A DNA stretch of 64,000 bases, taken from an uncultured Actinomycetes bacterium (GTDB lineage Bacteria; Actinomycetota; Thermoleophilia; UBA2241). Where the stretch lies: positions 288,001 through 352,000 of the forward strand of contig CAVYCN010000003.1 of assembly GCA_963767005.1 (NCBI GenBank), written 5' to 3'. Both the position numbers and the translations under genes were made by a program. Below, in pieces: positions 1-64,000 of this stretch (position 1 is the first letter of the stretch; each line of letters starts with the position of its first letter). The notes beneath the pieces were generated by a model. It saw only the letters and a program-made list of their open reading frames with translations. It searched no databases and was not told the origin of the DNA.

Positions 1-471
1 GACCACGACGCCGGACGAGCCGGTCGACGTGCCCCAGGCGAGGGGCGCACTGATCTGGCTCAACCCCCAAAGGTTGGCGAAGAGGGGATCGTTCGGGGTG
101 ACAGCCGCGGCGGCCTTGATCACATAGTCGGGTTCGACGTACTCGACCGCCGGGTCGCCTTTGTACTTGCCGATCAGCTCGCCGGTGCTGAGGCTGTCGG
201 ACGACACGACGACGTAGCGGCCCGTGGCATTGAGTCCGAACGTGCGGACCCGGCCCACGACCTGCGCGTTCATGTCGGCGGCGGCGGACCGTGCGGCGGC
301 CATCGGTACGCTGAGGCGGTACTTGACGATCACGCGCCCCTCAGCCTTCGGCGCGGCCCCCTTGGCCAAGGCCGGCGCAGCCGAGGCCGCGAAGACCAGG
401 GCCAGGAAGATCAGAAGCGCAGGGCCAAGAAGGGTGTACGCACGCCGCCCGGAATTCGGCCTGCCTGCCAA
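1..471 (-). CDS. S8 (subtilisin/thermitase-like) secreted serine peptidase, N-terminal part; runs off the window start
   Basis: Not in the ORF track. Manual translation gives a signal peptide (RRAYTLLGPALLIFLALVFAASAAPALA), a propeptide ending VEYVEPDY, and mature start TPNDPLFANLWGLSQISAPLAWGTSTGSSGVVV. TTG start at 471 lies about 10 nt from a GGGGAG RBS. Confidence 0.8.
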   Translation of the reverse strand, partial: MAGRPNSGRRAYTLLGPALLIFLALVFAASAAPALAKGAAPKAEGRVIVKYRLSVPMAAARSAAADMNAQVVGRVRTFGLNATGRYVVVSSDSLSTGELIGKYKGDPAVEYVEPDYVIKAAAAVTPNDPLFANLWGLSQISAPLAWGTSTGSSGVVV

Positions 472-750
472 TGTTGCTGGACTCCCCACGTACCGGCCCC
501 CAGTCGGGTGCGATCTCCAGGCGTCGCGTCTGCCTCCCGTCTCCCGGAGGGAAGTACGGTCCGCCTAGCATACTGTGCACGAAACCCTGCGGCGACTCGG
601 ACGATCCTCCAGGCGGCTCGCGGGCCGGCAGGGCGTCAGCCGGTCACCCCGTGGGTCGCAGGCGTGAGCGCTCTCTCGAAAGGAACGGGGCTGCGGAGTG
701 GGGCTGCGTGAGCTGCGTGAACCGCCCCGAGTTCAGCGGTACGGACGCCC

Positions 751-1353
751 TCAGCCCGCGGACGGCCGCCGCAGGGTCGCCGCCATCGTGACGGCCATGG
801 CGCGCACCTCGCCGACAAGCGCTGTGTTGCGCTCGGCGTCGCCCTCGCGGTAGGCCAGACCGCTCACCGCGAGCGGCCTCACCTTGTGGTCCGACGCGAG
901 CGCCACGAACCGGCGCAGGGCGTCGAGCGCGTCGTCCAAGCCGGTGCTCTCGGCCACGGCGATCAGCCCGACCGCCCGCGCCCGCAGCCAGATCTCGTGG
1001 TAGTTGTTGAAGCAGCTGCGGTCGAGGAAGACCTTCATCTGACCGGCCAGGTTCTCGTAGTACACCGGTGTCGCCAGGATCAGCCCGTCGGCCGCGTACA
1101 TGCGCTCGAGCAGCCCGGCCGCGTCGTCGTCATGGGGGCACGCGCCGAGGCTTTCGCACTCGTCGTGACCCTGGCAGGGCAGCACGCGATGCTCGGCGAG
1201 CACGATCTTCTCGACGGCGACGCCTCGGCGGGCGAGCTCGTCGAGCGCGACGTCGGCGAGGAACGAGCTGTTGCCGTGACGGCGGGGACTGCCCACGATC
1301 GCCACGACGGCCGGTGCGTCGTCGATTGCGGGCTTGGGACTCTCGAAGGCCAT
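751..1353 (-). CDS. Flavodoxin-like / iron-sulfur flavoprotein (NADPH-dependent FMN reductase family)
   Basis: GSPRRHGNS FMN-binding loop, C-x5-C-x5-C cluster (CQGHDECESLGAC), ATPVYY and MKVFLDR motifs. Confidence 0.85.
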   Translation of the reverse strand: MAFESPKPAIDDAPAVVAIVGSPRRHGNSSFLADVALDELARRGVAVEKIVLAEHRVLPCQGHDECESLGACPHDDDAAGLLERMYAADGLILATPVYYENLAGQMKVFLDRSCFNNYHEIWLRARAVGLIAVAESTGLDDALDALRRFVALASDHKVRPLAVSGLAYREGDAERNTALVGEVRAMAVTMAATLRRPSAG

Positions 1354-1509
1354 GCGCACTCCAGGGTCGACTTCGGGATGGGCTGTCGGCGTGAGGAGTC
1401 TACTCCCCCGGCGACCGGCTCTGGTCGAGCAGCAGCGCCGGTCAGGCGCCCGACTCCGATCGACGGCCGAGCGCCGGCTGCGGTCGGAAGCCGGGCGCAG
1501 GCACCAATC

Positions 1510-1538
1510 TTGATTGTCGCCGTCCGAGACCGTACAGT
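1510..1538 (+). promoter_or_regulatory. sigma70/SigA-type promoter for tatA
   Basis: TTGATT-N17-TACAGT about 95 nt upstream of the tatA ATG. Confidence 0.5.
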
Positions 1539-1631
1539 GACCTAGGTGCCGATGCGGGGCTCGCCAGCGGCCGCGGCGGCACCTCCGCGGATGGCCGCGG
1601 AGCCGGTTCCCCCGAAGCAGAGAGATGGGAC

Positions 1632-1835
1632 ATGCCCAACATCGGCCTTCCCGAGTTGCTCATCATCTTCGCGATCATCGTGCTCCTGTTCGGCGCCACG
1701 CGGCTGCCTGGTCTCGGCAAGTCGGTCGGCCAGAGCGTCCGCGGCTTCAAGCAGGGCCTCTCCGGCGACGACGAAGAGAAGCCCAAGGAGCTCGAGAACA
1801 AGCCGACCGGCGACCCGAAGCCGCCGGTCGCCTGA
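1632..1835 (+). CDS. tatA: Twin-arginine translocase subunit TatA/E
   Basis: IGLPELLIIFAIIVLLFGATRLPGLGKSVGQSVRGFKQG signature. Confidence 0.93.
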   Translation: MPNIGLPELLIIFAIIVLLFGATRLPGLGKSVGQSVRGFKQGLSGDDEEKPKELENKPTGDPKPPVA

Positions 1836-1879
1836 AGACCTCGCGCCGTACGCGACCGGCGACCCGAAGCCGCCGGTCG
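1804..1879. repeat. Two identical 27-bp palindromic direct repeats (tandem hairpins) at the tatA 3' end
   Basis: CGACCGGCGACCCGAAGCCGCCGGTCG at 1804-1830 and 1853-1879; each has a 9-bp stem and 9-nt loop. Confidence 0.85.
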
Positions 1880-1928
1880 TCTGACAGTCGTGCACGCGTC
1901 GCGGCAGCCCTGAGCGCGCCGCCGACCC

Positions 1929-2417
1929 TCAGCCCGCGGCCGGTCGCCCTCCGACGCGTTCGAGCAGACACACCGCCGTCGCCGACATGCCCTCGGCGCG
2001 ACCCTCGAAGCCCATGCCCTCGGTGGTCGTCGCCTTGACCCCGACCGCGTCGGACGTCACCTCGAGCGCCTCGGCCAGCCGCGCCCTCATGCGTTCGCGG
2101 TAGGTCGCGAGGCGCGGCCGCTGCGCCACGATCACGAGATCGACGTTGCCGACGGCCCATCCGGCGGCGTGGGCGCGCGCCACCACGTCGCGCAGCAGGG
2201 CGATGCTCGAAGCCCCTTCGTAGGCCGGGTCGGTGTCCGGGAACAGGGCGCCGATGTCGCCCAGGCCGGCGGCGCCCAGGACGGCGTCGATCACGGCATG
2301 CGTGGCGACGTCGGCGTCGGAGTGGCCGGCGAGGCCGAGCTCGTGGTCGATGGCAAGACCGCAGAGCACGAGGCGCCGGTCCGGCGCCAGGCGGTGCGCG
2401 TCGAAACCGATCCCCAC
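1929..2417 (-). CDS. ispF: 2-C-methyl-D-erythritol 2,4-cyclodiphosphate synthase
   Basis: GIGFDAH, GHSDADV, GDIGALFPD and KATTTEGMG motifs. A CTG start at 2429 is possible. Confidence 0.95.
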   Translation of the reverse strand: MGIGFDAHRLAPDRRLVLCGLAIDHELGLAGHSDADVATHAVIDAVLGAAGLGDIGALFPDTDPAYEGASSIALLRDVVARAHAAGWAVGNVDLVIVAQRPRLATYRERMRARLAEALEVTSDAVGVKATTTEGMGFEGRAEGMSATAVCLLERVGGRPAAG

Positions 2418-2418
2418 C

Positions 2419-3153
2419 CTAGACGTCAGCCTCGGCCTCCCACGACAGCAGGGCGCTCGCCAGCGGCAGGTCGGCCGGCGTCGTGATCTTGACGTTGGCC
2501 GGCGTCGAGGGCACGACGACCACGCTCGAGCCGGCCCGCTCGAGGATCGACGCGTCGTCGGTCGCGCCGCTCACGTCGGTGCGGTCGTAGGCGGCCCGCA
2601 GGGCCGCCGCGCGGAACACCTGGGGGGTCTGCACGGCCCAGAGCTCGCGACGGTCGACCGTGCGCAGCACGAGACCGTCGCCGTCGGCCCGCTTGAGCGT
2701 ATCGACGACGGCGGTCGCCGGCACGGCGCCGTCGGCCCGGTCGAGGGCGCTGAGACAGTCGAGGAACACATGGCGGCCGAACAGCGGCCGGGCGCCATCG
2801 TGCACGGCGATCACGTCGGCGTCGGCCGGCACCGCGGCAAGCCCGGCCCGCACCGAGTCGCAGCGCTCGCGGCCGCCCTCGGCGATCAGCACGGGCTTGC
2901 CCTGGCCGGCGGCGACCTCGAGGCCGGCGAAGCGCACCACGTGCGACGGATGCAGCACGACGACGACGCCGGCCACCTCGTCGATCGCCGACAGGCGCCG
3001 CACCGAGTGGCAGATGATGGGCTCGCCGGCGAGCAGCAGGAACTGCTTGGACTCGCCCTCGGGCAGCCCCATGCGGCGGCTCTCGCCGGCCGCCGCCACG
3101 ATCACCCAGACGCGTGCACCTGCGGGCACCGTCGTCTCACCGCCCTTCGTCAC
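2419..3153 (-). CDS. ispD: 2-C-methyl-D-erythritol 4-phosphate cytidylyltransferase
   Basis: AAGESRRMG, KQF, GGRERCDSV, VHDGARP, QTPQVF and NVKITTPADL motifs. Confidence 0.95.
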   Translation of the reverse strand: MTKGGETTVPAGARVWVIVAAAGESRRMGLPEGESKQFLLLAGEPIICHSVRRLSAIDEVAGVVVVLHPSHVVRFAGLEVAAGQGKPVLIAEGGRERCDSVRAGLAAVPADADVIAVHDGARPLFGRHVFLDCLSALDRADGAVPATAVVDTLKRADGDGLVLRTVDRRELWAVQTPQVFRAAALRAAYDRTDVSGATDDASILERAGSSVVVVPSTPANVKITTPADLPLASALLSWEAEADV

Positions 3154-4217
3154 GCGCGGGCCGGCGCGCGGGCCGGCCGTGCGAAGATCATCTTGCCCGC
3201 CGGGTTCTGCAGCACGCTCGTCACCTCGACGCTCACCACGCTGCCCACGAGGGTGCGGCCGTCCTCGACCACGACCATCGTGCCGTCGTCCATGTAGCCC
3301 ACGCCCTGACCGGCCTCGCGTCCTTCGCGCAGCACCTTCACCTCGACCGCCTCGCCGGGCAGGACCGCCGTCTTGACGGCGTGCGCAAGACCGTTGACGT
3401 TGAGTACCCGCACACCCTTGATCTCGGCCACCTTGGCAAGGTTGAAGTCGGTCGTGAGCACGTCGGCGTCGAGCTGCTGGCCCATCCGCACGAGCTTGGC
3501 GTCGACGTCGGGCAGGTCGGGATAGTCGTCGTCGGGTGCCTGGACGTCGCGCACGGCCATGAGCTTGCGCACGAGGTCGAGGCCACGACGGCCGCGGGCG
3601 CGCTTCTCGGGGTCGGCCGAGTCGGCCAGGCGCTGCAGCTCGGCCAGCACGAAGCCCGGCACGACCAGCTCACCGGGCAGGAACCCGCTCTCGATGATGC
3701 CGATGATGCGCCCGTCGATGATCGCGCTCGTGTCGACCAGATGGCGCGGCGGCGGCGCGACCGGTTCACCCGCGGCGCGGGCCGGATCGAGGCCGATCAG
3801 GCGCAGGAGCTCGGCGTCCTTGCGAGCAGCGAGGTAGGCGAAGGCGTAGCCGAGCACGACGAACAGCGGGACCAGCAGGTAGGGGCCGCCCGGCAGGCGC
3901 ACGACGGCGAGGCTGCAGAGGGCGGCGATCGCCAGGCCCACGACGAGGCCCACGGTGCCGACCGCGACCTCGGCCGCCGAGCGCCGCGCCAGGAACCGCT
4001 CCATGCGGTCGACGAGCCGCACGCAGAGGCGGCCGACGAAGCCGCCGATGACGAAGCCGATGAGGCCGCCGAGCAGCGCCAGCAGGCAGTAGGCAAGAGG
4101 ATCGGAGCCGTGCGGCAGGAACGAGAGGCGGTCGCCGTGCTGCAGGTAGACGGTCGACTGGTAGCCCACGAGGGCTCCGAGGACCGTGAAGACGAAGCGG
4201 ACGATCTCGACGAACAC
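3150..4217 (-). CDS. Membrane PIN/TRAM domain protein (YacL-like)
   Basis: Four TM segments, PIN motif VDTSAIIDGRI, TTDFNL, TRAM GVGYMDDGTMVVVE. Start trimmed to GTG 4217 to avoid overlap with carD. Confidence 0.9.
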   Translation of the reverse strand: MFVEIVRFVFTVLGALVGYQSTVYLQHGDRLSFLPHGSDPLAYCLLALLGGLIGFVIGGFVGRLCVRLVDRMERFLARRSAAEVAVGTVGLVVGLAIAALCSLAVVRLPGGPYLLVPLFVVLGYAFAYLAARKDAELLRLIGLDPARAAGEPVAPPPRHLVDTSAIIDGRIIGIIESGFLPGELVVPGFVLAELQRLADSADPEKRARGRRGLDLVRKLMAVRDVQAPDDDYPDLPDVDAKLVRMGQQLDADVLTTDFNLAKVAEIKGVRVLNVNGLAHAVKTAVLPGEAVEVKVLREGREAGQGVGYMDDGTMVVVEDGRTLVGSVVSVEVTSVLQNPAGKMIFARPARAPARA

Positions 4218-4251
4218 GACGTACCCGGCGCCGGCGTCGCGATCCCGCGAC

Positions 4252-4797
4252 TCAGGCGACGGGGGCGACCTCGTGGGCGAGCTCGTGACTGCCGACACGA
4301 CCACCCGGCGCTCCACCGACTTCGTCGAGCACCGCGTCGAGGAAGGCGTTGGCGGCGTCTTCGCCCAGGTCGCGCGCGTACATGAGCTCGCTCGCGAGGA
4401 TCTTCTTGGCCTTGGAGAACATCTGCTTTTCGCCGGTCGACAGACCCTTGTCGCAGTGCCGGATCGCGAGGTTGCGCACGACCTCGGCGACCTCGAAGAT
4501 GTCGCCCGTCTTGAGCTTGTCGCGATTGTGCTTGTAGCGACGGCTCCAGTTCTTGGGCATCTTCGTCGGGTTGCCGTGCAGCACGGCGAGCACGTCGTCG
4601 ACCACATCCGACGCAACGACCTTGCGCAGGCCCGCGCGGTCGGCGGAGTCGACCGGGACCATGACGGTCATGTCGTTGTGCAGGATCTGGATGGTGAGGT
4701 ACTCGCGCAGCTGACCGCGCACTTCCATGTCCTCGATCTTCATGATCTTGCCCGCGCCGTGATGCGGGTAGACGACCTTATCGCCCACTCTGTACAA
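4252..4797 (-). CDS. carD: CarD family transcription factor
   Basis: VGDKVVYPHHGAG, NWSRRYK and LSTGEKQM motifs. Confidence 0.95.
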   Translation of the reverse strand: MYRVGDKVVYPHHGAGKIMKIEDMEVRGQLREYLTIQILHNDMTVMVPVDSADRAGLRKVVASDVVDDVLAVLHGNPTKMPKNWSRRYKHNRDKLKTGDIFEVAEVVRNLAIRHCDKGLSTGEKQMFSKAKKILASELMYARDLGEDAANAFLDAVLDEVGGAPGGRVGSHELAHEVAPVA

Positions 4798-4799
4798 GA

Positions 4800-6242
4800 T
4801 CAGCCACCTCCCGGCCGGTCGTTCTGTGGGTGGCGTCTGCGTCGGTCGTCGGACACCGGCAGGCCCCTGGCGATGGCGTCGCTGAGTGTGGCGAGACCCT
4901 CCACCCGGGCCACCACACGCACTCGCCGGGCGTCGGCTCGCGGCACGAGCACCGTCTCGAAGCCGACCTTGGTGGCCTCGGCGACTCTGCGCTCCGGCTG
5001 CCCGGTCGATCGCAGCTCGCCCGTGAGACCGATCTCACCGAACACCGCGACGTTGCTGGCCAGCGCGACACCCCGTTCAGCCGAGGCCACTGCGAGAGCG
5101 ACGGCGAGATCGGCCGCCGGCTCTTCGATGCGCACCCCGCCGACTATGTTAACAAAAACGTCGGCACTTGCCAAAGAGAGCCGGCCGTGGCGGGCCAGGA
5201 CGGCCACGATCATGGCTAGGCGGTTGCGGTCGAAACCGGTCGCGATGCGACGGGGCAGGGCGAGGTCGGTGGGATTGACCAGAGCCTGCACCTCGACCAG
5301 AAAGCAGCGCGTACCCTCGACGGCCACGTGCACGCACGAGCCGGCCGCGCCGCGCTCGGCGAGGAACACCGCGGTCGGGTCGGCGACGGTCACGAGGCCG
5401 GCCTCGCCCATCTCGAACACGCCGAGCTCGTTGGTCGAGCCGAAGCGGTTCTTGACGGCGCGCAGCAGGCGGAAGAAGCGGTTGCGGTCGCCCTCGAACT
5501 GCAGGACGGTGTCGACCATGTGCTCGAGCACGCGCGGACCGGCGATCGCGCCGTCCTTGGTCACGTGACCGACCAGGAACACGGCCGTGCCGCCGGCCTT
5601 GGCCAGGCGCAGGAACCGTGAGGCCGCCTCGCGCACCTGGCTGACGCTGCCGGGCGCCGACGACAGCTCGTCGCTGTAGAGCGTCTGCACCGAGTCGACG
5701 ACGACGAGCGCAGGCTGCAGGCTCTCGACCGCGTCGAGCACGGTCTCGAGCTCGGTCTCGGGCAGCACCTGGATGGCGCCCGGCGCGCGGCAGACGCGCT
5801 CGGCGCGCATCCTGACCTGGGCCGGCGATTCTTCGCCGCAGACGAGCAGGACAGGGCGTCCGCCGGCGCTCGCCGCGACCGCGTCGAGGACCTGGAGCAG
5901 CAGCGTGGACTTGCCCACGCCGGGCTCGCCGCCGACCAGCACGAGCGAGCCCGGCACGATGCCGCCGCCCAGCACGCGGTCGAGCTCGGGCAGGCCGCTC
6001 GAGAAACGGTCGTCGGCCGACGACGAGAAGTCCGACAGGGGGCGCGCCAGAGCGGCGTGACCTTCGGCGGAACGGCGGCGGGACGAGGCGGCCTTGCCGC
6101 CTCGTCCCGCCGCCCCTGTGCCCTTAACGACCTCTTCGACGAACGAGTTCCAGGCGCCGCATTCGGGGCAGCGCCCCAGCCAGCGCGCCTCGGTGCGGCC
6201 GCACTGGCCGCACGTGAAGACGACGTGGTCTTTGGCGGCCAC
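4800..6242 (-). CDS. radA: DNA repair protein RadA/Sms
   Basis: C4 zinc finger, Walker A GEPGVGKST, KNRFG motif, Lon-like C-terminus. Confidence 0.97.
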   Translation of the reverse strand: MAAKDHVVFTCGQCGRTEARWLGRCPECGAWNSFVEEVVKGTGAAGRGGKAASSRRRSAEGHAALARPLSDFSSSADDRFSSGLPELDRVLGGGIVPGSLVLVGGEPGVGKSTLLLQVLDAVAASAGGRPVLLVCGEESPAQVRMRAERVCRAPGAIQVLPETELETVLDAVESLQPALVVVDSVQTLYSDELSSAPGSVSQVREAASRFLRLAKAGGTAVFLVGHVTKDGAIAGPRVLEHMVDTVLQFEGDRNRFFRLLRAVKNRFGSTNELGVFEMGEAGLVTVADPTAVFLAERGAAGSCVHVAVEGTRCFLVEVQALVNPTDLALPRRIATGFDRNRLAMIVAVLARHGRLSLASADVFVNIVGGVRIEEPAADLAVALAVASAERGVALASNVAVFGEIGLTGELRSTGQPERRVAEATKVGFETVLVPRADARRVRVVARVEGLATLSDAIARGLPVSDDRRRRHPQNDRPGGG

Positions 6243-6262
6243 CCCCGCCGCAGAGCCCCGGT

Positions 6263-8815
<2,553 letters not shown>

Positions 8816-9055
8816 GCTTAGCTCCTTCTTGCTGGGTACCCCTGTATGTTACCCGATTCCCCAGACTCGGCGACCTGAGCCCGATCCTTGAGGGGGAGAC
8901 GTTGCGGACCGTTCGGGGCGGAGCCTGACTTGTACCTTCCCGAGCTCGAAACGAAACGGGCAGGTCGGACCGGCGCGGCGCGGCCGTCGAGAGCGAGGTC
9001 TACCCCGGCCCCGTTTTCGGCGGCGCCACGCGTGAAGTGGGCCCCGGCCGGCCGC

Positions 9056-10543
9056 TCAGCCGCGCAGCGCCGGGAACAGGATGACGTCGCGGATCGAGGC
9101 CGAGTCGGTGAGCACCATGACGAGGCGGTCGATCCCCATGCCCATGCCGCCGGTCGGCGGCATGCCGTGCTCCATGGCCTCGAGGAAGTCCTCGTCCAGC
9201 TGGTGGGCCTCTTCGTCGCCGGCGTCGAAGGCGGCGAGCTGGTCGAGGAAGCGCTGGCGCTGATCGTCGGGGTCGTTCAGCTCGCTGAAGGCATTGGAGC
9301 TCTCCATGCCGGCGATGAAGCCCTCGAAGCGCTCGACGAAGCGCGGGTCGTGCGGCGTCTTCTTGGCGAACGGGCTGAGCTCGAGCGGGTACTCGGTGAT
9401 GAACACCGGCTGGATGAGGCCGGGCTCGACCGTCTCGCTGAACAGCTCGTCGACCTGCATGCCCCAGGTGGGCTGGGGCGGCACGCGCTCGTCGAGGCCG
9501 CGCGCCTTGATCGCCGCCTGCAGCCCGCCGACGACGCGGGTCTCGTCGGCGGCGATGTCGATGCCGCTGGCGTCGAGGATGGCCTTGCGCATGGTCACGC
9601 GCGGCCACGGCGGCGTGAGGTCGATCTCGTGGCCGCGGAAGTGGGCGACCAGGCTGCCGACGGCCGCGGCGGCCGCGCCCACGAGCTGCTCGACCATCTC
9701 CATCACGAAGTTGTAGTCGACGTAGGCCTCGTAGGTCTCGAGCATCGTGAACTCGGGGTTGTGCTTGAAGCTCACGCCTTCGTTGCGGAAGTTGCGGCCG
9801 ATCTCGTACACGCGGTCGATGCCGCCGATGATGCAGCGCTTGAGGTAGAGCTCGACGGCGATACGCAGGTACAGGTCGCGCTTGAGCTCGTTGTGGTGGG
9901 TCACGAACGGGCGCGCCATGGCGCCGCCGTAGAGCGGCTGCAGGATGGGCGTCTCGACCTCGACGAAGCCACGCTCGTCGAGGAACCGGCGGATGGCGGT
10001 GATGATCTTCGCGCGCTTGACGAACACGGCCTTCGACTCGTCGTTCATGATCGTGTCGAGGTAGCGCTTGCGGTAGCGCGTCTCGACGTCGGTCAGCCCG
10101 TGGAACTTCTCGGGCAGCGGACGCAGCGCCTTGGCCAGGAAGCGCCACGAGGCCGGCCGCAGCGAGAGCTCGCCGCGCCGCGTCTTGAGCACGACGCCCT
10201 CGGCGCCGACGAAGTCGCCCACGTCGACCTCGAGCAGGCGATGGTAGTCGTCGGCGCCCAGGGCGTCGACGGTGACGAAGAGCTGCAGGTGGCCGGAGCC
10301 GTCCTTGATCGTGAGGAAGGCGAGCTTGCCGTGCTCGCGCCGCGACATGACGCGGCCGGCCACCCGATGCGTGCCGGGCGCCTCGGCGCCGGCCTCGAGC
10401 TCGTCGTAGCGGGCGTGCAGCTCGCCGATCTCGTCGCGGTCCTCGAAGCGGGTGGGAAAGACCTCGTCCGGGCCCTCGCGCAGCCGCGCCAGCTTGTGCA
10501 GTCGCTCCGCGGCGGAGCCGACCGGCTGCTCCTCGTCGGCCAC
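9056..10543 (-). CDS. lysS: Lysine--tRNA ligase (class II)
   Basis: OB-fold anticodon domain, FRNEG and HNPEFT motifs, GMPPTGGMGMGIDRL. Confidence 0.97.
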   Translation of the reverse strand: MADEEQPVGSAAERLHKLARLREGPDEVFPTRFEDRDEIGELHARYDELEAGAEAPGTHRVAGRVMSRREHGKLAFLTIKDGSGHLQLFVTVDALGADDYHRLLEVDVGDFVGAEGVVLKTRRGELSLRPASWRFLAKALRPLPEKFHGLTDVETRYRKRYLDTIMNDESKAVFVKRAKIITAIRRFLDERGFVEVETPILQPLYGGAMARPFVTHHNELKRDLYLRIAVELYLKRCIIGGIDRVYEIGRNFRNEGVSFKHNPEFTMLETYEAYVDYNFVMEMVEQLVGAAAAAVGSLVAHFRGHEIDLTPPWPRVTMRKAILDASGIDIAADETRVVGGLQAAIKARGLDERVPPQPTWGMQVDELFSETVEPGLIQPVFITEYPLELSPFAKKTPHDPRFVERFEGFIAGMESSNAFSELNDPDDQRQRFLDQLAAFDAGDEEAHQLDEDFLEAMEHGMPPTGGMGMGIDRLVMVLTDSASIRDVILFPALRG

Positions 10544-10557
10544 GACCGGCCGGTCCC

Positions 10558-11037
10558 CTACGCCCGTTCGATGTCGATGATCTTGAGGCGCGTCTCGCCG
10601 CGCGGCGTCGCGACGGTGACGATCTCGCCCGGCTTGTGGCCGATGATCGCCCGGCCGACCGGCGACTCGTTGGACAGCTTGTGGTCGGTAGGATCGGCCT
10701 CGGCGGAGCCCACGATCGAGTACTGCACGACGTCGGCGCGCTTGACGTCCTGCAGGGTCACCTTGGTGCCCACGCCGACCGCCTCTGTGCTGACGTCGCT
10801 CTCGTCGATGACGAGCGCCGAGCGCAGCTTCTCTTCGAGGGCGAAGATGCGCTGCTCGAGCATGGCCTGCTCGTTCTTGGCGTCGTCGTATTCGGAGTTC
10901 TCGGTGATGTCGCCGAAATACCGCGCCTCTTTGATGCGGTCGGCGACCTCTTCACGCTTCTTGGTCGAGAGGTACTCGATCTCGTCCTTCAGGCGCCGGT
11001 ACCCCGCGGGGGTGAGGATGATCTCTCGTTCCGGCAC
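10558..11037 (-). CDS. greA: Transcription elongation factor GreA
   Basis: GDITENSEYDDAK and SNESPVGRA motifs; start trimmed to GTG 11037. Confidence 0.95.
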   Translation of the reverse strand: MPEREIILTPAGYRRLKDEIEYLSTKKREEVADRIKEARYFGDITENSEYDDAKNEQAMLEQRIFALEEKLRSALVIDESDVSTEAVGVGTKVTLQDVKRADVVQYSIVGSAEADPTDHKLSNESPVGRAIIGHKPGEIVTVATPRGETRLKIIDIERA

Positions 11038-11095
11038 GTCGGCATCCTTTCTTACGACGAACGGGCCGCTAGCTGCAGGCCCGGGCAAGCAAGGG

Positions 11096-11124
11096 ATTAT
11101 AGGGCTTCGCCCGGCCGCTGCCAA
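11096..11124 (-). promoter_or_regulatory. sigma70/SigA promoter for greA-lysS
   Basis: Minus strand TTGGCA-N17-TATAAT. Confidence 0.7.
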
Positions 11125-11153
11125 CCGTGCCGAGCGTACCGGGCGTTCTGGGC

Positions 11154-12185
11154 TCATTCTGCCCGTACGAGAGCCGAGACAGTCGCGATGTCGGCGGCCG
11201 CCATGAGCCGGGCGGCGAGCTCCGGCGTAAGCGCCCCGCTGCGCCGGAAGCGCGGCCAGAAGCGCCGCAGGTAGCCTACGGCGCGGGGGCCCAGGTCGGC
11301 CGCCGCCTCGTCGACGAAACGGGCGAGGGCGCGCCGCCGCTCGACGAGCGGCGGCGCGCCCCTCCCGTCGAGCAGCTCGGCAAAGACCCAGGGCCGGCCC
11401 AGGGCGGCGCGGGCGACCATGACGGCGGCGACGCCGCCGGCGAGCAGGCGGGCGGTGAGCTCGCGGTCGGGGCGCGCGTCGGGGCCGACCACGGCGACGT
11501 CGCCCGAGGCGATCACCGGCACTGGCAGCTCGGCCGCGAGGGCGAGCGTGACGGCGTGGTCGGCGCGCCCCCGGTAGAGCTGCGCGGCGCTGCGCGGGTG
11601 CAGGCACAGGGCGGCGGCGCCGGCGGCGACGAGGCGGGGCGCCAGGCGGCGCCCCGCCTCGTCGCCGCCGCGCACGCCGCTGCGGAGCTTCACCGTCACC
11701 GGCACAGCGCCGGCGACGGCCTCGACGACCGCCGCCAGACAGGCGACCGCGAGGTCGGGCGCGTCGAGCAGGGCGGCGCCGGCGCCGGTCTTCATGACCT
11801 TGCGCACCGGGCAGGCCATGTTCAGGTCGACCAGGTCGGCGCCGGCGCGCAGGCAGACGCGCGCCGCCCCGGCGAGCGCGGCCGGGTCGGCGGCGAAGAG
11901 CTGGAAGCCGACGGGGTGCTCGTCGGCGCCGCAGGCGAGGTAGTCCAGCGTGCGACGGTTGTCGTGGACGATGCCATGCGCCGAGATCATCTCGGTGAAC
12001 ACGAGGCCGGCGCCGGCGCGCCGCACCGAGCGCCGAAAGGCCGGCACGCTGACGCCGGCCATGGGCGCCATGAAGAGCCGGCGGTCGAGCTCGAGCGCGC
12101 CGATCGCGAGCGGCTCGAGCAGCCTGTCGCGCAACTCGTCGATGACTCGCCCCTCCCCCGTGCCGCTGATCGACTTCGTCGTCAT
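11154..12185 (-). CDS. dusB: tRNA-dihydrouridine synthase (DusB-like)
   Basis: MAPMAG, DLNMACP, GAGAALL, TVKLRSG, ASGDV and VMVARAALGRPW motifs. Confidence 0.88.
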   Translation of the reverse strand: MTTKSISGTGEGRVIDELRDRLLEPLAIGALELDRRLFMAPMAGVSVPAFRRSVRRAGAGLVFTEMISAHGIVHDNRRTLDYLACGADEHPVGFQLFAADPAALAGAARVCLRAGADLVDLNMACPVRKVMKTGAGAALLDAPDLAVACLAAVVEAVAGAVPVTVKLRSGVRGGDEAGRRLAPRLVAAGAAALCLHPRSAAQLYRGRADHAVTLALAAELPVPVIASGDVAVVGPDARPDRELTARLLAGGVAAVMVARAALGRPWVFAELLDGRGAPPLVERRRALARFVDEAAADLGPRAVGYLRRFWPRFRRSGALTPELAARLMAAADIATVSALVRAE

Positions 12186-12237
12186 CGCTCAGGCATGCGT
12201 GGCTTCGCTTCCGCGCCTCGTCGGGCGGCGGCGGCCG

Positions 12238-13011
12238 TCAGCGCGTCTGCTGGCGGCGCAGGACGAGCTCGATGCCGCGCAGCGTGAGCGAGCGGTCGAC
12301 GGTCGAGATCGTGCGGCTGTGCGGCGCGATCAGCTGGGCCAGCCCCCCGGTGGCCACGACCGGCGCCTCGGCTCCGAGCTCGGCGCGGATCGCCTCGGCG
12401 ATGCCGTCGACCTGGCCGGCGAAGCCATACACGGCGCCCGAGCGCAGCGCCTCGGTCGTGTCGCGGCCGATGGCCCGACCGGGCTCGTCGAGGTCGACCT
12501 TGGTGAGGCGCGCGGCGCGCGTGGTGAGCGCCTCCATCGAGACCTCGACGCCGGGCGCGATCGAGCCGCCCACGTAGTCGCCCTGCTGGTCGACGACGTC
12601 GAAGTTGGTCGACGTCCCGAAGTCGACGACGATCACCGGTGCGCCGTAGGTCTCGAGGCCCGCGACCGCGTTGGCGACACGGTCGGCGCCGACCTCGGTC
12701 GGGTTCTTCAGGCGGATGCGGATGCCGGTCCGCACGCCGGGACCGAGCACGAAGGGCGCGAGCTCGAGGTGCTTCTGGCTCATCGTCACCCACTTGGTGG
12801 TCAGCGTCGGCACCACCGAGGCGATCGCGACCTCGTCGACCGTCTCCCTGAGACGCTCGCCGAGCAGCGAGAAGAAGCCCTGGAGCAGGCCGGCGAGCTC
12901 GTCGGCCGTGCGGTGCCGCACGGTCGCGATACGCCAGTCGGCCACGATCGCGCCGCCGTCCATGAGGCCGATCACGGTCTGCGTGTTGCCGACGTCGACG
13001 GCCAGGAGCAT
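12238..13011 (-). CDS. coaX: Type III pantothenate kinase
   Basis: LLAVDVGNT, GADR, VVDFGTST, GGSIAPG and ATGG motifs. Confidence 0.95.
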   Translation of the reverse strand: MLLAVDVGNTQTVIGLMDGGAIVADWRIATVRHRTADELAGLLQGFFSLLGERLRETVDEVAIASVVPTLTTKWVTMSQKHLELAPFVLGPGVRTGIRIRLKNPTEVGADRVANAVAGLETYGAPVIVVDFGTSTNFDVVDQQGDYVGGSIAPGVEVSMEALTTRAARLTKVDLDEPGRAIGRDTTEALRSGAVYGFAGQVDGIAEAIRAELGAEAPVVATGGLAQLIAPHSRTISTVDRSLTLRGIELVLRRQQTR

Positions 13012-13013
13012 CA

Positions 13014-13130
13014 GTACCGCCCAGCGACTGCGTCGTCGCCGCTCAGCCAGGTGTGACCACGTTGCACCGCTCGTACCGTCGAGCGACTGCGTCGTCGCCG
13101 CTCAGCCAGGTGACTACGTTGCACGGCTCG
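13014..13130. repeat. About 59-bp imperfect tandem duplication between nadC and coaX
   Basis: Core AGCGACTGCGTCGTCGCCGCTCAGCCAGGTG...ACGTTGCAC-GCTCGT occurs twice (about 13014-13072 and 13073-13130). Confidence 0.85.
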
Positions 13131-13974
13131 TCACCACCAGAGTGAGGTCGATCCAGGGCGCGGCGGTCGTGAGAGCGCCGACCGAGATCACGTCGACGCC
13201 AGCCTGCGCGTAGTCGCGCACGCGATCGAGCGTGACGCCGCCGGAGACCTCGATCACCGCCCGGCCGGCCACGCGCGCCACGGCGGCGCGCACGGCGGCG
13301 ACGTCCATGTTGTCGAGCAGGACGACCGGCACGGCGGCCTCGAGCGCCTCGTCGAGCTGCTCGACCGTGTCGACCTCGACCTCGAGCAGGTGGGCGTGCG
13401 ACAGGCCGGCGCGCACCGCGGCCACGGCCGCGGTCACGCCGCCGGCCGCCGCCACGTGGTTGTCCTTGATCATGGCCCCGTCGTAGAGCCCGAACCTGTG
13501 CGGGCTGCCGCCGCCGTCGACGATCGCCTGCTTCTCGAGGGCGCGTAGCCCCGGCGTGGTCTTGCGGGTCCCGGCGATCACTGCCCGCGTACCGGCCGCC
13601 TCGGCCACGTAGCGCGCCGTGAGGGTCGCCACGCCGGACAGGCGGGCCAAGAAATTGAGGCCGGTGCGCTCGAGCGCGAGGATGCTCGACAGGCGACCGG
13701 CGAGCGCGACGAGCGTGCGACCGGCGGTGAACGGCTCGCCGGCCTGCAGCCGCGCTTCGACCTCGAGCCCGGGATCGACGAGGCGAGCGGCCTCGAGGAA
13801 CGGCGCGAGACCCGACAGCACGCCGGCGGCGCGCGCCTCGACGCGGGCGCTGCCGGGGCCGTCGAAGACGCGCCCGGTGAGGTCGCCGAGGCCGGACAGG
13901 TCTTCGGCGAGCGCCCTGCGGGCGGCGGCGTGCGCCGCCGCCCGCAGGGCCTGCTCGGACAGGCCGGCCGTCAC
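13114..13974 (-). CDS. nadC: Nicotinate-nucleotide pyrophosphorylase (quinolinate phosphoribosyltransferase)
   Basis: TRKTTPG, HRFGLYD, IKDNH, EVEVD, LLDNM and ISVGALT motifs; GTG start overlaps the nadB stop. Confidence 0.95.
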   Translation of the reverse strand: MTAGLSEQALRAAAHAAARRALAEDLSGLGDLTGRVFDGPGSARVEARAAGVLSGLAPFLEAARLVDPGLEVEARLQAGEPFTAGRTLVALAGRLSSILALERTGLNFLARLSGVATLTARYVAEAAGTRAVIAGTRKTTPGLRALEKQAIVDGGGSPHRFGLYDGAMIKDNHVAAAGGVTAAVAAVRAGLSHAHLLEVEVDTVEQLDEALEAAVPVVLLDNMDVAAVRAAVARVAGRAVIEVSGGVTLDRVRDYAQAGVDVISVGALTTAAPWIDLTLVVTSRAT

Positions 13975-15596
13975 GCGTGCTCCACGGCAGCGGGCCGGCC
14001 GGGCAGCCGCAGCGTGATGTGGCGCTGCCAGTCGCGGTCGTCGCGCTCGGGATGGTCGTCGCGCACGTGCACGCCACGGGTCTCCTCGCGCAGCAGGGCG
14101 CACTTGGTGATCTGGGTGGCCAGCGTGAGCACGTTGAGCAGCTCGAACTCGGGCGGCCCGGCGGCACCGAGCCGCAGCCCCGAGTTGATCGCGCTCAGCC
14201 GTTCGAGGGCCTCGATGAGCGCGTCCTCGGTGCGCACCCAGCCGACCTTGTCAGCCATGAGGGCCGTCACGCCGGCGCGCAGCGAGGCGACGTCGGTCGC
14301 GGCCGCCACGTCGCCCGATGCCGAGGGCAGCTCGAACTGCAGGCGCCGGACGTCCTCGCCGAGACGCCCGATGTAGCGGTCGAGGTGGCGCACCACCCGG
14401 TCGCCGAACACGAGGCCCTCGAGCAGCGAGTTCGAGGCCAGCCGGTTGGCGCCGTGGACGCCTGTGCTCGCCACCTCGCCGGCGGCGTAGAGCCCGGGCA
14501 CGGTGGTGCGGCCCCAGACGTCGGTGACGACGCCTCCGATGAAGTAGTGCGCGACGGGCGCGACGGGGATGAGGTCGCGCGCGAGGTCGAGGTCGTGCTC
14601 GGCGAGCAGGGCCGTGACCCGCGGGAAACGCTCGCGCAGCATCGTCGCGTCGAGCGCGGTCGCGTCGAGGAAGACGTGCGACGTACCGTCGCGGCGCATC
14701 TGGTCGATCATGCCGCGCACGACGACGTCGCGCGCGGCGAGCTCGGCCTTGGGGTCGACCGCGGGCATGAAGCGCTCTCCGGCGCTGCTGCGCAGGAGCG
14801 CGCCCTCGCCGCGCAGGGCCTCGGTGATGAGCGGCGTCGGCGAGCCTCCGACGGCGAGCCCGGTCGGGTGGAACTGGACGAACTCGAGGTCGCGGATCGA
14901 GGCACCGGCCCGATAGGCCATGGCGACACCGTCGCCCGTCGCGACCGTGGGGTTCGTCGTGCGCGCGTAGACCTGGCCGGCGCCGCCGGTCGCGAGGATG
15001 GTGACCATCGCGAGGTTCAGCGTGTACTCGCCGTCGGCGAGGTTGAGCGAGAGGGCGCCGATGCAGCGTCCGTCGATCGTGAGCAGGTCGATCACGAACT
15101 CGTCCTCGTAGAGCTGCACGCGGCTGCCCAGACGGGCCGCCTCGGACAGGGCGCTCGACACCTCGCGGCCCGTGGCGTCGCCGCCGGCGTGGACCACGCG
15201 CCGCACCGAGTGCGCGCCCTCGCGACCGAGCACGATCTCGCCGTTCTGGCGATCGAAGCGCGGGCAGATCTCGATGAGCTCGCGGACGCGGTCGGGTCCT
15301 TCGTTTACGAGCACGCGCACGGCTTCGGGATCGCAAAGGCCGGCGCCGGCAGCGACCGTGTCCTTGAAGTGCAGGTCGGGCGAGTCGGCCTCGCCGAGGG
15401 CCGCCGCGATGCCGCCCTGGGCGAGGAAGGTGGTGGTGTCGTTCAGGCTCGCCTTGGTGAGCAGGCCGACGCGCCAGCGACGGGCGGCCGCGATGGCCGC
15501 CGTAAGGCCGGCGATGCCGCCGCCGAGCACGAGCACGTCGAACTGCCGGCGCAGCAGCGGCCGGTCGGGCACGCTGCCGATGTAGGGGCGCGGCAC
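13971..15596 (-). CDS. nadB: L-aspartate oxidase
   Basis: GGGIAG, AQGGIA, EGAHS, QFHPT, TEALRGEG and HGANRLASNSLLEG motifs. Confidence 0.95.
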   Translation of the reverse strand: MPRPYIGSVPDRPLLRRQFDVLVLGGGIAGLTAAIAAARRWRVGLLTKASLNDTTTFLAQGGIAAALGEADSPDLHFKDTVAAGAGLCDPEAVRVLVNEGPDRVRELIEICPRFDRQNGEIVLGREGAHSVRRVVHAGGDATGREVSSALSEAARLGSRVQLYEDEFVIDLLTIDGRCIGALSLNLADGEYTLNLAMVTILATGGAGQVYARTTNPTVATGDGVAMAYRAGASIRDLEFVQFHPTGLAVGGSPTPLITEALRGEGALLRSSAGERFMPAVDPKAELAARDVVVRGMIDQMRRDGTSHVFLDATALDATMLRERFPRVTALLAEHDLDLARDLIPVAPVAHYFIGGVVTDVWGRTTVPGLYAAGEVASTGVHGANRLASNSLLEGLVFGDRVVRHLDRYIGRLGEDVRRLQFELPSASGDVAAATDVASLRAGVTALMADKVGWVRTEDALIEALERLSAINSGLRLGAAGPPEFELLNVLTLATQITKCALLREETRGVHVRDDHPERDDRDWQRHITLRLPGRPAAVEHA

Positions 15597-15667
15597 GGCG
15601 CTCAGCGACCGGCCGCGGGGCGGATCCGCGTCGGCCAGAGTGGCGGGGTGGCGTCGATGGTCGTGGG

Positions 15668-16186
15668 TCAGTCCTCCGCGACGTACGGCTTGACGTCCTG
15701 GCGTGCGGCCAGCTCGGCGGCGAGGCCGGCCACGTCGACCCGCGGCATGTCACGCGCGAGCGACCACAGCTCGGCGAGCGGCACGAGCACGAAGGCCCGC
15801 TGCCACAGGCGTGGGTGCGGGAGCGTGAGCTCCTGGTCGGCGCTCTCGACGCCTTGGAAGAGGAGTATATCGACATCGAGGGTGCGCGGGCCAAAGCGCA
15901 CGTCGCGCAGGCGCCCGGCTTCGTCCTCGATGCGCTGGGCGGCGGCGAGCAGCTCGGCGGGGCTGAGCGTGGTCTCGAGGGCGACGACCTGGTTCAGGAA
16001 CGCTGGCTGGTCGACCAGGTCCTGCGGCGCCGTCTCGTAGACCCGCGAGCTCGCGCGCAGCGTGGTGCCGGGCAGCGCGGCGAGCGCGGCGCGGGCGGCG
16101 CCCAGCGCCGCGGCACGCTCGCCCAGGTTCGCGCCGAGCGACAGGTAAGCCAGACGACGCTCGCCGGCGCGCGCGCCCCCGCTCAT
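15668..16186 (-). CDS. folK: 2-amino-4-hydroxy-6-hydroxymethyldihydropteridine pyrophosphokinase
   Basis: YLSLGANLG, FLNQV, GPRTLDVDIL and LPHPR motifs. Confidence 0.95.
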   Translation of the reverse strand: MSGGARAGERRLAYLSLGANLGERAAALGAARAALAALPGTTLRASSRVYETAPQDLVDQPAFLNQVVALETTLSPAELLAAAQRIEDEAGRLRDVRFGPRTLDVDILLFQGVESADQELTLPHPRLWQRAFVLVPLAELWSLARDMPRVDVAGLAAELAARQDVKPYVAED

Positions 16187-16554
16187 CGGCGGTAGGAGAT
16201 CTCGGCGCCGGCCCAGGCGGCCGGCAGGCTCCCCGGCGAAGGCTTGCGCACCAGGACGTGCAGCTCGGCGAGCTCGCGGGCGCCCCAGATGCGGTCGGCG
16301 ATCTCGGTCGCGAGGCGCTCGAGCAGGCGGTAGGGGCGCTCGGCAGCGGTCGCCACCGCGAGGCGCCCCAGGGCGCCGTAGTCGACGGTCTGCGCGACGT
16401 CGTCGGCGGCGTAGTCGGAGACGAGGAGCGGCGTGAGCCGCAGGTCGACGAGGAGCGTCTGCGGCGCGCGCCGCTCCTCGTCGGTCACGCCGACGTGGCA
16501 GGCCGCCTGGAGCCCGCTGAGGCTGATCTCGACCGACCGCTCCGGGCTCGTCAC
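16183..16554 (-). CDS. folB: Dihydroneopterin aldolase
   Basis: HVGVTDEER, TVDYG, LLERLA and VRKP motifs; lies between folP and folK. Confidence 0.9.
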   Translation of the reverse strand: MTSPERSVEISLSGLQAACHVGVTDEERRAPQTLLVDLRLTPLLVSDYAADDVAQTVDYGALGRLAVATAAERPYRLLERLATEIADRIWGARELAELHVLVRKPSPGSLPAAWAGAEISYRR

Positions 16555-17390
16555 GCCGGCGCCTCCGCCACGGCGAGGATGGCCTGCGCCACGCGCAGGG
16601 CCTCGACATTGGGCCGCACGTCGTGCACGCGCAGCACGGCGGCCCCGCGGGCCAGGCCGAGCACCGTGGTCGCCACGGTCCCGACCACGCGCTCGCCGGG
16701 CCCGAGCCCGAGCAGCGCGCCGATGAAACGCTTGCGCGAGGCCCCGAGCACGACCGGCCGGCCGATGGCGGCGATCCGGTCGAGGTGGGCGAGGAGCGCG
16801 AGGTTGTGCGCGAGCGTCTTGCCGAACCCGATGCCGGGGTCGAGCAGCACCTGCTCCTCGCGCACGCCGGCAGCCACGGCGGCCGCGAGGCGCGCCTCGA
16901 GGAACGCCGTCACCTCGGCCACGACGTCGTCGTAGCGGGGGTCGTCCTGCATCGTGCGCGGCTCGCCCAGCATGTGCATGAGGCACACCGGGCAGCCCCG
17001 CTCGGCCACGAGGGCGGCCATGGCGGGATCGCCGCGCAGAGCGGTGACGTCGTTGACGATCGCCGCGCCGGCGTCGAGCGCCGCGCGCGCCACCGCCGCC
17101 TTGGTGGTGTCGACCGACAGGACGACCGGCGAGACGGCCGCGAGACCCTCGACGACGGGCACGACACGGCGCACCTCCTCGTCGACGGGTACCGGGTCGG
17201 AACCCGGCCGGGTCGACTCGCCGCCGATGTCGAGGATCGCCGCGCCCTCAGCGGCCAGGCGCAGACCGTGCGCCACGGCCGACCCAGTGTCGGCGTGCTC
17301 GCCGCCGTCGGAGAACGAGTCGGGCGTCGCGTTGACGATGCCCATCACGCAGGGCAGCGCGACCGGCAGATCTGTGGGGGGATAGTGCAC
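16551..17390 (-). CDS. folP: Dihydropteroate synthase
   Basis: MGIVNATPDSFSDGG, GGESTRPG, DPGIGFGK, SRKRF and RVHDV motifs. Confidence 0.96.
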   Translation of the reverse strand: MHYPPTDLPVALPCVMGIVNATPDSFSDGGEHADTGSAVAHGLRLAAEGAAILDIGGESTRPGSDPVPVDEEVRRVVPVVEGLAAVSPVVLSVDTTKAAVARAALDAGAAIVNDVTALRGDPAMAALVAERGCPVCLMHMLGEPRTMQDDPRYDDVVAEVTAFLEARLAAAVAAGVREEQVLLDPGIGFGKTLAHNLALLAHLDRIAAIGRPVVLGASRKRFIGALLGLGPGERVVGTVATTVLGLARGAAVLRVHDVRPNVEALRVAQAILAVAEAPA

Positions 17391-17408
17391 GGGGTCGGCG
17401 GCGAGCGC

Positions 17409-17975
17409 CTAGCGGCGTGCGTTGATGAGCGTGAGCACCTCGGCCCGCGTCGCCTCGTTGGACTCGACGATGCCGCGCACGGCGCTGGTCACGGTCTTGG
17501 CCCCGGGGCTGCGCACGCCGCGCATGGACATGCAGAGGTGCTCTGCCTCGATCAGGACGAGCGCGCCCAGCGGGTGGAGGGTGTCGACGATCGTGTCGGC
17601 GAGCTCGCTCGTGATGCGTTCCTGCAACTGAGGGCGAGCGGCGATCGTGCGCACCACCCTGGCGAGCTTGGAGAGCCCGGCGATGTGCCCGCTCGTGCTC
17701 GGGATGTAGGCGACGTGCGCGGTGCCGACGAAGGGCAGGAGGTGATGCTCGCAGACCGAGTAGAAGGCGATGTCGCGCACGAGCACCATCTCGTGATGGT
17801 GGTCGTCGCTCATCGGCACGAGGAGCTCGCGGGGGTCGGCCTCGAGGCCGAAGAAGATGTCGTCCCACATGTCGGCGACCCGTCGCGGGGTCTCGCGCAG
17901 TCCCGGCCGCGTCGGGTCGTCGCCGATGCCTTCGAGGAAGAGGAGTACCGCCTGCTCTATCTTGTCCCTGTCCAC
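17409..17975 (-). CDS. folE: GTP cyclohydrolase I
   Basis: SVCEHHLLPF, GLSKLAR, QLQERIT and HLCMSMRG motifs. Confidence 0.96.
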   Translation of the reverse strand: MDRDKIEQAVLLFLEGIGDDPTRPGLRETPRRVADMWDDIFFGLEADPRELLVPMSDDHHHEMVLVRDIAFYSVCEHHLLPFVGTAHVAYIPSTSGHIAGLSKLARVVRTIAARPQLQERITSELADTIVDTLHPLGALVLIEAEHLCMSMRGVRSPGAKTVTSAVRGIVESNEATRAEVLTLINARR

Positions 17976-18002
17976 CGGCCGGATGAGCGTGGGAGCCGAA
18001 GC

Positions 18003-20349
18003 TCAGGTAGTCTCGGGGTTGAGCGGGTTGACCGGCGAGGGCTGTCCCACCCGGGGCGTGCGCGGCGTGGGCCGCCGGTCGCCGACGCCCTCCTGCTCGC
18101 TGCGCTGGCGGGCCTTCTGGTCTTTGGCGGCAAAGACCTCCTCGGCCGGGGTGCCGCCAAGCAGCGCCTCGAACTCCTCGCGTTCGATCGTCTCGCGCTC
18201 GATCAGGATGGCGGCCACGCTGTCGAGCTGGCTGCGATGCTCGCCCAGCACGCCGCGGGCACGCTCGTGGGCATCGGCGATGATGCGCCTGATCTCCTCG
18301 TCGATCGCGCGGGCGATCTCCTCGGAGTAGTCGGGCTCCTGGTTGAAGTCTCTACCTAGGAAGGGCATCGCCTGGTTGTGGCCCAAGGTGCGCGGCCCGA
18401 GCAGCTCGCTCATGCCGTAGCGCATGATCATCTGCTTGGCGGTGTCGGTGGCCTTCTCCAAGTCGTTGGCGGCCCCGGTCGTGATCTCGGCAAAGACGAT
18501 CTCCTCGGCGGCCCGGCCGCCCAGGGTCATCGCCAGGGTGTCGTTTAACTCGCCCATCGTGGTCAGGAACTTATCCTCGGAGGGCAGCGAGATGGTAAAG
18601 CCCAAGGCGGCGCCGCGGGAGACGATCGAGATCTTGTGGACCGGGTCGGTGTGTTCCAGGTAGTGGGCCACCAGGGCGTGGCCCATCTCGTGGTAGGCGG
18701 TGATGCGGCGCTCGCGCTCGGAGAGCAGGCGGCTCTTCTTCTCGGGGCCGGCCAGCACGCGCATGATGCCCTCTTCGCACTCGGCCTGATCGATCGTCTT
18801 GCGGCCGTGCCGTGCGGCCAGCAGGGCGGCCTCGTTGACCAAGTTGGCCAGATCGGCGCCGGTGAAGCCCGGGGTCTGGGCGGCCAGGGTGTCTAAGATC
18901 CACGCCCTTGGCCAGCGGCTTACCGCGGGTGTGGACGGCAAGGATCGCCTGCCTTCCGATGCGGTCGGGGCGATCGACCACGATCTGGCGGTCGAAGCGG
19001 CCCGGGCGCAGCAGGGCGGGGTCCAAGATGTCGGGGCGGTTGGTGGCGGCGATCAGGATGATGTTGTCCTTCATCTCAAAGCCGTCCATCTCGACCAGGA
19101 GCTGGTTCAGGGTCTGCTCGCGCTCGTCGTGGCCGCCGCCCATGCCCGTCCCGCGGTGACGGCCCACCGCGTCGATCTCGTCCATGAAGATGATGCAGGG
19201 GCTGTTCTGCTTGGCCTGCTCGAACAGGTCCCTGACCCGCGAGGCGCCGACCCCGACGAACATCTCGACGAAGTCGGAGCCGGAGATGGAAAAGAAGGGC
19301 ACCCCGGCCTCACCGGCCACGGCGCGGGCCAGCAGCGTCTTGCCGGTGCCGGGCGGGCCGTAGAGCAGCACGCCCTTGGGGATGCGGGCGCCGAGCTGCT
19401 GGAACTTGCGCGGGTTCTCTAAGAACTCCTTGATCTCCTGGAGCTCCTCGACGGTCTCGTCGATGCCGGCCACATCGCGGAAGGTCACCTTGGGCGAGTC
19501 GACGCTCACGCGGCGGGCCCGGCTCTTGCCGAAGCTCATCACCTTGGAGCCGCCCCCCTGCATCTGGTTCATGATGAAGAACCAGAACGCGAGGATCAGC
19601 ACGACCGGCAGAACGAAGGTCAGCAGGCTGCTCCACAGCGGGCTGCCGGGGCTCTTCGACGTGAGCTGGACGTTGTACTGGTTGATCAGCTGCGTGGTGG
19701 TCGTGGTGTCGGGATAGGACACCGTGTACTTGGTCTTGCCGCCGGCGAGCGCCACCTGCAGCGTCTGGCTCTTGGTGTTCATCGCGACCGACTGGACGCG
19801 ACCGTTCTGCAGGTCGTTGACGAAGCTGGCCGGCGAGCTCCGGGTGGCGACGGTGCCGGCGACGGGCGTCACGTTGTACTTGGCGAGCAGCTGCGTGAAC
19901 GCCGTCGTGTCGGTGATCAGGACGCCGTAGGTGGCGCCGGCCGGCGTGGCTGAGCTCGAGCCGGTGGTCGCCGTACCCGAGGTCGACGCGGTCGCGCCGC
20001 TCGTGCTCGTCGCGCTCGGCGCCGGGCTCGATGTGCCCGACGTCGCCGCGCCCGACGTGGCGGTCGCGCTGCCGGCGGTCGCGCCGCTCTTGGCCGCCGT
20101 GCCGGTCGTGACGAGCGCGGCGTCGGTCTGCTCGTCGACCACGACCTTGCGCACGGTGCCGGCGGCGAGGTCGTTCGTGAGCCGTCCGATCGACTCCTGA
20201 GAGGTGTTCGAGACGGCCGTCGCGCCCTGGTAGACGTGCTTGGCCGCGCTCCCGCCGGAACCCCGGTGGCTCAGGAACATGTTGAGCACGAGCGCAAGGA
20301 CGATCACGACGAGGATCGGGAAGAACGCGCTCCGGATGAATCTGCTCAC
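18003..20349 (-). CDS. ftsH: ATP-dependent zinc metalloprotease FtsH, split by a +1 frameshift at about 18894
   Basis: ORF 18571-20349 has two TMs, [14 protein letters not shown] and the SRH motif. ORF 18003-18941 has TPGFTGADL and HEMGH. Removing one base at GAT CTT A GAC joins them as [15 protein letters not shown]. Confidence 0.93.
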
Positions 20350-20446
20350 GTCAACTCTCTTGCTGAGGCGGCCGACCGTCAGAATGGGGCGCCTGATGGA
20401 CGCCTGAGCCTAGCATACCCCTCGGCCGAGGGCAAAGAACCCCGCT

Positions 20447-20998
20447 TCAGGCGCCGTCGGTCTCGGCGATGGCCTCGGTGCGGACGCCGGCCACGTGGTC
20501 GAGCGTGCGGTACCGCTCGGCCCAGTCGAGCCCGTACCCGACGACGAAGACGTTCGGGATCTCGAAGCCGATGTACCGGCAGTCGAGGTTGATGCGGCGC
20601 CGTTCCGGCTTGGTGAGCAGGGCGCAGACCTCGAGCGAGGCCGGCTTGCGCGAGCGCAGGTTCTTGAGCAGGTAGCTGAGCGTGAGGCCCGAGTCGATGA
20701 TGTCCTCGACGATGAGGATGTCGCGCCCCTCGATCGGGTGGTCGAGGTCCTTGAGGATGCGCACGACACCCGACGAGTCGGTGGCCGAGCCGTAGCTCGT
20801 GACCGCCATGAAGTCGATCGAGCACGGGATGGTGAGCTCGCGGGCGAGGTCGGCCAGGAAGAACACGGCGCCCTTGAGCACGCCGACGAGCTCGAGGTCC
20901 TTGCCGGCGTAGTCGATCGAGATCTGCGCGCCGAGCTCCGCGATCTTGGCGCGCAGCTCGTCGCGCCCTACGAGGGTGTCGCCGATGGGGTCGATCAC
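20447..20998 (-). CDS. hpt: Hypoxanthine phosphoribosyltransferase
   Basis: VGVLKGA, LIVEDIIDSGLTL and FVVGYGLD motifs; GTG start overlaps the tilS stop. Confidence 0.96.
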   Translation of the reverse strand: MIDPIGDTLVGRDELRAKIAELGAQISIDYAGKDLELVGVLKGAVFFLADLARELTIPCSIDFMAVTSYGSATDSSGVVRILKDLDHPIEGRDILIVEDIIDSGLTLSYLLKNLRSRKPASLEVCALLTKPERRRINLDCRYIGFEIPNVFVVGYGLDWAERYRTLDHVAGVRTEAIAETDGA

Positions 20999-22428
20999 GT
21001 CGCCTCCGTTGCCTCCGCGAAGATGTGAAGAGTATACGGTGTGTCCGAGCGCACCCGGAACCATTCGGAGCTCCGTCCAGGGCAGACCCAGGCCGGGCGA
21101 CCGTCCACTTCGGCCACAACGGCCGTCGCCCGCCGGGCGCGTGGCACGCGGGCGGCGGTGAAGAGGTCGCTGAGCAGCGCGTCGGCCGGCATGCCGAAGG
21201 GCCGCATGCGGTCGCCCGGCCGGGGATGCCGCAGCACGATCGCGGGCTCCAGATGCTCTACCGCGAGCCAGGCCTCGGCCGTCGTGCGTTCGAAGGCCGC
21301 GCCACGCTCGAGCTCGGCGCGAAAGCGCCGCCCGCAGAAGGCGACCGCGTCCCCCGCGCGCAGCGCCACCGGGGGACAGTCGTGCGCGGCGTGTGCCGCG
21401 CGCACAGTCAGCACGCCGTACTCGCGCACCGCCTCGCGGTCGTCGCCGAGCGACACGAGCCGCGAGCCGGCCCGGCCGGCGGCGAGCGCCTCGAGCCGCC
21501 CGGTGACGCGGCGGCCGAGCAGTGCGTGCTCGCCCAGCGCGCTCAGCGCAAGGCGTCGCAGGCAGAGCGCGCGCAGCGCCACCGGCTCGGCTGCCAGCGC
21601 CGCGAGGTCGAGCGTCCACGGCGCGTCGCCCGGCCCGGCCGGCGCCGGCCGCGCGACGCGCGCCCAGGCCTCGGCGGCGGCCGCGGCGAGCGCCTCGTGG
21701 TCGCGGTCGGCGAGCACGGCCGCGGCGGCGAGCGCCTCGACCACCCGCGGGTTGACCCGGGCGAGCACCGGCAGGACCTCGTGGCGCAGCAGGTTGCGCC
21801 GATAGTCGACCGTGTCGTTGCTTTCGTCGTGGCCGTACGCGATGCCGAGCGCAGCGCAGTAGGCGCGCAGCTCGGTGGCGCCGATGCCCAGCAGCGGGCG
21901 CGCGAGACCGTCCTCGCGCGGCCGCATGCCGCGCAGCGCCGACGGCGCCGCGTACTTGACGAGGCGGTAGAGAACGGTCTCGGCCTGGTCGTCGCGGTTG
22001 TGCGCCGTGACCACGACGTCGGCGCGGCCCTGCGCCACGAGCGCGCGCGCCGCGTCGTAGCGGATGCGACGCGCGCGCTCCTGAAAGTCGGGACCGGCCG
22101 GCTTGCGCGCCAGCCGGACGACATGCAGCGGCACGCCGAGCGCCGCGCAGGCGTCGGCGACGATGCCGCGGTCGCGGGCCGACGCCGCGCCGCGGGTGGC
22201 GTAGTCGACGTGCAGCACCGCCAGCGTGAGGCCCAGGCCGAGCCGCCGGTCGACGGCGCCCACGATATCGAGAAGGGCCATCGAGTCGGCGCCGCCCGAC
22301 AGCATGAGGAGCGCGCGCTCGCCGGAGCGCAGCAGCGCCCCCGCGGCGACGGCGGCGGCCACCCGCCGGCGCACCGACGCGACGAGGCTCGCCTGAGCCC
22401 GCTGCTCGGGCGTGGGTGGCTCGGCCAC
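20995..22428 (-). CDS. tilS: tRNA(Ile)-lysidine synthase
   Basis: SGGADS PP-loop, TAHNRDDQAET, RPLL and DESN...RNLLRH motifs; start trimmed to GTG 22428. Confidence 0.93.
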   Translation of the reverse strand: MAEPPTPEQRAQASLVASVRRRVAAAVAAGALLRSGERALLMLSGGADSMALLDIVGAVDRRLGLGLTLAVLHVDYATRGAASARDRGIVADACAALGVPLHVVRLARKPAGPDFQERARRIRYDAARALVAQGRADVVVTAHNRDDQAETVLYRLVKYAAPSALRGMRPREDGLARPLLGIGATELRAYCAALGIAYGHDESNDTVDYRRNLLRHEVLPVLARVNPRVVEALAAAAVLADRDHEALAAAAAEAWARVARPAPAGPGDAPWTLDLAALAAEPVALRALCLRRLALSALGEHALLGRRVTGRLEALAAGRAGSRLVSLGDDREAVREYGVLTVRAAHAAHDCPPVALRAGDAVAFCGRRFRAELERGAAFERTTAEAWLAVEHLEPAIVLRHPRPGDRMRPFGMPADALLSDLFTAARVPRARRATAVVAEVDGRPAWVCPGRSSEWFRVRSDTPYTLHIFAEATEAT

Positions 22429-22439
22429 CCTCGCCCCCG

Positions 22440-22787
22440 CTAGAAGGACACGACCCGGTCGCTGCGCGCGACCAGGTCGGCGAGGTCGTGGATCGTGCCC
22501 AGGCGGACGCCGTCGATCACCTCGGCCGCCGTGAGGCCACGAGTCTGGCAGCAGGTGCCGCACAGCGTGACGACCGCGCCCTTGGCGACGAGCTCGGCCA
22601 GCATGTCCTCGAGTGAAACGTGGGCGCCGCGAGGCTGCTGGCCGCGCCGCGCCGTGTGCACGCCGTCGCCCAGGAAGAACAGCTCGACCCAGTGCTCCTT
22701 GACCTGGAGCGCGGCGGCGAGACGCAGGGCGTTGTAGGGCAGCTCGCTGCCGTAGGGGCTGCCGTTCACGATCACCGTCGTCACCAT
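22440..22787 (-). CDS. DsrE/DsrF-like family protein (YchN-like)
   Basis: SPYGSELPYNALRLA, FFLGDGV and CGTCCQTRG motifs. Confidence 0.85.
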   Translation of the reverse strand: MVTTVIVNGSPYGSELPYNALRLAAALQVKEHWVELFFLGDGVHTARRGQQPRGAHVSLEDMLAELVAKGAVVTLCGTCCQTRGLTAAEVIDGVRLGTIHDLADLVARSDRVVSF

Positions 22788-22904
22788 GCGTCGCTCCTTC
22801 GCGCGGTCGCCGTGCCGTCGCCGCCGTCCGGGGCGGTCGTCGCGCCCGTCGCCGCCGGGGCCGTCACGGCCCGTCGGCGAGGTCGTCGTGCGGCGCTCGC
22901 CCCC

Positions 22905-22933
22905 AAAAAAATAGGGCGCCCGAACGGGCGCCC
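22905..22933 (-). terminator. Rho-independent terminator after tRNA-Met
   Basis: Minus strand GGGCGCCC-GTTC-GGGCGCCC followed by TATTTTTTT. Confidence 0.85.
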
Positions 22934-22942
22934 CGGAAGGCT

Positions 22943-23019
<77 letters not shown>

Positions 23020-23055
23020 ACGTCTCCAGCGGGTTCTTCCCCAACTGGGGATGGC

Positions 23056-23085
23056 AGTATACCGCCGGCCACCCGACCCTGTAAA
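23056..23085 (-). promoter_or_regulatory. sigma70 promoter for tRNA-fMet
   Basis: Minus strand TTTACA-N18-TATACT. Confidence 0.65.
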
Positions 23086-23108
23086 GGCCCCGGCTGAGCG
23101 GCCGATAG
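23082..23108 (+). promoter_or_regulatory. sigma28 (FliA/SigD/WhiG)-type promoter for the NlpC/P60 gene
   Basis: TAAA-N15-GCCGATAG against consensus TAAA-N15-GCCGATAA; ATG follows 7 nt later. Confidence 0.6.
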
Positions 23109-23115
23109 AGACTCC

Positions 23116-24246
23116 ATGAGCCTTTCGACCGCGCCCCCGGCCACCACGCGTCGCGCTCGCCGCCCGGGCCTCGTCGCGGCGGCGTTCGTCGTGTGCGTCG
23201 CAGCCGCCTTCGCCTGCCTGACCCTGCCGGGCGGCGGCTCGCGCGCGGCCGCGAGCCCCGGCGTGATCGTCGCCAGCCAGCCGGCCAGCCTGGCGCAGCT
23301 CGAGCAGTCCGCCGACAAGGCGCAGCGCCAGGTGGCGGCGCTCGACGACCGGCTCGAGGTCGTGGTCGAGGACTGGGACGCCGCCGAGTCGCAGCTTCAG
23401 GCAGTCGAGGCGCAGCTCGGTGACGTGCGCCTGCAGCTCTCCCAGGCCCAGAACGACCTGACCCAGCAGCAGGCCGTCCTCGGCGCCCACCTCGCCTGGA
23501 TGTACAAGCTGGGCGACTACGGGCTGCTCGACGAGCTGCTGAACGGCGGGAGCCTGACCAGCGCGGGCGCCCGCCTCGAGCTGTACCGCCGCGTGAACGA
23601 GCAGGACCGGGCGCTGCGGGCCAGCTTCCTCGCCACGGTGCAGCGGGTCGGCCAGCTCCAGACCGAGATCTCGAAGCAGCGCGACAAGGCCATGGCGGCC
23701 CAGCAGAAGGTCGACGCCGAGCGCCTCATCATCGCCGACAGGCTGGCCCAGCGTCAGGCCATCCTCGACGGCCTGAACGGCCGCATCCGCAAGATCCTCG
23801 ACCAGCGCGACAAGGCGGCCGCCCTGGCGTCGGGCCACCTGGCCAGCGTCGCGCTCGCCCAGCTCGGCACCATCACGGCCACCCAGGCGCAGATCGGTGT
23901 CGTACGCGACGCGCTGCACTTTCTGGGCGTCCCCTACGTGTGGGGCGGGGCGAGCCCCAGCGGCTTCGACTGCTCGGGCCTCGTCCTGTACGTGTACGCC
24001 CGGTACGGCGTCAAGTTCCCGCACTTCGCCGCCTGGCAGGCGCAGATGGGCACACCGGTGCCGGAGTCGCAGCTCGAGCCGGCCGACCTCGTGTTCTTCG
24101 GCGACCCCATCCACCACGTGGTGATCTACGCCGGCAACGGCCTCGTGGTGCAGGCGCCCCACACGGGCGACGTCGTCAAGGTGAGCCGTCTGTCCGACTT
24201 CGGACCCCCCGCCGCCTGCCGCCGCTACCTGCTCCGGCTGCCCTGA
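23116..24246 (+). CDS. Secreted coiled-coil NlpC/P60 peptidoglycan endopeptidase (CwlO/RipA-like)
   Basis: Signal peptide, long coiled coil, LGVPYVWGG, FDCSGL and HHVVIY motifs. Confidence 0.92.
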   Translation: MSLSTAPPATTRRARRPGLVAAAFVVCVAAAFACLTLPGGGSRAAASPGVIVASQPASLAQLEQSADKAQRQVAALDDRLEVVVEDWDAAESQLQAVEAQLGDVRLQLSQAQNDLTQQQAVLGAHLAWMYKLGDYGLLDELLNGGSLTSAGARLELYRRVNEQDRALRASFLATVQRVGQLQTEISKQRDKAMAAQQKVDAERLIIADRLAQRQAILDGLNGRIRKILDQRDKAAALASGHLASVALAQLGTITATQAQIGVVRDALHFLGVPYVWGGASPSGFDCSGLVLYVYARYGVKFPHFAAWQAQMGTPVPESQLEPADLVFFGDPIHHVVIYAGNGLVVQAPHTGDVVKVSRLSDFGPPAACRRYLLRLP

Positions 24247-24294
24247 CGCCGTCGCGGTACCCGCGACGGCGCGACGCGGGGTAGACTGTCGGCC

Positions 24295-24615
24295 ATGAAC
24301 GGCTGGATCCTGCTCGGTCTCCTCATCGTCGTCGTGGTCGGCACGCTGGCCGCCTGCGTGCCCCTCGGGCTGCACGCGCTGCGGCTGTACCGCACGGGAC
24401 GACGTGCCCAACGCGAGCTGTTGCCTCTGGTCGAGGGGCTCGCGCGGCGCGCCGACGCGGCCGCCACCAGGGCCGTCGCCCTCGGCGACAGGGGCCAGGA
24501 CCTGAGCGAGCGTCTCGTCGAGCTGCAGCGCACCGTGACGCGCGTGAGCGTGCTCAGCGAGGCTCTGCGGACCGCCTCTGCGCCCTGGCTGCGCCTGCGG
24601 CGCTACCTCACCTGA
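24295..24615 (+). CDS. Hypothetical single-TM coiled-coil protein
   Basis: N-terminal hydrophobic helix, host-like codon usage, TAGACT -10 element 7 nt before the ATG. Confidence 0.7.
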   Translation: MNGWILLGLLIVVVVGTLAACVPLGLHALRLYRTGRRAQRELLPLVEGLARRADAAATRAVALGDRGQDLSERLVELQRTVTRVSVLSEALRTASAPWLRLRRYLT

Positions 24616-24655
24616 CCGACGCGCCCGGCGGCGCCGGCGGCACCCCCGAAAACGG

Positions 24656-24692
24656 CGAAGCGGGCCGGGCCCACCGGGCCCGGCCCGCTTCG
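24656..24692. terminator. Hairpin between convergent genes
   Basis: 17-bp perfect inverted repeat CGAAGCGGGCCGGGCCC / GGGCCCGGCCCGCTTCG. Confidence 0.7.
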
Positions 24693-24718
24693 TGTGCTTC
24701 AGGCCGCAGAGCTGCTCG

Positions 24719-25852
24719 TCAGGCGACGGCAGCCTTGAGGGCGTCGGCCAGCGGTGTGTACTTGAGGCCGTGGGCCTCGGCGACCGACGGGATGGTGAGC
24801 TTGCCACGGTAGACGTTGACGCCGAGCGCCAGCGAGGCGTCGTCGGCGACGGCCTTCTCGAAGCCCTTGTTCGCGATAGCGAGGCCCTGAGGCAGGGTGG
24901 CGCCGGCGAGAGCCATCGTCGACGTGCGGGCGACGGCACCGGGCATGTTGGCGACGCAGTAATGGATGACGCCGTCGACCACGTAGGTCGGCTCGGTGTG
25001 AGTGGTGGGCTTGGAGGTCTCGAAGCAGCCGCCCTGGTCGATGGCGACGTCGACGAGCACCGAACCCGGCAGCATGTCCTTGAGCCAGGCCTTCTTGACC
25101 AGATGCGGAGCCTGGGCGCCGCCCGGCAGCAGGACGCCGCCGACCACGAGGTCGGCGTCCATGACCTCGGCCTCGATCGCGGACTCGGTGGAGAGGACGG
25201 TCTCGATGTGGCCGCCGAACATGTCGTCGAGGTAGGTGAGGCGCTCGGCGCTCTTATCGATCACGACCGTGCGGGCGCCGATGCCGACGGCGACCTTGAC
25301 GGCGTTGGTGCCGACGGTGCCGCCGCCGATCACGACGACCTTCGCCTGCGGCACGCCGGTGACGCCGCCGAGCAGGACGCCGCGGCCGCCGTTGTTCTTC
25401 TGCAGTGCCGTGGCGCCGGCCTGGATGGCCAGCTTGCCGGCGACCTCGCTCATCGGGAAGAGGAGCGGATGGGCGTGGCTCGGCGTCTCGACCGTCTCGA
25501 AGGCGATCGCGCGAATGTCGGCGGCGATCATGGCGTCGGTGAGCTGCCGCGCGTAGGCGGCCGCCATGTGCAGGTACGTGTAGAGGATCTGGCCCGGCTT
25601 GAACTTGCTGTACTCGACCGGGATGGGCTCCTTGACCTTGTAGATCATGTCGGCGCGCGCGAAGACGTCGTCGACCGGGGCGAGCTCGGCGCCCGCCGCC
25701 TTGTACTCGTCGTCGCTGAAGCCCGAGCCCACGCCGGCGCCGGCCTCGACGACCACGGTGTGACCCGCGCGCACGAAGTCCTTGACGCCGTTGGGCGTCA
25801 TGGCAACGCGGTACTCCTCGTTTTTGATCTCCTTCGGCACGCCGACGATCAT
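24719..25852 (-). CDS. ald: Alanine dehydrogenase
   Basis: MIVGVPKEIKNEEYRV, KVKEP, PMSEVAG, GGGTVG, DVAIDQGGC and YCVANMPGA motifs. Confidence 0.96.
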   Translation of the reverse strand: MIVGVPKEIKNEEYRVAMTPNGVKDFVRAGHTVVVEAGAGVGSGFSDDEYKAAGAELAPVDDVFARADMIYKVKEPIPVEYSKFKPGQILYTYLHMAAAYARQLTDAMIAADIRAIAFETVETPSHAHPLLFPMSEVAGKLAIQAGATALQKNNGGRGVLLGGVTGVPQAKVVVIGGGTVGTNAVKVAVGIGARTVVIDKSAERLTYLDDMFGGHIETVLSTESAIEAEVMDADLVVGGVLLPGGAQAPHLVKKAWLKDMLPGSVLVDVAIDQGGCFETSKPTTHTEPTYVVDGVIHYCVANMPGAVARTSTMALAGATLPQGLAIANKGFEKAVADDASLALGVNVYRGKLTIPSVAEAHGLKYTPLADALKAAVA

Positions 25853-26031
25853 CGAGTCCTCCTTGGTCTACCGCTTCACCGACAGTTGCGAGGCACGAGG
25901 AACGTCGCCGGTTCCCTTCGCCTCTTCGACACGGTGGAGTCTAACAGAATTCCCGCGTCGTTCCTTCCGAAGTTGAAAGCACAAATGGCCCACGCTTGCC
26001 GATTCGCCAAAAACCAGCGCACCCGCCCCGG

Positions 26032-26529
26032 TCAGCCGTGGCTGCCGTTTGCCCGGGTCCAGGCGGCGGCCATCGCCGGCGGCACCACGAGCCACTTGTC
26101 GGCGGCCTTCATGACGACGAAGACCTCGCTCGACTGTACGCCCCCGAGCTTCTGCAGCGAGGCGTTCAGGAACTCGTAGATGCCGTTCATGCCGTCGGCC
26201 GTCACGATCTGGGCGATGATGTCGTAGCGGCCGGTGACGACCGCCGCCCAGCTCACCTCGTCGAGCGCGGCGATGCGCTCGACCATCTCGTCCAGGTTGT
26301 AGCGCTCGAGGCTGAGCCCGACGATGGCCACGGTGAGCTCGGGCATCTCGGAGGCGTCGACCATCGCGGCGATGCGCAGGACGCGCCGGGCGAGCAGGTG
26401 GCGCAGACGGCCGCGCACCGTCGGCGTCGAGATACCCAGGCGCGCGGCGATGTCGGAAGCGGCGAGCCGACCGTCTTCGCACAGCGTGCCGATCAGCGCC
26501 TTGTCGAGCACATCGAGTCCGCGTCTCAT
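26032..26529 (-). CDS. Lrp/AsnC family regulator (AldR-like, upstream of ald)
   Basis: LDKALIGTLCEDGR HTH, VTGRYDI RAM domain; start trimmed to ATG 26529. Confidence 0.9.
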   Translation of the reverse strand: MRRGLDVLDKALIGTLCEDGRLAASDIAARLGISTPTVRGRLRHLLARRVLRIAAMVDASEMPELTVAIVGLSLERYNLDEMVERIAALDEVSWAAVVTGRYDIIAQIVTADGMNGIYEFLNASLQKLGGVQSSEVFVVMKAADKWLVVPPAMAAAWTRANGSHG

Positions 26530-26658
26530 GGTCCCCCCGACCCTGCGACCGGCGGGCCGTGTGGGTCCGCCCAGCCGTGACTTGCTGTGTATCATACTGA
26601 GGCGGCGGTAGAAAGCGGACGGGGCGCGGCGCGGTCCCGGGACTGGCGGTACGAAGGC

Positions 26659-27477
26659 GTGGAGCTCGACGGAGCGCGGTGTCTCGTGATCGGCGGCGCC
26701 CGCCGCCTGGGGCGCGTGATCGCGCTCGACCTGGCGGCCCACGGCGCCGACGTCGCGGTGAGCACCCGGGCCGCGCTCGCCGAAGCCGACGCCACCTGCG
26801 CGGCCATCCGCGCCGAGGGGCGGCGGGCCGCCGCGGTCGTCGGCGACCCCGGCACGCCCCGAGGAGCGGCCGATCTCGTAGCCGCGGCCGCCGACGCGTT
26901 CGGCGGGCTCGACGCGCTCGTATATGCCGCAAGCGGGCCGTTCCGGCCGGCCTCGCCCCACGACGCCGACCTCGACGACTGGCAGGCGTCGTTCGACGTC
27001 ATCGCGCGCGGCTTCTTCGTGGCGGCCCGCGCCGCCCGCGAGCGGTTCGTGGCCGGTGGTCGCACGACCAACCGAGCGCCGGAGCCGTCCGGCGCGGCGC
27101 AGGCCGGGGCCGGCCGGTCCCGCGTCACGCGCGGCGTGATCGTCGCCCTCACCGACGTGCTCGGCCGGCGGCCGTCGACGGCCTTCGCCGGGCATGGCGC
27201 CGCGAAGGCCGCGCAGATCATGCTGGTCGCGTCGCTCGCGCGGGCCTGGGGCACCGACGGCGTGCGCGTCTGCGGCGTAGCTCCTGGTCCTACCGCGCTC
27301 GGCGACGACCCGCGCGCCGACGCCACGCTGCGCGCCGCGGCACGCGCCCCGCTGGGGCGTCCGGTGACGCCGGCCGAGGTGGCCGCGGTCGTGCGCTTCG
27401 CGATCGAGTGCGACGCGCTGACCGGCGTCGACCTGCCGGTCGACGGAGGCGCGTCGCTGGGCGAGCCGGTGCTGTAG
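26659..27477 (+). CDS. Short-chain dehydrogenase/reductase (pteridine reductase/FolM-like)
   Basis: GGARRLG, VAPG and TGVDLPVDGG motifs; the catalytic YxxxK appears as HxxxK. Confidence 0.8.
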   Translation: MELDGARCLVIGGARRLGRVIALDLAAHGADVAVSTRAALAEADATCAAIRAEGRRAAAVVGDPGTPRGAADLVAAAADAFGGLDALVYAASGPFRPASPHDADLDDWQASFDVIARGFFVAARAARERFVAGGRTTNRAPEPSGAAQAGAGRSRVTRGVIVALTDVLGRRPSTAFAGHGAAKAAQIMLVASLARAWGTDGVRVCGVAPGPTALGDDPRADATLRAAARAPLGRPVTPAEVAAVVRFAIECDALTGVDLPVDGGASLGEPVL

Positions 27478-27522
27478 GGCCCGAGCCGGGTCGGGCGCCG
27501 CTCATGCGGCGCCGACGTCGGA

Positions 27523-27564
27523 CGCTCGACGCCGGGCGCTCAACGCCGGGCGCTCAACGCCGGG
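27523..27564. repeat. Three tandem 14-bp repeats
   Basis: CGCTC(G/A)ACGCCGGG x3 between the convergent SDR and pucR genes. Confidence 0.75.
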
Positions 27565-27574
27565 CCGCCGGCGT

Positions 27575-29236
27575 CTACCCCTGACGCACCGCGCGCGGGC
27601 GCTTGCCCGACTGGGCGATCAGCTCGCGCGCCTTGAGGGCGAGCCAGAACTCCATGCGGTCCTGCGAGCTGGCGAGGTCGCGCCCCGTGATCTCCTCGAC
27701 GCGCTTCATGCGGTAGCGCAGCGTATGACGATGCACGTAGAGGCGCTCGGCGGCCTCGCCCCAGTGGCCGTTGGCCTCGAGGAAGCAGGCGAGGCTCTTG
27801 ACCAGGTCGCTCGCGTTCTGCTCGTCGTACTCGTGCAGCTTGCCGAGCACGCTGTCGTAGAAGACCTCGAGCGACACCGTGTCCTGCAGGCCCAGCAGCA
27901 GGCCGTAGGAGCCGAGGTCGTCGAAGCTCGCGATCACGCTCGTGCCGCCCTTGAGCTTGCGGATCTGGATCGCGTACAGGGCCTCGTAGTAGCTCTGCCG
28001 CAGGTCGACCAGCAGATGATGCGGGCGCCCGATGCCGATCGACACGGTGACCTCGGGGATCAGGCCGGCGATCGCCGTCTGCAGCTCGGCGGTGAGCGCC
28101 AGAATGTCGTGGGCGCTGCGCTCGCCGAGCTGCAGCAGGACGATGACCGAGTCGCTGTGCGAGGCCGAGATGAACAGCAGCTCGCGCTGGGCGAGGAACT
28201 CGTCGACCGCCCAGTGCAGGCGCTCCTTGACGTCCTGCACCGTCTCCTCGCGGTCGCGGGCGCCGTCGACGAAGGCCTTGAAGCCGTCGACGTCGACCAG
28301 CATGATGAGCTGCTCGGCGCCGGGCTCGAGGCCGAAGAAGGCGAGGCGCCGGGCGATCTCCTCTTCGTAGAGGTCGCTGGCGATGAGCTCGTCGAAGAAG
28401 TCGCCGGCGAGGCGCTTCTCGGTCTCGGCGACGGCCTTCTTCTTGACGAGCTCGAGCGCGCTCACGGTGACCACGTGGTGCAGGATGATGCGGTCGTAGT
28501 CGGAGAACTCGCCGCCGTCCTTGATGACCGCGAGGAACGCGCCGATGCGGTGCGAGGCGACCACCGGGTAGACCTGCGCGACCCCGCCGCCGCCGTGCGG
28601 CAGCTCGACCGTGAAGTCCTGGCGCGAGGCGCGCTTGTCGGAGATCTCCTTCCAGAGGTCGGCGATCAGCTCGGCCGGGATGCGGCGGCGGTGCGCCGCC
28701 TCGCAGAGCACAAGGCCGTGGAAGTCGAAGAGCACGGCCGAGCAGCCCACCAGGGCCGACAGGGTCGAGATGATGAACTGCAGGCCCTTCTCCTCGAGCA
28801 CGATCTTGGTGAGCTTCTCGTGGACGGCGAGCGAGCGCTGCAGGAGCGAGTACTGCTCGTTCACGATCTTCGAGGCGACGGCCTCGGTGATGGCGATGAA
28901 CGGCACGTTGTAGGGCACCTCGAACAGGGGGAAGTCGTGGCGCTCCGCGAGCTCGACCATGGCGTCGGGCACGGTCTTGAAACCGAAGCCGACGCCGAAA
29001 CCGAGGCCCGAGAGGTTGGCGTCGATCAGACGCTGCAGCATGGCGAGCTGTTCGGCCTCGCGGCCGACCAGGGCGAGGCCGGTCGTGAGCAGGAGCTCGC
29101 CGCCCTTGAGCCAGCGCGTCGGGTCGGACATCTCGGCGATGTGCACCCAGCGCACCGGGTTGCTCACCGCCTTCTTGCCGGCGCACAGCTTGAGGTTGAG
29201 CCCGGGGATCTCGAGGATGTCCTGAACGGTGATCAT
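27575..29236 (-). CDS. PucR/CdaR family transcriptional regulator
   Basis: PucR ligand domain (VRWVHIAE, WLKGGELLLTTG), GAF/GGDEF-like middle, C-terminal LYVHRHTLRYRM HTH. Confidence 0.95.
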   Translation of the reverse strand: MITVQDILEIPGLNLKLCAGKKAVSNPVRWVHIAEMSDPTRWLKGGELLLTTGLALVGREAEQLAMLQRLIDANLSGLGFGVGFGFKTVPDAMVELAERHDFPLFEVPYNVPFIAITEAVASKIVNEQYSLLQRSLAVHEKLTKIVLEEKGLQFIISTLSALVGCSAVLFDFHGLVLCEAAHRRRIPAELIADLWKEISDKRASRQDFTVELPHGGGGVAQVYPVVASHRIGAFLAVIKDGGEFSDYDRIILHHVVTVSALELVKKKAVAETEKRLAGDFFDELIASDLYEEEIARRLAFFGLEPGAEQLIMLVDVDGFKAFVDGARDREETVQDVKERLHWAVDEFLAQRELLFISASHSDSVIVLLQLGERSAHDILALTAELQTAIAGLIPEVTVSIGIGRPHHLLVDLRQSYYEALYAIQIRKLKGGTSVIASFDDLGSYGLLLGLQDTVSLEVFYDSVLGKLHEYDEQNASDLVKSLACFLEANGHWGEAAERLYVHRHTLRYRMKRVEEITGRDLASSQDRMEFWLALKARELIAQSGKRPRAVRQG

Positions 29237-29449
29237 GTCGATCGGCCCCCTCCGCGCACATGCCGTCGCAGTGTGTCGCCGCCCATTCTACCTTCTGTCC
29301 AAGTGCAAGGCCAGAGGGCCGCCCATATTGTCCAAGGCGTCGATGACGAGTGGCTGGCGGCACGCCGCCCGCGGTCGTGGCCGCGACGGCCCCAGCGGCG
29401 CTCGGCGAGGCAGGCGACCCTCCCCCGGCGCCGCCTGGGTGGCCCCGGC

Positions 29450-29791
29450 TCAGGCTCCCGGCGCGTTGGCCTCGACGACGACCGCGCTGCCGTAGCAGAT
29501 GACCTCGGTCATGTTCTGCATGAGCTCGGTCGCGTCGTAGCGCACGCCGATGATGGCGTTGGCGCCCATCTGGTCGGCATGCGCCGCCATGATGGCGAAG
29601 GCCTCGGCGCGGGCCTGCTCGCACAGCTCCACATACTCGTCGATACGGCCGCCCGCCAGCGAGCGAAGGCCGGCGGCGATCTGGCTGCCGATATGCGCGG
29701 CACGCACGGTCACCCCGCGCACCACGCCCAGGTTGCGCACCACATGGCAACCCGGCATCTCGAACGTCGTCGATGTCCACGCGTAGTCCAC
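29450..29791 (-). CDS. YbjQ/UPF0145 family protein
   Basis: LGVVRGVTV, GANAIIGVRYD and CYGSAV motifs. Confidence 0.9.
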   Translation of the reverse strand: MDYAWTSTTFEMPGCHVVRNLGVVRGVTVRAAHIGSQIAAGLRSLAGGRIDEYVELCEQARAEAFAIMAAHADQMGANAIIGVRYDATELMQNMTEVICYGSAVVVEANAPGA

Positions 29792-29902
29792 GACACCCTC
29801 CTCGCTGCGGCGGCCGGTGACGACGCGGGGCATGGCGGGCCGCGTCGCGTCGCATCCTGTGTTCGCGACGCGACGGGGGCGTCCCTGCCCGGGCGGTGCG
29901 GG

Positions 29903-31000
29903 TCAGTCCATCTCGAAGACGCGGTACGGGTTCTCGCAGGGCGGACCCGCGCAGGCGTACAGGCGACGCTCGTCGAGGTCGCAGATCATGCTGCCCACCG
30001 TCTGGCCCTGCTCGGCGAGCGGCTCGCTCGTGTCGGGATGGCCGCAGATGGCCGCGTCGGGCGCGGGCTCGTGGCAGCGCAGCACACGGGCGACGAGCTC
30101 GATCGGGTCGTCGCCCCTCGCCACACCCTCGGCCAGCAGACGGCGGGCGGTGTCGAGACGCGTGCGTGTCTCCTCGTGGCGCACGGCCTCGTGACCGGCC
30201 ATCTCGGCCAGGTCGTAGTGATTGGTGTGCGCCAGGTACGACTCGCCGGAGGCGACCGCGAAGGCCGTAGCCGATGTCTCGACGTCTTCGAGGCGGCCGT
30301 GCGTGTCGGCGAAGAGCTGGTTGGTGCCCCGGGCGCGGGCGGCGAGCGTGCCGCGCGCACGCGCCTCGTCGACCGTCGGCGCCTCGATCGACCAGCGCCG
30401 CACGAAGGCGTTCGGCACACCCACCCGGTTGTCGCTGGAGTGCAGCGAGTTGCTCACGTTGCCGACGCCGTGCGAGTTCATGCCGAGCATCGGCAGGTAG
30501 GGCACGCCGGCGATCGTCAGGATGCGGGTGCCGTCGGGCACCGTGACATCGAACAGCACGTTGTTCTCGACGTCGACCACGTACCAGTCCATGTTGTGAC
30601 CCACGACGTGCCGCCCTGCGGCACTCACCGCCACGGCCGTGCAGTGGTCGCCCTGGCCGGCGCCCGCCGGCAGCGGCGCCGGGACGCCCTCGACCGGCTC
30701 GCCCGATGTGAACTCCTCGGCGCAGTTCGGCACGAAGAGCTCCATGAAGGGACGGCCCGACCCCTCGGCCATGCCCTCGAGCTCTTCGACGTACTGCGGC
30801 AGCCAGGCGCGCGCGTGGCACAGATAGGCGGCGGCCTCGCGCCGCGCGTCGACGAACGACAGGCCGCCGCTCATCGCCGCGAACTGCTCGCGGTAGAAGT
30901 CCAGGGACGCTTCGATCTGGGGTCGGGCGGCCTCGCCGATCTGGCGGCCGATCTCGCGGTACGACCCGCGAGCGCGCACGTACACGAACGGGACCGCCAT
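29903..31000 (-). CDS. Peptidase C45 family Ntn-hydrolase/acyltransferase (AAT/Tan-like)
   Basis: GSYREIGRQIG, EELEGMAEG, autocleavage site H-CTAVAV, GHNMDW, GMNSHG and HTNHY motifs. Confidence 0.88.
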   Translation of the reverse strand: MAVPFVYVRARGSYREIGRQIGEAARPQIEASLDFYREQFAAMSGGLSFVDARREAAAYLCHARAWLPQYVEELEGMAEGSGRPFMELFVPNCAEEFTSGEPVEGVPAPLPAGAGQGDHCTAVAVSAAGRHVVGHNMDWYVVDVENNVLFDVTVPDGTRILTIAGVPYLPMLGMNSHGVGNVSNSLHSSDNRVGVPNAFVRRWSIEAPTVDEARARGTLAARARGTNQLFADTHGRLEDVETSATAFAVASGESYLAHTNHYDLAEMAGHEAVRHEETRTRLDTARRLLAEGVARGDDPIELVARVLRCHEPAPDAAICGHPDTSEPLAEQGQTVGSMICDLDERRLYACAGPPCENPYRVFEMD

Positions 31001-31117
31001 GGGGCTCCTTTCGCTCGAGCCGGTGGGCCGCCGCGCCGGGCCGATCGCCGGGGCCGGCGACGCGCACGGATAGGCGGCGGCGGGGCGGCCGCCGCAGGCG
31101 GCCGCCCCGCCGCCTTC

Positions 31118-32200
31118 CTAGCTTGCCCCTCCCAGCCGCAGGCAGGCCGCGTGGTGGCTGCCCCGCACCTGCACGTCCGAGGGGTCCTGCTGTGAGCAGA
31201 TGTCCATCACCTCGGGGCAGCGCGGATGAAAGCGACAGCCGCTCGGGATGGCGGCCGGGTTGGGCGTCTCGCCGGTGAGCACCAGGTGCTCGCGGCGGGC
31301 GGTCGGGTCGGGCACCGGGATCACGCTGATCAGGGCCTTGGTGTAGGGGTGCTGGGGGTTGGCCACGACCTCTTCGGTCTCGCCGATCTCGACGATCTTG
31401 CCGAGGTACATGACGGCGATGCGATCGGAGATCACCCAGGCCAGCGAGAGGTCGTGGGTGATGAACAGATAGGTGACGCCGAGCTCGCGCTTGTGGGCCA
31501 CCATGAGCTTCAGGATGTCGTTGCGGATCGAGACGTCGAGGCTCGCCACGGGCTCGTCGGCGACGATCATGTCGGGCTCGAGCACGATCGCCCCGGCGAT
31601 GCAGACGCGCTGGCGCTGGCCGCCGGAGAGCTCGTGCGGGTAGCGGTAGAGGTAGTCGCGGGCGGGCCGCAGGCCGGCCTCCTCTAAGGCGCGCACGACG
31701 CGCTCCTCCTTGTCGCGCTCGCTTACCACCAGGTGGTTGACCACAAGCGGCTCGGCCACGATGTCGAAGATCGTGTGCTTGGGGTTGATCGCGTTGTAGG
31801 GGTCCTGGAAGATGATCTGGCAGTTTCTCCGGTAGTCGCGGATCGCCTGGGGGCTGAAGCGCCCCACCTCGAGGCCCTTGTAGAAGATCTGGCCGCCGGT
31901 CTGGCGCTCCAAGCCCAGCAGGGTGCGCCCGGTCGTGGTCTTGCCGCAGCCGCTCTCGCCCACTAAGGCCAGGATCTCGCCGGCCCCGATCGTAAAGGAG
32001 ATGCCATCGACGGCCCGCACCCAGTGCTTCTCGGTGGCCACCATGGAACGCAGGAAGCTCTGGCGCACCGGGAAGAAGACCTCCAGGCCGCGGATGTCAT
32101 AGAGCACGCCGTCGCGCACCGCAGCGCCGCGCAGCTCCTTGCGGCCGATCGCCCCGCCCTCCTTGGCGGCGGCCGAGGGGTTGTCAGTCACTGTCGCCAT
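31118..32200 (-). CDS. Oligopeptide/dipeptide ABC transporter ATP-binding subunit (OppF/DppF-like)
   Basis: [20 protein letters not shown] and C-terminal GCRFHPRC motifs. Confidence 0.93.
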
Positions 32201-33220
32201 CTAGGCCACCTTCCAGCAGCGCGCGTAGTGTCCGGGCGAGACCGCCACCATCTCCTGGTCGCTTTCAGTGCAGGCCGGCTCGGCTAGGGCGCAGCGCGGG
32301 TAGAAGCGACAGCCGGGCGGCGGGTCTAGCAGGTTGGGCGGGTCGCCGGCGATCGAGCTCACCATCTCGCGGGTCTCGTGGATGTTGGGGAAGGCCTTGA
32401 TGAGCTGCCGTGTGTAGGGGTGCGAGGGGGCCGTGAAGATGTCGGTCGTCGAGCCGGCCTCGACCACCTTGCCGGCGTACATGATGACGCCCTTGTCGCA
32501 GGTCTCGGCCATGACCGAAAGATCGTGGCTGATGAGGATGAAGGAGAGCGCCAGCTCGTGGCGTAAGCGCTCGATCAGCTCGAGGATCTGGGCCTGGACC
32601 ATGACGTCCAAGGCGGTGGTGGGCTCGTCGCCGATCACCAGCTTGGGGTTGCAGGCCAGGGCCATGGCGATCATCGCGCGCTGGCGCATGCCGCCGCTCA
32701 TCTCGTGGGGGAACTCAGTCACGCGCTTGGGGTTGATGCCGACCAGATCGAAGAGCTCGCGGGCGCGGACCATCGCCTTGGCCTCGCTTAGGCCCTCGTG
32801 GAGGATGATCGGCTCGGCGATCTGGCGGCCCACCTGCTGCACCGGGTTCAGGGCGTTCATCGCCCCCTGGAAGATGATCGAGACCTCCTTCCAGCGGATC
32901 TTGGACATGCCGTACTCGGTGCGCTTGGCCAGGTTGCGACCGTCGAAGAGCACCTCGCCACTGACGATGCGGCCGTTTTCGGGTAAGAGCTTGAGGATCG
33001 CCAGGGCGGCCGTGGTCTTGCCGCAGCCGCTCTCGCCGGCCAGGCCCAGGCTGTGGCCGCTCTCCAACATGAAGCTCACGCCGTCGACGGCTTTGACGTC
33101 GCCCTCGCGCAGCTTGAAGTAGGCCTTCAGGTCGCGCACGTCGAGGATGCCCTCGTGGTCGATGCGGGCCGCGGCCTCCTTGGCGGGGGCGGCCGCGGCA
33201 GCGCCCGTGTGCGGGCTCAT
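32201..33220 (-). CDS. Oligopeptide/dipeptide ABC transporter ATP-binding subunit (OppD/DppD-like)
   Basis: [26 protein letters not shown] and GCRFYPRC motifs. Confidence 0.93.
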
Positions 33221-34632
33221 ATGACACCTCCCGGATCGCCGCCGACACTGCCGTCACGCACGACCGTCGCACTGTACAGGCCCGTGGGGATGGCGACGAC
33301 CGACTCGGTGTCGTCGCCGGGCCGTCCGCCGCTCTCCTCACGCTTGCGCAGCTTCGGATCGAGGATCTCGTCGAAAGCCGTGCCCATGAAGGTGAAGGCG
33401 AGCACGACCAGCACGATCGCGATGCCCGGCGGCAGCAGGTACCACCAGGCCGGCAGGCCGGCCGCGCCCGAGTCCCAGGCGTAATGCAGCATCGTGCCCC
33501 AGCTGAAGTTGAGCGGGTCGCCGAGGCCGAGGAACGACAGGGTCGTCTCGGACAGGATGGCGATCGCCACCACCAGGATGGTGTTGGCAAAGACGAGCGG
33601 GAAGACGTTCGGCAGGATGTGCTTGCGCATGATGTGCATGTCGCTCGAGCCGATCGCCCGCGAGCGCTCGATGAACTGCAGCTCGCGCACACGCATGGCG
33701 TCGGCGCGCACCACACGGGCGGTGCCGGGCCAGCTCGTGATGCCGATGATCAGCACGAGGATCATGTAGTTCTGACCCCAGGCCGCGACCAGCACCATGG
33801 CAAGCGGCAGCCAGGGGATCACGAGGAAGGCGTCGGTCAGACGCATCAGCACCTCGCTGAACCAGCCGTGGTAGTAGCCGGCGGCCACGCCGATACCGGC
33901 CCCCAGCACGGTCGAGATCGCCGTGGCGAACAGGCCGACCGCGAGCGAGATGCGCGAGCTCCAGATGAACTCGGCGAGCACCGACATGCCCTGCTCGGTG
34001 GTGCCGAACCAGTGGTAGTAGGACAGCGTCGGCGTCGCGAACGGGCTGCCGATCTGCGCCGTCGGGTCGAGCAGCGCGTGGTCGGCGAGGAACGGCGCGA
34101 GCAGCGCCATGAACAAAAAGACGAGCATGATGAACAGGCCGACCATGCCCTGCCAGTTGGCGCGGTACAGGCGCCAGATCTGGCGCGTGTTCCAGACCAT
34201 GAGCTCGGCGCGCTCGGGATTGGCGACGCCCCAGGCGTAGACGCAGGCGGCCAGCAGCACGATGACCACCGTCTGGAAGAGCCAGGCGAAGGTGGTGTCG
34301 CGGCCGTTCAGGGCGAGGCTGCCGTGAAGCACGCCGGCGCCGGCCGCGAACCACAGCAGGCAGTCGGCGCAGGCCGCGAGCAGCAGCAAGGGCAGCAGCC
34401 GCGAGCGCGACTGCCTGAAGAGCTGCGTCGCGCCGAAGACGCCCAGGGCGACGGCGAGAACGAGCGGCACGATCGGCGGGTAGTTGCCCACCGTCGGCGC
34501 CACGAAGCCGCCCAGCAGGTGGACGACGCCGGTGCGCAGCGGCCGGTCCTTGGGATAGGTGATGAGCGACACCAGCAGCCAGACGACCGGCGTCCAGACG
34601 TAGATCCAGGTGCGCAGACGATGGGGGATCAT
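33217..34632 (-). CDS. ABC peptide transporter permease (OppC-like) with an extra N-terminal membrane domain
   Basis: HWFGT, FIERSRAIG (EAA loop), HILPN, LSFLGLG and SWG motifs; about 140 extra hydrophobic N-terminal residues. Confidence 0.92.
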   Translation of the reverse strand: MIPHRLRTWIYVWTPVVWLLVSLITYPKDRPLRTGVVHLLGGFVAPTVGNYPPIVPLVLAVALGVFGATQLFRQSRSRLLPLLLLAACADCLLWFAAGAGVLHGSLALNGRDTTFAWLFQTVVIVLLAACVYAWGVANPERAELMVWNTRQIWRLYRANWQGMVGLFIMLVFLFMALLAPFLADHALLDPTAQIGSPFATPTLSYYHWFGTTEQGMSVLAEFIWSSRISLAVGLFATAISTVLGAGIGVAAGYYHGWFSEVLMRLTDAFLVIPWLPLAMVLVAAWGQNYMILVLIIGITSWPGTARVVRADAMRVRELQFIERSRAIGSSDMHIMRKHILPNVFPLVFANTILVVAIAILSETTLSFLGLGDPLNFSWGTMLHYAWDSGAAGLPAWWYLLPPGIAIVLVVLAFTFMGTAFDEILDPKLRKREESGGRPGDDTESVVAIPTGLYSATVVRDGSVGGDPGGVI

Positions 34633-35600
34633 GCCTTCACCCGCGGGTCGAGGTAGTAGTACATGATGTCGGCGATCAGGTTCGCGACGATCACGGCGAT
34701 GCTGCCCAGCAGGAACACGGCCTGCATGACCGGGTAGTCGCGCTGCATCATGGAGTCCCAGGAGAGCAGGCCGAGGCCGGGCCAGTTGAACACGGCCTCA
34801 GTGAGGATAGCGCCCGACATGACGAAGCCGATGTTCATCATGATGAGGGTGACCGTCGGCAGCATGGCGTTGGGCGCCACGTGCCGCCAGAGCACGTTCG
34901 AGTCGGACAGACCCTTGGCCCGCGCGGTCAGCACGTAGTCCTCTTTCATGACGCCGGTGAGCGAGCTGCGCACGATCAGGTGGTACTCGCCCATGTAGGT
35001 GATGGCGAACGTGAAGGCCGGCAGGAACAGGTGGTGCAGCAGCGCGCCGAACTGGTCGAGCCAGCCCGAGTAGGTCGCGCCGGGGTCGTACATGCGTCCG
35101 ACCGGGAACCAGCGTAACCACGTCGCGAAGATCATGATGAAGATCAGACAGATCCAGAAGGTCGGCGCGGAGTACATGACCATGCCGGCGTTGGTGGTCG
35201 CCACGTCGAACCGGCTGTTTCGTCGCCAGCCGGCAAAGACCCCGGTTATCACCCCGATGATGGTCGCGATGATGGTGCCCGTGCCGACGAGCAGGACGGT
35301 CGGCCAGATGCGCTCGCCGACGACCTGAGCCACCGGGCGCTTCTGCGCGAAGGAGTCGCCGAACTTGAGGCGGACGGTGTCGCCCCAGTAGAGCACGAAC
35401 TGCTCCCAGAGCGGCTTGTTCAGGTGGAAGTTGGCGCGCTGCTTGGCCATCGCGTCCATCGAGAAGCGACCCTTGGGCACCAGCAGGCGGGCCGGGTCGC
35501 CGGGCAGGATACGAAAGAGCACGAAGTTGAACGACGCGATGAGAGCGATGGTGAGCAGGGCGTTCATGATCTTGCGGGCGAAATAGCGCCGCTTATCCAC
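34629..35600 (-). CDS. ABC peptide transporter permease (OppB-like)
   Basis: LPGDP, DYVLTARAKG, FNWPGLG and RDYPVMQ motifs. Confidence 0.93.
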   Translation of the reverse strand: MDKRRYFARKIMNALLTIALIASFNFVLFRILPGDPARLLVPKGRFSMDAMAKQRANFHLNKPLWEQFVLYWGDTVRLKFGDSFAQKRPVAQVVGERIWPTVLLVGTGTIIATIIGVITGVFAGWRRNSRFDVATTNAGMVMYSAPTFWICLIFIMIFATWLRWFPVGRMYDPGATYSGWLDQFGALLHHLFLPAFTFAITYMGEYHLIVRSSLTGVMKEDYVLTARAKGLSDSNVLWRHVAPNAMLPTVTLIMMNIGFVMSGAILTEAVFNWPGLGLLSWDSMMQRDYPVMQAVFLLGSIAVIVANLIADIMYYYLDPRVKA

Positions 35601-35913
35601 GGCCCTGGCGCGCCGCGCCGTTCGGCGAGACGATCTGCGCGCTCATTCCCCTCCCTCCGTTCTTCGGTCGCGACCCGGCCGTGCGGCCGATGGCCCGCAC
35701 GGCAGTCGCCCGTCTTTGCGTTGTGAGGGGAGATGACCCCCAGGCGACATGACGCCGGGGGACCGGCCGCCGATCCCACCTGCGGCCGTCAGACGACCCC
35801 CCTCGTCGAACGAGTCCGTGTTTGGGCATTGTACGCCACATGGCAAGAGGCGACGACCCGGACTCGCTCGACCGACCTGCACCGACTCGATGGGGCCCGA
35901 TGCGCCCGCTCAC

Positions 35914-35959
35914 TCGCGTGGCGGCCGCGGCCGGGCTCGTGACCGCGGCCGCCACGCGA
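35914..35959. terminator. Strong hairpin after oppA
   Basis: 17-bp inverted repeat TCGCGTGGCGGCCGCGG / CCGCGGCCGCCACGCGA. Confidence 0.6.
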
Positions 35960-35973
35960 TGCCGCCCCGGGGC

Positions 35974-37812
35974 CTACTCCTCGACCGCGCGCGGCCGCGA
36001 GCGCCGCCGCAAGGCGAAGACGCACGCGACGACGATGGCCACGATGACCGCAGCGCCGACGATCCACGCCGTGGAGGCCGCACCTCGGGTCGCCCTCGCC
36101 GCGACCGGCCGCAGGTTCACGTAACTATCGACGTTGCCGGCGGTATAGAAGGCCGGCCCCCTGCCGTCGCCGACCCGTGTCCAGCCCGTCCATCTGGCCG
36201 TGTCGTAGGCCTCGAAGAAATCCGGGTAGGTCAGCACGATCCACGGCGTCTGCTGGTACATGATCTCCTGCATGCGCCGGATGAGCGCCTGCCTGGCAGT
36301 GGTGTCGAGGGCGGCCGCCTGCTGCGCGCAGAGCCTGTCGTACTGCGGGTCTGACCAGCTCGGTTCGTTCGTGCCGCCGATCTGCGCCGTGGTCTCGGCC
36401 GTCAATGTCTCGCCGGGGTCGAGGTAGCCCAGCCAACTGTTGACGTACAGGTCGAAGTCTGGCGTGTAGGTGCTGCCCCTGAAGTTCCACAGACGGGCGT
36501 TCAGGGCGCCGGGGTCGAGCACGCTGAAGTCGATCCTGATGCCGAGCTTCTGCAGCCAGCCGGTGATCAGCTTGCCCTCGATCTGCGAGGGATCGCTGTC
36601 GGTTGTGGCCCAGAGGCGCAGGACGATCGGCTTGCCCCGCCGGTCGACACGCACGCCCCCGCGCAGCGGGTAGCCCGCGGCGGTGAGGAGCTGGCCCGCC
36701 TTGGCCAGATCGAACGCGTAGAGCTGGCCGACGGACGGCTGCCAGTGGTAGTCGGGATCGACCCAGGTGTGGGGCGGGAGGATGGTCGTGCCGGGCATCG
36801 CATAGCCCTGGAAGGCGATCGCGCAGAGCCGCTGCCGGTCGATCGCGTAGTTGAGTGCGTTGCGGAACCGCCAGTCGCGCAGCACCGGGTTACCGAGCGA
36901 CGCCTTGCCCGCGTAGCAGTTGAAATTCAGGTACTCCCAGTTGTAGTAGGGGTAGGACAGCGCGGTGAGGCCGGGTGTCGAGGACAGGGTCTTGAACTGG
37001 GCGACCGGGATGCCCCAGGCGGCATCGAGAGCGCCGCTCTTCAGGTCGGCCGTCATGGTATCGGCGTCCTCGTAGGTCTCGAAGAAGATCTCGTCGACGG
37101 CCGGCCGCTTGCCCCAGTAGTAGGGGTTGCGGTCCAGGCGCAGGTACGAGCCCTTCACCCACTTGGCCACAGTGAACGGCCCGCTGCCAACAATCGGCAC
37201 GGCGTTGGTGAAGCTCGTGGTGGCCGCCTGCGGACTGACCTTCTTCCAGACGTGCTCCGGCACGATCGGCACGAAGATCTTCTCCATGTCCGCCTTCGGG
37301 CTCGAGCACGTGATGCGCACCGTGGTGGCATCGAGCGCCGTGGCGCCGAGAACGCCCGCCGTCGAGATCGCCATGTTGAGCATCTTGTTCTTGACAATGT
37401 AGTCGTAGGTGAAGGCGACGTCGGACGCGGTCAGCGGCTGGCCATCCGACCACCGGACGTTGGGCCGGATGTGGATGGTCCAGACCTTGCCGTCGGCCGA
37501 CAGCCCTCCGTTGGCCTTGGTCGGGAACTCGCTCGCGAGGTCGAGCGCGGGCCGCGACGTCGTGCCGAATCCGAACAGGAAGTCGTAGTTGATGGACCAG
37601 ATCTCGTAGTCCTGGTTCTGCCACCCGATGAAAGGGTTGAGGTTGTCGGGCTCGGTGGTCCAGCCGATGTGCAAGGCGACGCCGCCCGTGCTCGGCGCGG
37701 GCGAAGGGCTCGCCGCGAGCGCCTCGACCGACCCCACCGTGACCCCGGCGAGGAGCACCGAGACCGCGACGAGAGCGGCTCGCCGCAGACCGCCTGAGAA
37801 TCTCCTGTCCAT
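35974..37812 (-). CDS. ABC transporter family 5 substrate-binding protein with a C-terminal TM anchor
   Basis: LNPF, WSDGQPLTASDVAFT, GSGPF, RNPYYWG and YAIDR motifs; C-terminal hydrophobic helix followed by RRRSR. Confidence 0.93.
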   Translation of the reverse strand: MDRRFSGGLRRAALVAVSVLLAGVTVGSVEALAASPSPAPSTGGVALHIGWTTEPDNLNPFIGWQNQDYEIWSINYDFLFGFGTTSRPALDLASEFPTKANGGLSADGKVWTIHIRPNVRWSDGQPLTASDVAFTYDYIVKNKMLNMAISTAGVLGATALDATTVRITCSSPKADMEKIFVPIVPEHVWKKVSPQAATTSFTNAVPIVGSGPFTVAKWVKGSYLRLDRNPYYWGKRPAVDEIFFETYEDADTMTADLKSGALDAAWGIPVAQFKTLSSTPGLTALSYPYYNWEYLNFNCYAGKASLGNPVLRDWRFRNALNYAIDRQRLCAIAFQGYAMPGTTILPPHTWVDPDYHWQPSVGQLYAFDLAKAGQLLTAAGYPLRGGVRVDRRGKPIVLRLWATTDSDPSQIEGKLITGWLQKLGIRIDFSVLDPGALNARLWNFRGSTYTPDFDLYVNSWLGYLDPGETLTAETTAQIGGTNEPSWSDPQYDRLCAQQAAALDTTARQALIRRMQEIMYQQTPWIVLTYPDFFEAYDTARWTGWTRVGDGRGPAFYTAGNVDSYVNLRPVAARATRGAASTAWIVGAAVIVAIVVACVFALRRRSRPRAVEE

Positions 37813-37822
37813 GATCCCCCCT

Positions 37823-38890
37823 TCAGCTCAGCAGAGCCCTGGCGATAGGCTGCAGGTCGCGATCGGCGGGCATCTCGTCGAGACCGATCAGGGCGAGGAC
37901 GACCGCCTTCTGGAGGTGCTTCCGGTTGGCGGCCATCGGCCAGACGATCGACGCCGCTCCGTCGATGACCTCGTCGGTCACCTCGTCGCCCCTCACCGCC
38001 GGCAGGCAGTGCATGAAGCGCGCGCCCGGCTTGGTCTTGGCCCAGAGTTCGCGATTCACCTGGAAACGGCGGTTCTTGCGTCGCATCTCGGCCACGTGCT
38101 CCGGGGACTCCGCCCACCACCACAGCGAGGTGTAGACGTAGTCGGCGGTCACAACGGCTTCCTCGGGATCGTCGGTGGTGAGCAGGTGCGTGTCCCACAG
38201 GCCGCAGTTGTCGTCGACCGCCCGGCGGACGGCGTCCGGGAACGCGAAGTGTTCCGGCGTCGCCACGTTCACGTTCATGCCGAGGCGGGAGAACGTCAGT
38301 GCCACCGAGTCGCACATGCAGTCGCCGTTGCCGAGGAACGCCATCGTGGCGCCCTCGAGGGGTCCGCCCGCCTCGATGATCGTCATCGCATCGCTCAACG
38401 ACTGGATGGGATGGTCGTAGTCGCCGGCCTCGCCGTTGATCACGGGGATGGTGGCCGCGTCGGCCAGCTCCTGGAGCACGGCGACCGTCTGCGTGCGTGC
38501 CATGAGCGCGTCGAGGAACTGCGACAGGGCCTTGGCCGTGTCGGCCACGCTCTCGCGGCCGGGCAGGTGCATCTCGCCGGGGCGCAGGTAGACGGCGTGC
38601 CCGCCGAGCTCGGTCATCCCGGTCTCGAAGCTCACCCGCGTGCGGGTGGAGGGATCGTCGAACAGCATCCCGAGGTGATGCGCGGGCAGGAACGGAGTAA
38701 GCCGCTTGCGACCGCGGAGCGCCTTGAGCTCGATCGCCAGCTTGATCAGGTCGAGAAGCTCGTCCCGCGTGTAGGCCTGGTCCGTGACGTAGTCACGACC
38801 GCGGAACCGCGCAAGCGGCGGTAGCGGTGCGGCCAGGATCGACTCGAGCGTCGTTGCCGACGCCGCCGCGGCGTGCGCCATGTCGACCAC
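37823..38890 (-). CDS. Aspartate/ornithine carbamoyltransferase superfamily enzyme, putrescine-carbamoyltransferase-like with a divergent amine site
   Basis: STRTRVSFE, HPIQ and MHCLPAVRG motifs; lacks the OTC DxxxSMG motif (has YTSLWWWAE). Start may be ATG 38881. Confidence 0.85.
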   Translation of the reverse strand: MVDMAHAAAASATTLESILAAPLPPLARFRGRDYVTDQAYTRDELLDLIKLAIELKALRGRKRLTPFLPAHHLGMLFDDPSTRTRVSFETGMTELGGHAVYLRPGEMHLPGRESVADTAKALSQFLDALMARTQTVAVLQELADAATIPVINGEAGDYDHPIQSLSDAMTIIEAGGPLEGATMAFLGNGDCMCDSVALTFSRLGMNVNVATPEHFAFPDAVRRAVDDNCGLWDTHLLTTDDPEEAVVTADYVYTSLWWWAESPEHVAEMRRKNRRFQVNRELWAKTKPGARFMHCLPAVRGDEVTDEVIDGAASIVWPMAANRKHLQKAVVLALIGLDEMPADRDLQPIARALLS

Positions 38891-38933
38891 CCCCCTCGGA
38901 AGTTCGGTCCCGGTGCCTCAACGTCGGGCCGAT

Positions 38934-38953
38934 TTGATTGGTCGTACAATAAA
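38934..38953. promoter_or_regulatory. Putative TetR operator 1, overlapping the -10 of the carbamoyltransferase-oppA promoter
   Basis: TTGATT-GGTCGTAC-AATAAA; a minus-strand TTGACA -35 lies at 38971-38976. Confidence 0.65.
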
Positions 38954-39030
38954 CCATCGCGCACAGGACATGTCAAGTGAGTGGTCAAGGGCGGCTCGGA
39001 GAGACGGCGAAGTGAGGTGGCGGGCGGCGG

Positions 39031-39741
39031 CTACTCCGCGCCCAGACGGTCGAGGCGGTCGATCAGCATCCGACGCCACAACCCGAAGGTGCCGTCGTGG
39101 TCGAACCGTGCCCGGTCGGCCGCGAACTGCACGGCGAGCCCTTCGACGACCGCGACGCTCAGGGCCGCGAGACGATCCAGATCGGCGGCCTCCGCGCCCG
39201 CGCTCGCGCCCTCGAGGCAGCGGCGATCGAGCTCCCGGGATGAGCGATACGACTCGGCCAAGCGCGCCCGCATGACGTCGTCGTGCATGATGTGGGGCAG
39301 CAGCTCGTAGAAGGCGCGAAAGCCACGCCAGTCGGCGGAGATCTCGCGCTGGGCGTCGAGCAGGGCGGCGACGCGGGCGCCGGGGTCGGCGATGGCCGCA
39401 AGCTCGCCGCGCAGGCCAACGTCCTCGTCCTCCATGAGCGAGTCGACCACCGCCTGCACGAGGCCGCGCTTGTTGCCGAAGTAGTAGGCGACCAGAGCCC
39501 GGAACTCGCCCGACTCCTCCTCGATCTCCTTCAGGGTGAAGTGCTGATAGCCCTTCTCGGTGAGAATGCGCTTGGCGGCCTCGAGGATGCGCTGCGCCGT
39601 CGGAGACGCCGGCCGGGACCGCTCGGACCCACCCGCCTCTCGCTTGTCTGCCGGCTGCCTGGCCAGTTGTCTCGCTCCCCTTCGTCGCGACCTTCCCATC
39701 TTACCTCGCCGTGGCTCAGGACCCCGCGTGACGATGGCCAC
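39031..39741 (-). CDS. TetR/AcrR family transcriptional regulator
   Basis: RILEAAKRILTEKGY...LVAYYFGNKRGL HTH; exact start uncertain. Confidence 0.92.
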   Translation of the reverse strand: MAIVTRGPEPRRGKMGRSRRRGARQLARQPADKREAGGSERSRPASPTAQRILEAAKRILTEKGYQHFTLKEIEEESGEFRALVAYYFGNKRGLVQAVVDSLMEDEDVGLRGELAAIADPGARVAALLDAQREISADWRGFRAFYELLPHIMHDDVMRARLAESYRSSRELDRRCLEGASAGAEAADLDRLAALSVAVVEGLAVQFAADRARFDHDGTFGLWRRMLIDRLDRLGAE

Positions 39742-39767
39742 CGCCGGCGCCTATCTGGCTCATGGCG

Positions 39768-39787
39768 TTGATTTATCGTACAATCAA
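39768..39787. promoter_or_regulatory. Putative TetR operator 2, between the divergent tetR and deiminase genes
   Basis: Palindrome TTGATT-TATCGTAC-AATCAA; matches operator 1 at 17 of 20 positions. Confidence 0.65.
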
Positions 39788-39833
39788 ACCCGCTTCCGCG
39801 ATAGTCCGGCACTCGCCCACGAGGGGAGTTTCC

Positions 39834-40910
39834 ATGCAGATCGACGACACGCAGGCCGTCGGCACCGGCGCAGCCGAGGAGCTGCCGGCCGGCGCCGGCT
39901 TTCGCATGCCGGCCGAATGGGCGCCGCACGAGCGCTGCCTGATGGCGTGGCCGTCTTCGGCGCGCGCAAACGTCTGGGGCGATCACTACATGCTCGCCCA
40001 GGCGTCGTATGCCGCGGTGGCGCACGCGATCGCCGCGTTCGAGCCCGTAGTCATGGTCGCACGGCCCGACGACGCGGATGCCGCGCGCAGCTACTGCGGC
40101 CGCGACATCGAGGTGCTCGAGCTGCCCATCGATGACTCCTGGCTGCGCGACAGCGGCCCGATCTTCGTGGTGGGGCCGGGCGGCGAGCGCGCGGTGGCGG
40201 ACTTCCGCTTCAACTCCTGGGGCGAGCGTTACCTGCCGTACGACCTCGACGCCCGGATCGGCGAGCGGCTCAGCGAGCACTTCGGCGTGCGACGGTTCGC
40301 CGCTCCCCTCGTGCTCGAGGGTGGGTCGATCACCGTCGACGGCGAGGGCACCCTCGTTACAACCGAAAGCTGCCTGCTGCATCCGAGCCGCAACCCCCAG
40401 TTGACCAGGGACCAGATCGAGCGACACCTCATGGACTACCTGGGCGTCACGAAGGTCGTCTGGCTGAAGGCCGGCCTCGGCCTCGCCGAGGACCCCGACA
40501 CCGACGGTCACGTCGACGGCGTCGCCTTCTTCGCCGGGCCGGGCCGCATCGTGCTGCACATGGTGCGCGACCCCCAACACCCCGACTACGAGAACTTCCG
40601 CGAGAACCGCCGCCGTCTCGAGACGACCGACGCCCGCGGACGCGAGATCGAGGTCATCGAGATGGACGCGCGTAGCCGGCCCGTCGTGGTGGGCGGCGTC
40701 AACATCGTCGAGACCTACATCAACAGCTACTTCGCAAACGGCGGGCTGGTCGTGCCGACGGCAGGCACGGGCGACGACGAGGCTGCCCTGGAGCTCCTGC
40801 ACACGATGGTCCCGGACCACGAGGTCGTCGGAGTGCCCTGCCCCGTCGTCGCCTACGGCGGGGGCGGCATCCACTGCATCACGCAGCAGATGCCCGCGAC
40901 CGCCTCCTGA
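39834..40910 (+). CDS. aguA: Agmatine deiminase / peptidylarginine deiminase (PAD_porph) family
   Basis: MPAEW, DSWLRDSGP, LEGGSI, TDGHVD and GGGIHCITQQ (catalytic Cys) motifs. Confidence 0.9.
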   Translation: MQIDDTQAVGTGAAEELPAGAGFRMPAEWAPHERCLMAWPSSARANVWGDHYMLAQASYAAVAHAIAAFEPVVMVARPDDADAARSYCGRDIEVLELPIDDSWLRDSGPIFVVGPGGERAVADFRFNSWGERYLPYDLDARIGERLSEHFGVRRFAAPLVLEGGSITVDGEGTLVTTESCLLHPSRNPQLTRDQIERHLMDYLGVTKVVWLKAGLGLAEDPDTDGHVDGVAFFAGPGRIVLHMVRDPQHPDYENFRENRRRLETTDARGREIEVIEMDARSRPVVVGGVNIVETYINSYFANGGLVVPTAGTGDDEAALELLHTMVPDHEVVGVPCPVVAYGGGGIHCITQQMPATAS

Positions 40911-40937
40911 CCCGGGTCTGCAGCGCCAGAAGAAGAC

Positions 40938-40974
40938 GGGCAGGGGAGGGCTGCTGCGCAGCCCTCCCCTGCCC
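40938..40974. terminator. Hairpin between convergent genes
   Basis: 17-bp perfect inverted repeat GGGCAGGGGAGGGCTGC / GCAGCCCTCCCCTGCCC. Confidence 0.7.
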
Positions 40975-40991
40975 ATGTCGCGTCCGGTGTC

Positions 40992-41798
40992 CTATTCGAG
41001 CAGCCCCGCGCGATGGGCCTTGAGGTAGCGGCCGCAGAAGCTGTCCTCGTTGCGCAGCGCCTCGATCGCCTTGACCGTCGCCATCATCTGCTTGTTGCGC
41101 ACGTCGAGCACGGCGCCGTCGATGCCGATGCCGGCGCACATGGCCACGAACGTGCGGTTGAGCAGCGGCCGGTTCGGCAGCCCGAAGCTGACGTTGCTGA
41201 GGCCGCCCGTCGAGCGCACGCCCGGCAGGTTGGCCTTGATGAGGGCCAGGGTGCCCATGGTCACGAGGGCCGCGGTCGAGTCGGCCGAGACGGTCATGAC
41301 CAGCGGGTCGAACCACATGTCCTCGGCGGGCAGGCCGGCGGCGGCGAGCTTGTCGTGGAGCATCTTGGCGACCGCGAAGCGGTCTTCGGGGGTGCAGGGG
41401 ATGCCCTCGTCGTTCAGGCAGAGCGCCACCACGGGGCACCTGTACTTCTCGACCAGCGGCAGCACGGTGTCGATGCGGCTCTGCTCGCCGCTGATCGAGT
41501 TGATGTGCGGCACGGTGCCGTCGTTTGCGATCGCGGCCTCGACGCCGGCCTGCAGGGCGGCCGGGCTGGCCGAGTCGATCATGAGCTGCTTGTCGGTCAC
41601 ACTGCGCACGGTGGCGATCAGCCACAGCAGGTCCTCGACCTCGTTGCCGCCGGCGACGCCGCCGTTCACGTCGAGGATGTTGGCGCCGGCTTCGACCTGG
41701 TCGGTCGCCAGCGTCTTGATGAAGTCGGCATCGCGCGACTGGATGGCCTCGCCGACCTGCTTGCGTGTCCCGTTGATCGATTCGCCTACCAACAGCAT
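40992..41798 (-). CDS. Methyltetrahydrofolate:corrinoid methyltransferase (AcsE/MeTr-like pterin-binding protein)
   Basis: VGESING, LDVN, MIDS, INSISGE, FDPLV and GLSNVSFGLPNR motifs; start trimmed to ATG 41798. Confidence 0.9.
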   Translation of the reverse strand: MLLVGESINGTRKQVGEAIQSRDADFIKTLATDQVEAGANILDVNGGVAGGNEVEDLLWLIATVRSVTDKQLMIDSASPAALQAGVEAAIANDGTVPHINSISGEQSRIDTVLPLVEKYRCPVVALCLNDEGIPCTPEDRFAVAKMLHDKLAAAGLPAEDMWFDPLVMTVSADSTAALVTMGTLALIKANLPGVRSTGGLSNVSFGLPNRPLLNRTFVAMCAGIGIDGAVLDVRNKQMMATVKAIEALRNEDSFCGRYLKAHRAGLLE

Positions 41799-41979
41799 GA
41801 CCACTACCTCCACTTGATCTGAACGCGCGATCGCTCCCGGGACCGCGGACTTCAGCGCTGGTGCCGGAGGCCGTATCTTACCGGGGGGGCCGAGACGTTG
41901 CCAACCGCAACGCAAGGCCGGCGACAGAGGGTCGCGATGCGGCGCAGCCGCGCGGCCGGCAAGCTCCGCGGAGCGGCGC

Positions 41980-44910
41980 TCAGCCGTCGGTCGCGGCCGG
42001 CTCCGGCGGCACGCCGGCCGCGCCCGATGTGCGGCAGGCGTCGAGGAAGAGCCGGGCCAGGACGGGGTCGAACTGCACGCCGGCGCCACGGCGGACCTCG
42101 GCCCGCGCCTCGTCGAGGCCGAGCGCGGCCCGGTAGGGGCGTTCCGACAGCATCGCGGTGAATGAGTCGCCGATCGCGATCAGGCGGGCGCCCATCGGGA
42201 TCTCGTCGCCGCGCAGGCCGTCGGGGTAGCCGCCCCCGTCCCAGCGCTCGTGGTGGTGGCGCACGATCTCGATGAACTCGGTCGGGGCCTCGGCGTTCGT
42301 GAAGATGTCGACGCCGAGGTCGACGTGGCGGCGCAGCTCGCGACGCTCGTCGTCGGTGAGGCGATCGCCCTTCTCGAGCAGCTCCGCCCTGATGCCGACC
42401 TTGCCGACGTCGTGCAGACGGGCGGCGACGCAGTAGATCTCGCGGTCGGCGGCCGGCAGGCCGGCGCGCTCCGAGAGCTCGCGCACGATCTCGGCGACGG
42501 CTTCGCCGTGCCGCTCGCGGAAGCTGGCCTTGGCATCGACGGCGGCGGCCAGCACCTCGATGCCGTTGCGCCACGAGCGCTCGTCGGGCTCCTCGCCGGC
42601 CGGCGGCGCCATCATCTCGCGCACGTCGCGATAGTAGAGCACGCAGTTGCGACCGCGGCGCTTGGCCCACAGCAGAGCCGTGTCGGCGGCGCCGAGCATG
42701 GTCTTGGCGTCGAGCCCGCAGACCGGAAAGTCGGCGACTCCGATCGAGGCCGACACGCGAAAGCCGTCACCGGGCTCGATCACGATGTCGCGCACGCGTG
42801 AGCGGATGCGGTCGGCAAGCTGCCCGGCGTCGGCCGGCGAGGTCTTGGGCAGCAGCACGGCGAACTCCTCGCCGCCGTAGCGCGCCGCGTAGTCGGCTTC
42901 GCGCGTCGTCGCGGCGAGGATCTTGGCGACGTCGCGCAGCACGTCGTCGCCGCGCGGGTGGCCGAAGCGGTCGTTCACGCGCTTGAAGTGGTCGAGGTCG
43001 ATCATGAGCAGCGAGAAGCCGTCGCCGTAGCGTTCGCAGCGCCGCACCTCGTGCTCGAGGGTCTCCTGGAAGTGCCCGTGGTTGTACAGGCCGGTGAGCG
43101 GGTCGGTCACCGCGCGGAGCTGGCTCTTCTCGTAGAGCGAGGCGTTCTCGATGGCGATCGCCGCGAGGCTGGCGAACGGCTTGACGAGCTCGAACTCCTC
43201 GTCGCTGTAGGTCTTGCCGTCGAGCCGATCGAGGTTCAGGACGCCGATCACCTTGTTCATGACGTGCAGCGGCAGCACGATCGAGGCCTGGGGCTCGACC
43301 GGCGTGCCCGGCACCTGGGTCGAGCGCGGATCCTCGTGTGCGGCGTTGCACAGCACGGCCTCGTCGTGGGTCACCGCCCAGCCCCAGAGCCCCTGCTCGA
43401 GGTCGATCGGGTTGTCGATCAGCTCCTGGGCGTACTCGTCGCGCGCCCAGACCGTGACGATGCGGCGCGCCTCCCAGTCGACCTTGCTGATCGCCAGCGT
43501 GTCGTACTCGACGAGGACCCGCAGCTTCTCGGTGATCGACTCGAAGACGACCTGCTCGTCGAGCGTCGACAGCACCGACTCGCTCACCCGCAGCAGGTCG
43601 CGCTGCGAGCGGAGCTGGCGCTCGAGCCGGCGCTCCTGCACCTGGAGCGCGGCGTACTGCTCGGCGTTCTCGATGGCGACCGCGGCCTGGTTGGCGAAGA
43701 TCTCGACCGCGCCGACCGACTCCATGGTGGGCGGCCGCCGGTCGACCGGGTCGTAGACGTTGAGCGCGCCGAGCGGGCTGCCGGCGCGCGACAGGAGCGG
43801 CACGATCAGGCAGTCGCCCGTCTGCCACTCGTCGTCGGCGCGGGGGCCGAGGTCGCTGAAGGGCAACAGGCGCTGCTCGTCGCCGCTCGGCGGCACGCGC
43901 CGGCGGCGCCGGAAGTACGAGTTGCCCATGCGTGACTCGGGCCGCATGACCTGCTCGAACACGGCACGGGGAACGGCCGTCGTGAGCAGGTGGGTGGTGA
44001 GCTCGGACGGCCCGCCCAGCGCGGCCCTCGCACGGTACGTCTCGTCGGCCTCGTCGTACAGGAACAGGCTGACCTGCCGGTAGGCGAGCGACTCGAGCAC
44101 CGCCCCGGCGACGCGCCGCAGCACGTCGTCCAAGTCGAGGGTCGCGCGCAGCTCGTAGCCGAGGCGCAGTAGCGCCTCCATGGTCGAGGAGCGCTCGGCA
44201 AGCGCCGCGACGAGCTGCGAGCGGCGCTCGTAGAGGTTCGCGTTGGTGATCATGAGCGCGGCGAAACCGGCGACGGCCTGACCGACACCGATGCGCTCCT
44301 CGTCGAACTCGGCCTCGAGGCCGGGCTCGTCGAGCGCGGCGATGCCCAGCATCTCGCCGCCGGCCACGAAGGGCAGCACGAGCACCTTGCGGGCGTCGAG
44401 CTGCTCGAGCGCGGCGCGGTCGTCGCCCGCGGTGGCGGGCGTCAGGACGGCGGCCTCACGCAGCGCGCGAAGCCGGTCGCTGATGCGCCCGGTGGCGTCG
44501 CCGAACGGCGTGACCAGCGCGGCGCCCGTCGAAGCGGCGAGCCGCAGCCGGTCGCCCTCGACCAGCATCACGGCGCAGCGCGACACGCCGACGGCGACGG
44601 TCAGCCGCTGGGCGATCACGCCGAGCAGCTGGTGGATGTCCAGCGAGGCCGCGAGGTCGGCGGCGACCCGACCCAGCATGCCGGCCGCAGGCGTGAAGGG
44701 CGGCAGTGCCTGCTGCACGGTGGCCGCCGGCCGGCGGCCGAGGGCGACGAGCAGCGTGAGACAGCAGACCGCGACGAGCGCGAGGACGGTGGAGTACAGG
44801 TCGAGACGGCGGCCGGCGACGAGCTGAAGGGCGACCAGGGTCGCAAGCAGGGCGGCCGCAAGCCCGCACGCGACGAGTGCCGTGCGCCGGCCACGGATCG
44901 GCTTTCGCAC
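41980..44910 (-). CDS. Membrane-anchored triple-GAF diguanylate cyclase / HD-GYP phosphodiesterase
   Basis: Two TMs, three GAF-like repeats, DPLTGLYN, RxxD I-site (READ), GGEEF, HDVGK and HHERWDGGGYP motifs. Confidence 0.93.
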   Translation of the reverse strand: MRKPIRGRRTALVACGLAAALLATLVALQLVAGRRLDLYSTVLALVAVCCLTLLVALGRRPAATVQQALPPFTPAAGMLGRVAADLAASLDIHQLLGVIAQRLTVAVGVSRCAVMLVEGDRLRLAASTGAALVTPFGDATGRISDRLRALREAAVLTPATAGDDRAALEQLDARKVLVLPFVAGGEMLGIAALDEPGLEAEFDEERIGVGQAVAGFAALMITNANLYERRSQLVAALAERSSTMEALLRLGYELRATLDLDDVLRRVAGAVLESLAYRQVSLFLYDEADETYRARAALGGPSELTTHLLTTAVPRAVFEQVMRPESRMGNSYFRRRRRVPPSGDEQRLLPFSDLGPRADDEWQTGDCLIVPLLSRAGSPLGALNVYDPVDRRPPTMESVGAVEIFANQAAVAIENAEQYAALQVQERRLERQLRSQRDLLRVSESVLSTLDEQVVFESITEKLRVLVEYDTLAISKVDWEARRIVTVWARDEYAQELIDNPIDLEQGLWGWAVTHDEAVLCNAAHEDPRSTQVPGTPVEPQASIVLPLHVMNKVIGVLNLDRLDGKTYSDEEFELVKPFASLAAIAIENASLYEKSQLRAVTDPLTGLYNHGHFQETLEHEVRRCERYGDGFSLLMIDLDHFKRVNDRFGHPRGDDVLRDVAKILAATTREADYAARYGGEEFAVLLPKTSPADAGQLADRIRSRVRDIVIEPGDGFRVSASIGVADFPVCGLDAKTMLGAADTALLWAKRRGRNCVLYYRDVREMMAPPAGEEPDERSWRNGIEVLAAAVDAKASFRERHGEAVAEIVRELSERAGLPAADREIYCVAARLHDVGKVGIRAELLEKGDRLTDDERRELRRHVDLGVDIFTNAEAPTEFIEIVRHHHERWDGGGYPDGLRGDEIPMGARLIAIGDSFTAMLSERPYRAALGLDEARAEVRRGAGVQFDPVLARLFLDACRTSGAAGVPPEPAATDG

Positions 44911-45059
44911 CTTGTCCTCCCCGACGCCGCCCTTGCCCGTCGACGGCGTCTCCCGTTCATTGTCGAGCGCGCCGGCTCAATCCTTGAGCGTTTTGTTGTC
45001 AGTCCTGGCTACGGGGCGGCCGCAGTCGGTCGGCTCGCGGCGGGGTCGGCGATGGTGGC

Positions 45060-45272
45060 CTAGGAGTCGAAGGGCGGGAAGACCCAGGTCGGCGGGCGCC
45101 GGCGACGCTCGCCGACACGGCGGGCGTCCTGCCCGGGCACCCAGGGCGCGCGCCGGCGATCGAGCACGACGCGCACGTCCTGTCGGCCGGCGTAGACACG
45201 GGTGAACAATTCGTAGAGCCGCTCCCTCGCCGGGCCGGTGACCACGAGCTCTTTGACGTCGGTCCCTGCCAT
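45060..45272 (-). CDS. Small hypothetical protein (70 aa) with a VVLDRR...ERRR motif
   Basis: MAGTDVKELVVTGPARERLYELFTRVYAGRQDVRVVLDRRR; GAAGGGG RBS; TTGCGC-N17-TAGCGT upstream. Confidence 0.6.
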   Translation of the reverse strand: MAGTDVKELVVTGPARERLYELFTRVYAGRQDVRVVLDRRRAPWVPGQDARRVGERRRRPPTWVFPPFDS

Positions 45273-45407
45273 GGCACCCCCTTCGCGCCTCGCATGGGTA
45301 CCGTCACGTGCGCTTATCACGACGCTATGCCCGCCCTCTCCCCTGCGCAACAGTCGGCGCGGTCCCGGCGAGCGTGGCCTAGACGGATGTTCCATGCCGG
45401 AGATGAA

Positions 45408-45441
45408 GCGGCGGGCGGGCCCGGATGGGCCCGCCCGCCGC
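45408..45441 (-). terminator. Hairpin downstream of groEL
   Basis: 15-bp perfect inverted repeat GCGGCGGGCGGGCCC / GGGCCCGCCCGCCGC. Confidence 0.65.
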
Positions 45442-45474
45442 GACGCGAGCTGGTGCTGGCGTGGGTCTAGTGGA

Positions 45475-47109
<1,635 letters not shown>

Positions 47110-47121
47110 TCAGCCTCCTTT

Positions 47122-47415
47122 CTATTTGACTGTGGCGAGGATCTCGCTCACCCGCAGGATGAGGAGCTCTTCGCCGTCGCTCGTCTTGTACTCGGTGCCC
47201 GAGTACTTGCCGTAGATGCACTTGTCGCCGACCTTGACATCCATCGGGATGCGCTTCGTGCCGGCCTCGTCCCACTTGCCGTCGCCCACCGCCACGACCT
47301 CGCCGAGCATGGGCTTCTCTTTGGCCGTGTCGGGAAGCACGATGCCGCTGGCCGTCTTCTCTTCACCTGTGACCGCCTTGATGATGACGCGGTCCTCGAG
47401 CGGCTTCAGCTTCAT
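47122..47415 (-). CDS. groES: Co-chaperonin GroES
   Basis: LKPLEDRV and [15 protein letters not shown] motifs. Confidence 0.98.
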
Positions 47416-47439
47416 ACAGCCCTCCTTCTCTGTCGCATT

Positions 47440-47466
47440 CTGGCACTCTCATCCTAAGAGTGCTAA
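47440..47466 (-). promoter_or_regulatory. CIRCE element (HrcA operator)
   Basis: Minus strand TTAGCACTC-N9-GAGTGCCAG upstream of groES. Confidence 0.92.
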
Positions 47467-47481
47467 CGCTTCGGGGTCGTT

Positions 47482-47511
47482 ATGGTATGGCCCCGTCCGG
47501 CCTCTTGTCAA
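47482..47511 (-). promoter_or_regulatory. sigma70 promoter for groES-groEL
   Basis: Minus strand TTGACA-N18-TACCAT just upstream of CIRCE. Confidence 0.7.
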
Positions 47512-47688
47512 ACGATGGCCGGCGCCACCGTTCCAGTGCCGCCCCGACCGCTGTTGATACCCACTTTGAGCAGCTCCTTGGCCGGGACCAGGCGACGCGA
47601 TCGCGGCCTGTCAGAACGCCACGGCGAGTGCCGACGCGGCGGCGCCACGCCCTCGACGATGGTCCGGGCCGGCCGTAGAATCGCGGCC

Positions 47689-48126
47689 ATGCGAGTGCTC
47701 CTGCAGCGCGTCTCCCGGGCGCGGGTCACGGTGGACGACCGCGAGGTGGCCGCCGTCGGCCGCGGCTTCGTCGCGCTCGTCGGCGTCGGCCACGACGACA
47801 CGAGCGCCGCCGCCGCCCGCCTGGCGGCGAAGTGCGCCGCGCTGCGCGTCTTTGCCGACGAGCAGGGGCTCATGAACCGCGCGCTCGGCGACGTCGGCGG
47901 CGCCGTGCTCGCCGTCTCGCAGTTCACGCTGTATGCCGACACGCGGCGCGGCAACCGCCCGAGCTTCACCGGCGCCGCGCCGCCCGAGCTCGCCGAGCGG
48001 CTCTACGACGAGTTCGTGGCCGGCGTGCGCGCCGCGGGCGTGGCGGTCGCGACCGGCGTGTTCGGCGCCCACATGATGGTCGAGCTCGAAAACGACGGGC
48101 CGGTGACCATCCTGCTCGAGGCCTAG
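47689..48126 (+). CDS. dtd: D-aminoacyl-tRNA deacylase
   Basis: [19 protein letters not shown] and NDGPVT motifs; TAGAAT 7 nt upstream (leaderless). Confidence 0.96.
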
Positions 48127-48166
48127 GGTCGCGCAGGTCCAGGGTCGCGGACTCAGGGCCGCAGAA

Positions 48167-48208
48167 GGGGCGGGGCGGCCTGTGCGCGCGCACAGGCCGC
48201 CCCGCCCC
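48167..48208. terminator. Long hairpin between convergent dtd and permease genes
   Basis: GGGGCGGGGCGGCCTGTGCG / CGCACAGGCCGCCCCGCCCC inverted repeat. Confidence 0.65.
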
Positions 48209-48227
48209 GTATCCGTCGCGCTCGGGG

Positions 48228-50102
48228 TCAGACCGAGGGCGGCGCTCCCACGACGAGCGGCTCCTGCGGCACCGTGGGCTCCAGCGGCACGACGACCGGC
48301 GGGCGTCCGACCGGCTCGATCTCGGCCTTCAGGGCGAGGCCGGCGAACACCGAGCCGAGCACGGCCAGCACGATCGGCGCCGACCACACCCAGACGTTCG
48401 TGGTGCGGAAATCCGCGTGCGTGTAGATGAGGCAGAGGGCGATCACGCAGGCCGCGGCGACGAGCACCCCGCCAAGCCAGCGGCTCGCCTGCACGACGAG
48501 GCCGCCGGCGACCATCAGCAGGCCCATCGCGGCGAGCAACCGCTGCGGGCTCACCGCCACGCCGGCGACCTTCCAGTTGCCGCCGACCGCCCACGGGTGG
48601 TGGCTGTGGATGTAGAACGCAAACGCGAGCGCGACCACGCCGCCCACGACCGAGAGACCGGTCGCCAGGGTGCGCCACGTCCCGAAGTGGGCGCGGCGCT
48701 CTTCGGCCGGCACCGCCGGCATGCCGATCGAGCCCTCGACGGCATCGTCGGCCACGCCGCGGTACACGCGCTTGAAGATGAGGTAGGCGATCGGCCCGGA
48801 CACGACGCCGACCAGGCCGCCGACCAGGTAGTCGCTGCCGTTCGTGAACAGCGCGTAGACGGCGATCGCGATCGGGAGGCACACCCAGGCCGCGAGCAGC
48901 CACGTGGGGATCGGGATGCGGTACGGCCGCGGCATGTCGGGCCGCGTGATGCGCAGGGCGACGCCGGCGATCAAGATCGGGATGTAGCTGAACATGAGCA
49001 GGAAGACGTCGATCACGATCAGGGTGTCGAAGCTGCCCTTCACGAGAATGGCGTCGACGACGCCCATCGTGAGGATGGCGATCCAGGGCGTGCCCCAGCG
49101 CTTGTGCGCCCTGCCCATGAACTTGGGGTAGAGCCGGTCGCGCGAGAGCTGATACGAGGGCCGCGCACCGGTCGCCAGGTAGCCGGTGTAGAGGCCCAGG
49201 TTGCTGGCGATCGCCGAGGCCAGCATCAGCCACATGAGCACGGCGCCGCCGGCGAGCTCGGCGGCCCGCACGAAGTCGACGGCCGAGCCGCCGCCGCTCG
49301 CGTCGGAGGTCATGTTCAGCCAGTTGCCGACGCCGGCCGCCCTGATGCCGGCCATGGTTGTCACGGCGTAGGTGACGATCACGATCGGCACGGCGATCAG
49401 GATGGCCCGCGGGATGACGCGCTGCGGGTTTTCGACCTCGGCCGCCACCGTCGACATCGACTCATAGCCTGAGTACATCCACATCATGATCGCGAGGCCG
49501 AGGTTGCTCGCGGTGATCATGTTCTCGCCCTTCGGCAGGAACGGCGACACCGGGTTGGCGCCGCCCTTGGCGAAGGCCCACACGACGAAGAGCGCGAACG
49601 GCACCATGACGACCGCCTGAATCACGATCAGCGCCTTGCCGGTCAGGTCGAGGCCGCGGATGTTGATGAACGTGAAGAACGCGACGAGCGCGATCCCGAA
49701 CAGCCAGCGCCAGTTGTCGCTGAAGCCCCACTTGCTCTGGATGTAGTGCACGGCGAGGACGATGTAGACCGACGAGTCGACGTAGAGCGACAGGGTCCAC
49801 CACCAGCTCGACTGGAAGCCCCAGTACTCGCCCAGGCCGTGCCGCACCCAGCGGCCGAATCCACCCTCCTCCGGAATCGCCGAGCCGAGCTCCGACGACA
49901 GGAACGCCATCGGCACGCTCCAGATGAACGGCAGCAGCACGATCATGAGGATCGTGAAGCCGGGCCCCGACGACGAGACCACGTCCTCCATGCCGAACGA
50001 TCCGGAACAGACGAGCGTGAACACGACCACGACGACCGTGAACAGTCGCATGCGGACGCGCTTGAGCGCAGGGTCGGTGAAGAAGTTGCCTACCTCGGAC
50101 AT
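48228..50102 (-). CDS. APC-superfamily amino acid/polyamine permease with an extra C-terminal TM domain
   Basis: SGSFGME, ELGSAIPEEGG, WMYSGYES, EVENP and RPYRIP motifs; about four additional C-terminal TMs. Confidence 0.9.
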   Translation of the reverse strand: MSEVGNFFTDPALKRVRMRLFTVVVVVFTLVCSGSFGMEDVVSSSGPGFTILMIVLLPFIWSVPMAFLSSELGSAIPEEGGFGRWVRHGLGEYWGFQSSWWWTLSLYVDSSVYIVLAVHYIQSKWGFSDNWRWLFGIALVAFFTFINIRGLDLTGKALIVIQAVVMVPFALFVVWAFAKGGANPVSPFLPKGENMITASNLGLAIMMWMYSGYESMSTVAAEVENPQRVIPRAILIAVPIVIVTYAVTTMAGIRAAGVGNWLNMTSDASGGGSAVDFVRAAELAGGAVLMWLMLASAIASNLGLYTGYLATGARPSYQLSRDRLYPKFMGRAHKRWGTPWIAILTMGVVDAILVKGSFDTLIVIDVFLLMFSYIPILIAGVALRITRPDMPRPYRIPIPTWLLAAWVCLPIAIAVYALFTNGSDYLVGGLVGVVSGPIAYLIFKRVYRGVADDAVEGSIGMPAVPAEERRAHFGTWRTLATGLSVVGGVVALAFAFYIHSHHPWAVGGNWKVAGVAVSPQRLLAAMGLLMVAGGLVVQASRWLGGVLVAAACVIALCLIYTHADFRTTNVWVWSAPIVLAVLGSVFAGLALKAEIEPVGRPPVVVPLEPTVPQEPLVVGAPPSV

Positions 50103-50267
50103 GCAGCCCCCCCTGTGGCATCCAGATGAGCCTCCGCGGGACGCGCGCGCTACGCGTGGCTCCGGCCAGATGTGCTGGAGGGGGCGGGTCCCCCCAGGAT
50201 GCCCCTCCACCCGCAGTGTACTAAAGGCCGGGCCGCGGTGGGAAGAGCGCCGGCGCCGGCGCCTGCC

Positions 50268-52016
50268 CTACGAGCGCCGCCGCAGCAGCCCGGGGGCGAG
50301 CTTCCAGAGGTCGGTCCCGAGCTTGTCGTTCTCGCGGTAGTCGATCGGCACCTCGACGACGACCGGGCCGCTCGCCGCGAGGGCCCGCTCGAGGACGGGC
50401 CGCAGGTCGCCGGCCCGCGCCACCCGGTACCCATCGAGGCCGAAGGCGTGCGCGAGGGCGACGAAGTCCGGGTTGCCGAAGCGGGTGCCGCTCACGTGGC
50501 CGAACGCGCGGCGCTGGTGCATCTCGATCAGGCCGTAGCTGCCGTCGCTCCAGACGAGCACGACGAGCGGGTTGCCGAGGCGGCGGGCCGTCTCGAGCTC
50601 GCCGACGTTCATGAGAAAGCCGCCGTCGCCGACGATGGCGGCGACCCTGCGGCGCCCCTGCACGGTGAGCGCCGCGGCGATGGCGGCCGGCAGGCCGAAG
50701 CCCATCGCCGCGAAGCCGTTGGAGATGAGCACCGTGTTGGGCTCGTCCGTCTCCCAGAAACGCGCCACCCAGAGCTTGTGGGCGCCGACGTCGCTCACCA
50801 GGATGTCGTCGGGGGCAAGGAGGGCGCGCAGCTCGCGCAGCACGCGCTGCGGCTTGACCGGCGCGTCGTCGTCGGAGTCGCCGTCGAGCGCCGCCTCGAG
50901 CGCGCGGTGGTAGGGCGGCACCTCGAGCTCGGACAGCGGCCTCTCGGCCAGCAGGCGGCCGAGCTCGACGATGATGTGGGTGAGGTCGCCGACGAGCTCG
51001 ACCTCGGGCACGTAGTGGGCGTCGATATCGGGCGCCGCCGTGTCGATGCAGACGATGCGCCGGTCGCCCTCCGGGTTCCAGGCGGCGGGCGCCCATTCGA
51101 CGAGGTCGTAGCCGACGCACACGACGAGATCGGCGCGGCCCAGGATGCCGGCTGGGTAGTCCTGGGCCTGCAGGCCGGCCGTGAACAGGAAGTGTTCGTC
51201 GTCGGCGCGCAGCACGCCCTTGCCCATGAACGTGGTGATCACGTGCAGCCCGGTGCGCCGGCAGAGCTCGCGCAGCGCCGGCGCGGCGCCCTGCCGCACC
51301 ACGCCGTGACCGACGAGGAGCACCGGCAGCCGCGCCCTTCGTATGAGACGCGCCGCCGCGCGCAGCGCCTCGTCGTCGGGCTCGCTAACCGGCGGCGGCG
51401 TGCGCTGCAGGCAGCGCCCGGCGAAGGCCGGCGCGGCCATCACGTCGGCCGGCAGCTCAAGGTGCGTCGCGCCGGGCTTTTCGGCGGTGGCCACGGCGAA
51501 AGCCTTGCGTACCGCCTCGGCCACGGTCCGCGGATCGTGGACGCGGGCGTTCCACTTGGTCATCGGCTCCATCATCTCGATGGTGTCGATGAACTGATGG
51601 GTCTCCTTGTGGATGCCGGTCAGGTCGACCTGGCCGGTGATCGCGACGAGCGGCGCGTGGTCGAGGTTCGCGTCGGCGATGCCCGTCGCCAGGTTGGTCG
51701 CCCCCGGGCCGAGCGTGGCCAGGCAGACGCCGGCCTTGCCGGTGAGGCGGCCGTAGGCCTCGGCCATGAAGGCGGCGGCGGCTTCGTGACGGGTGGGGAC
51801 GAAGGTGATCTGCTCGGAGCGGTCGAGCGCCTCGTTCACGTCGAGCGTCTCCTCGCCGGGGATGCCGAAGACGTACTCGACGCCCTCGTTCTCGAGGCAG
51901 GCCACGAACTGGTCCGCGGCGATCGCCGGGCGCGTCGCAGCCGGCCTCGCCGCAGCCGGCCTCGCCGCCCTGCGCATCGTGGTCGCGCCGCCCTTGCCTG
52001 TCTGCCGAGTCGCCAT
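50268..52016 (-). CDS. ThDP-dependent acetolactate synthase large-subunit-like protein
   Basis: FGIPGEE, RHEAAAAF, TLGPGATN and GDGGFLMN...N/S ThDP motif; no small subunit gene adjacent. Confidence 0.88.
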   Translation of the reverse strand: MATRQTGKGGATTMRRAARPAAARPAATRPAIAADQFVACLENEGVEYVFGIPGEETLDVNEALDRSEQITFVPTRHEAAAAFMAEAYGRLTGKAGVCLATLGPGATNLATGIADANLDHAPLVAITGQVDLTGIHKETHQFIDTIEMMEPMTKWNARVHDPRTVAEAVRKAFAVATAEKPGATHLELPADVMAAPAFAGRCLQRTPPPVSEPDDEALRAAARLIRRARLPVLLVGHGVVRQGAAPALRELCRRTGLHVITTFMGKGVLRADDEHFLFTAGLQAQDYPAGILGRADLVVCVGYDLVEWAPAAWNPEGDRRIVCIDTAAPDIDAHYVPEVELVGDLTHIIVELGRLLAERPLSELEVPPYHRALEAALDGDSDDDAPVKPQRVLRELRALLAPDDILVSDVGAHKLWVARFWETDEPNTVLISNGFAAMGFGLPAAIAAALTVQGRRRVAAIVGDGGFLMNVGELETARRLGNPLVVLVWSDGSYGLIEMHQRRAFGHVSGTRFGNPDFVALAHAFGLDGYRVARAGDLRPVLERALAASGPVVVEVPIDYRENDKLGTDLWKLAPGLLRRRS

Positions 52017-52138
52017 TTACCTCCGCTCGCTTTCGAGGTTGTACCCCGTACGAGCCCACCCGGAGCAACCTCGGCCGCGCGAGCCGGCTTGCGCGCCGCC
52101 GGCCGGCGGCCGGAGCTCGTCAGCGGCCGGCCGGCCGG

Positions 52139-53167
52139 TCAGCGCCGCGCGGCGTTCAGCGCCGGCTCAGACGCGTAGGCGTCGAGGCCGATGTAGTCGG
52201 GCCAGGGCACGGCCGGCAGATGGCTAGCGGCCAGGCCGACCATGGCCGCGTTGTCCGTGCACAGCGCGACCGGCGGGACGTAGGCCGTGAGGCCGTGCCG
52301 CGCGCAGGCCTCGGCGAGGCGGCGGCGCAGCCGCGAGTTCGCGGCCACGCCGCCGCCGACCGCGACCCGGCGCAAGCCCTCGTCCTCGGCGCAGCGCACG
52401 GTCTTGCGCACGAGCTGGTCGACGATCGCCTCCTGGTAGGAAGCGGCGACGGCGGCGCGGCGGGCCTCGCCGACCGCGTCGTCGGGGTGCTCGCGCAGGT
52501 AGTAGAGCAGCGCCGTCTTGAGACCGCTGAAGCTGAAATCGAAGCCGCGCGGCAGGCTGCGCGGGAAGGCGACGGCGGCGGGGTCGCCGCGCGCCGCCAG
52601 CAGGTCGAGCTCGCGGCCGCCCGGATACGGCAGGCCGAGCAGACGGGCGCCCTTGTCGAACGCCTCGCCGGCCGCGTCGTCGAGCGTGCGGCCGATCACG
52701 CGGAACTCGACGCCGCGCTCGACCACGGCGAGCAGCGTGTGGCCGCCGCTCGCGGTGAGGCAGACGAACGGCGCCTCGACGCCGAGCGCATAGCTCGCCG
52801 CGAGGTGGCCCTGCAGGTGGTCGACCGGCGTGAGCGGCAGCCGTCGCGCGTAGGCCAGGGCCTTCGCGCCGGCCAGGCCCACGAGCAGCGCGCCGATCAG
52901 GCCGGGGCCGGTGGTCACAGCCACGCCCTCGACGTCGCCCCAGGAGACGCCGGCCTCGTCGAGCGCGTCGGCGACGGCGCCGACCAGCAGCTCGGCGTGG
53001 CGCCGCGACGCGACCTCCGGCACCACACCCCCGAAGGCGGCGTGGAACTCGTGCTGCGACGACACCACCGACGAGCGGATGGGGTCGGCGCCGGGCGCCG
53101 CCGCGGTGTCGACCAGCGCCGCGCTCGTGTCGTCGCACGAGGTCTCGATGCAGAGCAGCAGGCTCAC
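52139..53167 (-). CDS. tsaD: tRNA N6-threonylcarbamoyladenosine synthesis protein TsaD
   Basis: IETSCDDT, GGVVPEVASRRH, HLQGH, SGGHT, DDAAGEAFDK, FSFSGLKT and TDNAAM motifs. Confidence 0.96.
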   Translation of the reverse strand: MSLLLCIETSCDDTSAALVDTAAAPGADPIRSSVVSSQHEFHAAFGGVVPEVASRRHAELLVGAVADALDEAGVSWGDVEGVAVTTGPGLIGALLVGLAGAKALAYARRLPLTPVDHLQGHLAASYALGVEAPFVCLTASGGHTLLAVVERGVEFRVIGRTLDDAAGEAFDKGARLLGLPYPGGRELDLLAARGDPAAVAFPRSLPRGFDFSFSGLKTALLYYLREHPDDAVGEARRAAVAASYQEAIVDQLVRKTVRCAEDEGLRRVAVGGGVAANSRLRRRLAEACARHGLTAYVPPVALCTDNAAMVGLAASHLPAVPWPDYIGLDAYASEPALNAARR

Positions 53168-53652
53168 GCCGAATCGCCCTCCCATTCCTTCCACATGATG
53201 AGGGCGTCTTCGCGGTTGTCGGAGTAGTAGCCGCGCCGCACGCCGGTCGTCACGAAGCCGTAGCTGCGGTAGAGCTCGATCGCCGGCTCGTTCGACACCC
53301 GCACCTCGAGCGTGTGGCCGCGGTGGGGGTGGTCCTCGGTGATAGCGAAGTAGCTCTCAAGCAGATCGGAGGCCACGTGACGGCGGCGCTGGGCCGCGCT
53401 CACCGCCAGGTTCATGACGTGCCAGACGTCGACGAACATGTCGGCGATCAGGTAACCCACGAGGCGGCCGTCGAGCGTGCAGCCCAGGCACAGCGCCTCG
53501 GGCTTGGTGACGAGCGACTGGAAGACGTTCGGGTGCCAGGGCAGCGTGAACGTGGCGCTCTCGATCGCGACGATCGCGGCGACGTCGGCCAGCACGAGGC
53601 GGCGGATCACGACCGGGGGTCCCGCCGGACGCCCGGGCAGCGTGTCGGTCAC
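53164..53652 (-). CDS. rimI: Ribosomal-protein-alanine N-acetyltransferase
   Basis: HVMNLAV, LEVRVSN and RRGYY...EDALIM motifs. Confidence 0.92.
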   Translation of the reverse strand: MTDTLPGRPAGPPVVIRRLVLADVAAIVAIESATFTLPWHPNVFQSLVTKPEALCLGCTLDGRLVGYLIADMFVDVWHVMNLAVSAAQRRRHVASDLLESYFAITEDHPHRGHTLEVRVSNEPAIELYRSYGFVTTGVRRGYYSDNREDALIMWKEWEGDSA

Positions 53653-54419
53653 GGCGCGCCTCCGCCCGTCGCGGCCGAGTCCGTACCGCTTCCGGCGGCC
53701 CGCCCAGGCGGTGGCGCGACGCCGGGGACGGCGTCGGGCTCGCGGCCGTAGATGGGCAGGGTCACGGCGAAGCCGCGCGTCACGGCGGGCGAGCCGGCCA
53801 GGAAGGTGCGGGCCACCATGAGCGCGTCGGGGGCGGCGACGGCGCGCTCGTGCACGACGGTCGGCGGCAGCCGGTCGGCATGCAGCAGCGCGCCGTCGCC
53901 GCCGACGAGCGCGCCCGGCCACAGCGCGAGGAAGGCCGCAAGGTCGCCGGCCGGCACGACTGTCAGGGCCACGGCCGGCGCGACGACGGGCCAGGGGAGC
54001 GCCGCGCCGGTCGCCGCGGGCAGCACGCGGTAGACGGCCGCGAACACCTCGTCGCGGCGGCCGTCGATCAGCGGCACGACGCAGGGGGCGCTCGCTCCGG
54101 CCTCGCCGGCGGCGAGGCCCCCGGCGAGCGCCTCGAGGCTCGGCACGCCGGCGAGCTCGAGGCCGGCGCCTTGCGCCAGCGCGCGCGCCGCCGCGATGCC
54201 GATGCGCAGCCCGGTGAACGTGCCGGGACCCAGGCCGCACACGACCGTGTCGATATCGGCGAGGCCGACGCCGGCCGCGGTCAGCGCCTCGTGCACGCCC
54301 TCAAGCAGGCGGCGCGCCGGGCGGCCGTCGGTGACCGGCCGCGAGCGGCCGAGCGCCGCACCGGCGCCGTCGACGACCGCAGCCGACGCCGCGCTTGCGG
54401 TATCGAGCGCGAGGATCAC
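53649..54419 (-). CDS. tsaB: t6A biosynthesis protein TsaB
   Basis: ILALDTA, GPGTFTGLRIG, SLEALA and IDGRRDEV motifs. Confidence 0.93.
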   Translation of the reverse strand: MILALDTASAASAAVVDGAGAALGRSRPVTDGRPARRLLEGVHEALTAAGVGLADIDTVVCGLGPGTFTGLRIGIAAARALAQGAGLELAGVPSLEALAGGLAAGEAGASAPCVVPLIDGRRDEVFAAVYRVLPAATGAALPWPVVAPAVALTVVPAGDLAAFLALWPGALVGGDGALLHADRLPPTVVHERAVAAPDALMVARTFLAGSPAVTRGFAVTLPIYGREPDAVPGVAPPPGRAAGSGTDSAATGGGAP

Positions 54420-54943
54420 GACGTCGCCTCGCCCGGTGCGGCCGCGACATCGGCCGCGACCATGACGTCGCCGAACCCGCCGGCGGCGCGCAGCGCGGCG
54501 CCGAGCGCCGCCTCGAACGCGGCGGCGGCGCGCAGCGTGAGACCGCGGCTTTCGAGCGTGCGATGGCTGAGCAGCACGTCGACATCGGCGGCCGGCAGCT
54601 CCGCCGCGGCCGCCTCGGGCCACTCCACGAACGTGAGCGCGGCGTCGCCGAGGTAGTCGTCGAAGGCGAACAGGCCGGCGTCGGCGCCCGGGCTCAGGCG
54701 GTACAGGTCGAGGTGGTGCAGGCGCAGGCCGTCAGTGCCCTCGTAGCTCTGGGCCAGCGTGAACGAGGGGCTCGCCACGACGCCTTCGACGCCCAGCGCG
54801 TGCAGGACCTCACGCACGAGCGTCGTCTTGCCGGTGCCGAGGTCGCCGCGCAACGCCACGAGCGCCGGCGGCACGAGCGCGACAGCGAGCAGCGAGGCGA
54901 ACGTCCCGGTGGCGTCCGGCGAGGTGAGCGTGGCGGTGAGCAT
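54416..54943 (-). CDS. tsaE: t6A biosynthesis ATPase TsaE
   Basis: GDLGTGKTT, SPSFTL, HLDLYRL and VEWPE motifs. Confidence 0.95.
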   Translation of the reverse strand: MLTATLTSPDATGTFASLLAVALVPPALVALRGDLGTGKTTLVREVLHALGVEGVVASPSFTLAQSYEGTDGLRLHHLDLYRLSPGADAGLFAFDDYLGDAALTFVEWPEAAAAELPAADVDVLLSHRTLESRGLTLRAAAAFEAALGAALRAAGGFGDVMVAADVAAAPGEATS

Positions 54944-54946
54944 GCG

Positions 54947-55687
54947 TCAGAAGAGGCCGAGCTGCTCGGCCGGGCCGCGCCCCGGGGGCGCCGGGGGCGG
55001 CGCCTGGCCGCGCTCCGGCGTGGTCGGCAGGACGCCCCGCGAGCCGATCGTCGGCGGCGGACCGTCGGCGCCGGCAGCAACGTCGTCGTCGGTCTCGAGC
55101 GGCAGCCCGAGCACCTCGGGCAGGCGCAGAAAGTCCTGCTTGAGCGTCTCGAGCATGGCCGGCGTGTACAGCGCGGCGGCCGGGTGGAAGATCGGATACA
55201 GGTAGAGCTCGCGGCCGCCCAGGCGCTTGCGCTGGGGGATGCCGTGCACGCGCGTGATGCCAGTCTGGCTGCCCGACAGGAGCTTGGTCGAGAAGTTGCC
55301 GAGGGTGCAAATCACGCGCGGCGCGATGAGCTCGATCTGGCGCAGCAGGTAGGGCTCGCAGGCCTCGATCTCCTCGGGCTTGGGGTCGCGGTTGTTGGGC
55401 GGCCGCGACTTGAGCACGTTACCGATGTAGACCTGCTCGCGCGACAGGCCGATCGTGGCGAGGAGCTGCTCGAGCAGCTTGCCGGCCTGGCCGACGAACG
55501 GCCGGCCCTGCTGGTCCTCGTGGTAGCCCGGCGCCTCGCCGACGAACATCAGGTCGCTGTGGGGGTCGCCCTCGCCGAAGACGACCCGGGTGCGCGTGCC
55601 GGCGAGCACGCAGCGCTCGCAGGCCTCGGCCTCGCGCCGCAGGGCGTCGAGCTCGGCTACGACCGGATCGTCAGTGGCAGGTGGCAC
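54947..55687 (-). CDS. udg: Uracil-DNA glycosylase family 4 (Fe-S)
   Basis: CERC, GEAPG, PFVGQAG, RPPNNRDP and FHPAA motifs. Confidence 0.92.
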   Translation of the reverse strand: MPPATDDPVVAELDALRREAEACERCVLAGTRTRVVFGEGDPHSDLMFVGEAPGYHEDQQGRPFVGQAGKLLEQLLATIGLSREQVYIGNVLKSRPPNNRDPKPEEIEACEPYLLRQIELIAPRVICTLGNFSTKLLSGSQTGITRVHGIPQRKRLGGRELYLYPIFHPAAALYTPAMLETLKQDFLRLPEVLGLPLETDDDVAAGADGPPPTIGSRGVLPTTPERGQAPPPAPPGRGPAEQLGLF

Positions 55688-55889
55688 AGGACGAGCCCGC
55701 ACACGTCGAGCAGCTCTTGCTCGCCCCGCCGCCGCCGAGGCCCGGCGAGCTCGAGTGGACAGCGAAGGCGGACAGCAGACGGCGCACGTCGCCGGTCGCG
55801 CACTCGGGGCAGCGCGGCTTGTCGCCGCTACGCACGAGCTCCTCGAACCGCAGCTCGCAGCGCTCGCAGATGAACTCGTAGATGGGCAT
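55671..55889 (-). CDS. FmdB family zinc-ribbon protein
   Basis: MPIYEFICERC...CPEC...RLLS with C-terminal CSTCAGSSCATCH. Confidence 0.9.
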   Translation of the reverse strand: MPIYEFICERCELRFEELVRSGDKPRCPECATGDVRRLLSAFAVHSSSPGLGGGGASKSCSTCAGSSCATCH

Positions 55890-55989
55890 GGCGTCAGTGT
55901 ACCACCGGGCCATTTGCCGCCGCACTTTCGCGTGTCGGCGACGTCTATGTGCAGCAGGCACGTTTGTCCAAGCCGTCCAAGAGGCACGA

Positions 55990-56018
55990 TTGACGCTGCC
56001 GGCGCGCGCCCCTACTCT
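55990..56018 (+). promoter_or_regulatory. sigma70 promoter for the pantothenate operon
   Basis: TTGACG-N17-TACTCT. Confidence 0.65.
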
Positions 56019-56055
56019 GTGAGTGGACGATCGGCCATCCGGCGGATCGGCCAAC

Positions 56056-56090
56056 GTGCCCGCTTCGAGCCTGGTGCCGGAGACGGGGAC
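56056..56090 (+). ncRNA. pan RNA motif-like hairpin in the 5' leader of the pantothenate genes
   Basis: CCCG-CTTCG-A-GC-CTGGT-GC-CGGAG-A-CGGG forms a stem with single bulged A residues on opposite strands, the described hallmark of pan RNAs, upstream of panC. Confidence 0.5.
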
Positions 56091-56176
56091 GACCGCCCAG
56101 AAGAAAGGTTGCGCCGGGACGAAGGCCGGCGCGGTACCGCCCGCCACGGGAGGACTGCAGCCAAGGAGCCGTCGCC

Positions 56177-57064
56177 TTGCTTCCACGCGAAGCGCTGCGG
56201 ATCTGTGTGATCGGACCGGGCCGTCTGGGGCTGACGCTCGTCGCGTCGCTCAGGCAGGCCGGGTTCGCCGTACCCGCGGTGGCGGCCTCGCCGGGCAGCC
56301 GGCTCGAGCCCACCGCCGATCCGCCGCGACTCTCACTGCCCGACGCGGTCGCACAGGCCGACGTTATCTGGATCACCGTGCCCGACGACGCTATCGAGGG
56401 CGTCGCCCATGACGTCGCCGCCGCGCTGCCGGCGCCGCTCGAGCGGCCGGTCGCGGCCGTCCACTCGAGCGGCCTGGGCTCGCTCGCGCTGCTCGCGCCG
56501 CTCCGCGGCCGGGTGGCCGGCATCCTTTCGCTGCACCCCTTGCAGAGCTTCGCCGCCCCCGGCGACGCCGGCACGCTGCGCGGCGTGCCGGTGGCGGTCA
56601 CCGGCGACACGCCGGCCGACGTCGAGCTCGGCACCTGGCTCGCCGAGCGGCTCGGCTGCCGTCCGTTCGCCCTGGCCGACGACGCCAAGCCGCTCTACCA
56701 CCTGGCGGCCGCAGTGGCCAGCAATCTCTTCGTCGCCCTGCAGAGCGAGGCCGGCGAGCTCATGGCCGCGGCGGCGGGTCTCGAGCCCGGCGACGCCGCC
56801 CACCTGCTCGCGCCGCTCGTCGGCACGACGGCCGGCAACGTCGCCGCCCGGGGCCCGGCCGGCGCGCTCACCGGCCCGGTCGCCCGCGGCGACGTCGGCA
56901 CGGTGCGCGCCCACCTCGAGCTGCTGGACGAGTGCGCCCCGCGCTTCGCCGACACGTACCGCTCGCTCTCGCTGCAGGCGCTCCATCTCGCGGCGCCGCG
57001 CCTCGACGACGACACCGTTCGCGCCCTGCGCGAGTTGCTCGAGCGGCCCGAGGGGCGGCTGTGA
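56177..57064 (+). CDS. Rossmann-like + DUF2520 protein (PanG-type ketopantoate reductase)
   Basis: IGPGRLG, TVPDD, HSSG, LHPLQSF, YHLAAAVASN and LTGPVARGD motifs; adjacent to panC. Confidence 0.85.
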   Translation: MLPREALRICVIGPGRLGLTLVASLRQAGFAVPAVAASPGSRLEPTADPPRLSLPDAVAQADVIWITVPDDAIEGVAHDVAAALPAPLERPVAAVHSSGLGSLALLAPLRGRVAGILSLHPLQSFAAPGDAGTLRGVPVAVTGDTPADVELGTWLAERLGCRPFALADDAKPLYHLAAAVASNLFVALQSEAGELMAAAAGLEPGDAAHLLAPLVGTTAGNVAARGPAGALTGPVARGDVGTVRAHLELLDECAPRFADTYRSLSLQALHLAAPRLDDDTVRALRELLERPEGRL

Positions 57065-58101
57065 ACGCCGTCCCCGACAGGCCCCGCACGCCGGCCGCGC
57101 CACCGTCTGGCACGGCCGTGCCTCGCCCGGGCGGCCTGAAGGCCGCGGCGGTGCCCGTGACTCGCACCGTCCCCGAGACCCGCCGGGCGCTCGCCGCCCT
57201 GCCGCGACCGCTCGGCCTGGTTGCGACCATGGGAGCGTTGCACGAGGGTCACCTGGCGCTGGTGCGGGCCGCGGCGACGGACTGCGCGAGCGTCGCCGTC
57301 TCGATCTTCGTGAACCCCACGCAGTTCGGGCCCGCCGAGGACCTCTCGCGCTATCCGCGCGACGAGGCCCGCGACGTACGCCTCGCGACGGCCGCCGGCG
57401 CCACGCTCGTCTTCGCGCCGAGCGCCGCGGAGATGTATCCGGCAGACAGCGCGACCGCGGTGCACGTCGAAGGCCCTCCCGCAGCCGGCTTCGAGGCGGC
57501 CGCGCGGCCCGGTCACTTCGACGGCGTCGCGACGATCGTGACCAAGCTGCTCACGATCGTCGCTCCCGACCGCGCCTACTTCGGGCGCAAGGACGCCCAG
57601 CAGCTCGCCGTCGTGCGGCGCCTGGCCGCCGACCTCGACCTGCCGGTCGCGATCGTGGCGGTCGGCACCGTGCGCGAGCCCGACGGCCTGGCCATGAGCT
57701 CGCGCAACGCCTACCTCACGCCGGCCGAACGTGCGACGGCCCCCGAGCTGCACCGCGCCCTGCTGGCCGGCCGCGCGGCCGCCGGGCGCGGCGCGCCGGC
57801 GATCGTCGCCGCGGTCGCGGCGCATCTCGCCGGCGCGCCGCGCTTCGCGCTCGACTACGCCGTCGTCGTCGACCCCGACCGTTTCACGCCGGTCGCCGAC
57901 GATGCCTCCGTGCCGTCCGGCAGCCTGATCGTGGCGGCCGCGCGGCTCGGCGACACCAGACTGCTCGACAACGAGCCCGTCGGAGCTGCCCCACCGGCGG
58001 CGGGACCGATGGGCGTTGCGACGGACCAGGCACCCGACCCGCGCGGCGGGCCGGACACGACATCTCCGCCCGCAGCGCGGGCGGCGCGACAGGAGGACTG
58101 A
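57061..58101 (+). CDS. panC: Pantoate--beta-alanine ligase
   Basis: TMGALHEGH, SIFVNPTQF, RPGHFDGV, FGRKDAQQ, GLAMSSRN and RLLDN motifs. Confidence 0.95.
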   Translation: MNAVPDRPRTPAAPPSGTAVPRPGGLKAAAVPVTRTVPETRRALAALPRPLGLVATMGALHEGHLALVRAAATDCASVAVSIFVNPTQFGPAEDLSRYPRDEARDVRLATAAGATLVFAPSAAEMYPADSATAVHVEGPPAAGFEAAARPGHFDGVATIVTKLLTIVAPDRAYFGRKDAQQLAVVRRLAADLDLPVAIVAVGTVREPDGLAMSSRNAYLTPAERATAPELHRALLAGRAAAGRGAPAIVAAVAAHLAGAPRFALDYAVVVDPDRFTPVADDASVPSGSLIVAAARLGDTRLLDNEPVGAAPPAAGPMGVATDQAPDPRGGPDTTSPPAARAARQED

Positions 58102-58107
58102 GACACC

Positions 58108-58581
58108 GTGGCGACAGTGATGATCAACGGTCGGCAGAAAGCGGCGGTCCGCGAGGGCCTGATGTGCGTCGTGACCGGCGCCATCGAGTTCTCGAGCGGC
58201 GGCAACGCCGCCATGATCGGCATCACCGACGAGGTGGCCGAGGCGGTCGCCCGCACAGGGCTGCGCGACGGCACGGTGACCGTGTTCGTGCCGGGCGCGA
58301 CCGGCGCCGTGACCACGCTCGAGTACGAGCCCGGCGTCGTGCACGACGTGCAGGAGATGCTCGACCAGATCACCCCGCCCGACCGGCACTACGTGCATAA
58401 CGACAACCTGCGCGACGGCAACGGCCACTCGCACGTGCGCGCCGGCCTGGTCGGCCCGTCGCTGACCGTGCCGTTCGTCGACGGCCGCCTCACGCTCGGC
58501 CGCTTTCAGACGATCGTCTTCTGCGACTTCGACGCGCGGCCTCGCGACCGTCAGCTCGTCGTCCAGGTGATGGGCGTATGA
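58108..58581 (+). CDS. YjbQ/UPF0047 family protein (secondary thiamine-phosphate synthase family)
   Basis: VPGATGAVTTLEYEPG, HN...DGNGHSHVRA and LTLGRFQ motifs; start may be ATG 58162. Confidence 0.88.
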   Translation: MATVMINGRQKAAVREGLMCVVTGAIEFSSGGNAAMIGITDEVAEAVARTGLRDGTVTVFVPGATGAVTTLEYEPGVVHDVQEMLDQITPPDRHYVHNDNLRDGNGHSHVRAGLVGPSLTVPFVDGRLTLGRFQTIVFCDFDARPRDRQLVVQVMGV

Positions 58582-59915
58582 GCGGCGGTGGTGGCGGCGC
58601 GGCGGCGGGAACCGCCGGCGCGGCGCCCCGCGTGCCGCTGCAGGTGGCGCTCGACTTCGTCGACCTGCCGCGCGCCCTGCAGATCGCGCGCGAGGCTGTC
58701 GCCGGCGGCGCCGACTGGGTCGAGGCCGGCACGCCGCTCATCAAGGCCGAGGGTCTCGCGGCGGTGCGCGAGCTCAAGGCCGCCTTCCCCGACAAGCTCG
58801 TCTTCGCTGACTTAAAGACGATGGATGCCGGCCGCATCGAGGTCGAGTACGCGGCCAAGGCCGGCGCCGGCCTGGTCGGCGTGCTCGGCGCGGCCAGCGA
58901 CTCGACCATCAGGGAGTGCATCGAGGCGGCTCACAGCTACGGCTGCAAGCTGATCGTCGATATGATCGAGGTGGCCGATCCGGTGGCCCGCGCGCGCCAG
59001 GCCGAAGCCTGGGGGGCGGACTATGTCGGCATCCACACGGCGATCGACCAGCAGATGCGCGGCGAGGCGCCCTTCACCACGCTGCGCGCGGTGGCCGCGG
59101 CCGTCGCCATCCCGGTGAGCGCCGCCGGCGGCATAAACTCCGAGACGGCGGCCGCCGCCGTGGCCGCGGGTGCCGGCGTCGTCGTGGTCGGCGGCGCGAT
59201 CACCAAGGCGACCGACGCCACGGCTGCCGCCGCCGAGATCCGGCGCGCGCTCGACGAGGGCGTCGCCATCGAGACCACGCTCTACAAGCGCGCCGGCGAG
59301 GCCGACGTGCGCGCCGTGCTCGAGCGCGTCTCGACCGCCAACATCTCCGACGCCTGGCATCGTCAGCCCAGCCTGCACGGCATCAGGCCGCTGCTGCCCG
59401 GCGCCCACATGTGCGGTCCGGCGGTGACCGTGCGCACCTATCCCGGCGACTGGGCCAAGCCGGTCGAGGCGATCGACGAGTGCAAGCCGGGCGACGTGCT
59501 GGTGGTCGATGCCTTCAACAGCTATCCCGCCATCTGGGGCGAGCTCGCCACGCACAGCGCCGTGGTCAAGGGCCTCGCCGGACTGGTCGTGTGGGGCGCC
59601 ATCCGCGACACGCCCGAGATCGGCCGCATGGGGTTCCCCGCCTTCTCCAGCCTGGTGAGCGCCAACGCCGGCGAGCCCAAGGGCTTCGGCGAGATCAACG
59701 TGCCGGTGCTGATCGCCGGCCAGACCGTCGAGCCCGGCGACTGGGTGGTCGGCGACGACGACGGCGTGATCGTGCTGCCGCGGGCGCAGGCCGTCGAGCT
59801 TGCCAACCGCGCCATGGACGTGCTCGAGAAGGAGAACCGCCTGCGCGGCGAGATCGACGCCGGCAAGACGCTCGCCGAGGTCGCCTACCTGCAGAAGTGG
59901 GAGAAGGCGCGCTGA
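58578..59915 (+). CDS. Fusion of 3-hexulose-6-phosphate synthase (OMPDC-fold) and RraA/HMG-aldolase-like domain
   Basis: N-domain LQVALD, EAGTPLIK, DLKTMDAG, HTAID, AGGI; C-domain STANISDA, GPAVTV, WGE-X20-RD, PGDWVVGDDDGV. Confidence 0.9.
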   Translation: MSGGGGGAAAGTAGAAPRVPLQVALDFVDLPRALQIAREAVAGGADWVEAGTPLIKAEGLAAVRELKAAFPDKLVFADLKTMDAGRIEVEYAAKAGAGLVGVLGAASDSTIRECIEAAHSYGCKLIVDMIEVADPVARARQAEAWGADYVGIHTAIDQQMRGEAPFTTLRAVAAAVAIPVSAAGGINSETAAAAVAAGAGVVVVGGAITKATDATAAAAEIRRALDEGVAIETTLYKRAGEADVRAVLERVSTANISDAWHRQPSLHGIRPLLPGAHMCGPAVTVRTYPGDWAKPVEAIDECKPGDVLVVDAFNSYPAIWGELATHSAVVKGLAGLVVWGAIRDTPEIGRMGFPAFSSLVSANAGEPKGFGEINVPVLIAGQTVEPGDWVVGDDDGVIVLPRAQAVELANRAMDVLEKENRLRGEIDAGKTLAEVAYLQKWEKAR

Positions 59916-59920
59916 CTCGC

Positions 59921-59962
59921 GGCGCCTGACGCCGCCGGCGCCCGCCGGCGGCGTCAGGCGCC
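59921..59962. terminator. Hairpin between convergent operons
   Basis: Inverted repeat GGCGCCTGACGCCGCCGGCG / CGCCGGCGGCGTCAGGCGCC. Confidence 0.65.
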
Positions 59963-60175
59963 GGCGCGCACGGTCCAGTAGCGCCGCAGCGCGACGACCG
60001 TCCAGATCGCCTCGACCACGCCGAACGGCCAGGCGCCCGACAGAAAGCCGTAGGTGCTCGACAGCGCGCAGCCGGCGGCGAAGGCCACGATGAAGCCGGG
60101 CCCGCGCCGTTCGAGCGCGTACATCAGCATCATGAACGTCACCGCCACGACGCCGTACGCGGTGACCGCGCTCAT
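59954..60175 (-). CDS. Small three-TM membrane protein
   Basis: 73 aa hydrophobic ORF with SSTYGFLSGAWPFGVVEAIW; coupled to the upstream gene by an ATGA overlap. Confidence 0.75.
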   Translation of the reverse strand: MSAVTAYGVVAVTFMMLMYALERRGPGFIVAFAAGCALSSTYGFLSGAWPFGVVEAIWTVVALRRYWTVRAGA

Positions 60176-60699
60176 GTCCGCCTCCCTGGTCGCCCCGCCC
60201 GCACCGCCCGCAGCGTATCACCCTCGCCGACGGCGGCCCCGAGCGCGGCGCGCAGCGCGGCCAGGCTCGGCGCCAGCACCAGATGACCGTGGCAGCCGCA
60301 ATCCGACGAGCCGAAGCCGGCGGCGGGACCGGGCGCCGGATCACCGGCGGGCCGGGACGGGGGCCGCGCACCCGCGGCGCCCGGCGCGGCGCCCGCGAGC
60401 ACCGGCGCGAGCGTTGCCCGCAGGCGTCCGGCGAGCGCGCACTCGTCGAGCGCGGTGTCGAGCAGCCAGGCGCGTCGAGCCGGCCACGGCGTGAAGAGGT
60501 AGTCGGCGTGCCAGCGCAGCGGTTTGGCGGCGCGGCAGTGGCGCGCGACGCGGGCGTCCCGCCCGCGTCGCGCGCTGCCCACGTAAGCCTGCCAGCCGCG
60601 CTCGAGGCGCACCGGTCCGAGGGCGCCCACCGTGATCGTCGCGCGCCGCGGCAGCCAGGCCGCGACCACGTACAGGCGGTTGGGCGGCGGCACCGTCAC
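60172..60699 (-). CDS. DUF123 / GIY-YIG-like nuclease family protein
   Basis: YVGSA, RVARH, RWHADYL, EC and GFGSSDCGCHGHL motifs. Confidence 0.8.
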   Translation of the reverse strand: MTVPPPNRLYVVAAWLPRRATITVGALGPVRLERGWQAYVGSARRGRDARVARHCRAAKPLRWHADYLFTPWPARRAWLLDTALDECALAGRLRATLAPVLAGAAPGAAGARPPSRPAGDPAPGPAAGFGSSDCGCHGHLVLAPSLAALRAALGAAVGEGDTLRAVRAGRPGRRT

Positions 60700-61619
60700 G
60701 GCGAGAACGGCCGCCCCGCGGCGTCGCGGCGGCGGAACGGCTCGGCCACCGCCGGGTCGACCAGCCGGCCGTAGAGCGCCGGGCGCCGGAAAGCGCCGCC
60801 GAGCACCTCGGCCCGGCGCCAGGCGCGTAGCTCGTCGAGATCGAAGGCGGCGAGGACGACGGCCTCGTCGGGCCCGGCCCGCACCACGGTGGTGTTGCGG
60901 CCGCGACCCGCGGCGTCCCAGGCGCAGGGATGGAAGGCGACCGAGTGACCGTCGCAGTCGGCGTGCGTGGCCGGGTAGTTGGCGAGGGCGACGGCGACCA
61001 TGTTCTCGAACGCCCGGGCACGGAGCTGGCCGGTGCGGTTGTCCTCCATCGGACAGGCGTTGGGCACCAGGAGCAGCTCGGCGCCGTCGAGGGCGAGCAC
61101 GCGCGCCGTCTCGGGGAGCTCGCGATCGAAGCAGATCATCGCGCCGACCCGGACCGGGCCGGCCGCGGTGTCAAGCGTGGCGACCGGCAGGCCGTCGCCG
61201 GCCACCAGGGCCGCCTCGGGCCAGTCGAACGCGCAGGTGTGGACCTTGGCGTACCGGAGCGCCTCGCGACCGTGACGGTCGACCAGCGACACGGTGTTGC
61301 GCGGCCCGCCGGCCGTGGCCTCGAGATACGTGACGGCGATCGCCAGGCCGAGCTCGTTCGCGAGGCGGGCGAAACGGGCGACGAAGGGGGCGTCGGCGGT
61401 GACCGCCTGCGCGCGCCAGCGGGCGAGCGCGGCGGCGGCCGGCGCCGTCCGCTCTCCCTCGAACCCGTAGCCGATGTTCCACATCTCGGGGAACAGGGCG
61501 AGGTCGGCGCCCAGCGCGGCGGCCCGCCGGCAGGCGGCCTCACCGCGTCGCAGGTTCTCGTCCTGGTCGTAACCGGCCGCCTCGATCTGCAGCAGCGCCA
61601 CCGTGAGCGCGGCGCTCAT
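60696..61619 (-). CDS. Carbon-nitrogen hydrolase (nitrilase superfamily)
   Basis: Glu-Lys-Cys triad: FPEMW, YAKVH, MICFDRELPE. Confidence 0.9.
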   Translation of the reverse strand: MSAALTVALLQIEAAGYDQDENLRRGEAACRRAAALGADLALFPEMWNIGYGFEGERTAPAAAALARWRAQAVTADAPFVARFARLANELGLAIAVTYLEATAGGPRNTVSLVDRHGREALRYAKVHTCAFDWPEAALVAGDGLPVATLDTAAGPVRVGAMICFDRELPETARVLALDGAELLLVPNACPMEDNRTGQLRARAFENMVAVALANYPATHADCDGHSVAFHPCAWDAAGRGRNTTVVRAGPDEAVVLAAFDLDELRAWRRAEVLGGAFRRPALYGRLVDPAVAEPFRRRDAAGRPFSP

Positions 61620-62584
61620 GCCGGCCTCCGGCCGGGGGCGTCGCCGCGTCCGCGTCGCGCTGCCGGCCGTTGCGCCGGCCTCCCCACCGGCGAGGTCGCG
61701 CGCCGTGTCGCGGCGCGCCGGACGCGCTCCCGCTCGAGCGCCTCGCGGCCGCCGGCGGCGAGCCGGCGCCCGCGCGGCAGCGGCTGGCAGCGCGGGCAGA
61801 AGTGCGTGCCCCGGCCACCGAGCTCGACGCGGCGCACCGGCGTGCCGCACACGCGACAGGGCTCCCCGCCGCGCCCGTAGACGTTCAGGATCTCCTGGAA
61901 GGCGCCACGCGACCCCGCGGGGTCGACGAAGCTCTCGATCGAGGCGCCCTCGTGGTCGATGCCGAGCTGGAGCGTCTCGAGCAGGGCGTCGCGCAGACGC
62001 GCGACCTCGCCGGGCCCGAGGCTGCCGGCCACGCGCAGCGGGCTGAGGCGGGCGCGAAAGGCGGCCTCGTCTGCGTAGATGTTGCCGACGCCGGCGATGC
62101 GGCGCTGGTCGAGCAGGAACGACTTGAGCGGAGCCACCCGACCTTCGAGCGCGCCGCGCAGGTAGTCGGTCGTGAACGACGCACCGAACGGCTCGGGACC
62201 CATGGCGGCGAAGAACCCGTCCTCGGCCGCGCCGGGCAGCGCCCAGACCCGCCCGAAGCGGCGCGTATCGTAGAAGAACAACTCGCCGGCCGGACGCAGG
62301 CGCAGCACGAAGCGCGGCCGGGGGCTGCCAGGCTCGGGCGCGAGCAGTAGACGACCGGTCATGCGCAGGTGCACGACGAGCAGGACGCCGTCGAGCTCGA
62401 CGATCAGGTACTTGCCGCGCCGGCGCAGCCGCACGATGCGGCGGCCTTGCAACGCGTCGCGCAGCTCGGCGGCCGTCTGGACCGAGACGACGGGGTCGTT
62501 CACGACGACGCCGTCGACCACGAGGCCCGGCAGGCAGGCGGCCAGGCGGCGGCGCACAGTCTCGACCTCGGGCAGCTCAGGCAT
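61616..62584 (-). CDS. mutM: Formamidopyrimidine-DNA glycosylase
   Basis: MPELPEVE, RRGKY, HLRMTG, DTRRFG and GVGNIYADE motifs; C4 zinc finger. Confidence 0.96.
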   Translation of the reverse strand: MPELPEVETVRRRLAACLPGLVVDGVVVNDPVVSVQTAAELRDALQGRRIVRLRRRGKYLIVELDGVLLVVHLRMTGRLLLAPEPGSPRPRFVLRLRPAGELFFYDTRRFGRVWALPGAAEDGFFAAMGPEPFGASFTTDYLRGALEGRVAPLKSFLLDQRRIAGVGNIYADEAAFRARLSPLRVAGSLGPGEVARLRDALLETLQLGIDHEGASIESFVDPAGSRGAFQEILNVYGRGGEPCRVCGTPVRRVELGGRGTHFCPRCQPLPRGRRLAAGGREALERERVRRAATRRATSPVGRPAQRPAARRGRGDAPGRRPA

Positions 62585-63992
62585 CGCTCCCGCCTTCCCC
62601 GTCGCATCCCGACGCGCGCTCGCGGTCCCACCACGACAGCACGAACGACCTGGCCTGCTCGGGCGTCGTCACGAGGCCGCAGTCGACCTCCTCCTGGAGG
62701 GCGGCGAGGGCGCGGCCCACGGTCGCGCCCTCGTCGAGGCCGAGGAGCTCCATGACCTCGCCGCCGCGCAGCAGCCGGCGCGGCGCCGCCGGCGCGTCGC
62801 CGAACACGTCGCGCGCGATGCGGAAGTGGCGCGCCAGGGAGCGCGGCGGCGTGCGCTCGCCGCGGGTCGCGACGCGGTCGGCCAGCGAGAGTACGGTCGC
62901 CTCGAAGACGAACGGCTCGACGTCGCGACGGTACCGCACGAGGGCGCGCCGCGTGAGCGGCATCTCGCGCACGAGGAAGCCCAGACGCAGGTGCCCGCGC
63001 ACGAGCACGGCGAGGAACTGCTCGAAGCGCCGACTCAGGTGCAGCCGGCGGCAGACGCCGCGGGCGAGGTCCTCGCCGATGCGGTCGTGCGAGAAGAAGG
63101 TCACCCGGCCGTCGTCGCCCACGTCGCGCGCTGCGGGCTTGCCGACGTCGTGCAGCAGCACGGCCCAGGCAAGCGGCGCGAGCGGCGGCGCGCCGGGCAG
63201 GCCGACCGCCTCCGGCGTGGCAAGGTAGCGCTCGCCGCCGAGCGCGGCGACCACCTGCGGCAGGAACGAGAGGGCCTCGAGCGTGTGGTCGAAGACGTCG
63301 AGGTGGTGGTAGGGATTCTGCGTGACGCCGCGGCAGGCGGCGAGCTCGGGCAGCGCCACCTCGAGGGCGCCGAGATCGGCCAGGCAGCGCACGGCCGCAT
63401 CGGCCGGCGACAGGCCGAGCAGGATCGAGAGCTCCCGCTCGAGACGCTCCACGCTCACCGCGGCGAGGCCGCCGGCCGCCTCCACGGCCGCCTCCTCGAG
63501 ATCGGGCACGGGCGTGAGCTCGAGCTCGAAACGGAGCCGGGCGAGCCGCACCACGCGCAGCGGATCGTCGAGCAGGGCCCGCGTCGTGCACGGCGCGAGG
63601 CGCCGGGCGCGCAGGTCGGCAAGACCGCCGCAGGGATCCAGCAGGGCGCTGGGCTGTGCGCCCAGCGGCCGGGCCATCGCGTTGACCGTGAAGTCGCGGG
63701 CGCGCAGGTCGTCGGCGATCGTCGCGCCGCGCAGCGGCGCGACGTCGATGTGCCCGCCCTCGCAGGCGATGCGCCACGCCGAGAAGCGCTCGGAGTACGA
63801 GAAGACGGGCCCGCCGAGCTCGGCCGCCAGGGCATGCGCGAAGGCCTCGGCGTCGCCGGCCACGACGAGGTCGAGGTCGTCGCAGAGCCGGTGCAGGAGG
63901 GCGTCGCGCACACCGCCGCCGACGATCCAGGCCCCGTCGCTCGCGGCGGCCACGGGGGCGGCCGCGGCGGCGATGGCGTGGACGTCGAGCAT
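62577..63992 (-). CDS. CCA-adding enzyme / poly(A) polymerase family with HD domain
   Basis: VGGGVRD, DLDL, RDFTVNAM, DDPLR, ERxxxEL, YHHLDVFDHT and LLHDVGK motifs; true start may lie at or beyond the window edge. Confidence 0.88.
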   Translation of the reverse strand: MLDVHAIAAAAAPVAAASDGAWIVGGGVRDALLHRLCDDLDLVVAGDAEAFAHALAAELGGPVFSYSERFSAWRIACEGGHIDVAPLRGATIADDLRARDFTVNAMARPLGAQPSALLDPCGGLADLRARRLAPCTTRALLDDPLRVVRLARLRFELELTPVPDLEEAAVEAAGGLAAVSVERLERELSILLGLSPADAAVRCLADLGALEVALPELAACRGVTQNPYHHLDVFDHTLEALSFLPQVVAALGGERYLATPEAVGLPGAPPLAPLAWAVLLHDVGKPAARDVGDDGRVTFFSHDRIGEDLARGVCRRLHLSRRFEQFLAVLVRGHLRLGFLVREMPLTRRALVRYRRDVEPFVFEATVLSLADRVATRGERTPPRSLARHFRIARDVFGDAPAAPRRLLRGGEVMELLGLDEGATVGRALAALQEEVDCGLVTTPEQARSFVLSWWDRERASGCDGEGGSDA

Positions 63993-64000
63993 CGCGCCCG

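Follow-up and report, generated by a model that had tools for sequence, protein, structure and literature searches.

Do the genes for a deiminase, a transcarbamylase, an oligopeptide-type importer and a C45 hydrolase that lie side by side at this locus encode a single catabolic system? The initial annotation proposed that they do, with an acylated or peptidyl guanidino compound as substrate. All of the genes that it named were found intact in the window (the whole 64,000-nt stretch of DNA analysed, to which all coordinates refer, from the genome designated G000), with no internal stop in the 14 translated frames, and the divergent arrangement of the deiminase-family gene (aguA, + strand) and tetR (− strand) was confirmed. 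The genes, however, make up two units (A, the cassette, and B), not one system.

35885–40929, no strand: extent of unit A (aguA, tetR, transcarbamylase, oppA), 5,045 bp versus ~33 bp in the collinear relative G008
39834–40910, + strand: aguA, agmatine-deiminase-family enzyme of the short-lid type, unit A; D101, W103, D106, W129, D222, H226, D228 and C348 kept
39768–39787, no strand: palindrome between tetR and aguA, predicted TetR operator, overlapping a -10-like TACAAT that faces aguA
39031–39699, − strand: tetR, BetI-type regulator, unit A (family match)
38934–38953, no strand: second palindrome, predicted operator over the transcarbamylase promoter, directly 3′ of a TTGACA kept in 5 of 7 aligned loci
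37823–38881, − strand: putrescine-type transcarbamylase, clade III, unit A; STRT, HPxQ and HCLP intact, S252, C188, D76, C-terminal helix
35974–37812, − strand: oppA, family 5 (OppA-type) binding protein, unit A; hydrophobic at both ends (N-terminal leader, C-terminal anchor)
35914–35959, − strand: perfect 17-bp hairpin without a U-tract, directly 3′ of the oppA stop, a possible transcript boundary
34629–35600, − strand: oppB, unit B, with its own conserved -10-like element ~230 nt upstream
33217–34632, − strand: oppC, unit B (family match)
32201–33220, − strand: oppD, unit B (family match)
31118–32200, − strand: oppF, unit B (family match)
29903–31000, − strand: C45 autoproteolytic hydrolase/acyltransferase, unit B (NF040521), predicted nucleophile C120
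29450–29833, − strand: ybjQ-family gene, unit B, found in 5 of the 20 unit B loci fetched, all of the same genus
27575–29236, − strand: pucR, PucR-family regulator, unit B, beyond the stretch covered by the initial annotation
40992–41798, − strand: acsE/MtgA-like methyltetrahydrofolate:corrinoid methyltransferase; upstream of oppB in relatives, directly or with an S58 gene between

Two units and a predicted operator

Comparison with relatives separates the two units. G008 is collinear with the window (88.6% over 26044–35884 and 89.5% over 40930–46000) and lacks the intervening 5,045 bp. Among 89 genomes of the order, eight have the unit A transcarbamylase, which adjoins oppBCDF-C45 in only one of them, that of the window; in the seven others the gene after oppA is never oppB. 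An OppA orthologue adjoins the transcarbamylase in all eight, and the grouping of deiminase, TetR, transcarbamylase and OppA as a conserved, operator-marked unit is supported. Unit B is a family-wide operon, oppBCDF-[mttB]-C45-pucR, behind acsE. Orthologues of oppB and the C45 gene lie within 12 kb of each other in 49 of the 60 genomes that hold both, and 44 of these 49 have no such transcarbamylase; in all 20 unit B loci fetched (picked via oppB matches), acsE is upstream of oppB with neither deiminase nor transcarbamylase between. The copy in the window is the same operon as the Thermoleophilia acsE-oppBCDF-mttB-C45-pucR operon but has no mttB, S58 peptidase or amidohydrolase at the site, and carries the cassette upstream; the best mttB match anywhere in its genome is 46%. 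On the 3′ side of pucR follow SDR, Lrp and alanine dehydrogenase genes. The inclusion of C45, YbjQ and PucR in a single pathway is therefore not supported, and these three are likely passengers from an older methyltransferase-linked operon. The C45 protein itself scores over the cut-off of its family (NF040521, 183.7 bits versus 85), and C120, the predicted nucleophile behind a pro-domain, aligns with the Cys of 2X1D.

The cassette carries no transposase, no terminal repeats or target-site duplication were found at its ends among the repeats listed, and its junctions are bridged by none of the contig pieces, all short, shown from four sequencing runs. It may be older at its present site and lost in G008, since aguA-tetR also lies beside acsE on a metagenome contig (L046) whose acsE is as close as that of G008 (91.6%). 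Some relatives (L068–L073) keep the deiminase and drop the transcarbamylase. Within the window, a 374-bp gap that holds the 17-bp hairpin follows oppA, and the conserved -10-like element before oppB reads TA(C/G)AAT. An Rfam search of 20000–48000 gave no riboswitch, the sole match being a tRNA; a promoter scan yielded no hit beyond chance level and passed over the two promoters that operators overlap.

The palindrome TTGATT-N8-AATCAA occurs twice in the window, whereas none of 100 shuffles contained at least two matches, and these two copies are the only sites in the genome at one mismatch or fewer. It was found in 9 of 89 genomes, compared with one for the reversed control. In G004 and G010, the interval from acsE to oppB holds an identical 20-nt site with flanks that are 78% alike; G002, G041, G047 and G059 carry the cassette with no operator before oppB. 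Because the palindrome also precedes oppB in G004 and G010, the link between cassette and transporter is likely real, and OppA likely uses OppBCDF. The C45 gene may be co-induced in G004 and G010, as the operator precedes the oppB operon there. The co-clustering on which the single-system proposal depended (deiminase, transcarbamylase, Opp and C45) was thus seen in one of eight transcarbamylase genomes, with an operator link in G004 and G010 only.

Over 2,066 bp, the oppDF DNA of the window (31118–33220) is 100% identical to that of another opp operon, on contig C4. Both G000 and G008 have oppDF homogenised across their operons, and the second oppBC operons of G004 and G005 have no oppDF. No ligand can be read from OppA, as its nearest solved structure is not a close relative (E 4.5e-28) and it matched only generic family-5 clusters in the Atlas. 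Its class is no proof of a peptide ligand, since the Opp-like Prb imports proline-betaine, according to the title of a reference listed in PMC3557214.

Deiminase and transcarbamylase

The deiminase belongs to family PF04371, the Cys-His-Asp triad and guanidino-binding Asp of the pentein fold being covered by C348, H226, D228 and D106, which align to 2JER and 6NIB, and its model superposes on AgDI with a TM score of 0.86–0.89. It scores 327.3 bits against TIGR03380, below the cut-off of 381.8, compared with 550.4 bits for the paralogue of the same genome at L008. D101 and D222 correspond to Asp89 and Asp220, the distal-nitrogen/amine binders of the plant enzyme MtAIH in the portion of PMC6447857 available, and the channel tryptophans W103 and W129 are also kept; an agmatine-like substrate core would fit these residues. 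The enzyme has no lid. The same portion of PMC6447857 describes a short lid for the AIH of C. jejuni, which was studied for its action on agmatine. By score, the present deiminase is nearer to the canonical AgDIs with a long lid (E 1e-69 to 1e-72) than to the short Campylobacterota and Bacteroidota enzymes (E 1e-36 to 1e-44). A close match to peptidyl-arginine deiminase was not seen, PPAD being far more distant (E 2e-9, TM 0.71–0.73) than AgDI (E 1e-72). Creatine or methylguanidine was dropped as substrate because the long channel and distal-nitrogen Asp residues are retained. An in-frame TAG flagged in four AguA orthologues lay outside the aligned regions and was likewise dropped. A carboxyspermidine-dehydrogenase-like neighbour occurs at only two AguA-orthologue loci.

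The transcarbamylase had been called atypical, which its amine pocket bears out. In PTC, D227 binds the amine of putrescine, and pocket residues are said to vary, as far as the seen part of PMC4581275 goes. Here S252 replaces D227, C188 replaces Q164 and D76 occupies the Q50/K53 site; D76, D187 and E258 are added acidic residues. The remaining PTC signature (PMC3282769) is present: STRT (S78–T81), HCLP (H291–P294), and D76 rather than Lys two residues before STRT. A 19-residue C-terminal extension relative to OTC-like paralogues includes a predicted helix (341–351) in keeping with the helix-forming extension of ~20 residues in PTCs, without a strict match to the helix signature pattern. The 230-loop departs from the PTC pattern (D227 plus (Y/W)(G/W)(V/L/I)X): it reads SLWWWAE, with Ser at 227 and, at the third motif position, Ala where orthologues have Glu. 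The OTC residues K53, N167 and DxxxSMG are absent, their places taken by D76, C188 and SLWWWAE (the SMG-type enzyme of this genome is at L009), and so are the HDLP and (T/S)RWQ motifs of DPTCase/DBTCase, in place of which stand HCLP and SLWWW. Against TIGR04384 the protein scores 305.5 bits and the canonical-context paralogue 306.3, so that the cut-off of 500 does not separate them.

Of 150 distant representatives, 126 retain the D227-equivalent Asp, as does the canonical-context paralogue clade; all 25 clade III members within the nearest 120 proteins have lost it. Q164 is no strict marker, as the canonical-context clade has His there. Members of that clade occur with carbamate kinase and/or an over-cut-off AguA in 24 of 29 loci, including L008, the canonical-context locus of G000 (AguA 550 bits). 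Four clades were distinguished by their motifs; several of them coexist within one genome, and every clade has a gene context of its own. The stem of clade III is long and well supported (0.54, SH-aLRT 100) in a quick tree from which five short rows were left out and in which the motif columns were left in, so that motif clustering on it is not independent. The transcarbamylase represents a lineage-restricted, putrescine-type clade, and is the new part of the locus. The sources label such proteins ornithine or putrescine carbamoyltransferase.

Substrate and pathway

The four functions of the agmatine deiminase pathway operon are not gathered in one cluster here. As the initial annotation said, the kinase and antiporter are missing from the cluster; both kinds are encoded elsewhere in the genome. 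Two carbamate kinases exceed the TIGR00746 cut-off (C3:69676 and C4:466713), an APC permease shares 54–58% identity with its counterparts from the canonical clusters of relatives, and the genome also has an aguB-kinase-aguA cluster of canonical type. As canonical clusters of the family often have no antiporter either, the two absences say little. Carbamate kinase was matched in four of the five cassette genomes searched; the exception is G004 (95% complete), whose only deiminase is that of the cassette.

In our preferred reading, with a probability of roughly 0.4, the cassette would import and ferment a cationic N1-extended agmatine, probably borrowing the transporter of the family-wide operon. 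TetR would occupy the two predicted palindromic operators until the ligand arrives. OppA would bind the compound and hand it to the shared OppBCDF, a step suggested by the gain of an operator before oppB in two relatives and by a cassette that encodes no permease. The deiminase would convert the guanidino group to a carbamoyl group plus ammonia, as is the chemistry of its family, its catalytic residues being intact. With its carbamoyl phosphate (CP) motifs intact and its amine pocket changed and richer in acidic residues, the transcarbamylase might then phosphorolyse a carbamoyl-triamine to the triamine and carbamoyl phosphate, from which a carbamate kinase encoded elsewhere could yield ATP. 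The guanidino part of the earlier proposal survives in that an N1-substituted agmatine fits the active sites; Arg-peptides are disfavoured because the deiminase is AgDI-like and far from PPAD and the transcarbamylase has no ornithine-binding residues. Our best guess, by residue logic, would be N1-aminopropylagmatine or diagmatine (G44G), and aminoacyl-agmatine would fit too. AguA homologues for aminopropylagmatine have been proposed, and one specific for G44G shown, in the part of PMC13625781 at hand. The SpeY/spermidine-synthase family was matched in none of the five cassette genomes searched, which fits scavenging. It is possible, though we put it forward tentatively, that clade III is a carbamoyl-triamine transcarbamylase (N-carbamoyl-spermidine/-homospermidine) in an undescribed ATP-yielding fermentation of aminopropylagmatine/diagmatine scavenged from other bacteria, and that a single anaerobic family of Thermoleophilia has derived at least four new specificities from PTC, clade III among them, which all draw on a common Opp transporter subject to gene conversion.

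The strongest competing substrate is plain agmatine. The cassette would then be a second, divergent agmatine deiminase pathway in which OppA imports agmatine at low concentration and the transcarbamylase still acts on N-carbamoylputrescine through a rearranged pocket, with D187 in the role of D227. Every AgDI substrate residue checked is kept, PTC pocket residues reportedly vary (PMC4581275, as far as available), an over-cut-off AguB shares the locus in G002, and G004 has no deiminase but that of the cassette. In G067, an OppA 76% identical to that of the window has as neighbours an AguB-like gene and an over-cut-off, canonical AguA, a context that fits plain agmatine as readily as an extended form. 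Against this, D227 is lost throughout the clade III proteins compared and kept in the canonical-context clade, which G000 already holds with kinase and over-cut-off AguA, and the long clade III stem suggests a change of function. We consider plain agmatine improbable, if less so than the alternatives that follow.

The model first proposed, a single pathway in which an N-acyl- or aminoacyl-agmatine enters the cell, undergoes deimination and phosphorolysis and finally loses its acyl group to C45, now appears doubtful. Loss of D227 and Q164 and the open deiminase entrance would suit an acylated distal nitrogen, and the operator on the C45-bearing operon of G004, with the same site after acsE in G010, points the same way. 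Amide hydrolases of other families (M20, CE4, isochorismatase) flank other cassette copies; together with the operator-linked C45 of G004 they are compatible with an acyl-removal step, but they are mutually unrelated, and amide hydrolases are common in these genomes. The hairpin and separate promoter-like element divide oppA from oppB, four cassette carriers have no operator before oppB, and C45 accompanies oppBCDF in the 44 transcarbamylase-free genomes and adjoins the transcarbamylase in one of eight. The acidic D76, D187 and E258 would also favour a cation over an uncharged acyl group.

Slightly less probable again is an N-methylated agmatine analogue whose freed methylated diamine feeds MttB/MtbB corrinoid methyltransferases. 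The mttB genes follow oppA in G059, G047 and G041, many AguA orthologues lie among mttB, mtbB and corrinoid genes, and the smaller residues at 188 and 252 could accommodate methyl groups. We discounted this adjacency, as G000 alone has ~37–39 MttB-family matches; no mttB lies beside the cassette in G000, G004, G010, G002 or G015, and the WWW motif is common to all clades and not a specific methyl cage. Very unlikely is a transcarbamylase whose chief role is to provide biosynthesis with carbamoyl phosphate or nitrogen, or which works towards carbamoylation, with ATP not the purpose. In favour of this reading, just one of 11 clade III loci has a carbamate kinase within 6 kb, none was found in G004 and L068–L073 dispense with the transcarbamylase; against it, the G004 assembly is incomplete, and the kinase was matched in the other four cassette genomes searched, twice in G000.

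Comparison with known systems

The enzymes resemble those of the Enterococcus faecalis pathway (AguA, PTC, AguD and carbamate kinase). The deiminase shares fold and catalytic residues with AguA (2JER, TM 0.89) but has no lid; the transcarbamylase shares fold, CP motifs, the absence of Lys before STRT and the C-terminal helix with PTC (4A8H/3TXX), to which it is 38–39% identical and from which it differs by the changes D227 to Ser, Q164 to Cys and Q50 to Asp. An OppA-type protein replaces the antiporter, the kinase is unlinked, and a TetR with palindromic sites is present. In Pseudomonas aeruginosa aguR-aguBA, a TetR-family repressor acting on palindromic operators also controls agmatine deiminase; compared by description, that system uses the hydrolase AguB where the cassette uses a transcarbamylase.

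The aminopropylagmatine/G44G iminohydrolases, likened here by their description in the available parts of PMC13625781 and PMC10599626, are AguA homologues for N1-extended agmatines, as the cassette deiminase may be. The G44G enzyme tested is short (332 aa) and inactive on agmatine, as given in the former, and the aminopropylagmatine activity is speculation in the latter. Those systems are biosynthetic and work together with AguB-type amidases and with SpeY or aminopropyl donors, whereas the partners here are a transcarbamylase and an importer, without a SpeY/spermidine synthase match. Both sources, as far as seen, describe extended agmatines as biosynthetic intermediates, and our literature search turned up no description of a transcarbamylase that acts on the carbamoyl products of these compounds. 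DPTCase and DBTCase (diaminopropionate and diaminobutyrate transcarbamylases) also have Ser/Thr in place of the loop Asp, in the accessible text of PMC4581275, but are biosynthetic and differ in their loops.

For annotation, the locus corrects a trap: the ornithine/putrescine carbamoyltransferase labels, and the adjacency of C45 and Opp, which here defines no pathway. The review PMC4581275 leaves open, in the text accessible, if the variant "putrescine transcarbamylases" deserve the name of PTC. Although transcarbamylases form a small family that has been well studied, this question has stayed with it, and the clades found here side by side make it directly testable.

Two gene units at one locus

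Every gene listed in the initial annotation was found where it had been placed, although pucR falls outside the range quoted for the cluster. The divergent pair comprises:

39834-40910, + strand, aguA (deiminase), divergent from tetR
39031-39699, - strand, tetR, divergent from aguA

After tetR follow, all on the - strand, a carbamoyltransferase gene, oppA, oppBCDF, a C45 hydrolase gene, ybjQ and pucR. The source genome G000 (3.4 Mb, with the window on its contig C3) has about 37-39 MttB-family and 8 MtbB-family matches, and an acsE-like methyltransferase gene adjoins aguA; on these grounds the organism would fit an anaerobic amine scavenger.

The transcarbamylase, C45, OppB, AguA and OppA served as queries against all 89 genomes of the order (one family). 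Orthologues of the transcarbamylase (at least 72%) are present in 8 of the 89 genomes. In the species-level genome collection the same seven relatives came up and otherwise, above 70%, only one short fragment. Across 301 genomes of the class, a profile found no window-type transcarbamylase outside the family. The nine genes had been proposed to form one pathway, which this neighbourhood search does not support. The gene after oppA is oppB in none of the seven relatives; instead mttB stands there in three genomes, and in others a gene for a phosphatase, a further deiminase or an EamA transporter. In the remaining relative the order is rearranged and closes with tetR and an M20 hydrolase gene. 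In a hand-picked count, from which oppB matches of 70% or less, second-copy or unchecked, were dropped (G003, G010, G050, G062 and G072) and C45 paralogues below 54% left out, oppB and C45 orthologues lie at most 12 kb apart in 49 of the 60 genomes with both, the other 11 being fragmented assemblies of at least 160 contigs. The transcarbamylase is absent from 44 of these 49.

We assign a probability of about 0.85 to a two-unit structure, comprising a cassette of aguA, tetR, transcarbamylase and oppA (35885-40929) and an oppBCDF-C45-pucR operon. The order of the latter, taken from 20 loci fetched through their oppB match, is acsE, an S58 peptidase gene (16/20), oppBCDF, sometimes a different oppA, mttB (called in 16 of 19 loci), C45, an amidohydrolase, creatininase or ybjQ gene, and pucR. 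None of the 20 has a deiminase or transcarbamylase gene between acsE and oppB. On both flanks, genome G008 runs collinear with the window, without 35885-40929; the cassette may have entered at this site in the line of G000 or been lost from G008. In three relatives (G059, G047 and G041; loci L023, L025 and L026) the cassette deiminase or transcarbamylase is in pieces, through decay or sequencing error. Genes for a PucR regulator, SDR, Lrp and alanine dehydrogenase (above the TIGR00518 cut-off) at 24719-29236 are conserved downstream of the operon, and a 1.4-kb element at 18087-19494, with about 98% copies at three other places in G000, is probably an insertion sequence.

Predicted operator sites and a probably shared Opp transporter

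The palindrome TTGATT-N8-AATCAA, to which TetR probably binds, has two copies in the window, one preceding aguA and one the transcarbamylase gene; a scan of G000 allowing one mismatch gave no further site. A related pattern is found in 9 of 89 genomes (reversed control, 1), while G047 and G015 have the transcarbamylase and no exact match to it. Two sites lie away from the cassette, in the acsE-oppB gap of G004 (L048:13787-13806) and at the same place in G010 (L197, G010:C52:52693-52712, on a contig that stops just short of oppB). Both genomes keep the cassette elsewhere, the operator having been gained between acsE and oppB; the sites are identical over 20 nt, with flanks 78% alike and a TACAAT facing oppB. 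On the metagenome contig L046, aguA-tetR-transcarbamylase lies beside acsE, as in the window. One subgroup thus ties the cassette to oppBCDF by position or by operator; G002, G041, G047 and G059 have neither link. In the window, a perfect hairpin lies directly 3' of oppA (z -3.9), and a conserved -10-like element belongs to oppB itself.

G000 encodes some ten close paralogues of OppA, most of them with no permeases. The oppDF genes are 100% identical in two of its opp operons (window 31128-33193 and C4:434692-436757; 2,066 bp), with oppBC only about 73% alike. G008, a species differing by about 10%, likewise has identical oppDF in its two operons (L047 and L203; 2,101 bp), and this ATPase pair appears to have undergone gene conversion separately in each genome. 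The second oppBC operons of G004 and G005 lack oppDF. From the permease-less OppA paralogues and the homogenised or missing oppDF, we infer that the cassette binding protein makes use of a common translocon and that C45 is a passenger. The importer named in the initial annotation is thus probably used by the cassette, given the shared oppDF and the operator before oppB in G004 and G010. OppA orthologues (at least 65%) occur in 10 of 89 genomes: eight with the window-type transcarbamylase, G042 (tetR-oppA-aguA without transcarbamylase) and G067, where OppA comes after an AguA above the cut-off and an AguB-like gene short of it. The OppA ligand is thus likely to be agmatine-like.

Agmatine genes elsewhere in the genome

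The absence of a carbamate kinase and an antiporter from the cluster, noted in the initial annotation, is no evidence for new chemistry, because both kinds are encoded elsewhere in G000. Two carbamate kinases exceed the TIGR00746 cut-off, one of them in a second cluster (L008: tetR / transcarbamylase-kinase-aguA) whose AguA reaches 550 bits (cut-off 382). An APC permease at a third locus (L004) is 54-58% identical to canonical-cluster permeases.

Gene-sized, near-exact duplicates in G000 include the carbamate kinase (C3:69668-70837, C4:466478-467647), an OTC-like gene in three copies (C3:78280-79223, C18:84746-85689, C3:4162-5096) and a DDAH-like gene (C18:88835-89694, C3:8033-8892). OTC-like enzymes without the DxxxSMG loop (YGNTWHSM; L006:14298-15233, L010:8738-9673, L007:4302-4730) cluster with DDAH-like, cyclase, NCS1, nitrilase and MtmB genes, perhaps with a role in a pathway for a methylated arginine or a ureide. 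A solo transcarbamylase whose CP motif is degenerate (AGAAATR; L005:9574-10644) lies behind a deiminase remnant (G000:C3:29173-29559); another remnant (C2:673195-673590) adjoins an Orn/Arg decarboxylase gene and IS110.

Active sites and the predicted ligand

The transcarbamylase fold matches P. furiosus OTC (Z 43.0, rmsd 1.7 over 311 residues) and E. faecalis PTC (Z 40.0, rmsd 2.0 over 306 residues), with intact STRT, HPxQ and HCLP motifs. Like PTC (PMC3282769), it has no Lys before STRT and has a C-terminal helix. It is atypical, as originally noted, in that C188 and S252 replace Q164 and D227, which in PTC bind the far amine of putrescine (PMC4581275); acidic residues are added at D76, D187 and E258. 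The 120 closest proteins have Val (49), Asp (43), Ser (25) or Cys (3) at position 252, and 126 of 150 distant representatives have Asp there (6 not covered). Clade I carries His in place of Q164, which leaves the Asp as the sole firm marker.

Four clades were defined by motifs and neighbours, with a quick tree. Clade I (DCWWW), to which the L008 transcarbamylase belongs, has a kinase and/or canonical AguA in 24/29 loci; clade II (VGWWW) has AguB-type amidases and permeases as neighbours, and no deiminase; clade III (SLWWW) is that of the window; clade IV (VLWWW) has one to three deiminases, often with a CE4 hydrolase and AguB. The clade III stem is 0.54 (SH-aLRT 100) in this tree, which includes the motif columns. 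Clade II, a candidate second new specificity, is found at L004:7392-10561 with TetR, an APC permease and a cupin but no deiminase, and in relatives is paired with AguB-type amidases and MFS or NCS1 permeases. Clade IV loci (L028, L030-L033, L037 and L043) carry up to three different deiminases, SDR, AguB, a CE4 (PuuE/HpPgdA-like) hydrolase and another Opp system.

The window deiminase retains the triad and both channel Trps and distal-N Asp residues known from the Medicago enzyme (PMC6447857), and lacks the 10-18-residue lid of canonical paralogues. These features would fit agmatine or an N1-extended agmatine, rather than an Arg-peptide, as substrate. Carboxyspermidine/CAPA-dehydrogenase-like genes lie beside the cassette deiminase clade in catabolic-looking contexts (L079:6662-7825, L214:2055-3050); G000 has further copies in such contexts at C4:386334, C4:142036 and C15:24674, the last forming one unit with genes for a GAF regulator and an APC permease.

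As the deiminase is predicted to bind N1 and the transcarbamylase has lost the primary-amine clamp and gained acids, the cassette ligand may bear a second cation beyond N1 of agmatine. An AguA homologue specific for diagmatine has been shown and others proposed for aminopropylagmatine (PMC13625781), whose deiminase is a speculation in PMC10599626. Five cassette genomes searched gave no SpeY or spermidine-synthase match, consistent with uptake from outside. Two deiminase and two transcarbamylase genes lie in tandem with one for a kinase at metagenome locus L043, seemingly the set that a bis-guanidine would need. Overall, the extended cationic ligand is tentative: the short lid is not specific, and a search of G004, which carries the cassette, gave no carbamate kinase match. 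Plain agmatine would fit the G067 context, in which OppA follows a canonical AguA. Acyl removal as part of the pathway would likewise fit, hydrolases of four families flanking different cassette copies. Transporter use, both reactions, the ligand and ATP coupling are predictions; the cassette, carried by only a few uncultured species, represents a novel form of the agmatine deiminase pathway.
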